Part shown: positions 1-64,000 of the stretch, one piece after another
Layout: each line of letters starts with the position of its first letter
Numbering within the stretch: position 1 is the stretch's first letter
Source of the DNA: a virus
Lineage: Duplodnaviria; Caudoviricetes
IMG/VR virus record: IMGVR_UViG_3300020037_006332
Coordinates: 8,561-72,560 of that record
Reading direction: 5' to 3' (one strand)
DNA: 64,000 bases
The notes under the pieces: generated by a model
What the model was told of the DNA's origin: nothing
What the model saw: the letters and a program-made list of their open reading frames with translations, nothing else
Database searches by the model: none
Made by a program: the position numbers and the translations under genes

Positions 1-38
1 TCGATACGCTGGCCGAAAATCTCTTTAAGGATGCCCAT
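1..38 (-). CDS. 5' end of a gene running off the window (MGILKEIFGQRI...)
   Basis: ATG at 38 preceded by GGAG and a promoter-like TAGACT-17-TATGAT at 101..73. Confidence 0.5.
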   Translation of the reverse strand, partial: MGILKEIFGQRI

Positions 39-98
39 GTCTATTTTCTCCGGGGGTTAATTCGCTCGCTATATCATAGCTTCGGCAGCTTGGCGAGT

Positions 99-2165
99 CT
101 ACTGAATTCTGGCGTAGTAGGCTTTGAATTGTTCGGTTAGGTGCCGGCGGTACTGTTCCACGGCGTCAATGAGGCCCTGTTTTTCCCAGAATGCGTAGCA
201 CTTCGGGAATGCCTTCTTTAGGCCCTCTAGCCCCTTGGTTACTCCCCAAAATCCATCTGGCTTTTTGTGCGACCACGGTTCGCCGCCGGCGGCCTCGAAA
301 ATGGCCCGGCCAAACTCGGCGAAACCTTCCCACGTGCTTTGAACGGCGTAAGCCGATAGGGGCACGTCGCTGTCTTTGACTTGCTTCCACCAGTCGCTGC
401 GTCCGCCGCTGTTGTTGGCAATGGTCCGGACGGCACTGGTTTGGATTTCCTCTAGGAATGCTTCTACCCATTCCTGGTTTTTGGATAGCTCGAATTGGCC
501 GGTCCCTCCGCAGTCCAGGGCGTGGGCAAATTCATGGGCATAAATTCCTTCATTGCCGGAGCCGGCGACGTTGTGGATCGTGTTGTCGCCAGCCGCGTAG
601 AATCCGCCCACGGTAAACCCGGCGGGCCTGCCGGTGCGTTTCTCGAATTCGGCTTGCAGGGACTCCCGGTTAGCGTAGGCTTTCATGCCGCCGGCCGTCC
701 CCTTGGCGATGCGTTCCTTAGCCTTGGCTGAAAACCCACGCATGGATTTTCGCATTCCGGTTTTGTATTGCTCCGGCTTGCGGCCGTAGTTCGGGGCGTA
801 CTCGCCAAGGGCTTCGTTCATTTCCTTTTCAAAGTATTCCCCTAGGATTCGCTGCGTTTCTAGTGATAGCTCGGCACGCTCACGGGGCTGGTTTATAAAG
901 TTAATTCCCCGGGCGTCGGCGGCGGCGTTGACTATCCTTTGTTGGATTGTGTTCAGGTTCTCGCCGGTATTGAATGCGGCGTGCAGCATGTCGCCGGTAA
1001 TGCCTAGCGGGGCTAATTTCTTCACCAGCCCGGGCGAGATATCGACTAGATGGAAAGCATACTTGGGGTCTAGTTTGTAGTCGAACCAATCCCGGCGGCT
1101 GACGGTATCGACTAGCTCGTCGGTACTGCTGTCGATGGCGTCGGCCAGCTTCTCCCCCACGGCGACGCGGCTGGTGCCGGTGCTTTCGTCGAAAAGCGAT
1201 TGCTGGCCCTTGGCGGCCTTGCGTTTGGGTGCGGCGGATTCTCCGGGCCCGTCCCCAAACTTTCCATCGGCCGCCCGGGGGTGCTTACTTTCGTCCCACG
1301 CATAGCGAAACTGGCGGGCGTAGCGGTAGACGGATTCGGCTCGGCGGAATCGCTGGGCGTATTGTTCCACGGCGTCCACCAGCCCATGCTTGTGCCAATA
1401 GGCGTAGCACTGCGGAAACTGAGTTTTGGCGGCCTCGGGGTCTTCAAATAAAAGCCGGCCAAACTCGGCGAAACCCTCCTCGGATCGCGTGCAGGCGTAG
1501 GCCGATAACGGCACTTCCCACGGCACTAGATCGTGCCACCAGTTATCGAAATTGCCGGAATTAAAGCCGGCTTCCATTGCGTCCAGGACGGTCTGGTTAA
1601 TTATCTCGGCTCGCCATGCGTCTTCCCACTCGTTCGTTTGGGAAAACTCATACCGCTTTCCGTTCCAGTCAATCGCGTGGGCAAACTCGTGGGCGTAGCT
1701 CCCGGCCTGACCTTCCGTGGCAATGGTTGCTATGTAGCCCTTACTGCGGTCAAAAAACCCCATCACGCCTGCGTTTTCGGGGAGCCCTGACGCTACCGAA
1801 ATTTCGGCGGAATCTTCGTAAGCCTCGAATCCATTGGGGCACGAATTGCTAATCCGCTCGATGGCCTTGCGGCTGAATCGGTCCAGCACGCTGGCCATCT
1901 GCTGGCGGTACGCCTTGACGTTATCCCGGGATAAAAACGCCTTGCTTTCTTGCCCCGGGAAAGTCTTTAGCTTGTGGGATTGCCGTAGCCGTTCCTCGAT
2001 GCTCTGGCGGTGGTCGGTTGGTTCAGGGGCCGATGGTTCGGCTCCGCCGCCCTCGCCAAACTTCCCGTCTTCGGCCCTCGGGTGCTTACTTTCGTCCCAC
2101 TGGGCGGCGTAGCGGTCCAGGTAGGTGAATTCGGCGAATGCCAGCCGGTAGGCTAGGTCGTTCAT
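99..2165 (-). CDS. Putative head-associated protein with two WDESKHPR tags and two anthrax-lethal-factor-like (zincin) metallopeptidase domains
   Basis: Start moved to MNDLAY (AAGGA RBS). Two HEFAH...LSAYA...EGFAE...FPxCYAxW units and two WDESKHPRAxDGKFG motifs. Confidence 0.8.
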   Translation of the reverse strand: MNDLAYRLAFAEFTYLDRYAAQWDESKHPRAEDGKFGEGGGAEPSAPEPTDHRQSIEERLRQSHKLKTFPGQESKAFLSRDNVKAYRQQMASVLDRFSRKAIERISNSCPNGFEAYEDSAEISVASGLPENAGVMGFFDRSKGYIATIATEGQAGSYAHEFAHAIDWNGKRYEFSQTNEWEDAWRAEIINQTVLDAMEAGFNSGNFDNWWHDLVPWEVPLSAYACTRSEEGFAEFGRLLFEDPEAAKTQFPQCYAYWHKHGLVDAVEQYAQRFRRAESVYRYARQFRYAWDESKHPRAADGKFGDGPGESAAPKRKAAKGQQSLFDESTGTSRVAVGEKLADAIDSSTDELVDTVSRRDWFDYKLDPKYAFHLVDISPGLVKKLAPLGITGDMLHAAFNTGENLNTIQQRIVNAAADARGINFINQPRERAELSLETQRILGEYFEKEMNEALGEYAPNYGRKPEQYKTGMRKSMRGFSAKAKERIAKGTAGGMKAYANRESLQAEFEKRTGRPAGFTVGGFYAAGDNTIHNVAGSGNEGIYAHEFAHALDCGGTGQFELSKNQEWVEAFLEEIQTSAVRTIANNSGGRSDWWKQVKDSDVPLSAYAVQSTWEGFAEFGRAIFEAAGGEPWSHKKPDGFWGVTKGLEGLKKAFPKCYAFWEKQGLIDAVEQYRRHLTEQFKAYYARIQ

Positions 2166-2218
2166 GGTGGCATCCTTGCCAGTGGTGGGAATCCCGCTGG
2201 CCCATGATACCAAACCGG

Positions 2219-2527
2219 CTAGCGGTTGGTAAACGTCTTGCCGCGTTTCTTGACTTTGCTGGGGGCTAATTCCTTGGCTGTGGCGGTGCTTTGGCGGATG
2301 ATCTTGCGGGTGAGCCGGTCCAGCCGCTCGGCTTCGGTTTCCGGGGCTCGGGGCGGATCGACGGCCCGATAGCGGAGCATGCAACCGGCCCACGGGAATT
2401 GCTGGTTGAATCGCACGGCGGGGCGGTTCAGGCGTTCCAGGTGCGAATCTCGAAGTTCGCGGGTCGGGTAGCTCTTGAACGTCCGCCAGCCGGCTTTTTC
2501 GTCGAAGATTTCAATGCTAAAGTTCAT
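2219..2527 (-). CDS. Hypothetical protein
   Basis: ORF from MNFSIEIF, overlapping the upstream gene's stop, basic C-terminus. Confidence 0.65.
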   Translation of the reverse strand: MNFSIEIFDEKAGWRTFKSYPTRELRDSHLERLNRPAVRFNQQFPWAGCMLRYRAVDPPRAPETEAERLDRLTRKIIRQSTATAKELAPSKVKKRGKTFTNR

Positions 2528-2777
2528 GCGGTTCCTCGCGTTCGGCGGCCAGTCCGCCAACTAGGTAATTTCGGATTTCCTCGATAAGCCGATGCCGGCT
2601 GCCGTCCGGTATGCCGGGGTGCCCGTGGTCGCATCGGTTGGAAATCGTGATCGAGCCCGGGAAATCCTGGTCGAACCTGATTGTTTCGCCGGCATCGGTG
2701 CGGTCAATTATCGCGTCCACGATTTCGCGGCAAAGCCGGTTGATCGTTTCGTCGGACTTGACGCCTTTACGGGCCAT
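2517..2777 (-). CDS. Hypothetical protein
   Basis: 86-aa ORF downstream of the promoter at 2884-2911. Confidence 0.65.
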   Translation of the reverse strand: MARKGVKSDETINRLCREIVDAIIDRTDAGETIRFDQDFPGSITISNRCDHGHPGIPDGSRHRLIEEIRNYLVGGLAAEREEPHEL

Positions 2778-2798
2778 CGCGGGTTAATTCCGGGGGTG

Positions 2799-2842
2799 AA
2801 AAAACCGGGGGCAAGGGTAGTGTTAGACCCCTCGCCCCCGGC
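2799..2842 (-). terminator. Rho-independent terminator-like hairpin
   Basis: CCGGGGGC...GCCCCCGG stem followed by a U6 tract on the minus strand. Confidence 0.55.
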
Positions 2843-2883
2843 GGTTCAGGAGGTTGACGCATGAGGTCGCCAACTAGGTGCCC

Positions 2884-2911
2884 ACTATAGCGAGCGGTTT
2901 TGGCTTGTCAA
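2884..2911 (-). promoter_or_regulatory. Sigma70-like promoter with CGCTCGC box
   Basis: TTGACA-16 nt-TATAGT; spacer ends in CGCTCGC. Confidence 0.75.
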
Positions 2912-5900
2912 GCGTACCGCCAGCGGGGCCGGTAGTAGCGTTCCACGCTGCCGCTGGCGGCGTTGCGGGCTTGGAGGTCTTTTAGGTGCGGGAAGTCTTT
3001 GAGGATTTCCTGGGGGATGGTGCCGCCCTGGGCGATGTGGTCCTTCATGGCGGCCACGTAGTCGCGGTTCGCCTGCTGGACGTCGTAGTCCCCTTTCTTG
3101 CCGGCTTTCTGTAGGTGGTGCCACTGGGCCCTGGTGAATCCCCATTCGTTGGCTGGTCGGCCGCCGCCGGACTTGGGTGGCTCGGGTTTCTTGGGCGGTT
3201 CCGGGTCTTTGGGCTCGGGGGTCTTCGCTTCGGGCTGGTTGGGCTTGCTTTCTTCGGCGGCCTGCTGGGCTTTGCCGATTAGGCCATGCTTCTGCCAAAA
3301 CGCATAGCACTTGGGGAATTTCTCTTTGGCTAGTTCCTCGTTCTCGAAAATAAAACGGGCATATTCCGCAAACCCCTCTGAGGCGTTTTTGTTGGCGTAT
3401 TCGGAAAGTCGGTAGCCATGCTGGCGGCTATATTTGATTTCATCCTGGTACGCGACTTGCCACTGCGTATCGCTGGATAATTTCGATTCGCTGTAGCGGA
3501 ATTTAGCATCTAGGATATGGGCTTTCCGCTCCCACGCATCGCGGTCAAAGTCGATGGCGTGGCCCAGCTCGTGGGCCAGAATCGACGCGGGCCCCATGTC
3601 TCCCATGTCCTTTTCGAGTGGCACCACTAGCTCGCCCTTTTGGCCTGCGAAATAGCCGCCAATGCGGCTGTTTTGCGTGTTGATACGCTGGCGGCTGGCG
3701 GCTGCGTAGGCCCGGGTCACTGACAGCGTATCGCTGTGGACTTCGATTTTTTGGACGGATTTGCTAATCCGCTCGGCGGATTTCGGGGAGAACGTATTGA
3801 GGACGGCCCGGACGGATGCGTTAAAGCCTTGCATTTGCTCCGGCTTGGCTTTGAAAGCCACCATTTTGCCGGACTGATTGGCCATTTTCTTGACGTCGCC
3901 GGGGTTAATTTTGGCGAATGCGGCGGCCACGGTTTTGCGGAATGGATTATCTGCCGGGTCTTCTTCTTCCGGTTCTGGTTCGGGCTCGGGTGCTTTGGGC
4001 GGCTCGGGCTTCTCGGGTGGGCCATCGAATAGCCCCTTCTGCCCCTTGCTGGGCTTTACCCGGACGTCTTCGGTAGTCGCTCCGCCGCCCTCGCCAAACT
4101 TCCCGTCGGCCGCTCGGGGGTGTTTACTTTCGTCCCATTCGTAGCGGGCCACGTCGCCCCGGCGGGCAAACGGCACGGCGTCCAGTTCCTCGGGGGTGGC
4201 GTCGTGCTCGCCCCAGTCTTCCCAGCCGCCGCCCTCGCCTTCCGGGGCCATCCCGGATTTATTGGCGTTGTACAAGATTTCGGCGGCTTGGCGGATTAGC
4301 TTGGGGTCGGTTTTGCTAGGCTTTTCGGGCGGGTTGCGGAGTAAATCCCAAAGCCGGCCGGCTAGGTCTTCATCGTCGGCATTGGCCCCGCCTTCGTAGC
4401 CCCGGCCGATGCCCAGCTCGGGAATGCTGCTGGCCAGCCGGCGGGCGATATCGTCCAGGCCGGGGACGCTGGCGGCGTCGCCGCCGGTGTTCTCCAGGTG
4501 GGCTAGTTGCTTTGGGGTTAGGCCGGTTTGCTTGCGGGCTTCGGCGATAGCGTCCAGGGTGGGCTGGTAGGCTTCGGCCTTTTCCTGGTAAACGTGGTCC
4601 AGGGTTTTGGCTAATTCTTCCGGGTCGACGCCCCAGTCTTCGGCCTCACGGGCGACTAGCTGGTTCGATAGGTCATCCACCTTTTGGCCACGCATCCGCT
4701 CACGCGGGGCCTGGGCGTTGGCGGGCTGCTGGTCGGTGTGTTTGACGTTGCCGATCTTGGCATTGTTGCGGGCTAGGTATTTCTTGGCCCGGGCGGTCAT
4801 TTCGTCCTGAATCGCCTTGCGGACGGTGGGGTCGCTGGCGATGCCCGGGGCGAGATAGACGTCGGCGTCAATCTTCCCAGTCTGGCCGGTGGCCCGTTTC
4901 ATTTCAAACGCCCCGGCGACCTTGCTGTCGTGGATCACGGTGACGGTGACCGTGCCGGTGGCCTTGTCGGTCTTAATGCCCACCTGAAGGGCCTTGCGGA
5001 CTTGGCTGGCGGTGCCGGCCGTCGGCTTCGGTTTCTCGGGGGCGGGCTGGGCCTGCCGGGTTTTAGATTCCGCGATAGCGGCCCTGGCTTCGGCCAGTAG
5101 GTCCTGCTTCCGCTTGATATCGGCGTCCAGCTTGCTGGGTTTCTTGCCGGCCTTTCCTTTGGGCTCGGGCTGCTTCTTGTTGATGCTGCTGACGTTCTGG
5201 CCGGTTAAATTCTTGGGTCCGGCGTGGATATGGCCGTTGTCGTCAATCAGCACGGGGGTGCCGCCGTCGCCCTCGTGGGCCCCGATGGTGACCCAGCGGG
5301 CGTAACGTAGGATTTTCCCGGGGCGGCGGTTGCGTTCGGTGTCTGCCTGACGCATCGAAGCCAGAGAAGCCCGGTTCTCGGCTAGGACATTTTCCAGGGC
5401 GGCAATCTGTTTCTTGAGCTGCTTCTGCTCTTTTGCGTTCAGGGTCGGGAGCATGGCCGCCCCACGCTCTAGGGCTTCCTCTAGCTGGCTGTTTTGCTTT
5501 TCAAGGTGGGCAATATCTTTGGCAAAGCCGGTTGGCTCGGCCTTCTCGGCCGGGGCAAAGTCAGCCCGGACGTCTTCCGGGAGTTCAATTCCGTCGTGCT
5601 TCGCGTCGCTGATAGCCCCGACGTGCTGGCGATAAGTCGGTGTGTCAATCTCGTGGCTGCCAATCATCTTATCGACGTCCAGGCTAGAGATATCCAGCCA
5701 CCCTTGCTTGCCTCCCACAAAGATTTGCAGGCCGTTGCCGTGGGCCCGGATATGGGCCGGATCGGCGAGCGGCGTGGCTCGCATTTGCGTGGTGTGGTAA
5801 ACAGTTTCGCCGGATTTGATTTTCTCGGCGATGGCCTTGGCCGTAGTCTCGGCCCACTGCTTTTTAGTCCACTTCGTAAGGTCCGGGCGGCTGCCGCCGC

Positions 5901-7794
5901 TGGAGCCCCCGCCGCTGCCAAACTTCCCATCGGCGTCACGTGGGTGCTTGTCTTCATCCCATAGGCCCCGCTGGTGGTCGCCGTAGCGGTCTACGTCGCC
6001 GCCCCGGGCGTTCCGGCTGGGTTCGGGGATGTTCGACGGGAATAGCGGGCTGGGGCTGCCGTCATCCGGGTCGTCGTCATCGCCGCCCCCGGGAAACCAC
6101 CCGTCCCCGTCTTCGGCTTCGGCTTCGCCGCCGGGGTTAATTTCGGGGGTGTCTTGGCCCACGGTTTCCTTGAGTTTGGCGAATGCCTTATGGGCGTCGC
6201 TGGAGTGGAATTCGCTTACCAGCTTGGCCCGAAGCTGGTTGGCGGTGGGGTTATTGCTGCCGCTATTGGGGCTCATGCCGGCGGCTTTGGTTAAATCTCC
6301 CTGGGGAGCCGTGGCGGCGTTGGGGTCGTTCGGGTCGCCGCCCTGGCCTTGCATGGCGGCCATTTGCTGCTGGCCGGCGGCCGTGGCCTGGGGGTTTTGC
6401 AGGGTGGGCTCGTCGGGTTCGGGGATGGCGGCCCCGATGGCGTCCAGGACGTCGGACTCTTTCAGGCGGGCCCCCATGTTCCAAGCCTTTTCCATGCCGG
6501 CCAGCTTGGCTTCGACGTCGGGTAGCTGGGTCTGAATCACAAACCGCATATCGACGTTATGGGCACTGGCGTCGTTATAGATTTTGAGCGGCTTGAGTAG
6601 GTCGCGGGTAATCGTTTCTTCCAGATTCGTGGCGTCAAATTTGACGATATCGAGCATGGTCTGCAAATGGAGGTCGGCCACGCCGGAGCCCATGCCGGTG
6701 GCTTCGGCTTCGCTGGTGAGCACTTGGCCCAAAATGTAGCGTTTGATGCGGTGGCCAAAGTAGCCGTTTAGCAGGTTCTGGAATGCCTCGATGCCGCCCG
6801 GGTTGGGCTCGATGTGCTCGACGCCGTAGGCCATGCTGGTATCCCCCAGCGGCTTAGGAAACAGGACGATGGTTTTGCGGCCGTTGCGGTTCTCGGCGGC
6901 GTTCTTGACGTCCTGGTAGGCGGAGTCGTTGCCTTCGGGGTAGTACCAGATTTCAAAGCCTAGGGCGGCTCGCTCCAGAAACTCCAGAAACAGCCCCAGC
7001 ATTTCCTGCTTCTGAAACCACTCCCAGTAAATCCGGGAGCGGATACCGACGCCGTGGATGCTGCCGGCGTCCAGCGGGGACTCGTAGGCGGCGTCTTCGA
7101 TCAGATATTTGTGGATGGCCACCATCGACCGCTCGTGGGGGGCTAAAAACGTGGCTAGCCCGGCCTCGGTCGGGACCACGACGCGGCCGTCGATCAGGTC
7201 GTGGGGCTTGAATTGGGAGCCCACGCGGATGCCCACTTCGTCGCGGGGGTGTTCGTCGCTGCCGTCATCCTGCCGGAAAACCAGCTTGTCGCCGTTAATG
7301 GGGAGCCAATCGTCGACGATGATATCGCGGCCGTTGGGGGTAATTTTCCAGCCGAAACGGTGCTGGATGGCGTAACGGCCGTACCAAATAGCCTCGGACA
7401 GCGTGTAGCGGTACTTGGTAAAATTGCGAGTGGCCCGGAGGATGTTAGTCATCCGCTCTTGCAGGGCCTTGTGGTGGGGCAGGTCGGGCCCGTCGACTTC
7501 GATATGCCAGTCCAGCAGGGCTACGGATCGCATCCGCTGCTCCAGGCACTCCATCACGCCGATGTCGTTCCTCATGTAGCGGGCGTTATCAAGCGAATGC
7601 TTGAGGGCCTCGTCCGGGCTGCGGAACGTCTTGGCGATGGTCGAAACGATGCCCTGGAACGTGTGGACCGTCGGCATGACCGGGCGGCCCATATTGGGCG
7701 GGGCGGCCTTAAACTTCCGGGCGGGATCGCGGCGGTTGGCGTTGTCGAATTCGTTGCCCTTAGTGGGCCCGCTGCCGGGAGTTTGCTGGATCAT
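2908..7794 (-). CDS. Phage portal protein (DUF935/Mu gp29-like) fused to a roughly 1100-aa extension with WDE[SD]KHPR tags and a C-terminal zincin domain
   Basis: Start at MIQQTP (AAGGA RBS). DUF935-type segment KRYILGQVLTSEAEATGMGSGVADLH. Extension contains HELGHAID...LSEYA...EGFAE. Confidence 0.85.
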   Translation of the reverse strand: MIQQTPGSGPTKGNEFDNANRRDPARKFKAAPPNMGRPVMPTVHTFQGIVSTIAKTFRSPDEALKHSLDNARYMRNDIGVMECLEQRMRSVALLDWHIEVDGPDLPHHKALQERMTNILRATRNFTKYRYTLSEAIWYGRYAIQHRFGWKITPNGRDIIVDDWLPINGDKLVFRQDDGSDEHPRDEVGIRVGSQFKPHDLIDGRVVVPTEAGLATFLAPHERSMVAIHKYLIEDAAYESPLDAGSIHGVGIRSRIYWEWFQKQEMLGLFLEFLERAALGFEIWYYPEGNDSAYQDVKNAAENRNGRKTIVLFPKPLGDTSMAYGVEHIEPNPGGIEAFQNLLNGYFGHRIKRYILGQVLTSEAEATGMGSGVADLHLQTMLDIVKFDATNLEETITRDLLKPLKIYNDASAHNVDMRFVIQTQLPDVEAKLAGMEKAWNMGARLKESDVLDAIGAAIPEPDEPTLQNPQATAAGQQQMAAMQGQGGDPNDPNAATAPQGDLTKAAGMSPNSGSNNPTANQLRAKLVSEFHSSDAHKAFAKLKETVGQDTPEINPGGEAEAEDGDGWFPGGGDDDDPDDGSPSPLFPSNIPEPSRNARGGDVDRYGDHQRGLWDEDKHPRDADGKFGSGGGSSGGSRPDLTKWTKKQWAETTAKAIAEKIKSGETVYHTTQMRATPLADPAHIRAHGNGLQIFVGGKQGWLDISSLDVDKMIGSHEIDTPTYRQHVGAISDAKHDGIELPEDVRADFAPAEKAEPTGFAKDIAHLEKQNSQLEEALERGAAMLPTLNAKEQKQLKKQIAALENVLAENRASLASMRQADTERNRRPGKILRYARWVTIGAHEGDGGTPVLIDDNGHIHAGPKNLTGQNVSSINKKQPEPKGKAGKKPSKLDADIKRKQDLLAEARAAIAESKTRQAQPAPEKPKPTAGTASQVRKALQVGIKTDKATGTVTVTVIHDSKVAGAFEMKRATGQTGKIDADVYLAPGIASDPTVRKAIQDEMTARAKKYLARNNAKIGNVKHTDQQPANAQAPRERMRGQKVDDLSNQLVAREAEDWGVDPEELAKTLDHVYQEKAEAYQPTLDAIAEARKQTGLTPKQLAHLENTGGDAASVPGLDDIARRLASSIPELGIGRGYEGGANADDEDLAGRLWDLLRNPPEKPSKTDPKLIRQAAEILYNANKSGMAPEGEGGGWEDWGEHDATPEELDAVPFARRGDVARYEWDESKHPRAADGKFGEGGGATTEDVRVKPSKGQKGLFDGPPEKPEPPKAPEPEPEPEEEDPADNPFRKTVAAAFAKINPGDVKKMANQSGKMVAFKAKPEQMQGFNASVRAVLNTFSPKSAERISKSVQKIEVHSDTLSVTRAYAAASRQRINTQNSRIGGYFAGQKGELVVPLEKDMGDMGPASILAHELGHAIDFDRDAWERKAHILDAKFRYSESKLSSDTQWQVAYQDEIKYSRQHGYRLSEYANKNASEGFAEYARFIFENEELAKEKFPKCYAFWQKHGLIGKAQQAAEESKPNQPEAKTPEPKDPEPPKKPEPPKSGGGRPANEWGFTRAQWHHLQKAGKKGDYDVQQANRDYVAAMKDHIAQGGTIPQEILKDFPHLKDLQARNAASGSVERYYRPRWRYA

Positions 7795-7833
7795 ATTCGC
7801 ATCCTTGCGGTGGGCTGCTAAAATCGGGCCATC

Positions 7834-8133
7834 ATGGCACGGAATGCCCACCAATGTCTGGCGTGTCTGCGGCTCTTAGATGAGACAGCAATTTCGCTGA
7901 CTGGTGGGGCACGCAAGCATATCTGTTTTGCGTGTTGGAAAACGCTCCCGAAGTTTAGGCGGATACAGTTGCAGTTGTTTTGCCGAACGGTGCCAGACGG
8001 GGGCGTCGGCATCCGGGAATTCCTGCTCCGGCTTGTGGAAGCGATGGAGCGGGCGGCGGAATACGACGAAACCGATGAGCCCGATGACGATATCGAGCCC
8101 GGCGGCCCCGGCTGGAGCCCTCAGTGTAACTAA
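7834..8133 (+). CDS. Small CxxC...CxxC zinc-binding protein, on the opposite strand
   Basis: CLAC and CFAC motifs; TTCGCA-17-TAAAAT upstream; stop overlaps the convergent HNH stop (CTAA). Confidence 0.55.
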   Translation: MARNAHQCLACLRLLDETAISLTGGARKHICFACWKTLPKFRRIQLQLFCRTVPDGGVGIREFLLRLVEAMERAAEYDETDEPDDDIEPGGPGWSPQCN

Positions 8134-8612
8134 ATCGAGTGCTTTCGTCTTCGCTGGTTCGCGTTCTGCTCGGATCGTGTAGCCCATCGGCAGTTTTCTG
8201 GCGTGTAGTCGCCGTCGTTGTCTATCCGGTCGATGCTGTGCCGGGGGCTGGGCTTGCGGCCCATGTCGGCCAAGAAATTGGCGTATCCATCGACGCCTAG
8301 CCAGCGGTCACAAACGCGGATTCCACGGCCACCCCAGTGCCTAAATCCCTTTAACTTGGGATTAGTGGTTCTCTGGACCATGCCATTCCAGCTCTGGTAT
8401 TCCGTTGCGACTTTGCCGTGCGGTGCATCCCCGTGGCGAGTGTTTGGCGGGCGTTCCGCTCTAATACAGCCGCAACTTTTTGTCATTCCACGCTGGACGT
8501 TAAATTTGTCGGCAATCCTGAGCGTTCCGCACGTGCATAGGAATGCCCATGTCCGTTGCTTTACTGGCCCAATTGCCAGCAGTCGGCCGTAGAGTTTTCC
8601 GCGTTCAATCAT
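8130..8612 (-). CDS. HNH homing endonuclease
   Basis: GRL...CTCG...[36 protein letters not shown]. Confidence 0.9.
   Translation of the reverse strand: MIERGKLYGRLLAIGPVKQRTWAFLCTCGTLRIADKFNVQRGMTKSCGCIRAERPPNTRHGDAPHGKVATEYQSWNGMVQRTTNPKLKGFRHWGGRGIRVCDRWLGVDGYANFLADMGRKPSPRHSIDRIDNDGDYTPENCRWATRSEQNANQRRRKHSI
8179..8283. repeat. 105-bp exact repeat, copy 1 (copy 2 at 56081-56185)
   Basis: Base-by-base identity across the HNH catalytic core. Confidence 0.9.
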
Positions 8613-9760
8613 TGGTTTGGCAAGATTGAGCGATATTGACGGGCGGAGCGGCCCACGCCTTGCAGCATGGAACGGCCCACAAACTTGCCCGGCCCGGCGG
8701 CCCGGCGGGGGACGTAGGTGATCGACGCGACTTTCTTGCCGGGGAAGGATTGGCCCTGCTGGTACACCCGCTGCACGACGTCGACCACGCTGGCGGCGGA
8801 GAGGGAATAATCGTACTGGTGGCCGTAGACCGTCCCGCGAATGCGAAGATTGTCCCAAATGGCCTTACCCTTGCTGCTGGCGGCCTGGAGCCGCTTGAAG
8901 ATGCCCGGCGGGACGTTGTGGTAGTCGTACACGGGGCCCGGGCCGTGGCGGCGGTTACTGAGGGTCTTGCCTAGCTTGCCACGGGCTCGCCCCCGGCCCT
9001 TGTGGCCTCGGCCTTTGATGGAATCGGCGTAGACGGACGTGGCGAGAAATTGCACTCGGCAGGTGCGGGTATCTGGGTTGTAGCCGATGGCGTAGACGTT
9101 GCTGGAGCCCGTCACGATTTGCATCGGGATGTATTGATCGGACACAAACCGGCCTGTGGGCGGCTGTGGGCCCTGTGGCTGGCCTTGGGCTGGCGGCTGG
9201 GTGAATTGACTCCCGCCGGTTCCGGTGCGTGTGGGCTGGCTCGTGGGGCGGCTAGGCGGGGCTTTGGGCCGGCTGCTGCCGCCGGAGCCTCCCCGGGGCG
9301 GCTTCGTGCTGCCGCCGGTGCTGCTGGTGGGCGGGGTGACGTTGTAGCCCAGTGAATTCAGCAGGTCCATCGCTGATTTGAGGCTGGCCGGATTCACGTC
9401 CCGGCTCTTATCGGATTCGCGGCCGAATAAAAAACCGATGGCCTTGCCCACGGGGCCCAGTTGGCCCAGCACTTTGCTTAGGATGCCGCCGGTGGCTCCG
9501 CCCCGGGCATAGCGGTCGATATCGTTCAGAAATTGGCCGGCTAGGGTGCCGCCTAGGGCCTGCTTGCGGATTCCCTTCCAGCTCTTGGGTCGTGGTGAAT
9601 TGGTGAAGCGGGCCAGCTTTTGGGCCTCGCCGCCGAGTAGCTGGCGGGCTCCCTTGGTGTAAATCTGGCGGTTCCGCTGGGCCTGCGTGATCGCCTTATG
9701 GGCCTGTAGGCCAGCGTTGAGGGCGTTTCGCCATGCGTCGAACGTGGCCATCCTTGGCAC
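8609..9760 (-). CDS. KTSC-domain protein
   Basis: SSNVYAIGYNPDTRTCRVQF...VYDYHNVPPGIFKRLQAASSKGKAIW matches the KTSC pattern, with a basic insert. Confidence 0.7.
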   Translation of the reverse strand: MPRMATFDAWRNALNAGLQAHKAITQAQRNRQIYTKGARQLLGGEAQKLARFTNSPRPKSWKGIRKQALGGTLAGQFLNDIDRYARGGATGGILSKVLGQLGPVGKAIGFLFGRESDKSRDVNPASLKSAMDLLNSLGYNVTPPTSSTGGSTKPPRGGSGGSSRPKAPPSRPTSQPTRTGTGGSQFTQPPAQGQPQGPQPPTGRFVSDQYIPMQIVTGSSNVYAIGYNPDTRTCRVQFLATSVYADSIKGRGHKGRGRARGKLGKTLSNRRHGPGPVYDYHNVPPGIFKRLQAASSKGKAIWDNLRIRGTVYGHQYDYSLSAASVVDVVQRVYQQGQSFPGKKVASITYVPRRAAGPGKFVGRSMLQGVGRSARQYRSILPNQ

Positions 9761-9769
9761 CTTGGTGGG

Positions 9770-10102
9770 TTAAAACTGCGGCTGGATCGTTTCGGCTGGC
9801 CGGCGGCGGACGTGAGCCCGGCAGGGGTGCGATAGAGGTCTAAACCGGATTTCATTCTCGGAAATCACGGTGATTTCGGATAGGTCAATCGCAAATAGGT
9901 GGCAGAGATAAAGGATGGAACTTAGGTAGTCGTCGTTCAAACTTAGCTCGTAGTCTATCCACTGTCCGGCGAACCAGTATTCCACGCGGGTGACCATGTA
10001 GCCGTGGCCCTGGTGTTGCTTGAGGTCGTCGCGTAGCTGCTGGATGCCCGGACCACTGGCCCACTCGGTTACCATGTCGATAGGGTTAATTTCGGTGGTC
10101 AT
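9770..10102 (-). CDS. Hypothetical protein, EINP-DMV-EW N-terminal family
   Basis: MTTEINPIDMVTEW; ATGA coupling to the upstream gene. Confidence 0.75.
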   Translation of the reverse strand: MTTEINPIDMVTEWASGPGIQQLRDDLKQHQGHGYMVTRVEYWFAGQWIDYELSLNDDYLSSILYLCHLFAIDLSEITVISENEIRFRPLSHPCRAHVRRRPAETIQPQF

Positions 10103-10410
10103 TGCGGCCTCTGGAGCACTAGCCGGAATCCCAGCCTAGGGCATGGTTCTGAATCGAGTTCGACATACGCCACGTTTCCGCACTGGCGGACTTCGTGCCT
10201 GCCTTGGTTTTTGTACTGGGCCCAGTTGGAATACATGAAATCTAGGGCCTCCTGGCCGGTTAGGCCCACGCAATGATTCAGCCATTGGTCGTGTGGGTTG
10301 TGCCCCCAGCCAGCCCCGTCGCGGTGGCTGTGACTGACTACCTTCCAGCGGAGCGGGTCCAGGGTGTCCTGGAAGTCAGCGATGATCGTGGTGGTGGTTA
10401 TTTTGCTCAC
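10099..10410 (-). CDS. Hypothetical protein, tandem paralog (SKIT...IADF)
   Basis: GTG start in a GTGA overlap. Confidence 0.7.
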   Translation of the reverse strand: MSKITTTTIIADFQDTLDPLRWKVVSHSHRDGAGWGHNPHDQWLNHCVGLTGQEALDFMYSNWAQYKNQGRHEVRQCGNVAYVELDSEPCPRLGFRLVLQRPQ

Positions 10411-10772
10411 GGCTGGGGCTCGATGGTTAAACGCCAATGGAACGGATTGGAGCCGGACACAAACTCACAATAGGCTTGCCCGTTAAGCTGATAATAGGCC
10501 GTCCCGCCCGGCAGGATTTTCTCGGTAAGTCGCCACGAAAGCCCCCAGCGGTGTTGCCAGTATTCCAGATGCTCGGCGACGGTCTGCCCGTGGATGCCTA
10601 CTATTTCGTGGTCGCCGGAAAATCTCCCGGGGGCCATCGGCGGGTAGCCCACTGACAGTAAGGTCACGCTGGTGATGCGATAGCCTTGGGCTAGGCGTTC
10701 CGGGATCGGCTCGCCGCAAACCGAAAAGTCGTGCATGTCTTCGATCATTTCGCGGACTGTGAATTCGCTCAC
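10407..10772 (-). CDS. Hypothetical protein, tandem paralog (SEFT...WRLTI)
   Basis: GTG start in a GTGA overlap. Confidence 0.7.
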   Translation of the reverse strand: MSEFTVREMIEDMHDFSVCGEPIPERLAQGYRITSVTLLSVGYPPMAPGRFSGDHEIVGIHGQTVAEHLEYWQHRWGLSWRLTEKILPGGTAYYQLNGQAYCEFVSGSNPFHWRLTIEPQP

Positions 10773-11077
10773 GGTGGGGCTATCTCCAGCTTCCAGCGGC
10801 GTTTCTCGGGTGAGCGGTCTTTGCGTAGTGACACGCTCGTAAACGCCACGGTGGCCGGGATCGTGTCGGTGCGATACTTGATATCTTCCACCAGCCACCA
10901 TTGGCGGCGAAATTCGGCTAGCTGCTCGTCCACGGTGGTTTTGGGCCCATTCCACCAGTAAGTCCAGGCTTCCATGATGGTCTGGCGGTGATACCATCGC
11001 TGGATAATCCATTGGCCCGGGGGTGTGATCTCTTTTTGGAAATCCGCCAGTAGCGTGGCGGTCGTGATTTCGCTCAC
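10769..11077 (-). CDS. Hypothetical protein, tandem paralog (SEIT...LADF...WKLEI)
   Basis: GTG start in a GTGA overlap. Confidence 0.7.
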   Translation of the reverse strand: MSEITTATLLADFQKEITPPGQWIIQRWYHRQTIMEAWTYWWNGPKTTVDEQLAEFRRQWWLVEDIKYRTDTIPATVAFTSVSLRKDRSPEKRRWKLEIAPP

Positions 11078-11379
11078 AGCTCTAGCCTCCAGGTGTAGGT
11101 GCTGTAGCCGCCCCGGGTGACGTAGGCGTGATCGCCGTAAAACTTGATAGCGTCGATGCCGATAGTGGGCGTCCAGTGGTGATCGACTTCGGCCAGAAAC
11201 TCCTGGACGGTCTTCCCGGGGGCTGCCTTGCACCATTTGTCCGACATAAAGTCGGTTGCCGTGTGCTCGGGTCCGCCGTACCGCACCTGGGCCACGACGG
11301 CGGCCCGGATGATGCGTTGCATCGGCTCTAGGTGGCCGGTGAAATCAGCGATAATGCTATGGGCAGTGATTTCGTCCAT
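11074..11379 (-). CDS. Hypothetical protein, tandem paralog (DEIT...IADF...WRLEL)
   Basis: First gene after the promoter at 11473-11500. Confidence 0.7.
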   Translation of the reverse strand: MDEITAHSIIADFTGHLEPMQRIIRAAVVAQVRYGGPEHTATDFMSDKWCKAAPGKTVQEFLAEVDHHWTPTIGIDAIKFYGDHAYVTRGGYSTYTWRLEL

Positions 11380-11472
11380 CGGCTCGGCTAAATAGGTGCA
11401 TGAACTACGCTTGCCATCCTCCGCCCCCGCCCGGCGTAGCAGCGTTCGCACGCGGGGAGTTGCACGGCCTGT

Positions 11473-11500
11473 AGTATAGCGAGCGAATGCGGCTGGTCAA
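11473..11500 (-). promoter_or_regulatory. Sigma70-like promoter with CGCTCGC box
   Basis: TTGACC-16-TATACT. Confidence 0.7.
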
Positions 11501-13878
11501 GCTCGGCGGGGGCCCTGGAATTGCACGCTCTCGCGGGGCTTCCAGGGGCGTTGGACGGGCTTCGGGGCGGAGCCGGTGCCCATCTTGTCGCTATAGATCG
11601 CGTAGCCCATCGCGTCCAGGGCGTGGTCGTTAAAGTCCACGGGACGGTTTTGGGGGTTCCGCTGGCGGCGAGCGGCGTCGCCGGTGCTGGCCCCGGTGGG
11701 CTCGGCCCAGTGATAGCCGCGAATCTCGGAAATCAGATTCTTGCACTTGCTGAGAATGTAGAGCCGGGGGCGGCCGTTGTCGCCCACCAGCATAAGGCTC
11801 CGCAGTTCCGAAATCCGGCTATTGACGGGGTACTGGCCGAAACCTTTATTAGCCCCGGTGCACTTGAGGCCCAGCCGGGTAAATTCGACCATTTGCTGGG
11901 GGTCGGCCGTGTCGCAATAGGTTGGCCCGTAGGCGGGGTGATCGTATTTCCAATCCCGCTGGTTAATTTTGGCCAAGTGGTAGGCGTTGGGCTTTTGGGT
12001 TTCGTAGTGTTCGTCGTAAACGTAGTAGGTGCCGTCTTTGTCACGGGCCACCCAAACCACGGCAAACGGCGAATTGTAGCCCCAGTCGATGCCCCGGATG
12101 TGGAGCCATCCACTGGGGATGCGGCCGGCGTCAAGCTGCTCGGCCAGCTTCCGCATGGGCTCGGGGAGGGTGGTGCTGGCGGGGTCCAGGACGTGGATGC
12201 CCCGGCGGAATTCCTTGAATACCTGTCCCCGGAACGTGGCGAAATGCCCGGTTTCGCGGGTCATCCGCATATCTTCGTCGGTGGCCTTCAGTCGGCTTTG
12301 TACATAGTCCTGGTCGATGTACTGATTGAGGCTGGTGTTTAGGTGGTAGAATTCCCAGCCGTCGGGGACGTCTTCGTATTTGTCGGGCCACTCGGGGGAC
12401 ACGATTTCGACGGGGGTAAAATCGGCCCAGCCCGGGCTACCGTAGTCGCGGCATCGCCACTGGACTTCCTCCACAATCTCGAACGGCACTTCCTCGTTAA
12501 ACCAGTAGCCGCCGATTGATCGGCCTTGCATATGCTGGCGGCCCTGGTTGTAGCTCTTGAATTCGATAACCCACCCGATTTTGCTGGGGTTCTTGGGGTG
12601 CTTCAGCAGCACGGCGGCGGGCCATGATCGCTGCTTATCGAACCACGAAATATGGGCAATCTTTTCGGGCGGGATAAACGTGGAGAGTTTTTCCTGCCAG
12701 CAAATGCTGCAAACCATGTCGAACGATTGCCCGATAATCCAGAATGGGCAGTGTTCTCGATAGGGCGGGGTATCGAGCACGTAGCGGGCCGTCTTGTAGG
12801 CGGCGGCCACGGTCTTGCCGCTGTTGTGGTGGAAAACCCCGGCCAGCTCGTAGTTGTGCCACCCGTGGACGGTGAAATCATAGAAGTCCTGGACGCCAAT
12901 CGGCTCGATCTTGACCACGTGGGCGGTATTGGCTATCGTTGCCTCCAATGGGTACGTGGAATCGCATAGACTGGCCGGTCGAGAAAATGCGTACTTGGTA
13001 CGAAGTGGACGGCCTTTCGTGTGCTGAAATTGGGGCCAAGCTCCAGCAGTCTGGGCGGACTGTGTGGAAAGTTTGCAAGCGGCATGGGTTTCGGATGCGT
13101 CCTGTAGGGCCGCCCCGTGGCGAGAAAAACCCGGCCTGGAAGGGTGGCCGCACGGTCGATAAGGCTGGTTATGTGCTAACGCTTTGCCCGTCGCATCCGC
13201 AAGCCAATTCGGGCGGCTATGTCCGGGAGCATCGGCTAATCGCCGAACGGCTTCTAGGGCGATATCTGCTCCCGTCGGAAGTGGTTCACCATGTAAACGA
13301 TGACCCTGCGGATAATCGGCCGGAAAACCTACTGGTGTATGCCACAAACGGCTTGCACTTGGCGGACACGCTGCAAGGCAAGTGCCCAAACTGGTCGGAC
13401 GATGGGCGGGTCCGGATCGCGGCCGGAGTTGCGAAACGTGCATCCAATCGCCGGAAGCGGTCAAAACCCGGTGGTGCCCAGTCGCCTTAAATGCCTGCCC
13501 GTTGCTCATGGTTACGCGATAGAGCATGTCCCGGCCCTTGCGGAATGGGGCGTTGGCTAGGGCCGGCACGGCTTGCTGGCCATCCCACGCGACCACGTGC
13601 CACGGCTCCCGGATTTGGTCCACGCGGCGGTGGTGATTCGCCACGGGGTCAAAAACAAGCGTATCGCCGGCCACGCATCCGTTGCCCCCTAGGCAAATGG
13701 CGAAGTTGGCCTTGCTGTTGACGAATGCGGTTTGTTCGTCAAAGTTCTCGGGGTTGTCCGGGCGGGGAGTGAACATTTCCAGCGGGGTAAGCCGCTGGTT
13801 ATATTCCCGGACTAGGCGGCCGTGGCCTGCCTTAATGAGGGCTTGAATCTGCTGGGGGCTGAATACTTTGGCTGGCAT
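11497..13878 (-). CDS. terL: Terminase large subunit, intein-containing
   Basis: Walker A GGNG/SGKT split by an intein; Walker B YWFNEE; nuclease motifs GIDWG, YCDTAD, DHALDA. Confidence 0.92.
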   Translation of the reverse strand: MPAKVFSPQQIQALIKAGHGRLVREYNQRLTPLEMFTPRPDNPENFDEQTAFVNSKANFAICLGGNGCVAGDTLVFDPVANHHRRVDQIREPWHVVAWDGQQAVPALANAPFRKGRDMLYRVTMSNGQAFKATGHHRVLTASGDWMHVSQLRPRSGPAHRPTSLGTCLAACPPSASRLWHTPVGFPADYPQGHRLHGEPLPTGADIALEAVRRLADAPGHSRPNWLADATGKALAHNQPYRPCGHPSRPGFSRHGAALQDASETHAACKLSTQSAQTAGAWPQFQHTKGRPLRTKYAFSRPASLCDSTYPLEATIANTAHVVKIEPIGVQDFYDFTVHGWHNYELAGVFHHNSGKTVAAAYKTARYVLDTPPYREHCPFWIIGQSFDMVCSICWQEKLSTFIPPEKIAHISWFDKQRSWPAAVLLKHPKNPSKIGWVIEFKSYNQGRQHMQGRSIGGYWFNEEVPFEIVEEVQWRCRDYGSPGWADFTPVEIVSPEWPDKYEDVPDGWEFYHLNTSLNQYIDQDYVQSRLKATDEDMRMTRETGHFATFRGQVFKEFRRGIHVLDPASTTLPEPMRKLAEQLDAGRIPSGWLHIRGIDWGYNSPFAVVWVARDKDGTYYVYDEHYETQKPNAYHLAKINQRDWKYDHPAYGPTYCDTADPQQMVEFTRLGLKCTGANKGFGQYPVNSRISELRSLMLVGDNGRPRLYILSKCKNLISEIRGYHWAEPTGASTGDAARRQRNPQNRPVDFNDHALDAMGYAIYSDKMGTGSAPKPVQRPWKPRESVQFQGPRRA
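12911..12939 (+). promoter_or_regulatory. Promoter for the antisense HNH gene inside the intein
   Basis: TTGACC-17-TATCGT, 8 nt before the ATG at 12948 (leaderless geometry). Confidence 0.55.
12948..13490 (+). CDS. HNH endonuclease (HNH_3-like, N-terminal HTH) nested antisense within the intein
   Basis: GEKNPAWKGG, YVREHRLIAERLLGRYLLPSEVVHHVNDDPADNRPENL. Confidence 0.9.
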   Translation: MGTWNRIDWPVEKMRTWYEVDGLSCAEIGAKLQQSGRTVWKVCKRHGFRMRPVGPPRGEKNPAWKGGRTVDKAGYVLTLCPSHPQANSGGYVREHRLIAERLLGRYLLPSEVVHHVNDDPADNRPENLLVYATNGLHLADTLQGKCPNWSDDGRVRIAAGVAKRASNRRKRSKPGGAQSP

Positions 13879-14224
13879 CCATGCCTCTGCCGAACGGGAT
13901 GTAAAGGGTGTAATAGCCGGCCTTACGGAGTGCGTCCCGCATGGCAATCGCGGCTGGCCCGTTGAAACTGTGCACCACAAACGTCCGCACGTCGGGCTTG
14001 TTCATTAGAATCCAGCGGACCACTTCACTGCCGCTATTTTCTTCGGCGGTGTCTTGATAGTGCTGGCCGCCTAGGTCGTGGTCCAGGTGTACCTCGAACC
14101 ATGTTTCCGGGCGGCGGAGCTGGTCAATACACTCGCGGGCCGTGTTGACGATGATGGCGTCGGGTTGCATCCGACGGAAAATCCGGCAGCGGGTGGGGTC
14201 ATCGTCTAGGAACAAAATGGCCAT
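13832..14224 (-). CDS. Cyclic-phosphate-processing receiver-like domain protein
   Basis: ILFLDDD...HLDHDLG...SGSEVVRWI...VHSFN pattern. Confidence 0.75.
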   Translation of the reverse strand: MAILFLDDDPTRCRIFRRMQPDAIIVNTARECIDQLRRPETWFEVHLDHDLGGQHYQDTAEENSGSEVVRWILMNKPDVRTFVVHSFNGPAAIAMRDALRKAGYYTLYIPFGRGMDASQSIQPPADSSPH

Positions 14225-14621
14225 GTGTGCGGGCTTCCTTGCGGATAAATCCAAACTCCATTTCAAACATCGGGGACGCTTGGTGGCTCTTGAATGGTCG
14301 CCGCGAGACGTGTGAAAGCTGGTATTCCAGGACCGTCGCCACTAATCGCATCCGGGTCGTTAGCTGCTCGTGGTCATCGACGTGGGCCATGTAAATGGCG
14401 GTGATCGTGTGCACGTAGGCCAGCACGGTTTCGCGGCTACTGAGGCCCAGCGGCCGGGGGCCAACCGACATATCCCACGTGGCTTTTGTAAAAACTCGAT
14501 TGATACTTTTCCAGGTCCGCCAGTCTTCCCGGAGTTTGGCCAATAGCTCCCCGTGCTTATGCTCGGCGGCGGCTTGGTGCCCCCAGTCGGTGAACATCGT
14601 CACGGGGTCGATTTCGATCAT
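14199..14621 (-). CDS. Hypothetical protein, EIDP-xM-DW N-terminal family
   Basis: MIEIDPVTMFTDW; ATGA coupling. Confidence 0.7.
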   Translation of the reverse strand: MIEIDPVTMFTDWGHQAAAEHKHGELLAKLREDWRTWKSINRVFTKATWDMSVGPRPLGLSSRETVLAYVHTITAIYMAHVDDHEQLTTRMRLVATVLEYQLSHVSRRPFKSHQASPMFEMEFGFIRKEARTHGHFVPRR

Positions 14622-14947
14622 GCCAAAAGCATCCTAAAGCGTGAGCGGTAGCCGTTGCTTTCGGTGGCCCAGAGAATCGTTTCGGTGGAGCCGAATTCGA
14701 GTCTGATATTAGTGAGCTGGGGCCAGTGGTTGGCAATCCAGCGGGCGTAGTCGTCGATGGTTTTCGCCCCCATGTATTGTAGGCTGGCGGTGGCGTTTGT
14801 CTCGCCATAGCCGGCTGGCTGGCCGCCGGGCGTAAAATCCTTCCGGTAAACTGCCCGGATTTTTCGGTTCCTGGGGTCCAGGGCGATAGCCCAGTCGGTG
14901 ACCATATCCTGGGGGTTAATTTCCGGCGTCGGCAGTTTGCTGCTCAC
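14618..14947 (-). CDS. Hypothetical protein, EINP-DMV-DW N-terminal family
   Basis: PEINPQDMVTDW. Confidence 0.7.
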   Translation of the reverse strand: MSSKLPTPEINPQDMVTDWAIALDPRNRKIRAVYRKDFTPGGQPAGYGETNATASLQYMGAKTIDDYARWIANHWPQLTNIRLEFGSTETILWATESNGYRSRFRMLLA

Positions 14948-15992
14948 GGCTGGCCTCGGCGATGATCTTCTTGACCTTGGCAGGTTTCATCCGAACATCA
15001 CGGGCGATAGCCACGACGTCGTTGCCCTGCTGGAATAGCTCCAGGACACGCTGCTCCGGGGTGAGCGGTTCAGCGGGTTCCTCGTATTCTACAGCGAGCG
15101 AAGCAATTTCCAACTCCATTTCCGGCATCGCGGGTCGGGTCGGGAGCGGGGCGTCCACGACGTCCTGGCCAAACTGCTTGGCGGCGAAGTCCTGGCCGGC
15201 TTCGTTCAGTAGCTCCTGGGCATTATTAGCAATATCATCAATTCCCATAAGTTCCGCTAATACTGCGGCCAGCTCGGCCCAGCGGGCGTCTGCCAGCCAC
15301 GGGCTCCCCTCGTCTTCGCGGGCTCCGTATTGGGCGGATTTGATGCGGGCGATTTGCTCGATGGGCACCCGCTGGCGGATCAGGGTTTCCAGGTCGTCAA
15401 TGCGGGTGGGGATTTCGGGGGCCGGGACGGGCTCGCCGCTGTCGGGGTCGACTTCCGGGGTTTCGGGGCTGAGATAGCCCATCATTTCCAGGTCGTAGTG
15501 ATAGCGGGCTTCGATGGCGGCTGGGGTTAATTCTGACCCCGGCTTGTCAATCTCGCGTTGGACTCGCTCGATATCGGGGAGCGGGTTGTCGCCGGGCTGA
15601 AACCATCGCCATTCATTGGCGATAATGCGAAGCGGCACCTTTTCGGCGTGCATTTCGGTGGGCGTTTTGCGTTCGATACGCGGGGGCGGGTCCAGCAGGC
15701 ATTGCCGGCGGGCCTCGTCGCGGGCGTGCCAGAATGAGACGGGGGGCTCGGCTTCGCCGGTGGCGTTAAACTCGGCGTAGGCTTGGGCCAGCTTTCGCAT
15801 CGCTTGGCTGGCGATGGGCAGGGCGAATTGATCGTAGCCCCGGAGCCACGCTTCCAGGGGCCGCCAGTAGCGGGCGTCGGGCGGGACGCTGGTGCCGTCA
15901 TCGTTAAACAGCTCTAGGGCTTCGTAGGCTTCGTGCTCGGCGGCGGATAGGTCGCGGATTTCGGTAACGGTAATGCGTTCGGCGGCATCCAT
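14916..15992 (-). CDS. Hypothetical protein with C-terminal HTH-like segment
   Basis: Long acidic ORF ending LELFQQGNDVVAIARDVRMKPAKVKKII. Confidence 0.7.
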   Translation of the reverse strand: MDAAERITVTEIRDLSAAEHEAYEALELFNDDGTSVPPDARYWRPLEAWLRGYDQFALPIASQAMRKLAQAYAEFNATGEAEPPVSFWHARDEARRQCLLDPPPRIERKTPTEMHAEKVPLRIIANEWRWFQPGDNPLPDIERVQREIDKPGSELTPAAIEARYHYDLEMMGYLSPETPEVDPDSGEPVPAPEIPTRIDDLETLIRQRVPIEQIARIKSAQYGAREDEGSPWLADARWAELAAVLAELMGIDDIANNAQELLNEAGQDFAAKQFGQDVVDAPLPTRPAMPEMELEIASLAVEYEEPAEPLTPEQRVLELFQQGNDVVAIARDVRMKPAKVKKIIAEASREQQTADAGN

Positions 15993-16285
15993 GTATTTCG
16001 CTCCAGGACTCGAAAGTAGGCTTTCCATAATTGGCGGCGGTGCAAGTCTACCAGATGGTTACAAAGGGAGTGCACCGCTCGCAAGTTAGTTAGATCGTTG
16101 GTGCCGCCGTCCTGCAAGGCGACGATATGGTCGACGGTCACGAAATGCTCGGGGCGTCGGTCGTGCAGGTGCAGGTGCCGGCCGCAAATTTCGCATTTGC
16201 CTAGCTGGCGGACCACCAGTTTAAGTAGTTTGCGGCGGGCGGCTCGACGCATGGCCCGGACGTAACGGCTTCGGTTTGTGGCCAT
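15914..16285 (-). CDS. HNH endonuclease, terminase-adjacent
   Basis: CEICG...TVDHIVALQDGGTNDLTNLRAVHSLCN. Confidence 0.85.
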   Translation of the reverse strand: MATNRSRYVRAMRRAARRKLLKLVVRQLGKCEICGRHLHLHDRRPEHFVTVDHIVALQDGGTNDLTNLRAVHSLCNHLVDLHRRQLWKAYFRVLERNTWMPPNALPLPKSATYPPPSTKPTKP

Positions 16286-16748
16286 TTTTGGGGGCCTTAG
16301 CCGGGGTGGGTGGCGGAGTGGTCGGGGTGGCGGCGGCCAGCTTGGTTAGCTTGTCTTCCAGCTCGGTGGCGATATCGGCCAGCGGGCGGTCATCGCCATA
16401 GGGCTTTTCTTTGGCCTGAAATTTGGTCCGGTAGTTGGTGGCAAAGTGCCGGGGGTTGCGACGCTCCAGAATCCAGGCGAGGGCTTGCCACGGCCCGGGC
16501 TTGCCCTGGACGGCGTAGGTCCGCAGTTGCTCCAGGTCTTCGACTTCGGCCTGGGCCCGGGCTTTGGTGACGTCCTGGTAGAATCTGGCGTAGGTGGGGT
16601 GCCCCTTCTTTCCCTTGGCCAGCCAGCGGCGGACGGTGATACCCGCGATGCCGCAGCACTGGGCGGCGGTCGTGACGAAATTGCCTTTGCGGACAAAATC
16701 CACGATCAAGTCGTGGGTGGCTTGGTCTAGCAGTAGCTTGCGGGCCAT
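16221..16748 (-). CDS. Terminase small subunit-like HTH protein
   Basis: GNFVTTAAQCCGI...VRRWLAKG and WQALAWILERR pattern; upstream of TerL. Confidence 0.7.
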   Translation of the reverse strand: MARKLLLDQATHDLIVDFVRKGNFVTTAAQCCGIAGITVRRWLAKGKKGHPTYARFYQDVTKARAQAEVEDLEQLRTYAVQGKPGPWQALAWILERRNPRHFATNYRTKFQAKEKPYGDDRPLADIATELEDKLTKLAAATPTTPPPTPAKAPKNGHKPKPLRPGHASSRPPQTT

Positions 16749-16755
16749 GACTGGC

Positions 16756-17025
16756 TTACTCGTGGCCTACGATTCCGGTGGCCGTGGTGCCGGTCGCCCG
16801 GACGTAGGAAATCCGGCATTTGATTTTTTCGCCCACGGTTAAAAACGTAAGGGTGCGGTCGGCACTCTTGCCGTAGGGGCGGAACGTGACCGTGCCCACT
16901 GCCCCCCGGCACTCGATTTGCCGCACGGGCGGGTCCAGGGGGTTGGTATCGTGCGGGGTGATCGGCATGATATCCAGGGCGACTTGCGTGATATCGCCGT
17001 AGCTGCCTGGGAATTCGTTGGCCAT
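16756..17025 (-). CDS. Head spike-base protein (RcGTA Rcc01079-like)
   Basis: ITPHDTNPL...VRATGTTATGIV pattern. Confidence 0.7.
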   Translation of the reverse strand: MANEFPGSYGDITQVALDIMPITPHDTNPLDPPVRQIECRGAVGTVTFRPYGKSADRTLTFLTVGEKIKCRISYVRATGTTATGIVGHE

Positions 17026-17054
17026 CCTTGGCCTCCTTTTTCAAGTCGAGAGGG

Positions 17055-18743
17055 TTAAATTCCTAGTCCTAGGCCGGTCGATAGCCCGGGCTCGTCGTCC
17101 CTGGGGTAGAGCGTGTTGAGTAGTTCCCGGCGGGCCAGTGCTTTCCAGCTACTCGCGTCGGTCGTGTAGTATTTAGTAACCGTTTCGGCCGTGATAATCT
17201 GCCCATTGGTGGTGCTGTTAATGCCGTCTAGGCGGATGTAAATACGGCGGCCGTCGACGCTGTAGATGATGAGCCACGTCTGGGCTAGCGAGTAGCCTTG
17301 CAGCATCATAAATAGGGCCATCTGGCCAGTCGTCGGGCTCCACTGGGCAATTGCCACGGTCCCCTGGTCGCACGTGAAATCGGACGCTGAGACGGTCGAG
17401 TCGTGCAGCGTGTTGCCGTTAATGTCAAAGGCTACGAAATCGGCAAACCCTGCCGGCCGGCTGGTGCGAATGTAAGCCGGATTGATGGTGCGGCCATCGT
17501 TGCGACGCTGGAGCGTAATAAGGGCCTGACGCGAGTTCGCGGTGAGGGTCGAGACTTCGGTGTGGTAGAACGAAACCCCTAGCTCGGTCGTGCGAGTCGT
17601 GCGGATCGACGTGGTGGCTTCGTAAAGCTGGCCGTTGCTGTAATTCACGGCGGCGGCCCCGTCTAGCGAAATAGTGAACGACGTGAGTGTCTCGTTTTTG
17701 TGTGGGCCGCCGCACCAGCCAGCGGACCCACCTAGGTAATCGGTAGACACTCCATCGTTAATTACGACGCCTTCATCGCCTTCAGCTCCGGCGGCGGTCT
17801 GGGCTGTTACCCGCTGGCCGTTGTACCAGATGCAGTATGGCGAGCCGCATAGATCGACGGCCGGGTTGTAGTGCAGCGTACCGACTTTTAGCTCGCTACT
17901 GCCGCTGATTCCAGAGAGTGACAGCGGCCATTCTGCCAGCCACTCGGCGACGGCGGCGTCGCCGGGGTAGTCGGAATAAATGGCTCCGGTGATAAATTGG
18001 CCGGGGAAAAATTGGGTGGTAAAGTCGGCCCGATTCAGCAGGATCGTGTTGTAGGCCGCATTGCCCACGTAGGGCGTGCCGGAGACTTGGCCGTAGCATT
18101 TCCGGCCCTGGCCTACGCGGGCCCACGATAGCCCGGTTGGCTGAATGTAGCCCATGAAAACCATCGGGCTCGGCACGAGCTGATAAAGGTCGTCTTCCAG
18201 GTATAGGTCGATCAGCGGCGTAGCGTTAGCGTTTTTGATATCGACGCGGGCCACGCTGCCGCTGGTCTTGCGGTAAATTCCGCCGGTCGAGACGCCGCTA
18301 ACAAACCCCTGCGTGGATAGCCCGAAACCCTGGTTAGCGGTGGCCGTAGAGGTCAAGCTGACGTGGTTCGTGATAATCGGCCGGGTGGTGACCATGCCTA
18401 CGGACGGGATAAAAACCGTCACGAAAAACATTTTCGGCGTTTCGTGGATGGCCTTGGCGTAAGACGTGCTATTGTGCCGAAGTCCCCGGGCGGTGGTCCC
18501 CTGGGTGCTGAGATACCCGTAGCCGCTGTCTGCCAGCGGGAAGCGGTATTCTGTGCTGGGGGCGATTGATGGGGCGGTGAAGTTCACGCCAACAATCCCG
18601 GTCTGGATCGTCCCCACTAGGTCGCCGGCGGCTGCCGCTGCTCCGCCGTCGCTGTTGTTTCCCTTGAAGTATCGGGACGGCTGGGCCGCCTGCGACGGGA
18701 TGTAAAACAGCAAGTTTGGGTGGGAATTGGGGTCGAATGTCAT
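17055..18743 (-). CDS. Putative virion fibre or decoration protein
   Basis: 562-aa Thr/Gly/Ser-rich beta-type ORF next to the spike-base gene; start at MTFDPN. Confidence 0.6.
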   Translation of the reverse strand: MTFDPNSHPNLLFYIPSQAAQPSRYFKGNNSDGGAAAAAGDLVGTIQTGIVGVNFTAPSIAPSTEYRFPLADSGYGYLSTQGTTARGLRHNSTSYAKAIHETPKMFFVTVFIPSVGMVTTRPIITNHVSLTSTATANQGFGLSTQGFVSGVSTGGIYRKTSGSVARVDIKNANATPLIDLYLEDDLYQLVPSPMVFMGYIQPTGLSWARVGQGRKCYGQVSGTPYVGNAAYNTILLNRADFTTQFFPGQFITGAIYSDYPGDAAVAEWLAEWPLSLSGISGSSELKVGTLHYNPAVDLCGSPYCIWYNGQRVTAQTAAGAEGDEGVVINDGVSTDYLGGSAGWCGGPHKNETLTSFTISLDGAAAVNYSNGQLYEATTSIRTTRTTELGVSFYHTEVSTLTANSRQALITLQRRNDGRTINPAYIRTSRPAGFADFVAFDINGNTLHDSTVSASDFTCDQGTVAIAQWSPTTGQMALFMMLQGYSLAQTWLIIYSVDGRRIYIRLDGINSTTNGQIITAETVTKYYTTDASSWKALARRELLNTLYPRDDEPGLSTGLGLGI

Positions 18744-18745
18744 GG

Positions 18746-19054
18746 CTATGGCGTTCGCTTCTCTTTGATTTCGGCCCGTAGGTCTGTGATTTGCTGCTGG
18801 ACGTTGACTAGCTGCTGGCGAATCTCGGCGGCCAGTACAGCACTGGAGCGGATTTCGCTTTGGTGGGTGTCCACAATCCTGGTCTGGGTGGCAAGAATGC
18901 TTTCCATGACGGCCATCCGGCCGTTGAGGGTCCAGGCCCAGCCGAAAATCGAGACAGCGGGCAGGATCACGAAGGCGGCGAAAGCCATCCATTCGCGGAC
19001 GCCAAACTCTACCCGTTGCGGGTGGCCACTGTCGCCGGGTGCGGTAACGTGCAT
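18746..19054 (-). CDS. Single-TM plus coiled-coil protein (holin/XhlA-like, tentative)
   Basis: Hydrophobic WMAFAAFVILPAVSIFGWAW followed by heptad repeats. Confidence 0.55.
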   Translation of the reverse strand: MHVTAPGDSGHPQRVEFGVREWMAFAAFVILPAVSIFGWAWTLNGRMAVMESILATQTRIVDTHQSEIRSSAVLAAEIRQQLVNVQQQITDLRAEIKEKRTP

Positions 19055-19091
19055 CGCATAGCGTCCCTGCTTGCTGTCGTGTGATTAAATG

Positions 19092-19262
19092 CCCCGCAAG
19101 CCCGGGGGATCGGCGTCATTGCCTGCCGGGCTTGCGGGGTTAGCGTCCATGCTTTGGGGTTTGATTTGATAGGCGGGGCCGCCGGCCGGAGTTTAGTAAC
19201 CGGCGGCCCCGTGGGCTGAAACCCTGGCCCAGTCGCCGGGCGAAAGGAACAAACTCCCGGCG
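19092..19262. other. Intergenic multi-hairpin element
   Basis: 14-bp stem 19092-19139, 12-bp stem 19174-19211, 7-bp stem near 19234-19262. Confidence 0.6.
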
Positions 19263-19290
19263 GTGGGTTCAGGCTTCAGAGGCGGACGGT

Positions 19291-19794
19291 TTAGCGGGTC
19301 GTGGTTTTGCTGACAGCGAAGCTCCGGCTAGTCGTGGTCTGGCCACGGCCTCGGAAAACGCGAGTCAGCAAACCGCCGCCGCTGCTGGCACTGGCATTGC
19401 AATTGCCGGTGGGACAAACGGGGACGGCGGCGACGAAAGCGGGCTGGGGCTGGCTGACGATAAACGCCTGGGGCTGGGACTGGGCCACCAGTACCGTAGC
19501 CTGGGGAGCCGGCAGCAAGAATGCCGCACTGGAGCTAGCCGGGGCCAGCGTGGGAGCGGCGGAACTTGCAGCAGCACTTGAGCCGCTGGAAGCACTGGCG
19601 GCCGATGCGGCGGCATTCTGGGCCGCACTGGCGTTCAGGGCCAACTGGCTGGCGATGGCCTGATTCAAATTCAGGTTGGGGACGGCCGAAATAGGGGCAT
19701 TGCATCCGGCGGCCCCGGCTGGGCACTGGGCAAAGGCGGCGGCGGGCAGGATCAAGGCGAGTGCGGCGACGGCCGCAAGCAAATAGCGAAACAT
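19291..19794 (-). CDS. Secreted low-complexity Ala/Ser-rich protein
   Basis: Signal peptide MFRYLLAAVAALALILPAAAFA-QC; paired Cys motifs CPAGAAGC and CPTGNC. Confidence 0.7.
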   Translation of the reverse strand: MFRYLLAAVAALALILPAAAFAQCPAGAAGCNAPISAVPNLNLNQAIASQLALNASAAQNAAASAASASSGSSAAASSAAPTLAPASSSAAFLLPAPQATVLVAQSQPQAFIVSQPQPAFVAAVPVCPTGNCNASASSGGGLLTRVFRGRGQTTTSRSFAVSKTTTR

Positions 19795-19885
19795 AACAAA
19801 CCTCCGTGTGTGCGGTTTCGTGACCATTGGCAAAGCTGGTCGGTCTGGTCGTAAGCGTAGCAAATTGGCGGGCGGGCTGGCTAGG

Positions 19886-19972
19886 TCACTCCGGCGGAAC
19901 GTGGTAAAGCACGGCTAAAATTGCGATTGCGGCGGCGATAATGGCGATTTGGAGCCAGAGGGCTGGCGGCAT
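19886..19972 (-). CDS. Small membrane peptide (28 aa)
   Basis: MPPALWLQIAIIAAAIAILAVLYHVPPE, directly after the upstream stop. Confidence 0.5.
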   Translation of the reverse strand: MPPALWLQIAIIAAAIAILAVLYHVPPE

Positions 19973-19976
19973 GGGG

Positions 19977-20930
19977 TTAAAAACGCACCCGGTCCAGGAC
20001 TCCGGCCACGTCGTTGTAGATGCGATAATCGTTGCGTTTCTCGGGTGGCAAGGTGAGTAGGGCCCGGCCAAACTTGTCGAAAAAACTGGCCCAGAGGGCG
20101 GAGCCTCCATTTAGGGCCATCCGGGCTTGGGCGTAGGCTTCGGCCCAGAAATCGGCCCCGGCGGCGACTTGGCCCCGCTGGGCCCGGCTGGCAAAGCTCC
20201 GCAAGCTGCCGGCCACGATCTGGCAATCGGCTTGCAGCTCGGCGTTCGTGCGGCCTCGGCCGGTGGGAATCCAGGCGAGGACGTTCCGCTCTAGCTCGGC
20301 CTGCCGCTGTTCTTCGCGGGTGCGTGGGTTCTCGTGGGGCCCTGGTGGCGGCGGAGAGGGCGTCCCCTGCTGGATCACTGGCGGCGATGGCATCGCGGGC
20401 ATGGCGGCGGCCGGCTGCTGTTGTGGGGCCTGCTGGGGCTGTTGGGCGGGCTGCTGCTGGGGGACTTCGACAAACTGTGGTTCCAGAATCTCAAACTCCC
20501 ATTGATCGGTGGCGAGCCCCTTGGGTCCGCTTACGCTCACGCCGATTAAGTAGCGGCCGGGCTGGCGATTCGTGAATACGGCGGACTGGTTCCCTTTCAT
20601 GGGGACTAGGCCGGTGACGTCGGTATCAAGCCGGGGGCGGCCGTCCTGGTCCAGCACGAAAGCGGTGGCGGTCCAGACTGTAAACTCGATAACCCCGGTG
20701 GTGTCCAGGGTGAACGTGTTTTGGTCGCCTAGCTCGGCGTCGCGGGGGCCCTGGATGCTGACGGTGACGGGATCATTGGCGGCCAGCCGGGCGGCCTCTT
20801 GGGCCTGGATGGCCAGCTCCCGGGCGAGAATGGCGGCACGCTCGTCGGCCGTCACGGTGGGGGCCGTGTCGGCTGTTTCGTCGGGTGGCTGGCCGGTGAG
20901 GGCTGCCGCGATAATGAGGATCGCCAGCAT
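19977..20930 (-). CDS. Exported or membrane-anchored protein with Ig/PKD-like beta region and Gln/Pro linker
   Basis: Hydrophobic N-terminus, beta-rich middle, QQPAQQP linker. Confidence 0.65.
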   Translation of the reverse strand: MLAILIIAAALTGQPPDETADTAPTVTADERAAILARELAIQAQEAARLAANDPVTVSIQGPRDAELGDQNTFTLDTTGVIEFTVWTATAFVLDQDGRPRLDTDVTGLVPMKGNQSAVFTNRQPGRYLIGVSVSGPKGLATDQWEFEILEPQFVEVPQQQPAQQPQQAPQQQPAAAMPAMPSPPVIQQGTPSPPPPGPHENPRTREEQRQAELERNVLAWIPTGRGRTNAELQADCQIVAGSLRSFASRAQRGQVAAGADFWAEAYAQARMALNGGSALWASFFDKFGRALLTLPPEKRNDYRIYNDVAGVLDRVRF

Positions 20931-20933
20931 GGT

Positions 20934-21320
20934 CTACGCTTCCCTGTAAACCCAAACCCGGGAGCCGCATTCTTTGCGGATGGCTTCGGCAATCTCGGCG
21001 GGTTCGATATCGGGCACGAGCCACGTGCTGCGGTCCAGGGTGGCTTGCCCGTTGGTCCAGTATACAGCTTGGCCGATGAGAATCCGCCGGGGCTTCCCGT
21101 CGCGGCCTTTGGTCATGCTGTGGCCGATGAGGATTTCCAGGGTGGCCGGGCAATCCAGCTCGGCGGCCATCGCGTCGCATCCCTTGGCCCACGCCTTGAT
21201 ATGCTTCCAGTGTTTTTCAGGGGGCTGGCACTGGGCAAATAGCTCGGCCACGGGGCCAATGGCCACGCTCCCGGCGACGGCGGTGGCGGACGCGAGAAAC
21301 TTGCGACGGTCTTCGATCAT
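20934..21320 (-). CDS. Protein with twin-arginine (Tat) signal peptide
   Basis: MIEDRRKFLASATAVAGSVAIG...LFA-Q. Confidence 0.7.
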   Translation of the reverse strand: MIEDRRKFLASATAVAGSVAIGPVAELFAQCQPPEKHWKHIKAWAKGCDAMAAELDCPATLEILIGHSMTKGRDGKPRRILIGQAVYWTNGQATLDRSTWLVPDIEPAEIAEAIRKECGSRVWVYREA

Positions 21321-21345
21321 GGCAAACCTCCGTGTGGGTCAACGA

Positions 21346-21375
21346 AAACGCCCGGGGGTTAATTCCCGGGCGTTT
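21346..21375 (-). terminator. Terminator hairpin with AATTAACC loop
   Basis: AAACGCCCGGG/CCCGGGCGTTT stem followed by a U-rich tract on the minus strand. Confidence 0.7.
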
Positions 21376-21475
21376 AGTATAGCCAGCGGTCGGTGGTTGC
21401 CTAGATGCTGGGGCGAGCGACTTCACAAAGTCGAGCCTGTTCGCGTCGTCGCCGCCCCAGCGAGGGCACCCCGGT

Positions 21476-21802
21476 TTAGTATTCGCCGCTGTAGGCGTAT
21501 TCGCCGTGGTCCACGCTTTGGTAGTCTTCGACGGCCTGCTCGCCAAGGATGGTGTCGTTCAGGTGCTTGTCGTTCCGCAGATAGGCCAGAATCTCGGCCT
21601 TGTACTCGGGATGATCGACAAGCGGGACTTCGACGCCCCAGCGGTCGCCGTAGGTAATGACGGCTTCCAGGTCGACTAGCTCGACGTCGGAAATCTCGTG
21701 GTTGTGGACCTTGTAGCGTACCGAAACCCGGTAGCAGTTGTAGGGGCCGCCTAGGTCGGAATCGGGCTCGTAGTCGTAGGTGAATTCGTAGCGGTGGATC
21801 AT
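21476..21802 (-). CDS. Hypothetical acidic protein
   Basis: AGGAG RBS; 108-aa ORF. Confidence 0.7.
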   Translation of the reverse strand: MIHRYEFTYDYEPDSDLGGPYNCYRVSVRYKVHNHEISDVELVDLEAVITYGDRWGVEVPLVDHPEYKAEILAYLRNDKHLNDTILGEQAVEDYQSVDHGEYAYSGEY

Positions 21803-21901
21803 GGTAAAAACTCCTGTGCGATTTTTGAAACGGTCGAATGCAGCTTGGGGGGCGTCGGTTAGTGCTCCGCCTAGAGCACTTCCCGGGCCCTAGGTTAAAA
21901 A

Positions 21902-22147
21902 TCAGCCTTCGATATCGACGTAAGCCCAGCGGTTGCCGCCGCTGGTCATGCCTTCATAGCCGGCCGGCAGGCGAAGGTCGCCGTCGGCTGAGTGGAGCGT
22001 GTACTGCTGGAATGGTTCGCACGGGCGGCCCATTTCGTCGCGGTTGTACCACTGGACGTTGGAGACTTCACAGCGGCACCCCCAGAGATAGATCACGTCG
22101 CCATTCTTGACGTCCAGGGCAGTCGTGCGTTTGGTCGTGGTGGTCAT
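21902..22147 (-). CDS. Hypothetical protein (SH3-like beta, tentative)
   Basis: AAAGGA RBS before MTTTTK; promoter at 22197-22224. Confidence 0.7.
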   Translation of the reverse strand: MTTTTKRTTALDVKNGDVIYLWGCRCEVSNVQWYNRDEMGRPCEPFQQYTLHSADGDLRLPAGYEGMTSGGNRWAYVDIEG

Positions 22148-22196
22148 GTTTCGTTTCCTTTGCGATTTTTTGGTTTCGTTTCCGCCTGACCCTTGC

Positions 22197-22224
22197 ATTC
22201 TATCGTCTATTCGCTCGCTGTAAA
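22197..22224 (-). promoter_or_regulatory. Promoter with GCGAGCG box abutting the -35
   Basis: TTTACA-GCGAGCG...(16)-TAGAAT. Confidence 0.75.
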
Positions 22225-22272
22225 TAGACAAAATCCAAAATGGCCCGATAGAGGGGGGTGCGGTGGCTATAG

Positions 22273-22348
22273 AAAAAGCCCCGTAGCTGCTGCCCACGGG
22301 CGGGGGGCGGCGTTCGGCTTGCTTATATCAAGCCGGAGCTACGGGGCT
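22273..22348 (-). terminator. Branched hairpin with U-tract (terminator or structured RNA)
   Basis: 12-bp closing stem 22277-22288/22337-22348 enclosing a 7-bp and a 4-bp stem; A5 at 22273-22277. Confidence 0.6.
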
Positions 22349-22434
22349 CGTGTTCGTGGCGTGGCAGCCCCGGCTTACGGCACTCGCCTTTGACGGCGTT
22401 CACGGTTCGCCGGGGCTGGTTAGTCCACGCCTGC

Positions 22435-22716
22435 TTAGTTGTGCTTGTGCCGGCCTTCGGCGATTTGCTCGTTAATTTCGTTCTCCAGGTCGGGGAAGAA
22501 ATTCGCCAGCTCGGTCGCTAGGGCCTCGGCGTTCTCGTCGTCCTGCTGGGCCACCAGTCGCTTACGGTAGCTGTTGGCGGCGGCTGCGGACAAGATCAGC
22601 CCGATGTAGGCAAACGGCCACCATCGGCGGTCCCACGGGTTCCAGAGGGCAGCGATAGCCCCGGCCAGTAGCGTCCACTGGAGTACCCAAAGGCGTTTGA
22701 TGGTCAAGATTCGCAT
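22435..22716 (-). CDS. Two-TM membrane protein
   Basis: Two hydrophobic helices followed by an acidic tail. Confidence 0.65.
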   Translation of the reverse strand: MRILTIKRLWVLQWTLLAGAIAALWNPWDRRWWPFAYIGLILSAAAANSYRKRLVAQQDDENAEALATELANFFPDLENEINEQIAEGRHKHN

Positions 22717-23024
22717 GGGGGCGGGTTCCTTCCCTGGCGGTAGTCGCGGATGGCCTGGAATGAATAGGCAATAACTAGCGTGCGGCCGGGGAGGGCCACT
22801 CCCACAAACCAAAACCACGCTAGGAAGCTGTGGCCAGCGGCCTCGATGGTGTGCCATTCCCTGGTGAGCATGTCGGGGATTGTGAGCACGGCGACGGGCA
22901 GCAGGATCAGCCCCACGATGGCCCGGAGCCGTGGCAGGTAGCTCCCCAGCGGCGATATCAGCAGGCCGGTGACGAAACCGGCCACCAGCCACCACCATAG
23001 CGGTCTTTCGGGCAGGCCCATCAT
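22704..23024 (-). CDS. Three-TM membrane protein
   Basis: Three hydrophobic segments. Confidence 0.65.
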   Translation of the reverse strand: MMGLPERPLWWWLVAGFVTGLLISPLGSYLPRLRAIVGLILLPVAVLTIPDMLTREWHTIEAAGHSFLAWFWFVGVALPGRTLVIAYSFQAIRDYRQGRNPPPCES

Positions 23025-23025
23025 G

Positions 23026-23340
23026 CTAGTTAATATCCCCGTCCCGGACCACGGACGTCTTGCAAGGCAGGTGGGGAAAGTTCTCGGTAAGGGTTCGCAT
23101 TAGCAGCTCGGCCACGCGAATTTGATCGGCCTGAGTGGGCCTAGGCACGTCCACGTCACGATTCTCGAATGCCCCGGAGATTTGGGTAGCCATCGAAATG
23201 CAAGCCCCCACGAAGCCTAGGGCGTATTTTACGCGGTGTTCTTCGGGGACTTCCTGGCCGATGCTCTCGAACATCGTTTGCAGGGCTTCGCTAATTACGC
23301 GGGTTTCGGCGTAGGTGCTGGATTCCTTGGGCTCGTGCAT
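23026..23340 (-). CDS. Hypothetical protein
   Basis: 104-aa ORF abutting its downstream neighbour. Confidence 0.65.
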   Translation of the reverse strand: MHEPKESSTYAETRVISEALQTMFESIGQEVPEEHRVKYALGFVGACISMATQISGAFENRDVDVPRPTQADQIRVAELLMRTLTENFPHLPCKTSVVRDGDIN

Positions 23341-23392
23341 GGGCTGGACTTCCTTGATGGTTTGGCTGGTATTCGCCTTCGCGGGTTAATTT

Positions 23393-23902
23393 TCAGAATA
23401 GGCCGGCTGGCTGCGGGGTGTGGGCTGCCACGGTCTTGGATAGTCGCTTGTGCTTGGCTTTGCAGCATAACGTGCAAAGCGGGTGGAAGTCATTTGGTAA
23501 CTCATTCCCTAGGCGTTCCGTCGTGCGGTGGAACGGCTTCAAGGGCCCGGCCTTATTGCAGTCCGCACAGCGGTTGCCCCACGCGGCGGCCACGGCCTCG
23601 AATCGCTGCTTGAAATCGTGTGTTTCGTAGTAGTCGGCCAGCTCCGCCGGGGGCGTGTATTTGCCGGCTCCGTGGCCTCCGCTGACAGCTCCGATCAAGC
23701 CCCGGCGGCGAAAGTTGCCGGCTTGCCTGATTAGGGTCGCGTCGTCCAGGTGGGAGTAGTCTGGGCCAAGCTCTCGCCAAACCCGTGCCCAGTCGTCGGC
23801 CCCTAGGTTCTCGACGGTGCGGCCGGCGGCTTCGCATACTGATTGCAGAATCGGGACTAGGATTTTGGCGGGGACTTTGGTGACGGGGCGGCGGCGTTTC
23901 AT
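23393..23902 (-). CDS. Protein with C-terminal degenerate HNH/Zn domain
   Basis: CADCNKAGPLKPFHRTTERLGNELPNDFHPLCTLC; ATGA coupling. Confidence 0.6.
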   Translation of the reverse strand: MKRRRPVTKVPAKILVPILQSVCEAAGRTVENLGADDWARVWRELGPDYSHLDDATLIRQAGNFRRRGLIGAVSGGHGAGKYTPPAELADYYETHDFKQRFEAVAAAWGNRCADCNKAGPLKPFHRTTERLGNELPNDFHPLCTLCCKAKHKRLSKTVAAHTPQPAGLF

Positions 23903-24108
23903 GTTAGAAATTCCTCGAATGTGGCACTGACGGCTTCCAGCCCAGTGCGGGCGGCGAGCACGGCCTGGAGTTCGTAGGCGTCGCTGGGGTGCATTAGGAT
24001 CGGCTCGCGGCGGCCCTTGAGGGTTAATTTCCAGCGGTAGCCGCCTTTGCCGGGCGGGTCCAGCTTTACGATCATGCTCAAGTCCCACCCGCAGTAGATG
24101 CCATCCAT
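23899..24108 (-). CDS. Hypothetical protein
   Basis: 69-aa ORF after the promoter at 24234-24261. Confidence 0.55.
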   Translation of the reverse strand: MDGIYCGWDLSMIVKLDPPGKGGYRWKLTLKGRREPILMHPSDAYELQAVLAARTGLEAVSATFEEFLT

Positions 24109-24233
24109 GTCGCCCCCGCTAAATCGAACCGCCGCCGGGTGAGTTGATCCCGTGAGGGCACCCGGCGGCGGAATCGACTAACCAACCCTCGGGCCGGGTT
24201 CACTACGAGCTAGCCCGGCCACTCTCACGGCTT

Positions 24234-24261
24234 ACTATAGCGAGCGGTATGCGGGCGTCAA
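24234..24261 (-). promoter_or_regulatory. Sigma70-like promoter with CGCTCGC box
   Basis: TTGACG-16-TATAGT. Confidence 0.75.
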
Positions 24262-24268
24262 GCGGGCC

Positions 24269-25012
24269 CTAGATTTTACTAGCCCAGTAGTTAATTTCGT
24301 CCCGGGCGGCTACCTTGTGGAATTCAGGCTTACCTTTCAGCAGCGGGGCCAGTTGCTCCAGGACGTCGGCCATCGCTTCAGCTATCACTTTCTTCAGGTG
24401 GCCCAGCTCGTTGGGTGCTGGCGGCGGGGTCGGTTTAAGTGGCTTAGGATTCTTGGCGGCTAACTGCCGCTTGGCCTCTGGGATGGTGAGCGTGCCGGCT
24501 AGGACTTGCTCGGCTAGTTCAGGGGCCAGCTTTTCGAGCTTCACGGCGTCGGCCACGTACTGCCGGTTCGTGTTGGTTAGCTTGGCGGCTTGCGTGGTCG
24601 CCTTGCCGTTGTCGGAAACCCTAGGCAATTCTTTGCCTAGGGTTTTGCCACGCCCGCCGGAGCCGTTGGCCCCCTTGCCGGCCTTCATCCGCTCGGCGGC
24701 TTGCTCGGCCAGCATGGGAACGTACTTGGCAGCGATTTGGGCCCACTGGGATTTATTCAAATGCCTGCGGTGCAGGTTCAGGCTAATCACGTAGGCAATC
24801 GGGTCTTCGCATTCCTCCATTTCCCCGAAGTCCGGCTCGATGCCCAGCTCCAGGCAGGCCCGATAGCGGTTGCGGCCGTCCAGAATCTGGTCTTTCAGTA
24901 GCACGATGGTTTCCCGCTGGCCGTGCTTTTTAATGTCCGCCTTGAGTGCGGCAAATGCCTCGTCGGCCATCATGGGGAAGATCGCGGCGGCGGGGTGGGT
25001 TTCGTACTGCAT
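24269..25012 (-). CDS. ParB/Spo0J N-terminal domain protein
   Basis: HPAAAIFPMM...LKADIKKHG...ILDGRNRYRAC. Confidence 0.85.
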   Translation of the reverse strand: MQYETHPAAAIFPMMADEAFAALKADIKKHGQRETIVLLKDQILDGRNRYRACLELGIEPDFGEMEECEDPIAYVISLNLHRRHLNKSQWAQIAAKYVPMLAEQAAERMKAGKGANGSGGRGKTLGKELPRVSDNGKATTQAAKLTNTNRQYVADAVKLEKLAPELAEQVLAGTLTIPEAKRQLAAKNPKPLKPTPPPAPNELGHLKKVIAEAMADVLEQLAPLLKGKPEFHKVAARDEINYWASKI

Positions 25013-25015
25013 AGC

Positions 25016-26380
25016 CTACTCCATTGTGCTTGACATGACGCGGCCCCAGCTCGATAGAAAATCAGCCCGTTCCACCAGCAGCATTTGCGGGCCTTCGCTA
25101 TTGCACTCCGCGAACACCAGAATCCCCATCGCCACGGCGTAGAGTGCTTGGCGGTTCTTTGGGTTCCTAATGCTGGCGATATAGGGGTTCGCCTCGTTTA
25201 GCAATATCGCCTTACGTTCGGCGTCGAATACACCTATAACGTCGGGGTCGCGTCGGGTCCAGTCTACTTGGATGCCGTTTTTCCTGCCGCTGCCGTTTAC
25301 TTGGATATTGCCGTTAGGGTCGAGCGTGTATTTCTTGGCCTTTGTTCGCGGGCCTTTCTTGCCGGTGCTAGTGTGGGTGCCGGTGTGGTTTTCTGGTGAG
25401 TTCCGTTTCTCGCGGGCAGTTGTGGTAGTGGCGGCCTTCATTCCACTATTCACCAGCTCGGTAAGTTCGGTGCGGAGTTCCTTGCTTTCAATATCCTCGG
25501 TGAGCCGGCTGGCCTTTTCGCATAGGTGGGCAATTCGCTGATTGATGGCGGCCCCTAGTTCGTCGGCTAGGTCGGCAAAGTCATCCTTGTTCTTGGTTAA
25601 TTTCCAGCCCTTCCCTAGCTTAATCGTGCCGGCCATCCCGGCGGCACTGGCGTCCCCAGCTCCGACGGTGGTATTCTTGATAACACGGTGTCCGTAGCAA
25701 ACCAAAAAACCGCTTTGCGTGGCGGATTCCCGGTCTTTAATGATGCCGATTTCGATTTCGACTTGCTTGCCGTCTACGTCAAAAGAGTCGCGGACGGTAT
25801 CGGTTAGCTCGGGCAGCTTGTAGGGTTTTAATAGCTCTCTGATCTTACCGGCGACAACGATTTGCCGCTGGCTTTCCAGGGCTGGCATGAATGTCTCGCC
25901 TAGCCTAGTGATGGTGTCCTTAGTTGCCTTTTTCTTGGCGAGATTACTGATAACGATTCGCGTACCTTTCTCGCCGGGCAGGCTTGGGCGGTCGATAGGG
26001 TCCGGGCCTTCCCAGCGGCCATTGATCTGCTTAATATCGTCTGGCACTTTGACCCTGAGCGTGGAGGTAGTGCCGTTGTGCGTGGTGGTGATTTCGATGG
26101 TATCCCCGGCCCATAGCCACGCCTCCTTAACGCCCACGCCGTAGGTGCCTAGTGCGGTCGTGGAGTGCTTTTTGTGGTCGCCGAAGCGGACCATGCTCCC
26201 GATATCAGCGGCCCCGGTTCCGTCGTCGCTGATCGCCACGCTCCGGCCATGAAACTCGATAATCACTTGCATGGCCCCGGCGTCGAAAGAGTTGTCAATC
26301 AGTTCGGCTAGGGCGTTGTGCCAGCCCAGCATTGAATTACGCTGGGACTCCAGGAAATGCGGGTCGGGGGTGTAGTCCAT
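25016..26380 (-). CDS. GHKL (MORC/HATPase_c_3-like) ATPase
   Basis: ALAELIDNSFDAGA, ISDDGTG, GTYGVGVKEA, KGTRIVI. Confidence 0.85.
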   Translation of the reverse strand: MDYTPDPHFLESQRNSMLGWHNALAELIDNSFDAGAMQVIIEFHGRSVAISDDGTGAADIGSMVRFGDHKKHSTTALGTYGVGVKEAWLWAGDTIEITTTHNGTTSTLRVKVPDDIKQINGRWEGPDPIDRPSLPGEKGTRIVISNLAKKKATKDTITRLGETFMPALESQRQIVVAGKIRELLKPYKLPELTDTVRDSFDVDGKQVEIEIGIIKDRESATQSGFLVCYGHRVIKNTTVGAGDASAAGMAGTIKLGKGWKLTKNKDDFADLADELGAAINQRIAHLCEKASRLTEDIESKELRTELTELVNSGMKAATTTTAREKRNSPENHTGTHTSTGKKGPRTKAKKYTLDPNGNIQVNGSGRKNGIQVDWTRRDPDVIGVFDAERKAILLNEANPYIASIRNPKNRQALYAVAMGILVFAECNSEGPQMLLVERADFLSSWGRVMSSTME

Positions 26381-26456
26381 CCGTGCGGCTCCGTGGCGAG
26401 TGGGTTAAATATCGCCAGCATAGCGAGCGGATGGCGGGCCGGGAATGGGGCGGCCG

Positions 26457-26651
26457 TCAATCCCCTAGGAAAATCTCGTCGAATGCCCGCATAGCCAGCC
26501 AGTCGGTGCGTGCGTTGGGGTAAATTTCGCGGTCTACCAGTCGCGTAACCCACGGGCTGACCTTGACGCTCCAGAAACGCGGGGAGTTCTCCCGGACGTC
26601 CAGGGCTTCGGTGAGGTCGATTCGGACGCCAAAAAAGCTGGTTACGATCAT
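26457..26651 (-). CDS. IFL-motif small protein
   Basis: Ends AFDEIFLGD; ATGA coupling. Confidence 0.7.
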   Translation of the reverse strand: MIVTSFFGVRIDLTEALDVRENSPRFWSVKVSPWVTRLVDREIYPNARTDWLAMRAFDEIFLGD

Positions 26652-26848
26652 GGCAGGAAAATCCGCTCATAGGCGGCTTCAGCGGTCTGTTGCCGCTCGA
26701 ATTCGGCCAGCTCGGCTAGCTGCTCGGGAGTGTAGACGTAATAGGCCCCCTGGGCGTCGAGGATAAGGGAAATCTGCCCGTGCTGGCCCATGACTTGGTA
26801 GGGGGCGACGGGCCAGCTTTGGCCAGGGAAAACGAAATCGTCGCCCAT
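26648..26848 (-). CDS. IFL-motif small protein
   Basis: Ends AYERIFLP; TAATG coupling. Confidence 0.7.
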   Translation of the reverse strand: MGDDFVFPGQSWPVAPYQVMGQHGQISLILDAQGAYYVYTPEQLAELAEFERQQTAEAAYERIFLP

Positions 26849-27300
26849 TAGAGTTGCCGGACTGGTACCCCGTCGGTCGGTGCAAAGGACCACGCGAGAC
26901 AAAGTACCCAAACCACAAACGTCCAGCCGAAAACGATGTTGATGATAAACAGCATTTGCACGGTGCGGACGCCCCGGACCACGGCGATGATCGTGGGCAG
27001 CATGTAGGCCGAAAATCCGATCATGGCACAAATGACTAAAAACAGCTTGCCCAGCGGGGTGTCGATGCCCCGGACGGGCTCGGCGGCGGCCACGGTGACG
27101 GGCTCGGGGAACGGGTCCGGCTGGGGAGCGGTGGTTAAAACCACGGCCAGCATGAGTAGGGCCACGGCGGCCACGCCGGCGATGATGCCCACGGTAGCGG
27201 CCAGATTGTAGCGTGGCTTGGGCTTAATGCGGTAGATCGTGTGCCGGGGGACGGCTTGGGGGTTCAGGCCGTCGAATTGGATTGGGGGTTGGTCGGTCAT
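26848..27300 (-). CDS. Superinfection immunity (T4 Imm-like) membrane protein
   Basis: YMLPTIIAVVRG...LFIINIVFGWTFVVWVLCLAWS. Confidence 0.8.
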   Translation of the reverse strand: MTDQPPIQFDGLNPQAVPRHTIYRIKPKPRYNLAATVGIIAGVAAVALLMLAVVLTTAPQPDPFPEPVTVAAAEPVRGIDTPLGKLFLVICAMIGFSAYMLPTIIAVVRGVRTVQMLFIINIVFGWTFVVWVLCLAWSFAPTDGVPVRQL

Positions 27301-27659
27301 GGCTTGGCTCTTACGGGTTCGCGGTTGGGGTCGCCAAACTTCTGCGTGGCGTATTGGACCCACTGTTTTTCGGTTAATTCCAGGATGCCGCCAAAGTGCC
27401 TGATAAAAATCCCGGTTCCCGGGCTGGGCTGCTGGCTGGTGCAGGGCTCCATGAGAAACCATTTTTGGATGGCTAACAGCCAGTCGGCCCGGCATTCCTT
27501 GCAAACGTGCAGCGTGTAGGGCTCGCCGGCTCCGCCGCCGGCAAACGGGACGCCTTGTAACTCGCTCATGTCGTAGCCGCAAGCCATGTGCAGCGTGCGG
27601 CCGTCGCCGTCTAGGGCTTGCTTGCAGCGGTCGCATATCTGGGGCTTAGGTGTGTTCAT
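27297..27659 (-). CDS. Hypothetical Cys-containing protein
   Basis: CDRC and CKEC motifs; promoter at 27667-27695. Confidence 0.65.
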   Translation of the reverse strand: MNTPKPQICDRCKQALDGDGRTLHMACGYDMSELQGVPFAGGGAGEPYTLHVCKECRADWLLAIQKWFLMEPCTSQQPSPGTGIFIRHFGGILELTEKQWVQYATQKFGDPNREPVRAKP

Positions 27660-27666
27660 GCCCCTA

Positions 27667-27695
27667 GATATAGCCAGCGGTTAATTCCCTGTCAA
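27667..27695 (-). promoter_or_regulatory. Promoter with variant box (CGCTGGC)
   Basis: TTGACA-17-TATATC. Confidence 0.6.
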
Positions 27696-27699
27696 GGTT

Positions 27700-27783
27700 T
27701 CAGGGTGGCGGCTCTAGGGCGATAGTGAGCCCGATGACTCCGCCTAGAATCCAGGTGACCACTAGCACGGCGATGATGATCAT
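27700..27783 (-). CDS. Small membrane peptide (27 aa)
   Basis: MIIIAVLVVTWILGGVIGLTIALEPPP; ATGA coupling. Confidence 0.5.
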   Translation of the reverse strand: MIIIAVLVVTWILGGVIGLTIALEPPP

Positions 27784-28019
27784 GCTTTGGCCTTGCGGGG
27801 TGGTCCAGGGCCTTTGGGTGGCACCCCGGAATGACTGGGGCCGTCGATTTCGCGGGCGTCGCGGGCTACGGCCTGCTCGTAGGCTCGCATCGCTTGCCGC
27901 TCGAAAGCGAGCCAATGGCCTCGGGCGTCGTTAAGGGCCCGAAGCACGTCCACGGGCTTGCGGAATGCTTGCAGGGCTTCCAGCTCGGTCGCTAGGGCGT
28001 CTTCGATAGCCTTGCTCAT
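27780..28019 (-). CDS. Hypothetical protein
   Basis: 79-aa ORF with ATGA coupling. Confidence 0.6.
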   Translation of the reverse strand: MSKAIEDALATELEALQAFRKPVDVLRALNDARGHWLAFERQAMRAYEQAVARDAREIDGPSHSGVPPKGPGPPRKAKA

Positions 28020-29047
28020 GGTCCGCCGGTGGTGGTCGTGGTGGGGTAGAGGATCATGGTGCCATCGGGATAATTTCCGCCCCGGGCGTCCTTAATGGCG
28101 TCTTCGTCGTAGTTGACGGTTTTCGTGAAAACTCGCACGTCGGCGTCGTAGTATTCGGCTTCGATGCCGGGCGTGTAGTTAATTTTGCAGCGGGTGAACG
28201 TGAAATCGACGGTTCCTGAGCCGGAAAAATACCAGTTCGTGCCTAGTGCTGCAATCCGGGGGCAGCCATACGCTCCGCCCGCATAGACTACCCGCTGGCC
28301 GATAACGTCGACTTCGCAATCAGTGAGGGTCGTGGAGCCCAGTTTGTTGACGGCCACGGTGAGCACTCCGCCGGTGTCCGGGCTGGGCCCGCTGGACGTG
28401 CCCAGACTAGTGGAGCCATTGGCGTCGCCATAAAATCGCGTGCCGCTCACGATGATGGTTTGATCGGCTCCGCCGCCGCCGCCGGCTAGTGAAATGAATT
28501 GCCGGCAGAATCGCCCGATGCCGCCGGTCATGGTCACGCTTCGGGTGGTGTTTTCCCAGCTATAGATGCCCCAGTCGTGGCGGCTGGAGTCGATTTCGCA
28601 ATTGACTAGCTCCAGCTCGCCGGGGTCGTTGTTCTCGCCCTTCCAGCCCATTAGGCCGCCGTCTTCATCGGCATCCCAGCAAACCCCGCCCAAATAGAAA
28701 TTCTCAAAGCGTTGGAACGTCCCCAGACAAAACCCGGGGGTGGCGTCGCCCTTGGTGTAGCCGTCCAGGGTCGAGCCGTCGATGCGAACGTCGGTGGTCC
28801 AGCGGGCGGGGTTCGCTCGGCTGACACTGCGGAACGTGCAGGACGGGAGGACTAATTCCCGGGAGCGGCCAAAGTCGGCTCGGCCGGCACAGATAAAAAC
28901 GTCGGTGTCTTCGACTTCATCCCAGAGGCCGGTGAAAACGGTGCGGATTTGCTCGGCGGCGAGCGTGGGCCGGGGGGAAAGATAATAGGGCGGGTGGACG
29001 TTCACCCCGTTGCGGGTGAGCGTGATCGACGATGGTTGGCGGGTCAT
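28016..29047 (-). CDS. Putative right-handed beta-helix (pectin-lyase-like) protein ending in poly-Thr
   Basis: Repeating beta strands such as ELELVNCEIDS, VTMTGG, TTLTDCEVDV; C-terminus YPTTTTTGGP. Confidence 0.6.
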   Translation of the reverse strand: MTRQPSSITLTRNGVNVHPPYYLSPRPTLAAEQIRTVFTGLWDEVEDTDVFICAGRADFGRSRELVLPSCTFRSVSRANPARWTTDVRIDGSTLDGYTKGDATPGFCLGTFQRFENFYLGGVCWDADEDGGLMGWKGENNDPGELELVNCEIDSSRHDWGIYSWENTTRSVTMTGGIGRFCRQFISLAGGGGGADQTIIVSGTRFYGDANGSTSLGTSSGPSPDTGGVLTVAVNKLGSTTLTDCEVDVIGQRVVYAGGAYGCPRIAALGTNWYFSGSGTVDFTFTRCKINYTPGIEAEYYDADVRVFTKTVNYDEDAIKDARGGNYPDGTMILYPTTTTTGGP

Positions 29048-29074
29048 AATGCGAAATCCTTTTCGCGGGGTGGG

Positions 29075-29326
29075 TTAGTCCTGTTTCTTACACTTCCCTT
29101 GGCAGCAGCTCGTGGGGCTGGACTGTCGCCGAAATCGTTCGCGGCGGGCCTCCATTGTGAAATCCAGGATCATGTCGTTTACGCGGCTGATGCTGTAGGT
29201 GATATCGTCCGGGGTGGCCGTTTTATAGGCGTCCTGGAGTTTCTGGAGCATGTCACCGATAGCGGCCTCGATGGTCTTGTGCTCGCCTTCGCTGGCGGTG
29301 GCTTCGACTTCCTTGTCTTCGCTCAT
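29075..29326 (-). CDS. Hypothetical protein
   Basis: 83-aa ORF with GAGG RBS. Confidence 0.6.
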   Translation of the reverse strand: MSEDKEVEATASEGEHKTIEAAIGDMLQKLQDAYKTATPDDITYSISRVNDMILDFTMEARRERFRRQSSPTSCCQGKCKKQD

Positions 29327-29350
29327 GGGAGCCTCGGGGCGGTGCGGTGG

Positions 29351-30148
29351 TTAAAACAGGACTTCCTGAGCCAGTCTGTTGGCGGCAATCTCGCAATAGC
29401 GTTCACTGACGTCTATACCGATGGCCTTTCGGCCTAGGTCTTTCGCGGCCCGAAGCGTGGTTCCGCTGCCCATGAATGGGTCCAGGATCATATCCCCTTC
29501 ATTCGACCAACTGCGGATGTGGTCCGCCGCAAGTCGCTCTGGAAACTGTGCCGGGTGCTTTCGGTTTATGCTGCTCATTTCTGGGCTGATTTCCCAGATA
29601 TTAAAGCGTATGCCGTAATCGCCTAGCGGCTTCCCCTTGTGTGGCTTTCGGATCAATTCGCCGCCCTTGGTCCTGATGGTTGCGGATTTCCCATTAGCTC
29701 CGGCCTTGCGGTTTAGTCGATCCCTGATTGGGTTGAATGTCTTCGGCTTTCCAGCCGACAGAATAAACATGAATTCGGAGACTGGGCCGTATCTTACGCT
29801 CGTTGAGCCTACTGCCGTAAACCCCCCTTTGCTCCATATCATTGTATCGTGCAGCCGATACCCTAATTCCTTGAAACGCAACGCCTGTTTGAAGCTGCTG
29901 CCGGTTTTATCGCCGTCTTTGGTCTCGTCGTTGACTATCCAAACGGTAACTCCCCCAGCCGCTAATGCCGTCAACAGCGGGATGGCAATTCCGTCGAAAT
30001 CCCATTGATATCCGTCGTAATCACGAATGTTGTCGTAGGGCGGTGAAGTGACGGCAAGGTCTATCGTTGCTGGCGGTAGTCCGGCCACAATTTCCCGGCA
30101 ATCCCCGTGGTAAATCGTGATTCCTTCGTGCTCATAATACGGCTTCAT
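29351..30148 (-). CDS. DNA methyltransferase, N4/N6 family, beta class (SPPY suggests m4C)
   Basis: IYHGDC, DLAVTSPPY, KHPAQFP, ILDPFMGSGTT. Confidence 0.92.
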   Translation of the reverse strand: MKPYYEHEGITIYHGDCREIVAGLPPATIDLAVTSPPYDNIRDYDGYQWDFDGIAIPLLTALAAGGVTVWIVNDETKDGDKTGSSFKQALRFKELGYRLHDTMIWSKGGFTAVGSTSVRYGPVSEFMFILSAGKPKTFNPIRDRLNRKAGANGKSATIRTKGGELIRKPHKGKPLGDYGIRFNIWEISPEMSSINRKHPAQFPERLAADHIRSWSNEGDMILDPFMGSGTTLRAAKDLGRKAIGIDVSERYCEIAANRLAQEVLF

Positions 30149-30149
30149 C

Positions 30150-31208
30150 CTACGGGAGCCTCGGGGCGGTGACGTTGGGGTAGGTCGGGCTTTTGGTGGC
30201 GTCGCGGAGCAAGGCAATTACAGCCTGTTCATCGGCCGGGGTCCAGCCCTGGGGGTTAATTCGGCGGTCGATAAATTCGTCCCGCTGGTTGCTGAAGCCA
30301 ATCGCCCCGCCCACGTTGTAATGCCGGACCACGCGGGCAAGGTCGGGCATTCGGCCATTGTGGGCATATGGGGCAGTCTTGGCCAGCTCGGCCCACGTGG
30401 CGGTTTTGAAGGCCCGGACGTTGGGGGCGGTGCTGACCACGTTGGCCCGGCCTAGGTCGGTGCTGGCTCCCTTGGTCGCCAGCTCCATGCCGTTATTGTG
30501 GAAAGCGTAGTCGGTGAAAAATGGGGGCGTGTGGCAGGTATAGCAGCGGGCCCGGGTGGTCAACTGGAAGCCGCGTTCCTGCTGGGGCGTGAGGGCCTCC
30601 AGGTCGCCCCGTAAACGCTTGTGGAGCGGCGTGTCGAAGTTCCATACCAGCGTCGTCTGGAAGCTGGCTAGAGCGTGCCCGAAACGGTCCTGGTCGATAG
30701 GGCTGAGTCCGTTGGCCTTCATGCCGTACGCTTCGGCGAAAAGCACGTTGTAGCCGAAATTGCGGCGGAGCCGGTTAATTACGTCCTGGAGGCTTTGGTC
30801 GCCCATTTCCAGGTTGTTGGCCACGGGCAGTAGGGCTTGGTCGGCGAGCCCGATGGTGCGTCCATCGTGGAATAGCAGGGGGCTATAGGCGGCGTTCAGG
30901 ATCGTGGGGCTGTGGCGGTTGCCGGTGCGGCCCAGAATGCCCACGGCCTCGGCGAGCGGCTGGGCAAAGCCAAACCGGGGATCGTGGCAGGTGCTACAGC
31001 TTACGGTGAATAGCCGCTGTCCGCCCACGTCGACCGGGGCGGATAGGCGGGGATCGAAAAACAGCTTGCGGCCCAGCTCGACGCGGGGGCCGGTGACCGG
31101 GACGTTTAACGGCGGGGCGATAGGGGGCTGGGCTGAAACGTGTGGCGACACAATCACGGCCCAAACCACGGCTACCGCCGCCGCCGTCAAACCTAGAGCC
31201 TGTCGCAT
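30150..31208 (-). CDS. Di-haem cytochrome c peroxidase (CcpA/MauG family)
   Basis: Signal peptide, LGRKLFFDPRLS, CSTCH, RHSPTILNAAY, CYTCH, TAPYAHNG. Confidence 0.9.
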   Translation of the reverse strand: MRQALGLTAAAVAVVWAVIVSPHVSAQPPIAPPLNVPVTGPRVELGRKLFFDPRLSAPVDVGGQRLFTVSCSTCHDPRFGFAQPLAEAVGILGRTGNRHSPTILNAAYSPLLFHDGRTIGLADQALLPVANNLEMGDQSLQDVINRLRRNFGYNVLFAEAYGMKANGLSPIDQDRFGHALASFQTTLVWNFDTPLHKRLRGDLEALTPQQERGFQLTTRARCYTCHTPPFFTDYAFHNNGMELATKGASTDLGRANVVSTAPNVRAFKTATWAELAKTAPYAHNGRMPDLARVVRHYNVGGAIGFSNQRDEFIDRRINPQGWTPADEQAVIALLRDATKSPTYPNVTAPRLP

Positions 31209-31261
31209 CCTAATCGCCCTCCGATGGCTAAAGCCGGGCGGGGCGGTTGGGAGAACGGCCC

Positions 31262-31843
31262 TTAGACCGGCAATCCTAATAGCTTCTTGATGGCCGCCAG
31301 AATGATCGGCACGAGTTGCGGCCCCAGCTCATTTGCGAATTGTAGCAAAAGATTGACCACGGCCTCCCAGATTGCCGTATCCGGGAGCGTGCCAACAGCT
31401 TCGGCCTGGGCAGTGTAGGCCGCCTTGGTTTCGCTGGTGGCGGGGACGTGGCGGGACTGGAGGGCCTTGGCGTAGCTGTAGGGGTCATGGGCTCCGCGAA
31501 TGGCCACGGCCTGGGCGGCTCCCATCTGGCCCAGATACTTGGTGAGCAATTGTAGCAGCAGGGGCAGGGCCACGGGGCCGGCTTCCGCAATCAGCTTGCC
31601 GATCATTTCGCTGATGCCGCCCTTGAGGGCGTCCAGGATCGGGCGGGGCTTGGGCGGGGCGTTGGGGTCGGCCGGCGGGCGGGGGAAGAAAATCCCCAAA
31701 GCCTCGACTAGCTCGCCGTCGGTCATTTCGTGCGGTGCTCGGGTGAAGTCCAGTGGCTCGGCCGGCAGTTGGGCCGGCTCGATGGCTTCGACTTCGGGCA
31801 GGTTCTCGTGTTGGTCGTTGGGCTTGCTGTGCTTGGCGTTCAT
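31262..31843 (-). CDS. Hypothetical protein with two amphipathic helix repeats
   Basis: AEAGPVALPLLLQLLTKYL and NELGPQLVPIILAAIKKLL; ATGA coupling. Confidence 0.65.
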   Translation of the reverse strand: MNAKHSKPNDQHENLPEVEAIEPAQLPAEPLDFTRAPHEMTDGELVEALGIFFPRPPADPNAPPKPRPILDALKGGISEMIGKLIAEAGPVALPLLLQLLTKYLGQMGAAQAVAIRGAHDPYSYAKALQSRHVPATSETKAAYTAQAEAVGTLPDTAIWEAVVNLLLQFANELGPQLVPIILAAIKKLLGLPV

Positions 31844-32922
31844 GTTGCATCGCTCCATGCTTTGGAATCGGGAAGTGGCACCCCCGTTAGTGTCCAGCGG
31901 TGGCCCAGAAAATCAATGGGGCCTAGGGTCTGAGTTTCGCCGGGCTGGGGATCGGCCGGGAGGGTTGGGATCGGGGTAGTCGGGGGCGGGGCGGCGTCCT
32001 GGATGTATTTCAGGGCGTTGACCACGCCATAGCCCCAGTCTTGGCTGGGGAGGGTTCCGCCGGTGAGCGGCGTGGCGGTGCCGGTCATAAGCCGCTCAAA
32101 CTCGCCTTGGGTTAATTTCTTGCCGGTCGAACGGAGTAGGGCGGCGACGCCTGCGATAAACGGGGTGGCCATGCTCGTGCCGTCCAGGTAGGCGTATTTT
32201 CCGCCGGGCCAGCAGGATAGCACTTGCACGCCGGGAGCCATCACGTCGACCTGGGGGCCACGGCTGGAGAAGCTGGCCACGCGACGCTGTTTGTCGATAG
32301 CTCCCACGCCTAGGGCCAGTGAGCCCCATGCGGCCGGATATCCGATAGTGCTGATCGTGTGGCCGGTGCGGGGGTCCACGACTTTGCCGTCATTGCCCAC
32401 GGCACAAACCACCAGAATGCCGGCCTGGATACATTGCACCAGCTCGGCCTGGATTTCGGGGCTGGGGTCGGGGCTGCCTAGGCTCATGCTGACCACGTGG
32501 CACCCGTCCTGGCGAGCGAAGCGGAGCCCTTCGGCAATCCAGCTCCATGAGCCTGAGCCATCATTGCCCAGCACTTTGTAGATCGCTAGCTCGCACTTGG
32601 GGGCCACGCCTTTGATGCCCCGGCCGTTATCGCGGCTGCCGATGGTGCCGGCGGTATGGGTGCCGTGTCCGTTGACGTCGGTGACGTCTTTGGGGCCGCC
32701 GCTAGAGGTTAAATTCCGGGCGACGGCAATGGCCCCCTGGAAATCCGGGTGATTCGTGTCGATGCCGGTGTCCAGGACTCCCACGCGGCAATTCTCGCCC
32801 CGGTAGGTCATGCCCCACGCGGCTTCGACGCCTAGCTCGGCGATGCCCCACGGGTTGACTTCGCCCACTTGCTGGGCGGTGGCGGTGGCGGAGACGGTAA
32901 AGGCGGGTAGCTTCCAGCTCAT
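31840..32922 (-). CDS. S8 subtilisin-like serine protease
   Basis: Catalytic motifs VLDTG, HGTHTAG, GTSMATP. Confidence 0.93.
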   Translation of the reverse strand: MSWKLPAFTVSATATAQQVGEVNPWGIAELGVEAAWGMTYRGENCRVGVLDTGIDTNHPDFQGAIAVARNLTSSGGPKDVTDVNGHGTHTAGTIGSRDNGRGIKGVAPKCELAIYKVLGNDGSGSWSWIAEGLRFARQDGCHVVSMSLGSPDPSPEIQAELVQCIQAGILVVCAVGNDGKVVDPRTGHTISTIGYPAAWGSLALGVGAIDKQRRVASFSSRGPQVDVMAPGVQVLSCWPGGKYAYLDGTSMATPFIAGVAALLRSTGKKLTQGEFERLMTGTATPLTGGTLPSQDWGYGVVNALKYIQDAAPPPTTPIPTLPADPQPGETQTLGPIDFLGHRWTLTGVPLPDSKAWSDAT

Positions 32923-32950
32923 GGGTGCCATCCTTGACGGGTGCGGTGGG

Positions 32951-33196
32951 TTAGCCGGGTAGCATATCAGTTTCGGGCAGAAAAATCCCCTCCAGTGTGC
33001 TGGCGAATTCGCGGCGGTCGAGCATGTCCTGGACGACTTTGCGAAACTGGTCGGCACCTTCTTGGACTGCCGGCCAGCCGGCATGTTGGATATACCCCGC
33101 CGGGCTGTTGACGTATTCCAGCCGGCCATGCTTGAGGAAAGCCCTCCAGCCGGGGAAATCGGGATGCGTCACGAATTCAGATAGCAGGATGCTCAC
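32951..33196 (-). CDS. IFL-motif small protein
   Basis: Ends TLEGIFLPETDMLPG. Confidence 0.65.
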   Translation of the reverse strand: MSILLSEFVTHPDFPGWRAFLKHGRLEYVNSPAGYIQHAGWPAVQEGADQFRKVVQDMLDRREFASTLEGIFLPETDMLPG

Positions 33197-33350
33197 GGCG
33201 TTCGGCCTTCAGGCGTTTGATTTCGCGGGTTAAAACGCGGGTGCTGCTCACACAAATGCGGCGGACGGCCTCGTGGTAGGTGTTCGGCCGGAGCCGGTAT
33301 CCCTCGCGGGTCGCGGCGTGGATCACTTTCGCGGCTTGGCGGAGTTTCAT
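33177..33350 (-). CDS. Small basic hypothetical protein (57 aa, below the ORF-track cutoff)
   Basis: MKLRQAAKVIHAATREGYRLRP...; ATGA coupling. Confidence 0.5.
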   Translation of the reverse strand: MKLRQAAKVIHAATREGYRLRPNTYHEAVRRICVSSTRVLTREIKRLKAERREHPAI

Positions 33351-33586
33351 GGGGTGACTCCCTTGTTCAGCACGTCCACGGCCTGCTGGATGACGTTCCA
33401 GGTCGCTGGCTGCTGGGTGCTTTGCTGGACGTAACTCAAAATCCGTAGTGCCTCGTGGATCGCTTCCCCACGCTTCACTGACTCGCTCCAGGCTGCCGCT
33501 GCTCTAGCTTCTGCATCGTGGACGGCTTCGCGGTAGCCCTGTTCTTTGCACTGTCGGCAAATGGCGTCGTATTCGACTAAATTCAC
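33347..33586 (-). CDS. Hypothetical protein
   Basis: 79-aa ORF. Confidence 0.6.
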   Translation of the reverse strand: MNLVEYDAICRQCKEQGYREAVHDAEARAAAAWSESVKRGEAIHEALRILSYVQQSTQQPATWNVIQQAVDVLNKGVTP

Positions 33587-33651
33587 GGCTTGGCCCTCTA
33601 GGGTTAAAATCCAGCCCCAGCAGCGGCCGGTAGGGCCGTGGGCACAGATAC

Positions 33652-34047
33652 CTACTCGGGTCGCTGCTGGGGTTCTGGGGTGTCGTGGGGTGCGTAAGCG
33701 GCCACCATCGTGGCCTGGATGTAGCCGGCCTTGAAAGCCTTGGCAATCAGGTCGTGGACGTCGGGGGCGTAGCGGTTGGGGTGTATCTTCTGCTGCTTAC
33801 ACCACTCGGTATAAAGTTCGCTGATCTTCGGGCGTTGTTCGCTAGTCGGCCCCTGGATTGCAAGCCGTTTAGCCTGCGACCGGGAAACCGCTGGCGGATA
33901 GGTCATTTCGATGAGTTTAGCGGTTTTCTCGGTAACGGCGGGGTGGCTGCTCTCGCTCGCGGCTGCCTCGCATCGCTTGCGAAATTCAGCTCTCTGCTCG
34001 GCGGGGTAAATTTCCAGGACTCGGCAGGCTTGGGGTTCCCAGTTCAT
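33652..34047 (-). CDS. Hypothetical protein
   Basis: Start at MNWEPQ in an ATGA overlap. Confidence 0.65.
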   Translation of the reverse strand: MNWEPQACRVLEIYPAEQRAEFRKRCEAAASESSHPAVTEKTAKLIEMTYPPAVSRSQAKRLAIQGPTSEQRPKISELYTEWCKQQKIHPNRYAPDVHDLIAKAFKAGYIQATMVAAYAPHDTPEPQQRPE

Positions 34048-34409
34048 GGGCTCGGGGCTCCTAAAAACAGCTCGTCGAACGTCTGTTGGATGTTCATGTC
34101 GTGGAATTTCTCTTGCCACGCGGGCGGGAGTTTGTCGACGAAAAACCACCATGTCTGGACTTCCAGGGCGGTGAGTCGGGCGGCGAGCACAATCTGCCGG
34201 CCGTCGTCTCGGCCGCCGTCGTCGTCATAGCTGGCTGTGGCCAGCAGTGCCATGCGGGGGTAGTTGAAAAACGTGCGTTCATCGTTCGCTGGGTCGCTCG
34301 GCGTCCAGTGCTCGATTCGCTTGCTGGGGTAAAGCTGCTTGATCTTATGGCGTAGGTCCGGGATGTGCTCGACTCGCTGCATGGACGTGGGGCGGTAGTA
34401 CTGGATCAT
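34044..34409 (-). CDS. IFL-motif protein (LYP...HW...TWWF subfamily)
   Basis: Ends TFDELFLGAPSP. Confidence 0.75.
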   Translation of the reverse strand: MIQYYRPTSMQRVEHIPDLRHKIKQLYPSKRIEHWTPSDPANDERTFFNYPRMALLATASYDDDGGRDDGRQIVLAARLTALEVQTWWFFVDKLPPAWQEKFHDMNIQQTFDELFLGAPSP

Positions 34410-34735
34410 GCTCGGCCCTTTCGGCGGCGTCGGCGGCGGTTGGTGTCCATCGGCTGGGTTCTCGGCTCGGGCTCGGGCTGGACCCCTAGGAAAATCTCGT
34501 CGTAGTTGGCCTGGGCGGCGTCTCGGCTAGCCAGCTCATTCACGCGGCCCTGGATTTGGTCCAGCTTGAGCCGCGATTCGCTGGCCAGCTCGGAATGCTT
34601 GAACTGCCGTTCCGCTAGATGGCTGTTGGCTTCGACTAGGGCCTTGAATAGAGCGTATTTCATGGCCACGGCCACAAAGCAAAATACGGTCAAGCCGGTT
34701 AGCCAAACGGTGAGCACGATTTCGATGGCTGTCAC
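34406..34735 (-). CDS. IFL-motif protein with N-terminal TM and coiled coil
   Basis: Contains NYDEIFLG near the C-terminus; GTGA coupling. Confidence 0.7.
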   Translation of the reverse strand: MTAIEIVLTVWLTGLTVFCFVAVAMKYALFKALVEANSHLAERQFKHSELASESRLKLDQIQGRVNELASRDAAQANYDEIFLGVQPEPEPRTQPMDTNRRRRRRKGRA

Positions 34736-35106
34736 TGGGGTGCCCCTAGGAAAATGCGTTCCAATGTCTCGTCCAGCACGCCGGGCCGGAATTGGGTGGG
34801 CACTTCGTCGGCTTTGAACCACCATGTCCGCACGGCCAGCACTTCGCCCTTGACGGTGGTTAGGCGTCCCATGAGGTAATTCGTGCCTATCCCGGTTAGG
34901 TTCGGGGCAGTCGCTAAAGCCTCGATTTTCACGCCCCTGGTCGGTCGCCAAAATTCCAGCACGGCCTGCTTATAGTTGGCCATGCTGGGCGGGCTCCAGT
35001 GCAGGATTCTGGCCCTGGGGTAAAGTCTGGTTAGTTGCTGGTGTAGCTGCTTGGTGGAGGCGTATGGCGTCACGGCTGGCATTCCGCAAATCTCGGTCTG
35101 GATCAT
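34732..35106 (-). CDS. IFL-motif protein (LYP...HW...TWWF subfamily)
   Basis: Ends TLERIFLGAPQ. Confidence 0.75.
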   Translation of the reverse strand: MIQTEICGMPAVTPYASTKQLHQQLTRLYPRARILHWSPPSMANYKQAVLEFWRPTRGVKIEALATAPNLTGIGTNYLMGRLTTVKGEVLAVRTWWFKADEVPTQFRPGVLDETLERIFLGAPQ

Positions 35107-35282
35107 GGCCCGGGCTCCCGCTTTGGGGGTTCGGGCGACAATTGCTCACGGGCCCAGCGGTGCCACTCGGCGTCCCATTTGGCGTCGGGCTCGTCGCTGG
35201 CGGGGAGCTGGCTTTCGTCGATGATCTTGCCCACCTTGAAGTATGGCAATCGCGGGGGCTGCGGCTGGCGTTCGTCGGGCAT
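35103..35282 (-). CDS. Small hypothetical protein (59 aa, below the ORF-track cutoff)
   Basis: MPDERQPQPPRLPYFKVGKII...; ATGA coupling downstream. Confidence 0.5.
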   Translation of the reverse strand: MPDERQPQPPRLPYFKVGKIIDESQLPASDEPDAKWDAEWHRWAREQLSPEPPKREPGP

Positions 35283-35284
35283 GG

Positions 35285-35716
35285 CTAGTGGTCCCGTTTC
35301 TTGGCTTTCATGGTTTCCAGGATCGTGATTAGCTGCTGCTTCATGGCTGCCACGGCGGCGGTGATTTGCTCGCCGCTCATGCCCATCATTTGCATCGCGG
35401 CCCTGGTCTTAAAGGCCGATTCCGGGTGCAGAATGTTGGTCGAAACCAGCATAAAACTTTCGTTGGGCGTGGTGCCGGCCTCAAACTCGGCTACGGTCTT
35501 CTCCCCCCATGCGTCGGTTTGCTGTTCGGCTTCTTCGCCGGTCTTGGCCACGCAGATGAGTTTCACGCGGTCGGTATAGATCACGAGCCCGGCCCAGATT
35601 TCGCCCCACTTCTCGCGTCCGATTTCCAGGATTTTGCGGCTATCGCCTTCCTCGATGGCCTGCTCTAGCTTGCTGGTCTTGGAATTGGCAAACCAGCGTT
35701 TCAGGAACGTGCTCAC
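35285..35716 (-). CDS. Hypothetical protein
   Basis: 143-aa ORF after the promoter at 35762-35789. Confidence 0.7.
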   Translation of the reverse strand: MSTFLKRWFANSKTSKLEQAIEEGDSRKILEIGREKWGEIWAGLVIYTDRVKLICVAKTGEEAEQQTDAWGEKTVAEFEAGTTPNESFMLVSTNILHPESAFKTRAAMQMMGMSGEQITAAVAAMKQQLITILETMKAKKRDH

Positions 35717-35761
35717 GTCTATTGCCCCCTTTTTTTATATAGTTATTTTGGTCTGTCGCTG

Positions 35762-35789
35762 ATTATATAGCGAGCGTACTTAGATGCAA
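35762..35789 (-). promoter_or_regulatory. Promoter with CGCTCGC box
   Basis: TTGCAT-16-TATAAT. Confidence 0.7.
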
Positions 35790-35794
35790 GATGG

Positions 35795-36037
35795 TTAATT
35801 CCCGGGCTGGCCTAGGAACGTGTCCTCTAGGGTCTGGTCGAATAGCTGGCGGCGGGCGTATTCGGCTAAATGGGGCTCAATAATGGCTTTCCAGCCCTCG
35901 TCGAGCCTGACCGGCTCCTGGATGCCTGGAATCCAAAGCTGGTACTGCCGGCCGTGGGTTCCGGTTTCCACGGGGGCGGCAAAGGCGATGCGGGCGGGGT
36001 CCAGGAAAACGCCTTTTCCTAGGTCAATGAGGGGCAT
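35795..36037 (-). CDS. IFL-motif small protein (TFL variant)
   Basis: Ends TLEDTFLGQPGN. Confidence 0.7.
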   Translation of the reverse strand: MPLIDLGKGVFLDPARIAFAAPVETGTHGRQYQLWIPGIQEPVRLDEGWKAIIEPHLAEYARRQLFDQTLEDTFLGQPGN

Positions 36038-36407
36038 TTTGGCCTCGATTCGTTAGGAAAATCTGGTCGAACACTTGGCCGCAAGTGAGGTCGTCCATCT
36101 TGCGAAGCGTGATTCCGGGCGGGGCTGGGGACGTTTTCAGCCAAACCCACCATCCCCGGATGGTCTTTGTTTCGTGGCGAATGCAAGCCACTAGGTAGGC
36201 CGGGCCGGCGGCACCGCCGGTGACGTCGGGGGCCGTGTGCACGATCACGTATTCAGGCTGGCCGGGGGCCAGCCAAAATAGCTCGTTCAGGTCCAAGCGG
36301 TTGCCGCCCGGCAATCCCCTCCAGACGCCTACCCAATGTTCGTATCGGTAGCCCGGGTGCAAGCCGACTAGGTGGTCGATGGCTCGGTCCATGTCGCTTT
36401 TGCTCAT
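36024..36407 (-). CDS. IFL-motif protein
   Basis: LHPG...WW; ends VFDQIFLTNRGQNAPH. Confidence 0.75.
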   Translation of the reverse strand: MSKSDMDRAIDHLVGLHPGYRYEHWVGVWRGLPGGNRLDLNELFWLAPGQPEYVIVHTAPDVTGGAAGPAYLVACIRHETKTIRGWWVWLKTSPAPPGITLRKMDDLTCGQVFDQIFLTNRGQNAPH

Positions 36408-36751
36408 GCCTGCCCCCCTAAGAAAATGGCGTCATAGGCTTGCTCTAGTGCCTCGCTGGGGGCTTTATGCTCCTGGATGATCGGGTCGGTTCGCCGGCTG
36501 GCTCCCTCAGTAACCCACCAGAAGTCCGTGCGGCTGCCGTTGGCGGTGGCCATGAGGTACTGGGGGACTTCTTCGTCGGTGGCCGCAATCAGCGTGGTCC
36601 GGCCCGGGGCGGGGTGATTCAGCACGGTGTCAGTGTGCACAAACCGGCCGACGGGGAAACGCTTCCGCAAACCCGCGATGGCCTTGTCCGATTGTTCCTC
36701 GATGCGTGTGACACGCAAGCCGGGGACTAGGGCGTAGGTGAATTCGCTCAT
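36404..36751 (-). CDS. IFL-motif protein
   Basis: RFP...FWW; ends AYDAIFLGGQA. Confidence 0.75.
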   Translation of the reverse strand: MSEFTYALVPGLRVTRIEEQSDKAIAGLRKRFPVGRFVHTDTVLNHPAPGRTTLIAATDEEVPQYLMATANGSRTDFWWVTEGASRRTDPIIQEHKAPSEALEQAYDAIFLGGQA

Positions 36752-37113
36752 AGGAAAATCCGCTCCAGCTCCCGGGTGAAGTCTACGGCGTGCAGGTCAA
36801 GTTCCCGGATCGGCGGATAGGCGGCTACGTCGGGGTGTGTTTCGTGGTCGGTGTAGTAGCTGACGTCGCAATAGCCTACCCGGTGGACGCGGATATAAAT
36901 CGGGTAGTCGGCGTGCATGTTGGCCCCCGGGTGCACGGCCCGGTAGCCTGTGAGCCGGTAGTAGGTAAATGGCCCCTGTCTCGCTGGTTCCTTTTGGTAA
37001 AAAAAATAGTCGCTATGCTTGGCCCATTCGAGATAGACCATTGCGACGCGAAGGGCCTTTCGCAGAATGTCCACGAATTCAGCGTTTTGGTCTTTGGTGT
37101 GAATGAGTGGCAT
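36748..37113 (-). CDS. IFL-motif protein
   Basis: Ends ELERIFL. Confidence 0.75.
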   Translation of the reverse strand: MPLIHTKDQNAEFVDILRKALRVAMVYLEWAKHSDYFFYQKEPARQGPFTYYRLTGYRAVHPGANMHADYPIYIRVHRVGYCDVSYYTDHETHPDVAAYPPIRELDLHAVDFTRELERIFL

Positions 37114-37116
37114 TGG

Positions 37117-37599
37117 TTAAAATTCCCAGCCGGGGACGGCTTTGCTGAAAAATCCCGCTAGGGCTCGATAGGCTTTTTCGTCGATCACTACCAGCTTGAC
37201 GGCGGGGTGATACTTGGCCATGCGTTTGATCTTGGTTTTACTGCGGCCGTCCATGTGGCCTTTGACTTCGTGAAACTCGACGCGGCCGTCGGGTAGGGTG
37301 ACTTTGAAATCGGGCAGGTAGCTGACGCATCCCCGTTTGACTCCGGCAAACCAAAATGTTTCGGGCTCGTGGGCCCAGTCCTGGATATCGCCACGTTGCT
37401 TTTGCCACTCCAGATAGCGGGCGTAGTTGGCTTCCCATTTGGATCGGTAATATTTCTTTTGGCCTCCAATCTCTTGCCACGACGCTCGCCACTTTCGGGC
37501 CGCTGGGGATTTCGGGGGCGGTGCCTTGCGGGCCTCGGTTAATTTCCGGGCCAGCTCGGCGGCGTCCAGGCTAGGCGTCGGGGCTTTCTTCTTGGTCAT
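37117..37599 (-). CDS. PD-(D/E)XK nuclease (DUF1064-like)
   Basis: YYRSKWEANYA...YLPDF...FHEVKG. Confidence 0.8.
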   Translation of the reverse strand: MTKKKAPTPSLDAAELARKLTEARKAPPPKSPAARKWRASWQEIGGQKKYYRSKWEANYARYLEWQKQRGDIQDWAHEPETFWFAGVKRGCVSYLPDFKVTLPDGRVEFHEVKGHMDGRSKTKIKRMAKYHPAVKLVVIDEKAYRALAGFFSKAVPGWEF

Positions 37600-38131
37600 C
37601 GCGGGGGCCTTCCGTGGCTGGCTCCTTGGGTTCGGTCAAGTGGTCCAGCTTGGCCTGGAGTTGCTCGACTTGAAACTCCAGGCTTTTCAGTCGGGCTAAA
37701 ACCACGCCGGTGGCAAAGCAAAGCCGGTCCATCGCGTCGGCCTTTGGATCGTCGTCCGGGCTGTTGCTGTAGGTGTGCAGCTCGACGCGGCGGGCGAGCC
37801 ATGTTATCCGGTCTTGGAGGACTTCAATATCGCCGGTTTCGAGGACTGCGGAATCGAGTGGCATAGGGTCGGGCTCTTTCTTGTAGGTGGTGGTGGTTTT
37901 GGTTTCGGTGAATCGCGGTTCTTCGTTGGCGGCGTAGGCCCGGGTGGTTTCTCGCCAACTGGCTAGGGTGTCTTGCTCGTGCTGGCGGCCGTCGGCTCGG
38001 GCCAGCCGGAGGATCAATAGAAATAGGGCCATGCCGGTGAGTAGGCCGGCGATGGCGTAGGAAACCCCGTGGGGGTCGTTCTGGTGGAGCCACGCGGGCC
38101 ACTGGTGCCAGTCGGCGGGGAGTGGTGTCAT
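37571..38131 (-). CDS. Membrane-anchored coiled-coil hypothetical protein
   Basis: One TM helix and a C-terminal coiled coil. Confidence 0.65.
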   Translation of the reverse strand: MTPLPADWHQWPAWLHQNDPHGVSYAIAGLLTGMALFLLILRLARADGRQHEQDTLASWRETTRAYAANEEPRFTETKTTTTYKKEPDPMPLDSAVLETGDIEVLQDRITWLARRVELHTYSNSPDDDPKADAMDRLCFATGVVLARLKSLEFQVEQLQAKLDHLTEPKEPATEGPRDDQEESPDA

Positions 38132-38514
38132 CGGGCGGCCTTGGCCTTTCGTTTGACGTTCTTGGCCTCGGGATTGCCCACGACGTAGCCCAGCCGGGCG
38201 ATGGTCCGATTCCAGCAGGCGGCCAGCTCTCGGGGCCGGTTCTCGCGGTCGTCGTTAATCTGCACGACGCTGGGGAAACGGTGGTAGTAGTTCATGCTGA
38301 CCCCGCAGCTCCGAAGCCCCATTCTTTCGGCCTCGGCAAATAATCGCTTTTCCAGGGATGCAGCTAGCGGGCTATCCCAGCCCACGCATTCCAGGACCCA
38401 TCCACTGAGACAATGCCGCCGGCCCTCGCCATATTCGTTGCGGATAATGTCACTGCTTTCCAGGACGGGCATGGTGTCCGGGTATTTCCGTAGGTTCTTT
38501 TTGATCTTCTTCAT
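38128..38514 (-). CDS. Hypothetical protein
   Basis: 128-aa ORF with ATGA coupling. Confidence 0.65.
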   Translation of the reverse strand: MKKIKKNLRKYPDTMPVLESSDIIRNEYGEGRRHCLSGWVLECVGWDSPLAASLEKRLFAEAERMGLRSCGVSMNYYHRFPSVVQINDDRENRPRELAACWNRTIARLGYVVGNPEAKNVKRKAKAAR

Positions 38515-38960
38515 GGGTTTCCCTTTCCTAAAAAAATCTCGTGTAGGTTGTGATTGACGGGGGTGAAAACGTGGTGCTCGCTGCCATATCGGACTAGCTC
38601 GTCAATTCGCTGGCGGGTGCGGGGGTTGCGTTTGGCTAGCGTTTCCAGGACTCCCTGCCAGCCGTTGTGGTGCGGCCGGTCTTCGTGCAGGTAGGACGTT
38701 ATGAATAGTTTTCGCGGGGCCCGGGCGGTGGGTGTGAATTGCAGCTTCCCCACGGCTAGCATCCAGCTCCCGAAGTTGTGTGAGCAATAGGCATGGGCCG
38801 TTCGCACGGGACTGAGGGGATCGAAATATCTCACCAGCGAAATCGACGAACAAAGGGGCCCTATGCTTTCCGCGAATGTCCAGCCATCCACCACGAATTG
38901 GATTTTCTCGCCGGGGTATAACTCCCGGAATGTCTCCAGCGGTAGGGTGCTAGTTCTCAT
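38511..38960 (-). CDS. IFL-motif protein
   Basis: LYPG; ends NLHEIFLGKGNP. Confidence 0.75.
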   Translation of the reverse strand: MRTSTLPLETFRELYPGEKIQFVVDGWTFAESIGPLCSSISLVRYFDPLSPVRTAHAYCSHNFGSWMLAVGKLQFTPTARAPRKLFITSYLHEDRPHHNGWQGVLETLAKRNPRTRQRIDELVRYGSEHHVFTPVNHNLHEIFLGKGNP

Positions 38961-39268
38961 GGCAGAAAAATCTCGTCCATCGTTTTCTGGATTCGCATAT
39001 CGGCTAATTGCTTCTGGAGCCGCTCGCGTAGGTTCTTATTGAGTTGCTTTAGGCTCCAGTCGCCATTGTCGACCACGCGGGCCCAAACGGTTTTGGTGTC
39101 ATGGTTGACGCGGATAATGACAAGCCCACCTTCCGGCCGCTCGTAGATTTCAAAGGCTTCCAGCGGGGCGTTTAGGAAAGCCCGGCGGGCCATAAAAACG
39201 CGATAGGTGTAGCCGGGGTATCTCCGGCGGGCGATGGTGGCCAGTCTTTCGACGTAGAAATCTCGCAT
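38957..39268 (-). CDS. IFL-motif protein
   Basis: RYPG; ends TMDEIFLP; start could alternatively be 39286. Confidence 0.75.
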   Translation of the reverse strand: MRDFYVERLATIARRRYPGYTYRVFMARRAFLNAPLEAFEIYERPEGGLVIIRVNHDTKTVWARVVDNGDWSLKQLNKNLRERLQKQLADMRIQKTMDEIFLP

Positions 39269-39276
39269 GGTCGGCA

Positions 39277-39305
39277 ATCCTATCATCCGCTCGCTATACT
39301 TGCAA
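39277..39305 (-). promoter_or_regulatory. Promoter with TATAGCGAGCG box after the -35
   Basis: TTGCAA-17-TAGGAT. Confidence 0.55.
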
Positions 39306-39307
39306 GC

Positions 39308-40156
39308 CTAGGGGGCCCAGTCGATGCCTCGGTTCCAGGCGTCCAGGTCTTCGTTGAAGTTGGCCGGCTTGGGGGGCTGGTAGTGCTCCATCCAGCACGT
39401 GAGGTCGTGGACGCTCTCCTTGGAGAATCCGGGGCAGATTCTCATTTTCTTGGGATCGTATAGCAGGGGCTTGTCGGTGGCATATTGGCCCGTGTTCTTG
39501 TCGTAGCCGCCCCGGCTGTAGCCCTCGTGCCGGTCGCCGGCCTTACACGGGCAGCGGATGGCCACGCGGTAAAGGCCCCGGCCGGGGAAGGTTAATTTCT
39601 TGTCCTTGGCGAGTTTCATGCTGCTCATTCGCCAGACTTCGACTAGGCCCACGTCGCGGCAATCCAGGCAGGCGTAGCGGTGTTCCGTTTCGGGATCGAG
39701 TGGCATTAGCTCGGCGGCCAGCTCGTGGGGATCGTCGCCGGCCTCGGCGGCCTGGACTAGCTTGCCCATGATCGCCTTGCTATCCCAGTCGGCCGGGTTC
39801 GCGGGCGGGGTGGCCAGCTCGTTGTAGTCCACTTGCGGCAGGTTGGAGCGGAATCGCTCACCCTCTAGAATCGCACACAATCGCTTGTAATGCGTCGGTG
39901 TCATGGCCCGGTCTTTCGGGTCAACCGGATCGAAAGAGCCGCTTAGGATGCGTCTGGTGGCTTCCAGGGCATCGTCTAGGGTGCACTGCTCCAGGACTGG
40001 ATACCATTTGGCCAAGAAACTTCGGTAGCGGGGGTCTTTCTCGCGTTCGGCTTGCTCCATGCCGGCGGTTTCGGTGCTTTCGTTGATGAAAGCGGCGGCC
40101 TGGGGGAACGTGCTGCAATGATCGGCAAGCCACTTGATAAACTCTTGCTTGGTCAT
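39308..40156 (-). CDS. Replication-associated protein (helicase loader/inhibitor-like, Zn motif)
   Basis: Immediately downstream of the initiator; CLDC...CPC motif. Confidence 0.55.
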   Translation of the reverse strand: MTKQEFIKWLADHCSTFPQAAAFINESTETAGMEQAEREKDPRYRSFLAKWYPVLEQCTLDDALEATRRILSGSFDPVDPKDRAMTPTHYKRLCAILEGERFRSNLPQVDYNELATPPANPADWDSKAIMGKLVQAAEAGDDPHELAAELMPLDPETEHRYACLDCRDVGLVEVWRMSSMKLAKDKKLTFPGRGLYRVAIRCPCKAGDRHEGYSRGGYDKNTGQYATDKPLLYDPKKMRICPGFSKESVHDLTCWMEHYQPPKPANFNEDLDAWNRGIDWAP

Positions 40157-40159
40157 GGG

Positions 40160-40939
40160 TTAAAACTCCTGCTCTAGCGATGGGACGGAGTAGTCGCGGC
40201 GGCTGTTTTTCTGGAAAAGCTGGCCCTGGGGCCGCCGGTCTTGCTGCTTCGATAGCCAGTTATTCAAAAAACGCGGGATATTCACGGGCCTTTCGCTCGG
40301 ATTGTCGATGCACCATTGGCGGGCCTTGCGGCATTCCGCCAGCACGTTCACGCCGGGATAGGCTTCGGCGTACTCGTCGATCTTGGATTGGCGGAGTAGG
40401 TAAACCCCGGCCTTTTGGTTCTTTGAACCTGAGTGGGCAATTTCGAGAATCACGGGATCGGGATTAATTTCTGGCGTTCCGGTTGTATGGGTCTGGTTCT
40501 GGTGTGGGTCTGGTGTGGTGTGGGTCTGGTGTGGGTCTAGCGTAACGTTTTCGTTACGGGCCCGGCCCGTATCCGTAACGCTTTCGGGAAGTGGTTGCGG
40601 GAAAACAACTTGCGGCTTTACGTCTTTCCTTAGCGTCTTGTACACGTCGACCAGCTCGACGTATGCGTCTCCGTTGATGCGATACCTCTGGAGTAGCCCC
40701 ACGGCGGCCAGTTCGGCAATCCAGGATTCGACGTCTTTGGCGGTGACTTGACCGGCGACCATGCGGGCCGTGTATAGCCTCGCCATTACCCATTTTGCGT
40801 CGCCGTAGTACCTTCCCGCGTCGTCGCTGGCGGCAATCAGCCGGGTGTAGAGCGTTTCGGCTCCGATGCTAACGGCGTTCACCTTGTCGCTGTCCGGGTA
40901 GCTCTTTAAGAGGGGGTTATACGCTTCCCTGCGTGCCAT
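40160..40939 (-). CDS. Phage replication initiator / replisome organiser-like protein
   Basis: AETLYTRLIAASDDAGR N-terminal pattern, low-complexity linker, C-terminal YPGVNVLAECRKARQWC...RFLNNWL. Confidence 0.7.
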   Translation of the reverse strand: MARREAYNPLLKSYPDSDKVNAVSIGAETLYTRLIAASDDAGRYYGDAKWVMARLYTARMVAGQVTAKDVESWIAELAAVGLLQRYRINGDAYVELVDVYKTLRKDVKPQVVFPQPLPESVTDTGRARNENVTLDPHQTHTTPDPHQNQTHTTGTPEINPDPVILEIAHSGSKNQKAGVYLLRQSKIDEYAEAYPGVNVLAECRKARQWCIDNPSERPVNIPRFLNNWLSKQQDRRPQGQLFQKNSRRDYSVPSLEQEF

Positions 40940-41501
40940 CCTTGGGCTCCTTGATTTTTTTCCAGCAAACGCCGCAAAAGTACCGCCAAGTCTTATCGTC
41001 GTAGTGCGGCCAGTGCGGCGGCATCCTGACGAAAGCGATATCAATCGAGTCGAGTATTTCCGCCTCCGGTAAGCGGCGTAGGAACGTCTTTAGGGTCTGC
41101 TCGCGGTCCCTGTCTGCGTGCGTTCCTTCAGCCCATCCGCAGTTCGCTGTCCAGTGCTGCCAGAGTCGCCGCACGGAGTTGATTTCTGCTTCGCGTAGCT
41201 CTAGCAAAAGGTCGTTGTATGCCCGGGTCTGCTCTTGGCGTTCCTGGCGTTCCTTGGATTGGTCGGCCAGCGACCTAGGGACCATTGACAGCGGAACGGC
41301 CGCCTTGCCGCGATTACAGTCCTGGCAGGCGGTCAATAAGTTTCGCTCATGGTCTTCGCCGCCCTCCGCCAGTGGCACGATATGATCGGCTTCCAAGATG
41401 ACAGCCGGCGGCGATTTGCCGCAATATTGGCAACTAAACCTATCCCTCTTGAATACTTCAAACCGCTGTCGCTTTGATAGTCCCTTGCGTGGCTTTGCCA
41501 T
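40917..41501 (-). CDS. HNH endonuclease
   Basis: RFEVFKRDRFSCQYCG...LEADHIVPLAEGG...NLLTACQDCNRGK. Confidence 0.9.
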   Translation of the reverse strand: MAKPRKGLSKRQRFEVFKRDRFSCQYCGKSPPAVILEADHIVPLAEGGEDHERNLLTACQDCNRGKAAVPLSMVPRSLADQSKERQERQEQTRAYNDLLLELREAEINSVRRLWQHWTANCGWAEGTHADRDREQTLKTFLRRLPEAEILDSIDIAFVRMPPHWPHYDDKTWRYFCGVCWKKIKEPKDGTQGSV

Positions 41502-41525
41502 ATGGGTGGCCTCCCGTGGTCCAAC

Positions 41526-41562
41526 AAAAACGCCCCCGGGCACGGTCTTGTGCTCCGGGGGC
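41526..41562 (-). terminator. Terminator-like hairpin
   Basis: GCCCCCGG..GCAC/GTGC..CCGGGGGC stem with A5 at 41526-41530. Confidence 0.55.
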
Positions 41563-41614
41563 ATGATCTTGGCGAAGTGCCGTGGTCACTGTCAAGCTAC
41601 TGCGAGCGTACCCG

Positions 41615-42127
41615 CTATTTAGTGGCCGTCCCGTTTGCTAGCACTGCCAATAGTTCCCCGGCGGCGGTGTAGCTGCCGCACTCGTCGGCTAGTCGCTTGG
41701 CCATGAAAACCACGCGGGCGGGGCCTTCCAGCATGGATACAATCCCGTCGGCGGCCCGGACTAGGATCACGTCTTTGGGCTCCTTGTCGACGCGGGTGGT
41801 GACGGTCACGGCCTTGCCCTTGGGCTTGTTCTTGGCCCCCTTGGGGCGGCCGACGGCCTTCTTGGCCTTGAGCGGCCCGGCGGGCCGGAGAATCCCGCCC
41901 AGCGTGCCGGGCTTGGCCTTGGGTAGCTTCAGCTTGGGGACGGTCTTGGCCTTCTCGGTCTTGCCCAGCAGGCCCCGGCGGACTTGATAGATCAAGGCCG
42001 GCGAGCACGGGATGCCCTCGGCTTGCAGCGTGGCGGCGATGCCGGCGGCGGGGGCCTTGGGATCGGCGGTTAGCAGTTCGCGGATACGCTCGCTGCGGCT
42101 GCTGGTCTGGTCGGTCGTGGTGCTCAT
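41615..42127 (-). CDS. Basic Lys-rich putative DNA-binding protein
   Basis: SRSERIRELL...IAATLQAEGIPCSPALIYQVR; Lys-rich linker. Confidence 0.65.
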   Translation of the reverse strand: MSTTTDQTSSRSERIRELLTADPKAPAAGIAATLQAEGIPCSPALIYQVRRGLLGKTEKAKTVPKLKLPKAKPGTLGGILRPAGPLKAKKAVGRPKGAKNKPKGKAVTVTTRVDKEPKDVILVRAADGIVSMLEGPARVVFMAKRLADECGSYTAAGELLAVLANGTATK

Positions 42128-42187
42128 AGCGGTAAACTCCAGTTTTGGTTAAATCCGTTCGGGTTGAAAATGTCCGCCCAGCGGACA

Positions 42188-43306
42188 CTAAAATGGGATA
42201 TCGTCGTGTGTGGGGAATGCCTGTTTCTGTTCGGGCGGGGCGGCCGGCTTGGGGTCGGCTTTCTTGGCGGCCTTCTTTTCGGCGGCGGCCATTTCCTTGG
42301 CCTCGCGGGCCTTGCCGGCTTGGTCCAGGTTAATTTTCTGGGTCTGCTCGGTGGCTCGCATGGCTAGCTCGCCCTGGGTCTGGTCGAATAGCTCCCGGAG
42401 GTCGTGGGGGGCTAGGCTGGTGTCGACGGCTTTGATCTGGCTGCCGAATTCTTGCACGGCGTCGTGCACGGCTCCCCGGGTCTGGGCCCGTTCGATCTGT
42501 TGGGTGGCGGCCTCGATGATTTCCCCCAGCTTGGCCTCGACGGCTATCACGTCGATTTCGGGCCGCTCGGGTACGGGGCTGCTCTCGACGTCGATCACTT
42601 CCTCGGGCCGGCTGGCCTTGCGGCCCTTGCGTAGCTTGGCGGTGGCGGCCTGGAGCGTGGCGGCCGGTGCCGGCAGGTTGGCGGCGGCCCGGCTTTCGTT
42701 GATCTGCTCCATGTCTTCCTCGGTGACCACGCCGAGAATGATTTCGGGAGCGTGCCGGCGGGCCCATTTGATCGCCCCAGTGTAGGTGATTTTCTGCTGG
42801 GGGTCTTTCTTCCAGGCGTCGTTAGTGGTCCTGTGATCGCCCACCCGGGCGGTGACGGTGCGGTCGAAATCCTCTCCCTCGAAGCGGCCGGAGACGGTGA
42901 CGGTGAGGTCGTCGCCGGTGCCGGTGTAGTCGTACCGCAAGCGGCCCACTAGGCCAGCTCGGGCGTTGATAACCCCGGCCACCAGTTTGCCCTGGAAAGC
43001 CAGCTTTCCGCCCACGACGTAGGTTTCGGGGGTGAGGCTAAACGGGTCCATTTGCCAGCGGAATGCCTGTGAGCAAATGAGGAAACAGTTACCTACCACT
43101 TCCTCGAATTCAAACCGCCGTTCTTTATTGCGGGTCAAGTGGTCCGGCAGCACGGACGCCGATGCCATGATCTTGGCCACGCGGTAGAGGGCGTTATAGC
43201 GGTCGGTGTCCAGCAGGTAGCCCAGCGGGCTGTCGTCTTTGTTGACACTCAGCCGGCGGGGCTCGGGGACGGTGACGGCGGTGCTAGGCTGGGGCTCGGT
43301 GCTCAT
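42188..43306 (-). CDS. RecT-like single-strand annealing protein
   Basis: GNCFLICSQAFRWQMDPF...YVVGGKLAFQGKLVAGVI...WARRHAPEIILG; adjacent to YqaJ. Confidence 0.7.
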   Translation of the reverse strand: MSTEPQPSTAVTVPEPRRLSVNKDDSPLGYLLDTDRYNALYRVAKIMASASVLPDHLTRNKERRFEFEEVVGNCFLICSQAFRWQMDPFSLTPETYVVGGKLAFQGKLVAGVINARAGLVGRLRYDYTGTGDDLTVTVSGRFEGEDFDRTVTARVGDHRTTNDAWKKDPQQKITYTGAIKWARRHAPEIILGVVTEEDMEQINESRAAANLPAPAATLQAATAKLRKGRKASRPEEVIDVESSPVPERPEIDVIAVEAKLGEIIEAATQQIERAQTRGAVHDAVQEFGSQIKAVDTSLAPHDLRELFDQTQGELAMRATEQTQKINLDQAGKAREAKEMAAAEKKAAKKADPKPAAPPEQKQAFPTHDDIPF

Positions 43307-43459
43307 GGGTTTCCTTTTCTGCGGCGTCTGCGGCCATTAGCGATAGCTTGGCGTAGAGCTGGGCTAGCGGCCTGACTTCTGGGTAGTCTTTTCCGTAAAC
43401 GGCTTCTAGGGCTTCCAGCAGGATTCTGATTTCTTCGCACGATAGCACTGTCGAATCTC

Positions 43460-44410
43460 CTACTCTAGTGCCTTTAGTATTTTCTTGGTCGCGGACTCGC
43501 CGACTTTCCGAAGCGTGCGAATCGACTTAGGGGCCACGGTGAAACCGGCCCGGTCGCTGGTCTTCCAGGCGTAGAGCGAGCCATCCGGGAGCCGGGCGTA
43601 GGTGTTATCCCCTAGGGCGGCCTTGACGGTGTTCTCGAATAGCTCGATATCCTTTTCCAGCTCTTTGATCTGGGCCCGGGCCTCGTCGGCCTTGCTGGCC
43701 ATATCGGCCGGGATGCTGGTCACTTCTACCAGTAGCCCGTTATCGCGGGGGTGCAGTTGGGTTAAAACTCGGCTGGTTAATTCGCTGTCATCGGCCGGCG
43801 GCATTTTGTTGTTTTGAACATACCACCAGAATTTTGCGGCCGATTCCAGCATGGCCTCGATAAACTCGTCGTCCCGCTGGACGTCGTACCAGACTAGCCG
43901 CTGGCCTCCGATCAAGGCGGCGAGCGTGCCCCACGTGCATCCCGTGCAAGCCAGTTCGGCCTGCACTTGGATTTGATACTGGAGCGGGATGCTGGCTTCC
44001 TCCTTCCAGTGCTTGCCCATCATTTCGTTGGTGGTCTTCACTTGCAGCACGCCGACTAGCGGGTTCGGCTCGATTTGCTGCCATGCGTCCGGGGTACAGC
44101 CCAGAAATGGGTAGTCCGGGTGCTGGTGCACGGTGAACGGCGGGGCGGCCTGGACTAGCCGGCCCGTCCGCTCGGCAAACTCGTCGATGATCGGGCCCTC
44201 GAATCGTTGCCCCCAGCGGATACGCTCGTGGAGGGCGGCTAGGTCTTCGGCCGGCAGGTTGCCGGTCTTCTCGGCCCAAACGGCGACGGGGCTTTTCCAG
44301 GGTGAAAACCCTAGGGCGGCGGCGATATCACTGGCCCCTAGTAGACTGCGGCGGGCCAGCAGCCACGCCTCGCGGCTACTGTAGGCGGTTGGTGCGGGGT
44401 GGCGTGTCAT
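43460..44410 (-). CDS. YqaJ/lambda-exonuclease family recombinase exonuclease
   Basis: WLLARRSLLGASDIAA...SPVAVWAEK, FLGCTPD, LQVKT, YQIQVQ. Confidence 0.9.
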   Translation of the reverse strand: MTRHPAPTAYSSREAWLLARRSLLGASDIAAALGFSPWKSPVAVWAEKTGNLPAEDLAALHERIRWGQRFEGPIIDEFAERTGRLVQAAPPFTVHQHPDYPFLGCTPDAWQQIEPNPLVGVLQVKTTNEMMGKHWKEEASIPLQYQIQVQAELACTGCTWGTLAALIGGQRLVWYDVQRDDEFIEAMLESAAKFWWYVQNNKMPPADDSELTSRVLTQLHPRDNGLLVEVTSIPADMASKADEARAQIKELEKDIELFENTVKAALGDNTYARLPDGSLYAWKTSDRAGFTVAPKSIRTLRKVGESATKKILKALE

Positions 44411-44885
44411 CGTCTTTCTGGTCCTGGAGGGCGTCGGTTAATTCCTTCATCAGCTCGCGGATCGCGTCTTTGCTCTCGGGGAGCCCTTTGGTCACAATCG
44501 GGAAAATCGCGTCTTGCATGGCGTGCATAAGCGTGTTCGTCATGCGGTTGCAATCGTCGATGGCGTCGTCGCCGGAGCACTTCACTTCGGCCATGAGCCG
44601 GGCGGCGGTGCGTAGCAGGGCCCGGACCATTGCCGCCGAGTGGTTGGTGAACCGTAGGCTAGTGGCCTTGATATCGTCCATGCTCGTGGTTTCCGGGTCG
44701 GGTAGTCCGTCGGGGAATGCGTTGGCGGTTAAATACCCGTTGGCGGCCTCGATTATGAAATCGAATGCCTTTTTCTCCAGGGCGATAACCTGGAGCATTT
44801 CCGGCATCTTTTCCTGGGCCTCGGCCTTGGTGGCCTTTTCGCGGATCGAGTCTGAGAAGTCTTTCCAAAAATCTTCGGGCTTCAT
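44376..44885 (-). CDS. Hypothetical helical protein
   Basis: 169-aa ORF. Confidence 0.65.
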   Translation of the reverse strand: MKPEDFWKDFSDSIREKATKAEAQEKMPEMLQVIALEKKAFDFIIEAANGYLTANAFPDGLPDPETTSMDDIKATSLRFTNHSAAMVRALLRTAARLMAEVKCSGDDAIDDCNRMTNTLMHAMQDAIFPIVTKGLPESKDAIRELMKELTDALQDQKDDDTPPRTNRLQ

Positions 44886-44896
44886 GCGTCGGGCTC

Positions 44897-45190
44897 CTAG
44901 GTTAATTTTGCGAGTGCGGTGCGGGGTCGGGTGTAGTACACAAACCCGGCGATTTCGATGCCGTTCGGGTGCAGTATGTAGGGCGTTCCTGGCCAGTGGG
45001 TGCGGTGCATGTGTAGGGGCCCCCAGTGCTTGGTGGCGGCCCGGCCTACTATGGATTCTTCGGCGGCCCGGGCTCGCCAGCCGTCACGGTTTGCTCGGCG
45101 GATGGTGGTGGTAAACTCGCCAGTTATCTCAGTGGGCTCGTGGGTGGCCCACTCGAAAACCATGTCCTGGGGTGTGATTTCAGGCGGCAT
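44897..45190 (-). CDS. Hypothetical protein, EITP-DMV-EW N-terminal family
   Basis: MPPEITPQDMVFEW. Confidence 0.7.
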   Translation of the reverse strand: MPPEITPQDMVFEWATHEPTEITGEFTTTIRRANRDGWRARAAEESIVGRAATKHWGPLHMHRTHWPGTPYILHPNGIEIAGFVYYTRPRTALAKLT

Positions 45191-45362
45191 TGACCTTGGC
45201 CTCTGCGGCTAGTCGGGCCTTAACTTCGCTGCGGTGCACGGTGACGTCGCGGGGGGCCTCGATGCCCAGCTTAACGCGGCCGTCGCGGGCCTCCAGGACG
45301 CGGATCACGATGTTCTCGCCGACAATCACGTCTTCGCCATTCTTCCGGGTTAAAACCAGCAT
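45180..45362 (-). CDS. csrA: Carbon storage regulator CsrA/RsmA
   Basis: MLVLTRKNGEDVIVGENIVIRVLEARDGRVKLGIEAPRDVTVHRSEV. Confidence 0.93.
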   Translation of the reverse strand: MLVLTRKNGEDVIVGENIVIRVLEARDGRVKLGIEAPRDVTVHRSEVKARLAAEAKVNAA

Positions 45363-45465
45363 GTGGAAATTCCTTTTCTGTGGGTTGCATCCATTCGTTT
45401 GAAAGATGCCCGGCGGCTGGAAATCGCGTAACCAGCCGCCGGGGCTAACGTGGGGCGGTGGAACC

Positions 45466-46890
45466 TTACGAAGTTCCGCCAGCACGTTTGTCGGGGAGCA
45501 TTTCGACCACCTGAATCCAGGCCGGGATTTTTCCCTGCTTGGGGCGGGTGAGGCAAGCCACGACCGGGATGCCGACGTCCTGGTCGGGCCAGCCGGTGTA
45601 GCCGTCGGTGCAGACTAGGATTACCTGTGGCTTTTTGCGGCCCCCCTTGCCACCCCGTAGGATTTCCTCGTCGGTCGCGGCCTGGATGATGGCCCGGCTC
45701 ATGTCGGTGCCGCCGCCGCCCATCACTTCCAGGGTTTCCGGGCGGAGCACGGTTTGCACGCTAGCGGCGGACGTGTCCGCACAAACCACCTTAATGCCAT
45801 CCCGGCAGCGGTAGGCGTCCAGGACTTGTCCGATCATGCCCAGCGATAGCGAAATATCGGCGTGGTCCATGCTGCCGCTGGTGTCCACGATCACGGTCAC
45901 GCGGGGCACGGGCTGGACGTTGCTCGGCAGCAGAATATCGGTCCGTGGGTTGCGGCGGTTCGGGCGGCGGTAGCTGTAGTCCCCCTGGCCTTGCGTGACT
46001 TCCACGCAATGGCGGACGGCTCGCCGGAGAATCGTGCGGGGGTCGACCTTGGGCTCGATTAGCTCCCTGGCCCACGCTCGCATTCTGCCGGCCATCTTGC
46101 CTACCCGCTTTTCGTGCTCCAGGATTTTTTCGGCAATCTCGCGGCGGATCATTTCTTGTTCGGCGTCGTCCAGGCCGTGGCGGCCGTCCCCGTCTGGTCC
46201 GTCGCTGCCTTCCTCGGTGCCGTGCTGCTCCCATTCCTTGGGGATACCATCGCACGCGGAGCCGGCCAGCGATGGATCAAACTTGCCTTGTCCCTTGCCT
46301 TTGCCCTGTTTGTCCCCGGGTTGGCCTTCGCCGTCCCCGTCCCCGGGTTGGCCTTCGCCGTCCCCGTCCCCGTCTTCATCGCCGTCCCCGCCTTCGCTCT
46401 CGGGCGGCATCATTTTTCGCAGTTCGTAGTCGTAGAAATCGGCGGTTTCTTCTTCGACTAGGCCGTAGTCGGCCGGCTTGTGGGCGTCTTCCGGGAGACT
46501 CACGCCGGAGGCCAGCAGGTTGCTGTTCGCGGCCAGCTCACTGGCCAGTTGCCAGCGTTTCATGTCCGACTTTTTGGGATTGCTGCCCAAAATTTGGGCC
46601 CCACGCTTGGGATGGCGAAATAGCAGGCGGGCCACGTCTCGCAAGATCATGCCGGCCACGTCGTCGGTGCGGGCGGCCTTGATGGCCTCGGGATTGAAGT
46701 GTAGCCGCCAAGTGCTGTCACAAGCCACGGGCCCCGGGAGCCGGGGGTTTTCCACGGCCATCAGGGTTAAAATCATATAGGTCGCGTAGGGCCATTTTTG
46801 ACAAGCCAAAATGCGAGCCTTGACTAGCTCCTGGCACTGGTGTCGGCCGGGGCGGCTGGTGCCGCCCTGGCTAATCGCTTGCGTGGTCAT
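45466..46890 (-). CDS. DUF2201-type metallopeptidase-like plus VWA domain protein
   Basis: Acidic Gly-rich linker, YSYRRPNRR, VIVDTSGSM, GGGGTDM, VCTDGY. Confidence 0.85.
   Translation of the reverse strand: MTTQAISQGGTSRPGRHQCQELVKARILACQKWPYATYMILTLMAVENPRLPGPVACDSTWRLHFNPEAIKAARTDDVAGMILRDVARLLFRHPKRGAQILGSNPKKSDMKRWQLASELAANSNLLASGVSLPEDAHKPADYGLVEEETADFYDYELRKMMPPESEGGDGDEDGDGDGEGQPGDGDGEGQPGDKQGKGKGQGKFDPSLAGSACDGIPKEWEQHGTEEGSDGPDGDGRHGLDDAEQEMIRREIAEKILEHEKRVGKMAGRMRAWARELIEPKVDPRTILRRAVRHCVEVTQGQGDYSYRRPNRRNPRTDILLPSNVQPVPRVTVIVDTSGSMDHADISLSLGMIGQVLDAYRCRDGIKVVCADTSAASVQTVLRPETLEVMGGGGTDMSRAIIQAATDEEILRGGKGGRKKPQVILVCTDGYTGWPDQDVGIPVVACLTRPKQGKIPAWIQVVEMLPDKRAGGTS
46312..46365. repeat. 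27-bp in-frame tandem duplication (GDGEGQPGD twice)
   Basis: GTCCCCGGGTTGGCCTTCGCCGTCCCC repeated twice. Confidence 0.85.
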
Positions 46891-46941
46891 CGGTAAGGTT
46901 TCCTTTTCGTCGGGTGCGATTTTGTAAACTCCACTCGCTTG

Positions 46942-46969
46942 ATTATAGCGAGCGGACAAGCGGCGTCAA
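46942..46969 (-). promoter_or_regulatory. Promoter with CGCTCGC box
   Basis: TTGACG-16-TATAAT. Confidence 0.8.
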
Positions 46970-46978
46970 GCGTTCTTT

Positions 46979-47374
46979 CTATCGGGCCGGGGCGATGCTC
47001 AGATTGAGCCTTTCCACGCTCATGCCTAGGTCACGCATCACGGCGGCTAGCCGGTCTTCCTGGGCGGCCAGCCTGGCCTCCAGCTCGGCGACGCGGGTTT
47101 CCAGCTCGGCGGTCGCGGCGGAGCCGTGACGGGCCCGGGGGCGGGTGTACTGCTCGGGGTCGATAGTCTGGAGGTCTTTCAAGACGCCCCGGATCATAGC
47201 CGGGGTGATTCGGCTCGCGTCTTTCAGGGCGGGAATCTTGATAGCGTTGACCAGCTCGGCCAGCTCGCCGTCGCCCATCCCCTTGGCGACAATCCAGTCC
47301 TGCCAGTTAGCTTTCATGGTGTCCATGAGGCTGATGGCGTGGACGCGGTTAAATTTGTGGGTTCTCTTGGCCAT
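46979..47374 (-). CDS. Hypothetical protein with C-terminal coiled coil
   Basis: AAAGGA RBS; 131 aa. Confidence 0.7.
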   Translation of the reverse strand: MAKRTHKFNRVHAISLMDTMKANWQDWIVAKGMGDGELAELVNAIKIPALKDASRITPAMIRGVLKDLQTIDPEQYTRPRARHGSAATAELETRVAELEARLAAQEDRLAAVMRDLGMSVERLNLSIAPAR

Positions 47375-47490
47375 TGCAAGGTTTCCTTTTGCTTGCGATT
47401 TCAGGTGGTTAAAACAAGCCGCCGGGCTAGGTACTAGGATTGCTAGAGTGAATCCATCCTAGCCCGGGCGGCCCGTGACAAGGGCGGGAG

Positions 47491-48597
47491 TTATGCTCCT
47501 ACCAGGGCGGTCAACTTGCTCTTACGCTTCTTCGGGGTGTAGCCGACCGGCTTGATCTTCCAAAGCGAGCCGTGTGCGGCCTGGGCGATTTCGGGAATCT
47601 GGCTGTGAACGTGTTCCAGGACGTCGAAACCGGCTTCCCAGCGGTCGGGCGTGTTGTCGTGCTGGATGCGATTCCAAACGCTGGCCACAATCGCCATTGC
47701 GTGATCGCCACGCTTGGGCAGGTTCAAGCTGGTGGGGTCGTTCAGGATGGCCTCGGGGTCCGGCAGGTCTTGCTTGGAAAGCCACGTCAAAAACTCGGTC
47801 CCGGCGGCCTGTCCGACGCATCCCCAAACCAGCTTACTGCGAACTTCGTTGTTTGCTCCCACGCTCTCGGCGGCCCCCAGCAGCTTGATTACGTTCGTCC
47901 AGCTCCGGGGCGTCGGGTAGGGCTCGGTGGCCTTGTGGGCGTCTTTGGGGTACTTCTCAATCAGGGTGGGGATGGCGTCGGCAAACTTGTCCATCAGGGC
48001 CCCCCACTTCGCACAGTAGTTCCGCCAGTCGGCCGGCAGGATCGGTAGGCTGGGGGCGGGGAAATCCAGGTTATCCCGCCAGCCCTGGCGAATGCTCTTG
48101 AGGTCGGTTTCCCACTCCAAGATGCACAAGCGGTTCACCATCGGCGGGGCCAAGTCGACGCCGGCAGCGGCCTTGTCGACGGGGTTGGCGGCGGAGAAAA
48201 TCCAGCAGGATTCGATGCCTTCGGCCATGAGCTGAAGGGCCGACGCCTGAGTCGCGTGGCCGGTGTTCGTCAGCTCGTCAATCAGCAGGACGCTGGGCTC
48301 CAGCTTGCAGCGGACAAACCGCTCGTCGTGCACCCGGGCCATAACCTTGTAGTGGTGGCCCGTGGTGGGGTCCAGGTGGTCCGGTAATTCTTGGACGGTT
48401 GGGTAGCCGCCAAGGTCTTCGGGGAGCACTTGGTCAAGACACACTGAGCGGAAATGCCGGCCGACGGCGGCGGCTAAAGCCCGATGCGTTTCGGTTTTGG
48501 CCACGCCTGGGATGCCCAGCGACAGCGGGATAACTCCCGCTTGGCCGGCAATAAAGTGGGCCCAGTTGACTTGGCTGATTGCTCGTTTAGCTGACAT
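47491..48597 (-). CDS. MoxR-like AAA+ ATPase
   Basis: GIPGVAKT, LLIDELTN, SAANP, PMVNR, PTPRSW. Confidence 0.88.
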   Translation of the reverse strand: MSAKRAISQVNWAHFIAGQAGVIPLSLGIPGVAKTETHRALAAAVGRHFRSVCLDQVLPEDLGGYPTVQELPDHLDPTTGHHYKVMARVHDERFVRCKLEPSVLLIDELTNTGHATQASALQLMAEGIESCWIFSAANPVDKAAAGVDLAPPMVNRLCILEWETDLKSIRQGWRDNLDFPAPSLPILPADWRNYCAKWGALMDKFADAIPTLIEKYPKDAHKATEPYPTPRSWTNVIKLLGAAESVGANNEVRSKLVWGCVGQAAGTEFLTWLSKQDLPDPEAILNDPTSLNLPKRGDHAMAIVASVWNRIQHDNTPDRWEAGFDVLEHVHSQIPEIAQAAHGSLWKIKPVGYTPKKRKSKLTALVGA

Positions 48598-48694
48598 GCG
48601 ATTTTTTTCCTTCTGTTGAGTCTGAAAATCCGTAGGTTAAAAATGCCTTCTCTGTCCGGCCACGTGGGGTCCGTTTCACTTCCTTCTGGGCCTG

Positions 48695-48722
48695 AGTATA
48701 GCGAGCGTATCGACTACTGCAA
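48695..48722 (-). promoter_or_regulatory. Promoter with CGCTCGC box
   Basis: TTGCAG-16-TATACT. Confidence 0.7.
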
Positions 48723-48747
48723 GCCCTATTCTAGAAATTATTTATTC

Positions 48748-49641
48748 CTAGCTGAATAGGGTATGGAAGTGTTCTTTGTCTTCGATCTGGGCTAGTGCGG
48801 CGGTGACTTCCATTTCAGCGGCGGCGATGGTTTCGTGTAGGGCGGTGAGGGCTTCGCCTAGGATTTCCTCGTAGCGGCTAACCCGGGTGTGTAGCGTGCC
48901 GGCGGCGGCCTTCCGGCGGGTAAGGGCCGATTCGCCTAGCTCGTTGGCGGCCAGCTCGGTTCGCATTGCTTCAGCGGCGGCGGTGACTTCGGCGACAATC
49001 GCGTCTTTCACGGCCCGGACGGTCCCCTCGTCGATCAGGGTGCTGACGCGGTAGACCGTGCTGGCGTTAAGCCGGCCGTCCACGGGGGTCTGGCTGGCGG
49101 CCTCGACGGCGGCGGCCAGTTTATCCAGGGTGGCCCGGTGGTGCTCGGGCACCCAATAGACTCCGCCGTGGGCCCGCAAAACCACTCCCTCCAGGTCGTT
49201 CTCAATGATCGAAATCAGGGACTTCGCCACGCTGTTGGCGGGGGCCACGCGGCGGGCCCTTTCGTAGAGCATTTGCAGGCCGCTGACTCCGCTGGGGAAT
49301 TCGCCCCGGGTGATTTCCACAAACCCGCCCGTGTTGATCTTCACCGAAAAGTCGTGGCTGACTTCGTTTTCTTCGGCCCCGCGTTTGACGTTGCGGACTT
49401 CGTAGCCGTCTAGGGCGGAGTTCTCTAGCTCCAGGATGATTTTGTCGAATTTGCGGCCCCGGTTGCCGGCAATGGTCATGCGGATGGCGGCCTTGAGGGC
49501 GGCGGAGTCGGTGCGGGGTGCGACCATGTACCGCTCGAAACCTAGGTCGGCTAGGCGGGCGTTGATCGCGGCCCGGTCGGTGTCGTGCAGTTGCCAGTAG
49601 ACCACGGCCCCGCTGGCGGAAATTGCGTGCGTGCTGTTCAT
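48748..49641 (-). CDS. Hypothetical protein (DUF6744/DUF3150-like, tentative)
   Basis: GAVVYW...HGGVYWVP pattern, coiled C-terminus; located beside MoxR. Confidence 0.55.
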   Translation of the reverse strand: MNSTHAISASGAVVYWQLHDTDRAAINARLADLGFERYMVAPRTDSAALKAAIRMTIAGNRGRKFDKIILELENSALDGYEVRNVKRGAEENEVSHDFSVKINTGGFVEITRGEFPSGVSGLQMLYERARRVAPANSVAKSLISIIENDLEGVVLRAHGGVYWVPEHHRATLDKLAAAVEAASQTPVDGRLNASTVYRVSTLIDEGTVRAVKDAIVAEVTAAAEAMRTELAANELGESALTRRKAAAGTLHTRVSRYEEILGEALTALHETIAAAEMEVTAALAQIEDKEHFHTLFS

Positions 49642-49824
49642 GGTAGTGGGTTCCCTTCGTTGAGTAGTGCGGCGATTTTTCAGGTTTGGAAAGCGGTGCA
49701 AGGGGCTCGATTTGTTTATTTGGCCAGCGGGGTTTGCGGTCCCGTCGGTAGCCGTCCATCCTAGGATTGGCCGGGGGTTAGCCCGGTAGACGCTCGAACC
49801 ATCTTGCAAGCGGCTAGCCAGTAG

Positions 49825-49850
49825 CCGGCCCGGGGTTAATTCCGGGCCGG
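49825..49850. other. Hairpin with GGTTAATT loop
   Basis: CCGGCCCGG-GGTTAATT-CCGGGCCGG. Confidence 0.75.
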
Positions 49851-49866
49851 TTCGCTGGGCAGTCGC

Positions 49867-50190
49867 TTACGCTCCGACGTAGTGATAGTAGCCCTTGCTG
49901 GTCACGACGTAGCAAGGCATATCGCTGGGAACGTGGGGCGTTGTGCAGTCGTGAAACTCATGGCCGCCCATGTAGAAATCCACGGCGGCGGCATACTCGC
50001 GGGCCAGTGCTTCGCTGGCAAACGCGGCCGGGTGCATCGCACGCTTCCAGTTGTCGCGGTCCTGGTAGGTGTTGACGATAGCCTTCATGGCCTCGCTGGG
50101 CTCGGTGATCGGGCCCACGGGGACGGCCGCCAAGATAATTCCGCCGTCTTCGGTCGGCAGGGTGATCGTTTTGGTTTCGACTTTCGGCAT
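49867..50190 (-). CDS. Hypothetical protein
   Basis: AAAGGA RBS; promoter at 50252-50279. Confidence 0.7.
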   Translation of the reverse strand: MPKVETKTITLPTEDGGIILAAVPVGPITEPSEAMKAIVNTYQDRDNWKRAMHPAAFASEALAREYAAAVDFYMGGHEFHDCTTPHVPSDMPCYVVTSKGYYHYVGA

Positions 50191-50251
50191 GGCTTAGGTT
50201 CCTTTCAGGTTTGCGATTTTTCAGGGCAGCAACTTGCTGCGTCTGGGTGTG

Positions 50252-50279
50252 ATTATAGTCGGCATCCGCTCGCTGTAAA
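50252..50279 (-). promoter_or_regulatory. Promoter with GCGAGCG box abutting the -35
   Basis: TTTACA-16-TATAAT. Confidence 0.8.
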
Positions 50280-50341
50280 CCCCAGAAATAAATAATTTCC
50301 GAAATGGCTCGATAGCGGGGGGTTCCTCGCGGGGTCGGGTT

Positions 50342-50398
50342 AAAAACGCTAGCCGGTAGCCCCCACGGTTTCCCGTGGGGGTTGGCCGGGCAGCGTTC
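50342..50398 (-). terminator. Terminator hairpin
   Basis: CCCCCACGG-TTTC-CCGTGGGGG core with outer pairing and an A5 tract. Confidence 0.65.
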
Positions 50399-51106
50399 CT
50401 AGGCCCACGAGTGTTCGACGTTCGGCTGCCGGTTGTCCATTTCGGCCTGGGCGTATTCGGCTTCCGGGCAGTCCTGGTTGGCGGGCTCCAGGGCGGCCGG
50501 GGCGGCCTTGCCCCATGCTAGGCCGTAGTTCTTGGCACAAACCGGCCCGTAGCCCACGCCGGTGCTCTTGGCGTCGGTGAGGGTCTTCTGGCAAAAGCAG
50601 CAGTTGCCCGTGGTGCGGCCGTACTTGGCAGCGTAGCCGGCGGGGTCGGCGGCAAACTGTTGCAGCACTTCGGTGATCGCGTCGGTGGCGTCGCGGCCAG
50701 CTTCAAACTTCCCGTCCCGGTGAATCCGGCCAAACCACTGATTGTCCCCGTAGCGGCCCCCGTCGGTGACGTTGATCGTGCCGGGGAACTTGGCCCGGTC
50801 GCCGGCCTTGGCCAGTTGAATCTTGCCACCATCGGCGGCGGCGAAGACGATCTTCGGGAACTTGAGTTTCTGGCCCGCGATGACAAACAACGCGGCGATG
50901 GCGGCGAAGTTGTTAATTTCCACTTCGCGGCGGACGGCTGGGGCGGCCAGCTTGAAAACCCAATGGAGCTGTTTGTCCGAGAGGCCCCGGGTGCGGAATC
51001 GCTGGACTAGCGAGCGAGCGAAGTCGGCCGAGTTGCCCAGCGTGTCGGTGGCGAGTTTGCTTTCCAGGGCTTCGATGGCGGCGGCGATTTCGGCGGCGGT
51101 CTTCAT
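50399..51106 (-). CDS. DUF6011-like protein
   Basis: TGNCCFCQKTLTDAKSTGVGYGPVCAK. Confidence 0.75.
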   Translation of the reverse strand: MKTAAEIAAAIEALESKLATDTLGNSADFARSLVQRFRTRGLSDKQLHWVFKLAAPAVRREVEINNFAAIAALFVIAGQKLKFPKIVFAAADGGKIQLAKAGDRAKFPGTINVTDGGRYGDNQWFGRIHRDGKFEAGRDATDAITEVLQQFAADPAGYAAKYGRTTGNCCFCQKTLTDAKSTGVGYGPVCAKNYGLAWGKAAPAALEPANQDCPEAEYAQAEMDNRQPNVEHSWA

Positions 51107-51168
51107 GGCGGGGTTCCTTTTCTAGTTTTGCGATTTTCTGGCCGGCATTCGTGTCGGCCATGAGCATT

Positions 51169-51196
51169 ACTATAAAGGTTATCCGCTCGCTGTAAA
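51169..51196 (-). promoter_or_regulatory. Promoter with GCGAGCG box abutting the -35
   Basis: TTTACA-16-TATAGT. Confidence 0.8.
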
Positions 51197-51253
51197 TGGG
51201 GGCTGGAGTATTTTTCTACAAATAGTTTCAAAATAGACCACTAGAGGGGGTGG

Positions 51254-51496
51254 CTATTCAGTCGGGTTATTTTTGGCCGCTAGGGCGGCGGCCTTGGCCC
51301 GCTTGGTAGCCCATGCCTTGTGGGCCCGGTTGACGGCTTGCTCGCTGCCGGCCGGGACTTTTTGGGCTAGGCTCCGCATTAGCTCGGATCGCTGCTTGGG
51401 GTCGGTGCTTTCGCATAGGCGTTGCCAGCGAAGCCGGCCGAGTTCAGCGGCGTCGGGGTCGGGCGTGGTGGGGGTGGCGGTGCGGCGGCGTGACAT
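51254..51496 (-). CDS. Small basic protein (DAAELGRLRW motif)
   Basis: GGGAG RBS; start at MSRRRT. Confidence 0.65.
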   Translation of the reverse strand: MSRRRTATPTTPDPDAAELGRLRWQRLCESTDPKQRSELMRSLAQKVPAGSEQAVNRAHKAWATKRAKAAALAAKNNPTE

Positions 51497-51567
51497 GGTG
51501 GCTGCTCCCTGGTGGATCGTGGTGACTCCTTTGCGTTGGCGAATGGCAGTCCTGCCTCTCACTGCCC

Positions 51568-51639
51568 ATCTTACCATGCCGCTCGCTGTAGGCAAACAGT
51601 CGGATTCGAGTTGACGGCCCTGGATACGCTCGCTATAGT
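51568..51639. promoter_or_regulatory. Back-to-back divergent promoters, each with a box
   Basis: Minus strand TTGCCT-16-TAAGAT (51595-51568); plus strand TTGACG-17-TATAGT (51611-51639). Confidence 0.7.
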
Positions 51640-51687
51640 TGGGTGTCCGTAAGTCGCCCCAAAATCGCACTCGCCAAGGAAATTGCA

Positions 51688-52200
51688 ATGATTGCCGTCC
51701 CTCGCAAGGATCGCCGCCCCCGGCTCGAACGTATTACCGAAGCGGTTAAAAACAGCACTGGCGGGGAGCTGCCGCCGGAGGTCGTGGGCCAGCTTGCGGA
51801 AGCGATTGATAAGATGGTCCCGGCGGGCTACGATCTGCACAAACTCAAGGCCACGACGGTTGATATTGCCGATTCCCTGGAGGGGGTGGCGGTCGCCGAT
51901 ATGGCCCGGATTTTGAATGCCACCATGAAATGCCTGGGGATGGTGCTGCCGAAAATCGCCAATAGCTCGGCGGTCTACAGCACGGTTTGCGACGTGGCTC
52001 GGCGGAAAGTCGAGAAACTCCACGCCAAACTGGGCAGCAAAACCTACCTGGAAACCATGAATGCCTGCCTTGAGAAAACCCCCGATGGGGCCTCGCCTGA
52101 AAACGTCGCCCTCATGCTCACGCAATGCTACCTTCTCGAAATGGAACGGCTCGCGGCGGTCGCGGTCCAGGCCAGCAAGAAACCGGCCGATAAAGGTTAA
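51688..52200 (+). CDS. Hypothetical helical protein
   Basis: AAGGA RBS before MIAVPRK; follows the plus-strand promoter. Confidence 0.7.
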   Translation: MIAVPRKDRRPRLERITEAVKNSTGGELPPEVVGQLAEAIDKMVPAGYDLHKLKATTVDIADSLEGVAVADMARILNATMKCLGMVLPKIANSSAVYSTVCDVARRKVEKLHAKLGSKTYLETMNACLEKTPDGASPENVALMLTQCYLLEMERLAAVAVQASKKPADKG

Positions 52201-52240
52201 TTTTACGGCGGCTAGGATGCCGTTGATAGGGTCGATAGAT

Positions 52241-52405
52241 ATGCCACGTAAACCAAAGCCGGAAGCGGAAGCCGGCCCGGAAACTCCAGATACGGCCGCC
52301 GGCCGGCTCTCACGAAAGCGATGGGAAAAATGGAAACGGGATCAAGCGAAGAAAGAGGCGGCGAAGGCCAAGCGGGCGGCCAGTCGCCGGAAGGGGAAGC
52401 CCTGA
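52241..52405 (+). CDS. Small basic protein (DTAAGRLSRKRW motif)
   Basis: 54-aa Lys/Arg-rich ORF from MPRKPKP. Confidence 0.6.
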   Translation: MPRKPKPEAEAGPETPDTAAGRLSRKRWEKWKRDQAKKEAAKAKRAASRRKGKP

Positions 52406-52665
52406 CGTGTGTAGCCTATCGGGTCGACCACGCGGGGGCGTTTAGCGTCCCGGGCTGCTCCGTGCGGCGGTGCTCGGACTGCGGGGCTGAGACGTGCCTA
52501 GCCCCCAGCAGTGTCGCCGAAATGGCCAAGCGGCCGGGCAGTAACGTGATCTGCCACGAATGCTTTAGCCGGCACTTGCTGGCGGGCCTGGATTCGGCGG
52601 TCAAGCCCATGACGCCCCAGCAGGCGGCCGAAATTCTGGCCTCGCTGGCGGCCCCCAACAATTGA
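52321..52665 (+). CDS. Zn-ribbon-like small protein (start uncertain)
   Basis: CSDC...CHEC motifs. Confidence 0.55.
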   Translation: MGKMETGSSEERGGEGQAGGQSPEGEALTCVAYRVDHAGAFSVPGCSVRRCSDCGAETCLAPSSVAEMAKRPGSNVICHECFSRHLLAGLDSAVKPMTPQQAAEILASLAAPNN

Positions 52666-52771
52666 TAAAATCCCCATTGCACTGCTGTAGCTTAACGGGC
52701 CAATGTCCCACCTAAAGCGGCGGGCCTTGATAACCCGCATGGATGCCGGTTGATCCGGCCAGTGGTGCGTT

Positions 52772-53881
52772 TTACACGAAATTCGCGTCCGGCGGGGCCG
52801 GGTCCACGGCGTAGGCCATCGCCTGATTCTGGGCGTTGAACGGGCAGCGTTCGCATCCCGTGGCGTCAAAGTCGGCCATCCCGGCCTGAGACTCTTTCCA
52901 GAGGTCGCGGAAGCGTTTCCCTTCCAGGCTGCCAATCAGCCCGGAATCGTTGTAGGCCAGCGTGCAGCAGCGGTATACGTTCAGGTCGCCGCCGACATAG
53001 GTGTTAGCCTGTTGATACCAGCAGCGGTGGTAGTCGGGGCGGCCTTGCTGGAGGTCACTGTAGCGGCTACCGAAGTTATTCAGCACGGCAAACGTGCCGG
53101 GGACGTCGCGGGTTTGGGCGGCCTCTAGTAGCTCGTGGATTTCGTCTAGCAGGCCAGCGTAGTATTGAGCCCCGTCGGGCTGGAAATAGGCCCCCAGCCG
53201 GATATTGTCGGCCCCGGCCTCTTTGGCTCGGTCGACGGCCAGCAGGATTTCGCGGTAGTTTTCGCGGGTGACCACGAAGCTAACCCCTAGGCGGAGTTTG
53301 GTCCCCATGCCGTTTTTCTTGTCGGCCAGCATGGCCACGTTCCGCCAAGCGGCCTCGAAGTGTTGGGTGCTGACGTTGCGGGTCACGGCGTAGGTTTCGG
53401 GCTTCCCGGCGTCGATGCTGACGCGGACCCACTTGGCAAAAACTAGGGCCTGGAGCGTGTCGGCATTCCAGCGGACCCCATTCGAGACTAGGGCTAGGTC
53501 CATATTGCGATGGTGCACGGCCTCGAAAATCTCGACGTGGTGCGGGTGCACGGTAGGCTCGCCGCCGCCGGTGATCTGGATCGCTTTGACCCCCATTTGC
53601 TGGCAGTCTTCCAGGATTTCGATAACCTTGCCTAGCGGGATTTTCCGGTTGGGGTTATTGTTGACCACGCCGAAAGCGTTGGTTTCCCCGAAGCGTTGAT
53701 TAGAGCTGTAGCCGGGCATTCGGAAAGCACAGAATCCGCAGCTTTGGTTGCAGAGGTCGCTGATAACTAGCTGGACTTGCACGGGGGCGGCGGTCTTGCC
53801 GGCTCGCCATGCCTTCACGCGGTCGGGGTGGTGGATGATCTTTAGCGGCGAGTAGGGGCTGGCCGGGTGAGGTCGTTCCAT
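52772..53881 (-). CDS. Radical SAM protein with SPASM/twitch domain
   Basis: CNQSCGFC, ITGGGEPT, C-terminal C..C...CERCPF. Confidence 0.9.
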   Translation of the reverse strand: MERPHPASPYSPLKIIHHPDRVKAWRAGKTAAPVQVQLVISDLCNQSCGFCAFRMPGYSSNQRFGETNAFGVVNNNPNRKIPLGKVIEILEDCQQMGVKAIQITGGGEPTVHPHHVEIFEAVHHRNMDLALVSNGVRWNADTLQALVFAKWVRVSIDAGKPETYAVTRNVSTQHFEAAWRNVAMLADKKNGMGTKLRLGVSFVVTRENYREILLAVDRAKEAGADNIRLGAYFQPDGAQYYAGLLDEIHELLEAAQTRDVPGTFAVLNNFGSRYSDLQQGRPDYHRCWYQQANTYVGGDLNVYRCCTLAYNDSGLIGSLEGKRFRDLWKESQAGMADFDATGCERCPFNAQNQAMAYAVDPAPPDANFV

Positions 53882-54609
53882 TGCTTACGCTCCATCGCTT
53901 GTAGGATTGTGGCCGTCCTGGCGTCCTGTTTGGCGGTTAATTTTCCACGCTTGGCGACGGGCTTATACATGGTCGCGGCGAGTTCATACCAGCCGGTATC
54001 TGTGGGGCCTCGATTGCAGTTTTGGCCGTGGGCGTAGCCGGTATGCCAGCCCATCACGTAGCTGCAAGTTTCGGGGGTCGGGCAGGGGTCGCCGATGCTG
54101 GCGGCTTCCCGGCTGAGTCGGCCGATAAGCTGGAGGTCGAAATCGGCTTGGTCGGTGACCGGCCAGCCGCCTACCCGCTGGATTAGCTCTTTGCGGAATG
54201 CCAGCGACGAATGGAAGCGGGGGCCGGCGGTTTCGGCCTGGAGCTGGCCCGGGCCCGGGTAGTCGGTCAAGATCGTGCTAGGCTTCGATAGCTCGTGGGT
54301 CTGGAGTTGCTCGACGTGCTGGCTGATGTAGGTCGGGCAATAAATGTCGTCGTCTTCCCAAACCAGATACGCCTGATTCCGTAGCGGGGCGACGCATCGC
54401 ATGAAATTGTACTTGGACGGTAGGCTCGGGAATCGCTCCGTGCTGAATAGCCGCCAGTTGGGCCCCTGCTGGTCGTCGAACGTGCCGCCGTCGTCGTGGA
54501 TGATTAGATAGCGTTGGTCGGCCGGATAGTCCTGCTGGTCCCAGAGCCAGAGGGTATTTTCTAGCAGGTCCGGGTGGCGGAACGTGGGGCACAGTGCGGT
54601 TATAAACAT
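53842..54609 (-). CDS. GT-A fold (GT2-like) glycosyltransferase
   Basis: ALCPTFRHP...LIIHDD...WEDDDIY. Confidence 0.8.
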   Translation of the reverse strand: MFITALCPTFRHPDLLENTLWLWDQQDYPADQRYLIIHDDGGTFDDQQGPNWRLFSTERFPSLPSKYNFMRCVAPLRNQAYLVWEDDDIYCPTYISQHVEQLQTHELSKPSTILTDYPGPGQLQAETAGPRFHSSLAFRKELIQRVGGWPVTDQADFDLQLIGRLSREAASIGDPCPTPETCSYVMGWHTGYAHGQNCNRGPTDTGWYELAATMYKPVAKRGKLTAKQDARTATILQAMERKQWNDLTRPAPTRR

Positions 54610-55127
54610 AGCCGTTCCAGGATCGTTAGGCCGTAGTTATTGGTGAAGTGCTCGATAATCCGAAATTCCCCGGCGGCAATAAGTTCCCCGATGGCTTTCC
54701 ACATGCTGGTTTCGTGGCTGCCGCAAACCGGGTGCGTGTCGTGCAGGGCGATATACTTGCTGACCTTGGGGGCGTGGCGGGTTAATTCTCGGGCTAGATG
54801 ATCGTAGCTATGGTCGCTGTCGATAAATAGCAGGTCCGTGGGCTCGATGTCGATTTCGGCGGAGTTGGCTTGGTAGAAAACGAAATTCGTTTCCGGGCCC
54901 ACCAGCTTTTGCAGCTCGACAATTACTGGGCAGGGCATGATATCGACGCTGGTGAGCCGGCGGGGCTCGGCGGCCAGAAATGCCGTGGTGGAGTTGCCGG
55001 TGCGGACGCCAAACTCGGTGATCGTCTGGCACTTGCAGGCCAGCCGGTGTAGGGTTTCCAGGTGCTCGTTAATTTCTCCCGGGCGGGCAATGAGTAGCCG
55101 GAGCCGGTTTTCTAGGGCTTGGTTCAT
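54600..55127 (-). CDS. Class I SAM-dependent methyltransferase (Methyltransf_24-like)
   Basis: ITEFGVRTGNST...DLLFIDSDHSY...IALHDT. Confidence 0.85.
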   Translation of the reverse strand: MNQALENRLRLLIARPGEINEHLETLHRLACKCQTITEFGVRTGNSTTAFLAAEPRRLTSVDIMPCPVIVELQKLVGPETNFVFYQANSAEIDIEPTDLLFIDSDHSYDHLARELTRHAPKVSKYIALHDTHPVCGSHETSMWKAIGELIAAGEFRIIEHFTNNYGLTILERLCL

Positions 55128-55873
55128 AGGTGCTTTACGCCTTTGGCCTTGAGCTTGGCGAGTACGTCCACGGTGCGGCTATCGTAGGCCGGTTTGGCGG
55201 GGCCCCACTGGATCGGCTGGACGGCTTGGGCGTAACGCTCGTACCATCCAAGGTCATTCAGGTCGTTGGTGTAGACGGTACTGGAATGCGTGTAGCCGGT
55301 GCCGGAGTAGCCCATAACATACTGGCAATCTTCATCGGTGTCCCACGGCTCGACGGAGCCCCCGGAAACCGTGGTCGCGGCGTCCCGGAATAACATATCG
55401 AAATTCCCCACGGGTTCCACGGGGTAGCCGCTGATTCGGTCGATGGTTTCTTTGCGGACGGCTAGGGCGGAATGAAACCAGCGGCGTTCGATATGTACGC
55501 TGTTGCCGTAGTGCACCCAATTCCGCAAGGGGTTGGAAATCCCGGAGCGGGCTAGGGCGGCGGCCTGGGCGGCGACATAGCCGGGCAGGTAGATATCGTC
55601 GTCTTCCCAAATGAGCACGCCGAACGTCTCGGGCGGGCACATGGCGAAAATCCGGTTAAATTTCTCGCCTAGTGATCGGCCTCGGTCGGTGGTGGTCACG
55701 ATTTCCCAGTTGGGGCCGGACTGGGGCACAAACGTCCCGCCGTCTTCCAGGATAATCATCTTGCGACGGTCGGCCGGGTAGGTCTGGGCCTCCCAGAGGG
55801 CGAGCGTATTTTCGACTAGGCGGGGCCGGCGGTACGTGGGGACGGCGGCCACCATAAACGGCAATTCGCTCAT
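55124..55873 (-). CDS. GT-A fold (GT2-like) glycosyltransferase, paralog of 53842-54609
   Basis: VPTYRRP...IILEDGG...IWEDDDIY...WFHSALA. Confidence 0.8.
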
Positions 55874-56316
55874 GCAATGGCCCGCCGTGGGTTGTTTTTT
55901 CGCCCTGGCGAGCCAGCCGGAACGGTTACGGCGTCCCCGGGAAGCCAGCCGTGTTTTAGTCTGTCTTGGATGGTCCCGGCCGAAAGCCCTGAAATCCGGC
56001 ACCACTCGGCTAGCGTCCGGGTGACGCCATCGCACTCAATGACTTTATTGCTTCGGCGATTATTTGATTGCTCAAGCGGCGTAGCCCATCGGCAGTTTTC
56101 TGGCGTGTAGTCGCCGTCGTTGTCTATCCGGTCGATGCTGTGCCGGGGGCTGGGCTTGCGGCCCATGTCGGCCAAGAAATTGGCGAAATCTTGCCAGCGG
56201 TCGCAAACCCGAATGCCACGCTGGTGATACCTTTGCGATTCCTGATTATTGGGGTTACTGCATCGCTGACGCATTTGCTTCCAAACGGCGTATTCTGGGA
56301 TACTACTTTTGGCCAT
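55870..56316 (-). CDS. HNH homing endonuclease with C-terminal DNA-binding extension
   Basis: [48 protein letters not shown]. Confidence 0.9.
56081..56185. repeat. 105-bp exact repeat, copy 2 (copy 1 at 8179-8283)
   Basis: Base-by-base identity. Confidence 0.9.
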
Positions 56317-58243
56317 TTTCCTCTGCCCTCCTGATTGCTTCATCTATAAGAGACGGAAATGGGTCGGTAACGTCCAGCTTGAAAGCGAGTCCGCTGGTGA
56401 CGGCAAGGGCGGCGGCCTTGAGCTTGTCTTTCCAGCCCCAGCGGCCTTGGCCGTCACGCATCCAGCCGATGATTTCCTCGCGGTGCTCGCGGCACCCGTC
56501 GACGCCCCAGAGGTCCATTTGAGCCTGCCGGGCTTTGCAGTCGCATCCCGGGGCGGCGTTGACCCCGATGGTTTCCAGCATTTTCGCTAGCTCGCTGCCG
56601 GGGCCTTTGCCCGGAGGGGCAAGGTGGATGCGTTGGGCCGGCTTGTCCTGGGGCTGGCGGCCCAGCACGGTGAGGCCGTGCTGCTTGGGTGTGTGCCACG
56701 CGATAAACCACTCGGGATTTTCTTCCAGGAACGTCTGGATCGCGTTGTGGAAGCCTAGCTTGCCGTCGGGCCCGGTGCCGCCATAGACGTGCGTGTCGTG
56801 GCGGACAATCCAGCGGCGGACCACGCGGCTATAGTGCCGGAGGTCTTCCAGGAACATTTCGCCGGTGTGCCGGGTGTCGATAAATAGCAGGTCCGTGGGG
56901 CCAATGTCCAGCGGCTTGGGTGGGTTCGGCAGCAGTTCCATAAGCGTGGCATTTGGGGCCATCGTTTGCAGGAGCCGGACTAGGCCGTGGTTCCATTCGG
57001 TGTTATACGATAGCAGCTTGGCCGGGTTGCCGGCGGCCAGCCCGATGACGCTTTCGCGTCGCTCCGAAATGTCGGTCACGTGACTGCACTGGGCGGCCAG
57101 CTCGGTTAATTTCGGGATATGCTGGTTTAGGTCGCGGTTGGGCTCGTTGAAAGCCAGCTCGGCGAGTTGGGCCGGGGTTTCAATGGTGCCGTGTGCTCCG
57201 GCGGGTTTGGGTCGCTCGGCGGGGCGGTGCCCGGGCGGGTTGATATGGCCCACGGGATCGGCCAGCAGGAAAGCCCAGTCGGCTTCTGAAAACAGCCGGG
57301 CGGCGACGAAATGCTCGTAGACGGGGGTGAGGTCCAGGCCCAGCTCTTGGTGGCCCAGCACGTAGTTGCGAACTTTATTCCAGCGGGTCAGCGGGTATTT
57401 CACGCCATTGGGGTGCCCGAAGCGGTGCAGCCACTTGAGAAATCCTAGGCACATGGCCCGGCCGCCCTGCTGGCGGAATTTCTCGTGCATATACATTTCT
57501 TCGCCGCCAAAGCCCCGGAATTCCGGGTTAAATCCGGGCCAGATAGCCTTGCGGCAACTGAATAGGCCCATGCCCTGGCCGGGGATTTCAAACTCGTCGT
57601 CCGGGCTGTAGCCAAGTGGCCTGCACCCGGCGGCGGTGAGCGTGTTTTCGTGGCCATAGAATGGGATCGTGCCCAGCCCGATATCGACGTCCTGGTGGTT
57701 GGTCGTGAGGGTCACTAGGCGGGCGGTGCCGTCCTGGTCCAGGACGCTGAACCGCTGGCCGTCCGGGGCCTCCCACGCGGTCCCCCAGATTCCCCACATT
57801 TCCCCACGCCAAAAATCGACGAAATGGGTCGAGATTTGGGCCAGCGAATCGTATTCCAGGGGCCCGGTGAGTAGGTCCGTAGACTCCGGGTGGGCCTCGT
57901 AGTAAGCGATTAGCCGCTGGAGGGCGTAGGGCTCCAGCAGGACGTGGGAGTCCATGCAAAGCACGTAGGGGGCGTCTGCCTCGCGGATAACGCGGTCCTT
58001 TGCTAGGGCGGGTCCGCCGGGTCCGGGGGCGGCGATATACTTGGCGGAGTGGCACCCGTGGCGGGCGACGCCTAGCAGGCGGGTAAGGTGGGGACTGGCC
58101 GGAGAATCCGGCTTGTTGTCGATCAGCAAAAACTGGACGCGGCTAAGGTCGCCCTGGTATTTGCGGAGGGCCTGGAGGGTGAAATAGGTGCCGTCGTGAT
58201 CGTCATACGTGGGGAATCCCACGGTTAAAAACGGGTCTGCCAC
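56303..58243 (-). CDS. GT2 glycosyltransferase-methyltransferase fusion with C-terminal Cys domain
   Basis: [10 protein letters not shown]...CMDSH...FGGEE; DLLFIDTRH...IVRHDT; GCDCKAR...WGVDGC. Confidence 0.82.
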
Positions 58244-58336
58244 TTGGGTGCACTCCGTTGCATGGGCTGGGCCGCCCGATTCCGTGGGCGGCCTATAGCC
58301 AGCGATTCTAGCAAGCCTCGGGAGGATTGCCAGCCT

Positions 58337-61300
58337 TTACGGGGTTTCCGTCGTGGTGGTCGTGGTGATGTTGGAGCAAGCCCCCGGGCCGGTCGCTCCC
58401 GCACATGGATTGCAGCACGGGTATTCGTAGGGTCCGTCCGGCGGGACGCACTCTGAGCCCAGCAGGCCGGGGTAGTACATTTCCGCGATGGCGTTGCTGC
58501 ACCCGCAACTGCGTGGATCGTCGCCGCTGCAAGTGTTGAGCGGGTAGGGGACATAGAAGTGCGGGAAGCTGCTGCCGCAGACAATCAAGCAATGGCCGCC
58601 GCAATCAAAACTCGGGTCACAGCTCGTAGTGGTCGTGCTGGTGGTGGTGCTGGTGGTACTCGTGCCGCCGCTGCACTCGGCTTCGCATAGCTCCTCGGTT
58701 TCGTAGTCGCCCCCGCAGATTTCGCAACTTGGATCGGACAGGCAGAGGGCCACCATTTCGTCGTAGGTCCACTGGATGCAGGAGCTACTGATAAAGCACG
58801 TGCCGCCGCCGACGTTGACGCACCAGTAGGGTGCCGGCGTGGTGGTCGTGGTGCTCGTGCTGGTGGTCGTGGTCGACGTCGTGGTGGTTGTGGTGGTTGT
58901 GGTCGACGTGGTGCTGGTGCTGGTCGTGGTCGAGCTAGTGCTGGTCGTCGGCGGCGGGTCTTGCGGGAGGCAGTTGGTGGCGGCCCGCTCGCATTCTTCG
59001 GCCGGATTCCAGTAGGGTGGCAAGCAATTGCAGCCGCCGGTGCAGCTTCCGCTGGTGAGGCTCCAGGTGAGCCCGGCCGTGGCACTCCAGTTACACGGGC
59101 CGCCGCACGGGGCGGACGTCGACGTCGTGCTGGTGGGCGGCATACTGCTGGTGGGGCCGGGATAGCAGGGATCGACGGGGCCCGGGCAGTTATTGGGCTC
59201 GCACGGCCGTGGCTTGCAGCCGACGCTGTAGGTGCTGCCGCAGTTGCACGGGCCTTCGGGGGGCTGGCCGTCCAGAATGCAGCCGCCTTTCTGGCCGTTG
59301 TCTCCCATCCAATCCATAATCCGGCCAAGGCAATCCGGGCACCCGGGGCAGCAATTGCCGTAGCCGCTGCAAGGCGAGTAGTTAATTAAAACCCATGAGC
59401 CTTCTTCGAAGTCAAAGCTAGAGCACTTCCAGGTCGCTCCGCCGGTGCAGCCCTTCGTGCACGGTACTCCAGGGCCCGGTGGGCCCGGGGTGGTGCAGGC
59501 CGTGACGGCGGAGCCGCATGGATCGTATGGGACGGCAGGGTAGGGGCAGTCGCCGCACCATTGGCGTTCATTGCCGCCAATCGGGTCCGCTCCCCGGCAG
59601 TCGTAGGCCACGCCGCACCCGCTGACCTTGCCCCATGTCGACGTGAGCGGGTTGCCCCGCCAATAGCACTCACTGCTGCAAGGGTTGGGGGTGGTGGTGG
59701 TGTCACAACCGGATGGGTCGAACGTGGTCGACGTTGTGCTGGTGGTGCTCGTGGTCGAGCTGGTGCTGGTCGAGCTGGTGCACGAGAGGGCCGGGATTTC
59801 CAGCAAGTCCTGGCGGACGCACGGGCCATAGTAGCACTCCCCGTCGGCGGTTCCGCAGAATAGCGGTTCCTGGCAAACGCAAGGGGGTTCGGTGGTCGTG
59901 GTGCTCGACGTGGTGGTCGTGGTGGTGGTGGCCGGGTTCGGCGTGGTCGTGACGAATGCGGCGGCCGGGCATCGCCACCTATTGGTAGCGGCCGGGTAGG
60001 GGGTCGTGCTCGTGCTGGTTAAATACGGGGGGAGGGTGCTGGTCGTGCTGGTGCTGGTGGTGGTCGTGGTGCAGTTGTTGCTAACCCGGGTCCAGTATTT
60101 GGCGGAGTTATTCCAAACATACTTGCAGCGGTTGCCGCCGCACGATTCCGGCAGCGGGGGCTCGGTGCTGGTGGTGCTCGACGTGGTGGTCGTGGTGCTC
60201 CAGACTTGGGCGAGATTTTCGTCCACGCCGAAATTGGCGGGTAGGGTTTGAATCCTGGTGTGAGCGGTGTACTGGCCGCCCCGGACAGCTCCCCACGAAA
60301 TCGTGAGGGCGTCGTCTAGGCCACTCAATAGCCAGAGGTCGGGGACGCCGGGGACCACAAAATCGTGGTCGTCATTGATGAGATTTCCAAGGTACTGGAT
60401 GCCGATGAAATTCGTGAGGGCCTGGAGGTCATCGGCGTTGTGGGGCTCGCCTTCGCTCCCGCCGTCGGTGAAATCGGCGACGGCCGCACAATGGAAAATC
60501 TTCTCCAGGTTTTCGTCAACTACATTCGAGCCGACTTGTGGCGAAAGATCGAGCGTGGCCGTGTAGCGGCGGGGCGTGATTTCACCGTCTTCAAAAACCG
60601 GGAACGTGCAGCGGACGGTTTTCGGGAATACTCGGCCCCGGCCAATTTTGCCGCCGGCCGTGATTTCGCCCTTGGTGGTTCGCTTGGCGGCGGTGGTTCC
60701 GGCTAGGGTTTCGTCTTGGGTTAAAATTTCCTTGTCGACGTAGGTGCCTAGGTTGTACTTGCGGGTACAGTAGGAGCTTTGCCAGTTCATGGCCACGACG
60801 TTGCCGTCCAGTAGCCGCACGATGCGGTGCCCGCAAGAATGAGCCACGGCGTCCAGCAGGGCCGGCAGTGTTTCGTATTTCCGGCTAAGTTCTACCGGGT
60901 CCGGGAATCCGGCGTTGAGGTCCAGGTAGATCGGTTCGGGGTCAAACTCGTCATCGGTATAACTCCCGATGATGCTGTTGTTTACCAGCGGGTCGACGTT
61001 GATTGTGACCCCTAGCTGCTCGCCCAGCATGGCATAAAGCTGGCTCCAAGTGGTCGCGTCGGTGAGGGTTAAATCTCCGGTGTGCTTGAATTGCCAGAAA
61101 TAGCGGGCGTCGACTAGGGTGATTAGGTAGAGTCGTTCGTCGGCTTGCTCTTGCCCGGTGGTGTCTCGCTCGCGTGCCTTGTCGGTTTGGAGGGGCTGGC
61201 CAAAATACCAGTCCCGTGGCGAAACCGCCGAAATCAGACGTTCCGGCAGCAGGTGCATCCTTAGCCGTAAATCGAACTTGTCTTGGGGCTGCTGGTCTTG

Positions 61301-61690
61301 GTCCGTAATGCGGACGGTGTAGATTTCTTGCGATAGGTCGCGGTACTCGGCTCCATTGGCCCAGTCGACGCCCCGGATTTCCGCAAGCTGGCTTTCGGTA
61401 ACCAGAAAATGCCCAAAGGCCCAGCGGCTCGCCCCGGTCGGCCAGTAGATGGTGCCGATTTCGGGGGGCGGCGGGGGCGGGTAGTTTGGGCGGGGGATGT
61501 TCACGCCGGGGCGGTGGTCCCCTTGGGATTGGGTCCGCTGGCTGAAATCGGCGATAGCCCGGGCGACTTGGGTGCTGGCTTCTAGGGGCAGGTAGCGGTT
61601 GATCCAGCGTTGGACTTCGCCGTCAATGTCCGGCAAGATCAAGGGGCTGGAGCCTAGGCCCAGCCGCGTCCTGTTAATGGTAATGCCCAT
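58337..61690 (-). CDS. Putative tail/baseplate-tip protein with Thr/Ser-rich tracts and Cys-rich modules
   Basis: Globular N-terminal roughly 500 aa, then alternating poly-Thr/Ser tracts and Cys-rich blocks; ends NITTTTTTETP. Confidence 0.65.
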   Translation of the reverse strand: MGITINRTRLGLGSSPLILPDIDGEVQRWINRYLPLEASTQVARAIADFSQRTQSQGDHRPGVNIPRPNYPPPPPPEIGTIYWPTGASRWAFGHFLVTESQLAEIRGVDWANGAEYRDLSQEIYTVRITDQDQQPQDKFDLRLRMHLLPERLISAVSPRDWYFGQPLQTDKARERDTTGQEQADERLYLITLVDARYFWQFKHTGDLTLTDATTWSQLYAMLGEQLGVTINVDPLVNNSIIGSYTDDEFDPEPIYLDLNAGFPDPVELSRKYETLPALLDAVAHSCGHRIVRLLDGNVVAMNWQSSYCTRKYNLGTYVDKEILTQDETLAGTTAAKRTTKGEITAGGKIGRGRVFPKTVRCTFPVFEDGEITPRRYTATLDLSPQVGSNVVDENLEKIFHCAAVADFTDGGSEGEPHNADDLQALTNFIGIQYLGNLINDDHDFVVPGVPDLWLLSGLDDALTISWGAVRGGQYTAHTRIQTLPANFGVDENLAQVWSTTTTTSSTTSTEPPLPESCGGNRCKYVWNNSAKYWTRVSNNCTTTTTSTSTTSTLPPYLTSTSTTPYPAATNRWRCPAAAFVTTTPNPATTTTTTTSSTTTTEPPCVCQEPLFCGTADGECYYGPCVRQDLLEIPALSCTSSTSTSSTTSTTSTTSTTFDPSGCDTTTTPNPCSSECYWRGNPLTSTWGKVSGCGVAYDCRGADPIGGNERQWCGDCPYPAVPYDPCGSAVTACTTPGPPGPGVPCTKGCTGGATWKCSSFDFEEGSWVLINYSPCSGYGNCCPGCPDCLGRIMDWMGDNGQKGGCILDGQPPEGPCNCGSTYSVGCKPRPCEPNNCPGPVDPCYPGPTSSMPPTSTTSTSAPCGGPCNWSATAGLTWSLTSGSCTGGCNCLPPYWNPAEECERAATNCLPQDPPPTTSTSSTTTSTSTTSTTTTTTTTTSTTTTSTSTTTTTPAPYWCVNVGGGTCFISSSCIQWTYDEMVALCLSDPSCEICGGDYETEELCEAECSGGTSTTSTTTSTTTTSCDPSFDCGGHCLIVCGSSFPHFYVPYPLNTCSGDDPRSCGCSNAIAEMYYPGLLGSECVPPDGPYEYPCCNPCAGATGPGACSNITTTTTTETP

Positions 61691-61694
61691 GCTA

Positions 61695-62237
61695 TCACGG
61701 CCCGGCCGTCGTGGTGGTGGTACTGGCGGAGCTGATGAGCCAGTCGAATGAGATATTAAAAACCACGGTTAGGGAGCCGTATTTGTCATCTTTCAGCCGG
61801 GTCGGTTTGGAGAAGCCGGTCGGGCTGATTTGAGCACGCAAGGCGGGGGCGTTATCGCTGTTGCCGAAAACGGCGGGGTCAAAGCCGGTGAGGGCTGTAA
61901 TGACGCGGTTTAATAAGGCCCCGATGCCCAGCGTGGCATGGGTTAAAAACTGCTCGTCCCGCATTCCGGTGTCGAGCCGGTTGGTGCTGTGAATGGTGAC
62001 CGCCAGCCCCGTCTCGACGGTTACCTGTTGGATGCCGCCGCCGTCGAACATGCTGCTATCAAACGAACCGCCATCGGGAGCCAGTGTTACGAAAACACTG
62101 GACGTCGTGGGCGGGGGCGGTTCTCCATCGTCAAGCCACCAGAAACACGTGCTTGTGTTCAGCCCTAGGGCCGTCCGCAAGTGCGTAATCACGGCCTCCC
62201 AGACTTCGACGATGGTAACGTCTACGCGGTCTGGCAC
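61695..62237 (-). CDS. Putative tail-completion/terminator-like virion protein
   Basis: VWEAVITHLRTAL...VAIHS...LTVVFNISFDW pattern; ends STTTTTAGP. Confidence 0.5.
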   Translation of the reverse strand: MPDRVDVTIVEVWEAVITHLRTALGLNTSTCFWWLDDGEPPPPTTSSVFVTLAPDGGSFDSSMFDGGGIQQVTVETGLAVTIHSTNRLDTGMRDEQFLTHATLGIGALLNRVITALTGFDPAVFGNSDNAPALRAQISPTGFSKPTRLKDDKYGSLTVVFNISFDWLISSASTTTTTAGP

Positions 62238-62252
62238 GGCACGCTTTCAGGC

Positions 62253-62420
62253 TTAGGTGGTGGTGGTGGTCAAGTAGGCTACCGACTTCCAGGCGGAGCC
62301 GTTGTAAACCAGAAATTCCTGGGTGGTCGTGTCGAAATAGGTAAACCCGATTTCGGCGTTCGTCGGCCGCTTGGCGGTGGTGCCGCTGGTTTCCAGGCCG
62401 TGTTCTACATAAGGGGGCAT
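62253..62420 (-). CDS. Small virion-type protein (55 aa, below the ORF-track cutoff)
   Basis: MPPYVEHGLETSGTTAKRPTNAEIGFTYFDTTTQEFLVYNGSAWKSVAYLTTTTT; GTTAxRP..G..YFDT...YNG.W motif common in phage fibre proteins. Confidence 0.7.
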   Translation of the reverse strand: MPPYVEHGLETSGTTAKRPTNAEIGFTYFDTTTQEFLVYNGSAWKSVAYLTTTTT

Positions 62421-62432
62421 GGGTTAATTTCC

Positions 62433-63656
62433 TTAGCTAAGGGTGATCGTAACGTCGTAGCCGACGTCTAGGGTGACGTCTTCTAGCTTGCACTTGTCGA
62501 GCAAAATGCCGGTGGTAAATGAGCCACTGGCCAGCGGGTCGGAAATGGTCGAGCCGGCGGCCAGCGTGCAGTTGTTAATGACCTTGGCCCCGGATCGGTA
62601 GGTTAAATCCAGGGTACTGCCGTTGCTGCCGGAATAGTCTTCGACGTCGCCGCCCGCGTGCAGGATGCCGCCGTAGTTCAGGACGGTGGCGGTAGTCGCG
62701 GTGGGTAGGAAAACTTCAGCCCCGTCGTAAATATTCAGGGTGTCGCTGGGGGTGACGCTCCCCTTGAGGGTCACGGCGGCCCCGTCGGCGGCGGTTAAAT
62801 TTTCGAGTCCGGTGGTGTTGGCGATTTCCAGGGTGAGCGGGTTGCCGTTGGTGGGCGTGGCTACAATGTCTTCGATAACGCTGGAATGCCCAGAGAAGAC
62901 GCTGACCCCGACGTCGCCCCCATAGACTTGCAGCGACGCCCCGGTCGTGAGCCCGGTAAGGCAAACCGTGGGCTCGGCGGGGTCGCTCCGGTTGGCGGAG
63001 TTGAGAATCACGACGGCCCCAGCCCCTAGCGAATAGAATTTGGCCCGGGCTCCGGTGCCGGCATATTCCACGGGGACGGCGGTGGCTAGGTGGGTGGCCC
63101 GATATTCGTCGTAGCCGGCGGGGTTCCGCTCGGGGAGCCCGATGCTGCCGCTATACGTCGACATAACCCGGCAGGTGGTGCTGACGCAATGCTGGAGGCC
63201 ATACAGCAGGTCGATATTCGATAGCTCGAAGATCAGCGTATCGCCAGCCCCGGGGACGGCTCCGCCGCTCCAATTCGACGCGACGTTAAACTCGTTGGGG
63301 CCGCTATTGGGGGTGACGCTTGCGATGCCAATCGCGTGCAGGTTGGTGCCGCCGGTCCCTTGGGCCTTGCTGACGGTGATCGCATGGGAGCGGCCGGCGA
63401 CGCTGGCCGTGCAGTCGACGCGAAGCACGCCTTCGGCAAAGGTGAGTTCGGTGAATTCCGTGATCGTGGAAGCCGCTAGGGCGGCGGCTAACCCGGTGCG
63501 GACGCTGGCCGTCGTGGTGGCAGTGGCGGTATAGGTGACGCTCTTGCCGTTGATCGTGACGGTGAACGTGTTGCCAATGGCGACCACGCCCGACACGGTG
63601 ATCGTGTCGACCTGGGCGACGGTTGGGGCGTGTCCTAGGAAAGAGACGTTCGCCAT
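62433..63656 (-). CDS. Putative tail structural protein (beta-rich)
   Basis: AQVDTITVSG...FTVTINGKSVTYTA N-terminus; WSGGAVPGAGD; Thr/Gly-rich. Confidence 0.6.
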   Translation of the reverse strand: MANVSFLGHAPTVAQVDTITVSGVVAIGNTFTVTINGKSVTYTATATTTASVRTGLAAALAASTITEFTELTFAEGVLRVDCTASVAGRSHAITVSKAQGTGGTNLHAIGIASVTPNSGPNEFNVASNWSGGAVPGAGDTLIFELSNIDLLYGLQHCVSTTCRVMSTYSGSIGLPERNPAGYDEYRATHLATAVPVEYAGTGARAKFYSLGAGAVVILNSANRSDPAEPTVCLTGLTTGASLQVYGGDVGVSVFSGHSSVIEDIVATPTNGNPLTLEIANTTGLENLTAADGAAVTLKGSVTPSDTLNIYDGAEVFLPTATTATVLNYGGILHAGGDVEDYSGSNGSTLDLTYRSGAKVINNCTLAAGSTISDPLASGSFTTGILLDKCKLEDVTLDVGYDVTITLS

Positions 63657-63702
63657 TGTTTTCGGGCCTCCTTGCCCAAACTAGCTGCGGGGCTCGATTC
63701 TA

Positions 63703-64000
63703 CTAAAACGCGAGTTTCTTGTCGAATGCGGTGGGCTTGAGGGCGAGCGTGTCCATGCTGGCGGTTTCCCACGGGAGTTTGCCAATGGCGATTTTCTCGC
63801 CGTCCCGGTAGGGCCGGTCGATGCCGTGGGTATATTCGACTTCCAGGTGGTAGCGGCGGGTTTTCTTGTCGGCGGTATAGGTCGAATGGGCCACGATTTC
63901 GCTTTCGCCAATCAGGCGGATATGCCGGGCATTGGAAAAAATATTCGTGGGCGGCGGGAGCTGGGGCCATTCGCCGTATCGCTCGGCGATGATCTTGATG
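63703..64000 (-). CDS. 3' end of a gene entering from outside the window
   Basis: Frame open from 63999 (IKIIAERYGEWPQLP...KLAF). Confidence 0.6.
   Translation of the reverse strand, partial: IKIIAERYGEWPQLPPPTNIFSNARHIRLIGESEIVAHSTYTADKKTRRYHLEVEYTHGIDRPYRDGEKIAIGKLPWETASMDTLALKPTAFDKKLAF

Follow-up and report, generated by a model that had tools for sequence, protein, structure and literature searches.

The C-terminal tag and its carriers

Twelve genes on the minus strand of the window (the whole stretch of phage DNA analysed, 64,000 nucleotides), lying from 26457 to 39286, encode small proteins that share a tag with the consensus [FYLM]-[DEH]-x-[ILT]-F-L-[G/P/T/stop] close to their C-termini. 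The only syntenic relative found, a 71-kb metagenome contig (L003), has ten tagged genes at matching positions of the same region. We propose that the tag is a lineage-specific C-terminal peptide signal by which one partner would recognise all carriers, a reading to which we assign a probability of about 0.5. The Phe and Leu residues are invariant in all 22 tags (12 in the window, 10 in L003) and an acidic residue is present in 20 of them, over bodies that form at least 12 clusters at BLAST level. Outside the tag nothing aligns across all carriers when the bodies are compared by hhalign.

A strict six-frame scan of the window with the pattern [FYLMIVW][DEHQ]x[ILTVM]FL gave 15 matches, against a mean of 1.3 and a maximum of 4 in 50 shuffled controls, and there are 14 copies of the DNA core ATTTTYYTR where 2.6 are expected. 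Twelve of the 15 strict matches are those of an earlier, sequence-only reading, all near the C-termini of real ORFs; its twelve ORFs were recovered on the minus strand with the endings and coordinates that it had listed. The tag is in frame in 22 of 22 cases, as that reading had held, whereas its range of 0–21 residues between tag and stop had to be extended to 0–26, as g5 has 26 residues past FL. Neither the rest of the window nor the remaining 8.7 kb of the contig yielded another tagged gene, so that the tags are confined to one region of the contig. This accessory region separates the replication/recombination module from the late genes, and about half of its small genes carry the tag. The carriers and two promoter-like boxes are as follows, in descending order of coordinates.

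39288..39298, minus strand: promoter-like box TATAGCGAGCG, directly upstream of g12
38957..39286, minus strand: g12, 109 aa, ending TMDEIFLP at the stop, tag codons 38963-38980; stop overlaps the g11 start (ATGA)
38511..38960, minus strand: g11, 149 aa, ending NLHEIFLG plus 4 residues, tag 38529-38546; orthologue L003:5900-6343, 79% identical, tag identical
36748..37113, minus strand: g10, 121 aa, ending ELERIFL, tag 36751-36768; protein stops exactly after FL
36404..36751, minus strand: g9, 115 aa, ending AYDAIFLG plus 3 residues, tag 36419-36436; orthologue L003:7724-8071, 35% identical, ending MDRIFLA at the stop
36024..36407, minus strand: g8, 127 aa, ending VFDQIFLT plus 8 residues, tag 36054-36071; LYP..WW family
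35795..36037, minus strand: g7, 80 aa, ending TLEDTFLG plus 4 residues, tag 35813-35830; orthologue L003:8406-8645, 60% identical, ending LEDVFLE plus 4 residues
35766..35776, plus strand: promoter-like box TATAGCGAGCG, between g7 and the next gene
34732..35106, minus strand: g6, 124 aa, ending TLERIFLG plus 3 residues, tag 34747-34764; LYP..WW family; stop overlaps the g5 GTG start; orthologue L003:9334-9678, 34% identical, ending FDRIFLGA at the stop
34406..34735, minus strand: g5, about 109 aa from GTG 34735, with NYDEIFLG, tag 34487-34504; orthologue L003:9681-10004, 46% identical, same layout
34044..34409, minus strand: g4, 121 aa, ending TFDELFLG plus 4 residues, tag 34062-34079; LYP..WW family; orthologue P0006 (L003:10001-10339), 42% identical
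32951..33196, minus strand: g3, 81 aa, ending TLEGIFLP plus 7 residues, tag 32978-32995; just upstream of the S8 protease gene; orthologue L003:11046-11270, 58% identical
26648..26857, minus strand: g2, about 69 aa, ending AYERIFLP at the stop, tag 26654-26671; stop overlaps the g1 start
26457..26651, minus strand: g1, 64 aa, ending AFDEIFLGD at the stop, tag 26466-26483

For g2 and g5 the start is probably internal (26857 and GTG 34735, respectively), because the long ORFs overlap the upstream genes. At the box upstream of g12 the tagged array starts and a block with 95% identity to L003 ends; the second box splits the array into operons. In both phages a gene for an S8 subtilase follows directly on g3 inside the array.

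According to our proposal, the tag would be the two-turn tip of an amphipathic C-terminal helix, in which a hydrophobic residue, an acidic one, any residue, Ile, Phe and Leu follow one another and a Gly or Pro then breaks the helix. The tagged genes would constitute a birth-and-death array, most of them encoding small beta-sheet-plus-helix proteins subject to very fast divergence or exchange, and one of them (g5) a membrane-anchored helical protein. The tag would be held constant since one slowly evolving host or phage partner reads all carriers; it could serve for docking, or mark the carriers for degradation as a degron, a special case of the same idea. A more tentative extension is that a single reader, either a host hub or a phage component such as the machine of MoxR and a MIDAS-bearing vWA protein, grips a rapidly renewed arsenal of small proteins by this six-residue helix end, possibly for anti-defence or host takeover, in which new effectors would work by keeping or gaining the tag and g5 would tether the reader to the membrane.

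Conservation and turnover

Seven orthologue pairs could be compared between the window and L003. Tag residues are conserved at 35 of 42 positions, versus 355 of 695 in the bodies (Fisher p=4e-5), whereas synonymous codon differences at conserved residues are equally frequent in the tag (12/35) and in the body (119/355). The constraint therefore acts on the amino acids and not on DNA or RNA, in agreement with the earlier claim that the tag is selected as a peptide. The g3 pair is an example, with five synonymous codon differences over the seven conserved residues L-E-G-I-F-L-P, four of them in the six-residue tag. The synonymous codon use that had been claimed for the motif does hold for Phe (TTC/TTT) and Leu (CTA/CTG/TTA), but Ile is fixed as ATT, in 10/10 window tags and 8/8 L003 tags having Ile, compared to about 50% ATT in the same context genome-wide. 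The peptide model gives no explanation for this ATT in 18 of 18 cases.

Codon use could also point to a nucleotide element as the conserved item, located where genes meet (as a start-associated sequence, enhancer of ribosome binding, recombination boundary or frameshift site), with the peptide as by-product. Besides the invariable ATT, Gly is mostly GGR and Leu never CTC, and in eight of the twelve window genes the tag lies 0–17 nt before the next start codon. Short conserved sequences of this kind, the start-associated sequences, recur at many gene junctions of Cluster K mycobacteriophages, just upstream of starts. Those are, however, conserved as nucleotides at a fixed distance, whereas the tags are all read in the same frame and lie anywhere from 0 to more than 75 nt ahead of the next start, with no start nearby for four of those in the window. 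Synonymous sites change as often in the tag as in the bodies, which largely refutes a nucleotide element. Moreover, the first hydrophobic position uses at least six different codons, GGC is partly excluded through the total avoidance of GCGC in this genome, and a canonical slippery heptamer is present in g11 only. In the absence of frame-independent nucleotide conservation or a fixed distance to the next start, a start-associated or junction element was rejected, and we consider an element of this kind very improbable.

No other genes of the region diverge as strongly or are replaced as often as the tagged ones, and replacements retain the tag. At three syntenic positions the bodies are not recognisably the same while both are tagged. 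The first is g12, for which no homologue was detected in L003; the gene at its position there (L003:5550-5903) likewise ends FERIFLP at the stop, and the C-terminal half of its product is weakly similar to g2 (E=0.002). The second is g1, with an unalignable body at L003:17955-18146 that ends ERIFLGD at the stop. The third is the g10–g8 block versus L003:7724-8406, in which g10 has no homologue in L003 and, by hhalign, no relation to the bodies of other carriers. Variability of the carriers, as claimed before, and their fast turnover are thus borne out by the related contig, in which ten tags were counted and replaced bodies keep theirs. Four-fold sites differ by 0.41 in tagged versus 0.30 in untagged genes, so that some of the divergence of the carriers must be put down to the age of alleles or to mosaic exchange rather than to fast evolution of the proteins. 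Among billions of proteins no other tag-bearing phage was found beyond the window phage and L003, so that comparative power is low.

Structure and kinship of the carriers

The earlier suggestion that some bodies are diverged paralogues is confirmed for g4, g6 and g8, which form a detectable family characterized by an LYP..WW signature, with g9 as a remote member (P=0.002). The helical nature of the motif is likewise seen in both AlphaFold models. In the AF2 model of g4 (pLDDT 81) a beta-sheet is combined with a helix (residues 96–116) that terminates at the Leu of the tag and probably lies on the sheet, whereas the model of g7 has five short strands followed by a helix of 29 residues (47–75), again terminating at this Leu. 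In both, the tag thus makes up the final two turns of a long helix at the C-terminus, behind a small beta-sheet. The bodies that had been called unrelated must be divided: g5 alone is clearly different in architecture, but g4 and g7, which have no sequence relation, share this architecture and match the same weak chromodomain/Sso7d-like structural neighbours (all Z<=5.4). Most carriers, therefore, may form one old and fast-diverging family in which the helix is partly structural.

This leads to a less probable alternative, close to the case that the sequence-only reading had named as its own refutation and still of some probability, namely that nearly all carriers descend from one small ancestor with a beta-sheet and a C-terminal helix, the tip of which closes the protein's own core or makes homo- or hetero-oligomers without any external reader; g5 would then owe its C-terminus to recombination with a member of that family. 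The clear paralogy of g4, g6 and g8 (and the remote one of g9) and the tandem order of the genes, as duplication predicts, fit such a common origin, as does a weak N-terminal helix match, L..L[YF]P, shared by g11, g12, L003:5550 and L003:8068 (P 0.02–0.04). The sheet and long helix common to g4 and g7 can be read in the same way, since the matched chromodomain/Sso7d-like chains pack their helix on the sheet, although matches at this level of Z may merely reflect a common arrangement. The helix of g7, however, is too long for full packing on its small sheet, and model confidence drops toward the tag. Carriers outside the LYP..WW family lack its W-W core signature, and g5, with an N-terminal TM helix (KD hydropathy 2.38 at residue 6), a helical region, the tag, a PEPEP linker and an Arg6 tail, has no beta domain to pack the tag. 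The conservation pattern is also unusual for a core helix: in the core of paralogues as diverged as these, exchange among I/L/V/M/F and loss of the solvent-side acid would normally be expected, and invariant Phe and Leu with a conserved acid over unalignable bodies therefore argue for a peptide signal. Should the tag be the structural end of one diverged family, the finding would shrink to a lineage-specific gene-family expansion.

Candidate partners of the tag

The sequence-only reading had a panel of variable effectors sent to one common partner. The variable carriers and the selection at peptide level stand, but no partner was found, and two partners that had been suggested, MoxR-VWA and a protease for which the tag would be a degron, lose ground by comparison with other phages. 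The phage does encode a MoxR AAA+ protein and a vWA protein (phrog_1297 / phrog_1314), and the vWA domain retains all MIDAS residues (D336, S338, T395, D429). Its metal site might capture the acidic residue of the tag, which adjoins the hydrophobic face, after which the ATPase would remodel or release the tagged proteins. It counts in favour of this pair that vWA proteins are generally accepted to capture peptides on which MoxR then acts, and that some vWA-MoxR systems are accompanied by small proteins of rapid divergence in which a C-terminal peptide is conserved (PMC7159879). However, the pair is widespread in phages, and two more distant relatives with the same DUF6744-MoxR-vWA block (L022 and L023) have neither the IFL tag nor another shared tail in the approximately 20 kb scanned of each. 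The zincin domain of the vWA protein, the only zincin-like domain found, has lost its HExxH motif (RDxxR at 84–88, where H, E and H are near-invariant in the family), and a processing role is therefore unlikely. Taken together, we regard this reader as improbable.

Slightly less probable still is recognition or cleavage of the tag, as substrate signal or degron, by the S8 subtilase encoded within the array. Its catalytic triad is intact, without a prodomain, and subtilases favour large hydrophobic P1 residues. On the other hand, the would-be P4 residue is not hydrophobic for either plausible P1, three window tags are followed by only 0–1 residue, which leaves no tail to remove, and the scanned stretches of relatives with the S8-CCP module (L025, L026 and L027) are free of the tag.

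If one partner does recognise all carriers, the tag would give access to the functions of a dozen ORFan proteins of the phage together, and the tag peptide would lead to the hub on which they converge.

Comparison with known systems

Short shared peptides that address unrelated cargo to one receptor are found in the capsid-targeting sequences of T4 internal proteins and the C-terminal cargo-loading peptides of encapsulins. The IFL tag resembles these as a possible address on its carriers, but shares no sequence similarity with them, and its carriers are encoded in the early/accessory region and not among head genes. Another acidic-plus-hydrophobic C-terminal handle is the tip of SSB, an acidic run ending in I-P-F that is read by many genome-maintenance proteins and depends on a free carboxylate at the terminal Phe. 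The RecT-like protein of the window phage itself ends in such a tip (HDDIPF). Mimicry of the SSB tip by the IFL tag was rejected, as the tag is helical, lacks Pro-Phe and is followed by 0–26 residues.

The FxSxx-COOH systems (Kaur et al. 2020, PMC7159879), peptide-processing systems with a zincin peptidase that are linked to vWA-MoxR conflict systems, likewise comprise small, rapidly diverging proteins in which a C-terminal peptide is the conserved part, and genes for MoxR, a zincin-vWA protein and a radical-SAM/SPASM enzyme are present in the phage genome as well. The motif differs, however, MoxR/vWA-bearing relatives lack the tag in the stretches scanned, and the radical-SAM gene (52772-53881) is generic, with no specific maturase family above cutoff, and lies at least 13 kb from the array. 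No active zincin metallopeptidase for processing of the FxSxx-COOH type was found. The bacterial beta-clamp motif (QL[SD]LF / QLxLxL) was rejected as a model, since no more than 5 of 22 tags have Gln at -3, and an extra residue separates the acid from Ile-Phe. Pfam scans of the larger ORFs in the window, from a contig that is about 86% complete, identified no sliding clamp, polymerase or clamp loader.

The T4 proteins gp43, gp33 and gp55 have highly similar, swappable hydrophobic-acidic C-termini that dock on one hub, gp45 (PMC2988020). [quoted passage not shown] If the proposed recognition by one partner holds, a fixed docking code would allow phages to arrange around it accessory genes that evolve fast, which would extend a principle known only from a few T4 and T7 replication/transcription proteins.

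Occurrence of the C-terminal tag

The window makes up the greater part of an IMG/VR viral contig 72.5 kb long, with nearly all genes on the minus strand. The sequence-only reading had pointed to twelve small proteins with a common C-terminal tag, and these endings are indeed present:

26457-39286, minus strand: tagged array of twelve small ORFs (64–149 aa), numbered upward as g1 to g12

The ORFs share the ending [FYLM]-[DEH]-x-[ILT]-F-L, with Gly, Pro, Thr or the stop in the next position. In a six-frame scan the strict pattern was matched 15 times, compared to a mean of 1.3 in shuffled sequence, and 12 of these matches are the array tags, each located in a real ORF near its stop. The corresponding DNA core ATTTTYYTR occurs 14 times (2.6 expected). 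The tag is found on about half of the approximately 24 small genes in the array region, and is absent from the structural, replication and recombination genes and from the rest of the contig.

An exhaustive HMMER profile search of 1.8 billion representatives yielded one outside homologue, an orthologue of g4 (P0006) encoded on L003, a 71-kb metagenome contig of a related phage that is syntenic with the window and carries ten tagged genes at matching positions. Neither Pfam nor PHROGs holds a family for any of the twelve tagged proteins, the family profile returned self matches only when 5.8 billion proteins were searched by word index, and scans of IMG/VR with g6 and a neighbouring 282-aa protein did not find relatives. 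Among sequencing runs, none of RNA is listed as containing the window; two of DNA, from samples with the labels wastewater and activated sludge, contain short contig pieces (600 and 341 bases) identical to the window, and contributed no new variants of the tag array.

Constraint on the peptide

The tag is in the same reading frame in 22/22 cases across both phages, as had been claimed for the window, and the spacing to the next start codon, often 0–17 nt beyond the tag, varies. In seven orthologue pairs between the window and L003, the six tag residues are conserved at 35/42 positions and the bodies (the remainder of the proteins) at 355/695 (p=4e-5). Conserved residues have changed codon at an equal rate in both, i.e. 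12/35 in tags and 119/355 in bodies, and a junction element acting at the nucleotide level was rejected on this basis. The g3 pair, for example, has five synonymous changes over the seven conserved residues L-E-G-I-F-L-P. The constant frame, the variable distance to the next start and the equal synonymous rate together argue that the constraint acts on the tag peptide, in agreement with the earlier proposal, the sole residue of doubt being Ile. A role of the U-rich tag in -1 frameshifting was rejected, since a canonical slippery heptamer is found in g11 only, and an open -1 frame is expected by chance over such short distances.

Synonymous codons are in use in the tags, with the exception of Ile: every tag with an Ile has ATT there, 10/10 in the window and 18/18 over the two phages. 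Most Gly codons are GGR, and CTC does not occur for Leu. Sequence context accounts for part of this skew: the window lacks GCGC altogether (0 compared to about 330 expected), which excludes GGC-GCx. Avoidance of GATC explains the all-ATT Ile only in part, as ATT makes up 47% genome-wide after a G-ending codon, and outside the tags ATC is used about as often in this context. Like GCGC, the palindromes AAGCTT, ACCGGT, ACGCGT and AGGCCT are absent from the window, and together these absences form a strong signature of restriction avoidance.

Diversity and turnover of the carriers

When the tag is removed, BLAST connects only g4, g6 and g8 within the window, and the bodies of both phages form 12 clusters. 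Profile-profile comparison adds g9 to this family (P=0.002). With g11, g12 and two L003 genes only the N-terminal helix matches, and weakly, and g10, g7, g3, g5, g2 and g1 have no match. The model of g4 (pLDDT 81) has a beta-sheet followed by a helix (residues 96–116), and that of g7 (pLDDT 72) has five short strands followed by a 29-residue helix (47–75). Both helices terminate at the tag Leu, consistent with the helical nature earlier proposed for the tag. In VIA wide searches, the two models had their weak neighbours in common (chromodomain and Sso7d-like, Z<=5.4), and in these a small sheet carries a C-terminal helix. A Foldseek search of PDB and BFVD with the g4 model gave no match at E<=0.001, and for g11, of which the ESM Atlas model is poor, that Atlas gave no usable match. 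As the g4 and g7 models are alike in sheet, C-terminal helix and neighbours, many carriers may be members of one very old family. The tag is not confined to this fold, since in g5 and its orthologue a TM segment at the N-terminus leads into a helical region, which is followed by the tag and a further tail:

34406-34486, minus strand: post-tag tail of g5 (PEPEP linker and six Arg), kept in the orthologue, of which the body is 46% identical

The earlier division of the bodies into diverged paralogues and unrelated proteins therefore stands for g4/g6/g8, the remote g9, and g5 with its TM and helical regions, and is weakened by g4 and g7, which are unlinked by sequence and modelled alike.

The carriers are variable, as had been proposed. 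From g12 down to g1, identity to the best L003 match is 0/79/0/35/0/60/34/46/42/60/0/0%, compared to a median of about 65% for untagged neighbours (Mann-Whitney p=0.008). At g12, g1 and the g10–g8 block the body is unrecognisable, yet a tag is found at the same position in L003. Differences at four-fold sites are also in excess in tagged pairs (0.41 versus 0.30), so that part of the divergence stems from older or exchanged alleles, besides faster protein evolution. One untagged gene of the region is missing from the syntenic stretch of L003, which has other small genes instead:

29351-30148, minus strand: N6/N4 DNA methyltransferase

Upstream of the array, the two phages share, at 95% identity, a 5.5-kb block (window 44751-39280) that encodes a YqaJ exonuclease, a RecT-like protein, an HNH protein, a replication initiator and the 282-aa protein. 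This similarity breaks off precisely where g12 starts, and downstream sequences are 67–84% identical or unalignable. This sharp mosaic boundary (39280-39298) coincides with a promoter-like box:

39288-39298: promoter-like box TATAGCGAGCG, directly after which the array begins

The box recurs at 35766, where the array is split, and at 26419, after the array. Window-wide, the box TAYAGCGAGCG has 19 sites with one mismatch allowed (2 expected), in both orientations and chiefly intergenic.

Candidate readers of the tag

Two gene groups were considered as source of a protein recognising the tag:

phrog_1297 / phrog_1314: MoxR AAA+ and zincin-vWA pair
45466-46890, minus strand: zincin-vWA (DUF2201), the MoxR partner, with a long Gly/Asp/Glu-rich linker
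30150-32931, minus strand: prodomain-less S8 subtilase, a protein of about 200 aa, and a CCP/MauG di-haem peroxidase

Systems of vWA and MoxR proteins capture peptides, and some are accompanied by small proteins of which the C-terminal peptide is conserved (PMC7159879). The zincin-vWA protein has lost the near-invariant HExxH of its family, with RDxxR at residues 84–88, and has an intact MIDAS (D336, S338, T395, D429). The S8 gene lies inside the tagged array, and its product has an intact triad and a C-terminal extension with a tag-like PIDFLG (PIDFMG in L003). The S8-CCP module is conserved in the more distant phage-sized contigs L025 and L026. In the stretches scanned, the tag is absent from two distant phages with the same MoxR/vWA block (L022, L023) and from three relatives with the S8-CCP module (L025–L027). 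Going by co-occurrence, neither candidate reader is supported, including the MoxR-vWA system that had been named among the possible common partners.

The nearest matches of the CCP gene are just 33–38% identical (Acidobacteriota, Myxococcus) and hint weakly at Acidobacteriota as host group, while the names on zincin-vWA and S8 homologues could indicate Planctomycetota; neither assignment is firm.

The tag as a putative docking handle

We propose, with a probability of about 0.5, that the tag is a docking handle. It makes up the two final turns of an amphipathic helix, in which hydrophobic residues at i, i+3 and i+4 share one face, with an acidic residue beside them and Gly or Pro as cap, and one conserved partner would recognise it on all carriers. 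A purely structural signature of a single protein family, in which the tag packs against its own core, seems a less likely alternative: it would fit the sheet-plus-helix models of g4 and g7 and their same weak neighbours, but the strictly invariant Phe and Leu and the retained acid occur across bodies with nothing else in common, the tag outlasts gene replacement, and the membrane-anchored g5 also bears it. For these reasons docking is preferred to packing.

A different C-terminal peptide occurs in the conserved block:

42188-43306, minus strand: RecT-like single-strand annealing protein (L003:1520-2632), ending in ...HDDIPF, a classic SSB C-terminal tip

This ending suggests that the RecT-like protein plugs into the SSB-interaction network of the host.

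That a single hub can recognise several proteins by a common C-terminal tail is already known; in the literature searched we did not find this principle applied, with an IFL motif, to a dozen ORFan accessory proteins with fast turnover. In Pfam scans of the larger ORFs of the window neither clamp nor polymerase was found. The precedent comes from phage T4, in which gp43, gp33 and gp55 dock on the gp45 clamp through interchangeable hydrophobic-acidic C-termini (PMC2988020), and the likeness to the array lies in several phage proteins bearing a common C-terminal tail, for which the gp45 clamp is the hub in T4.
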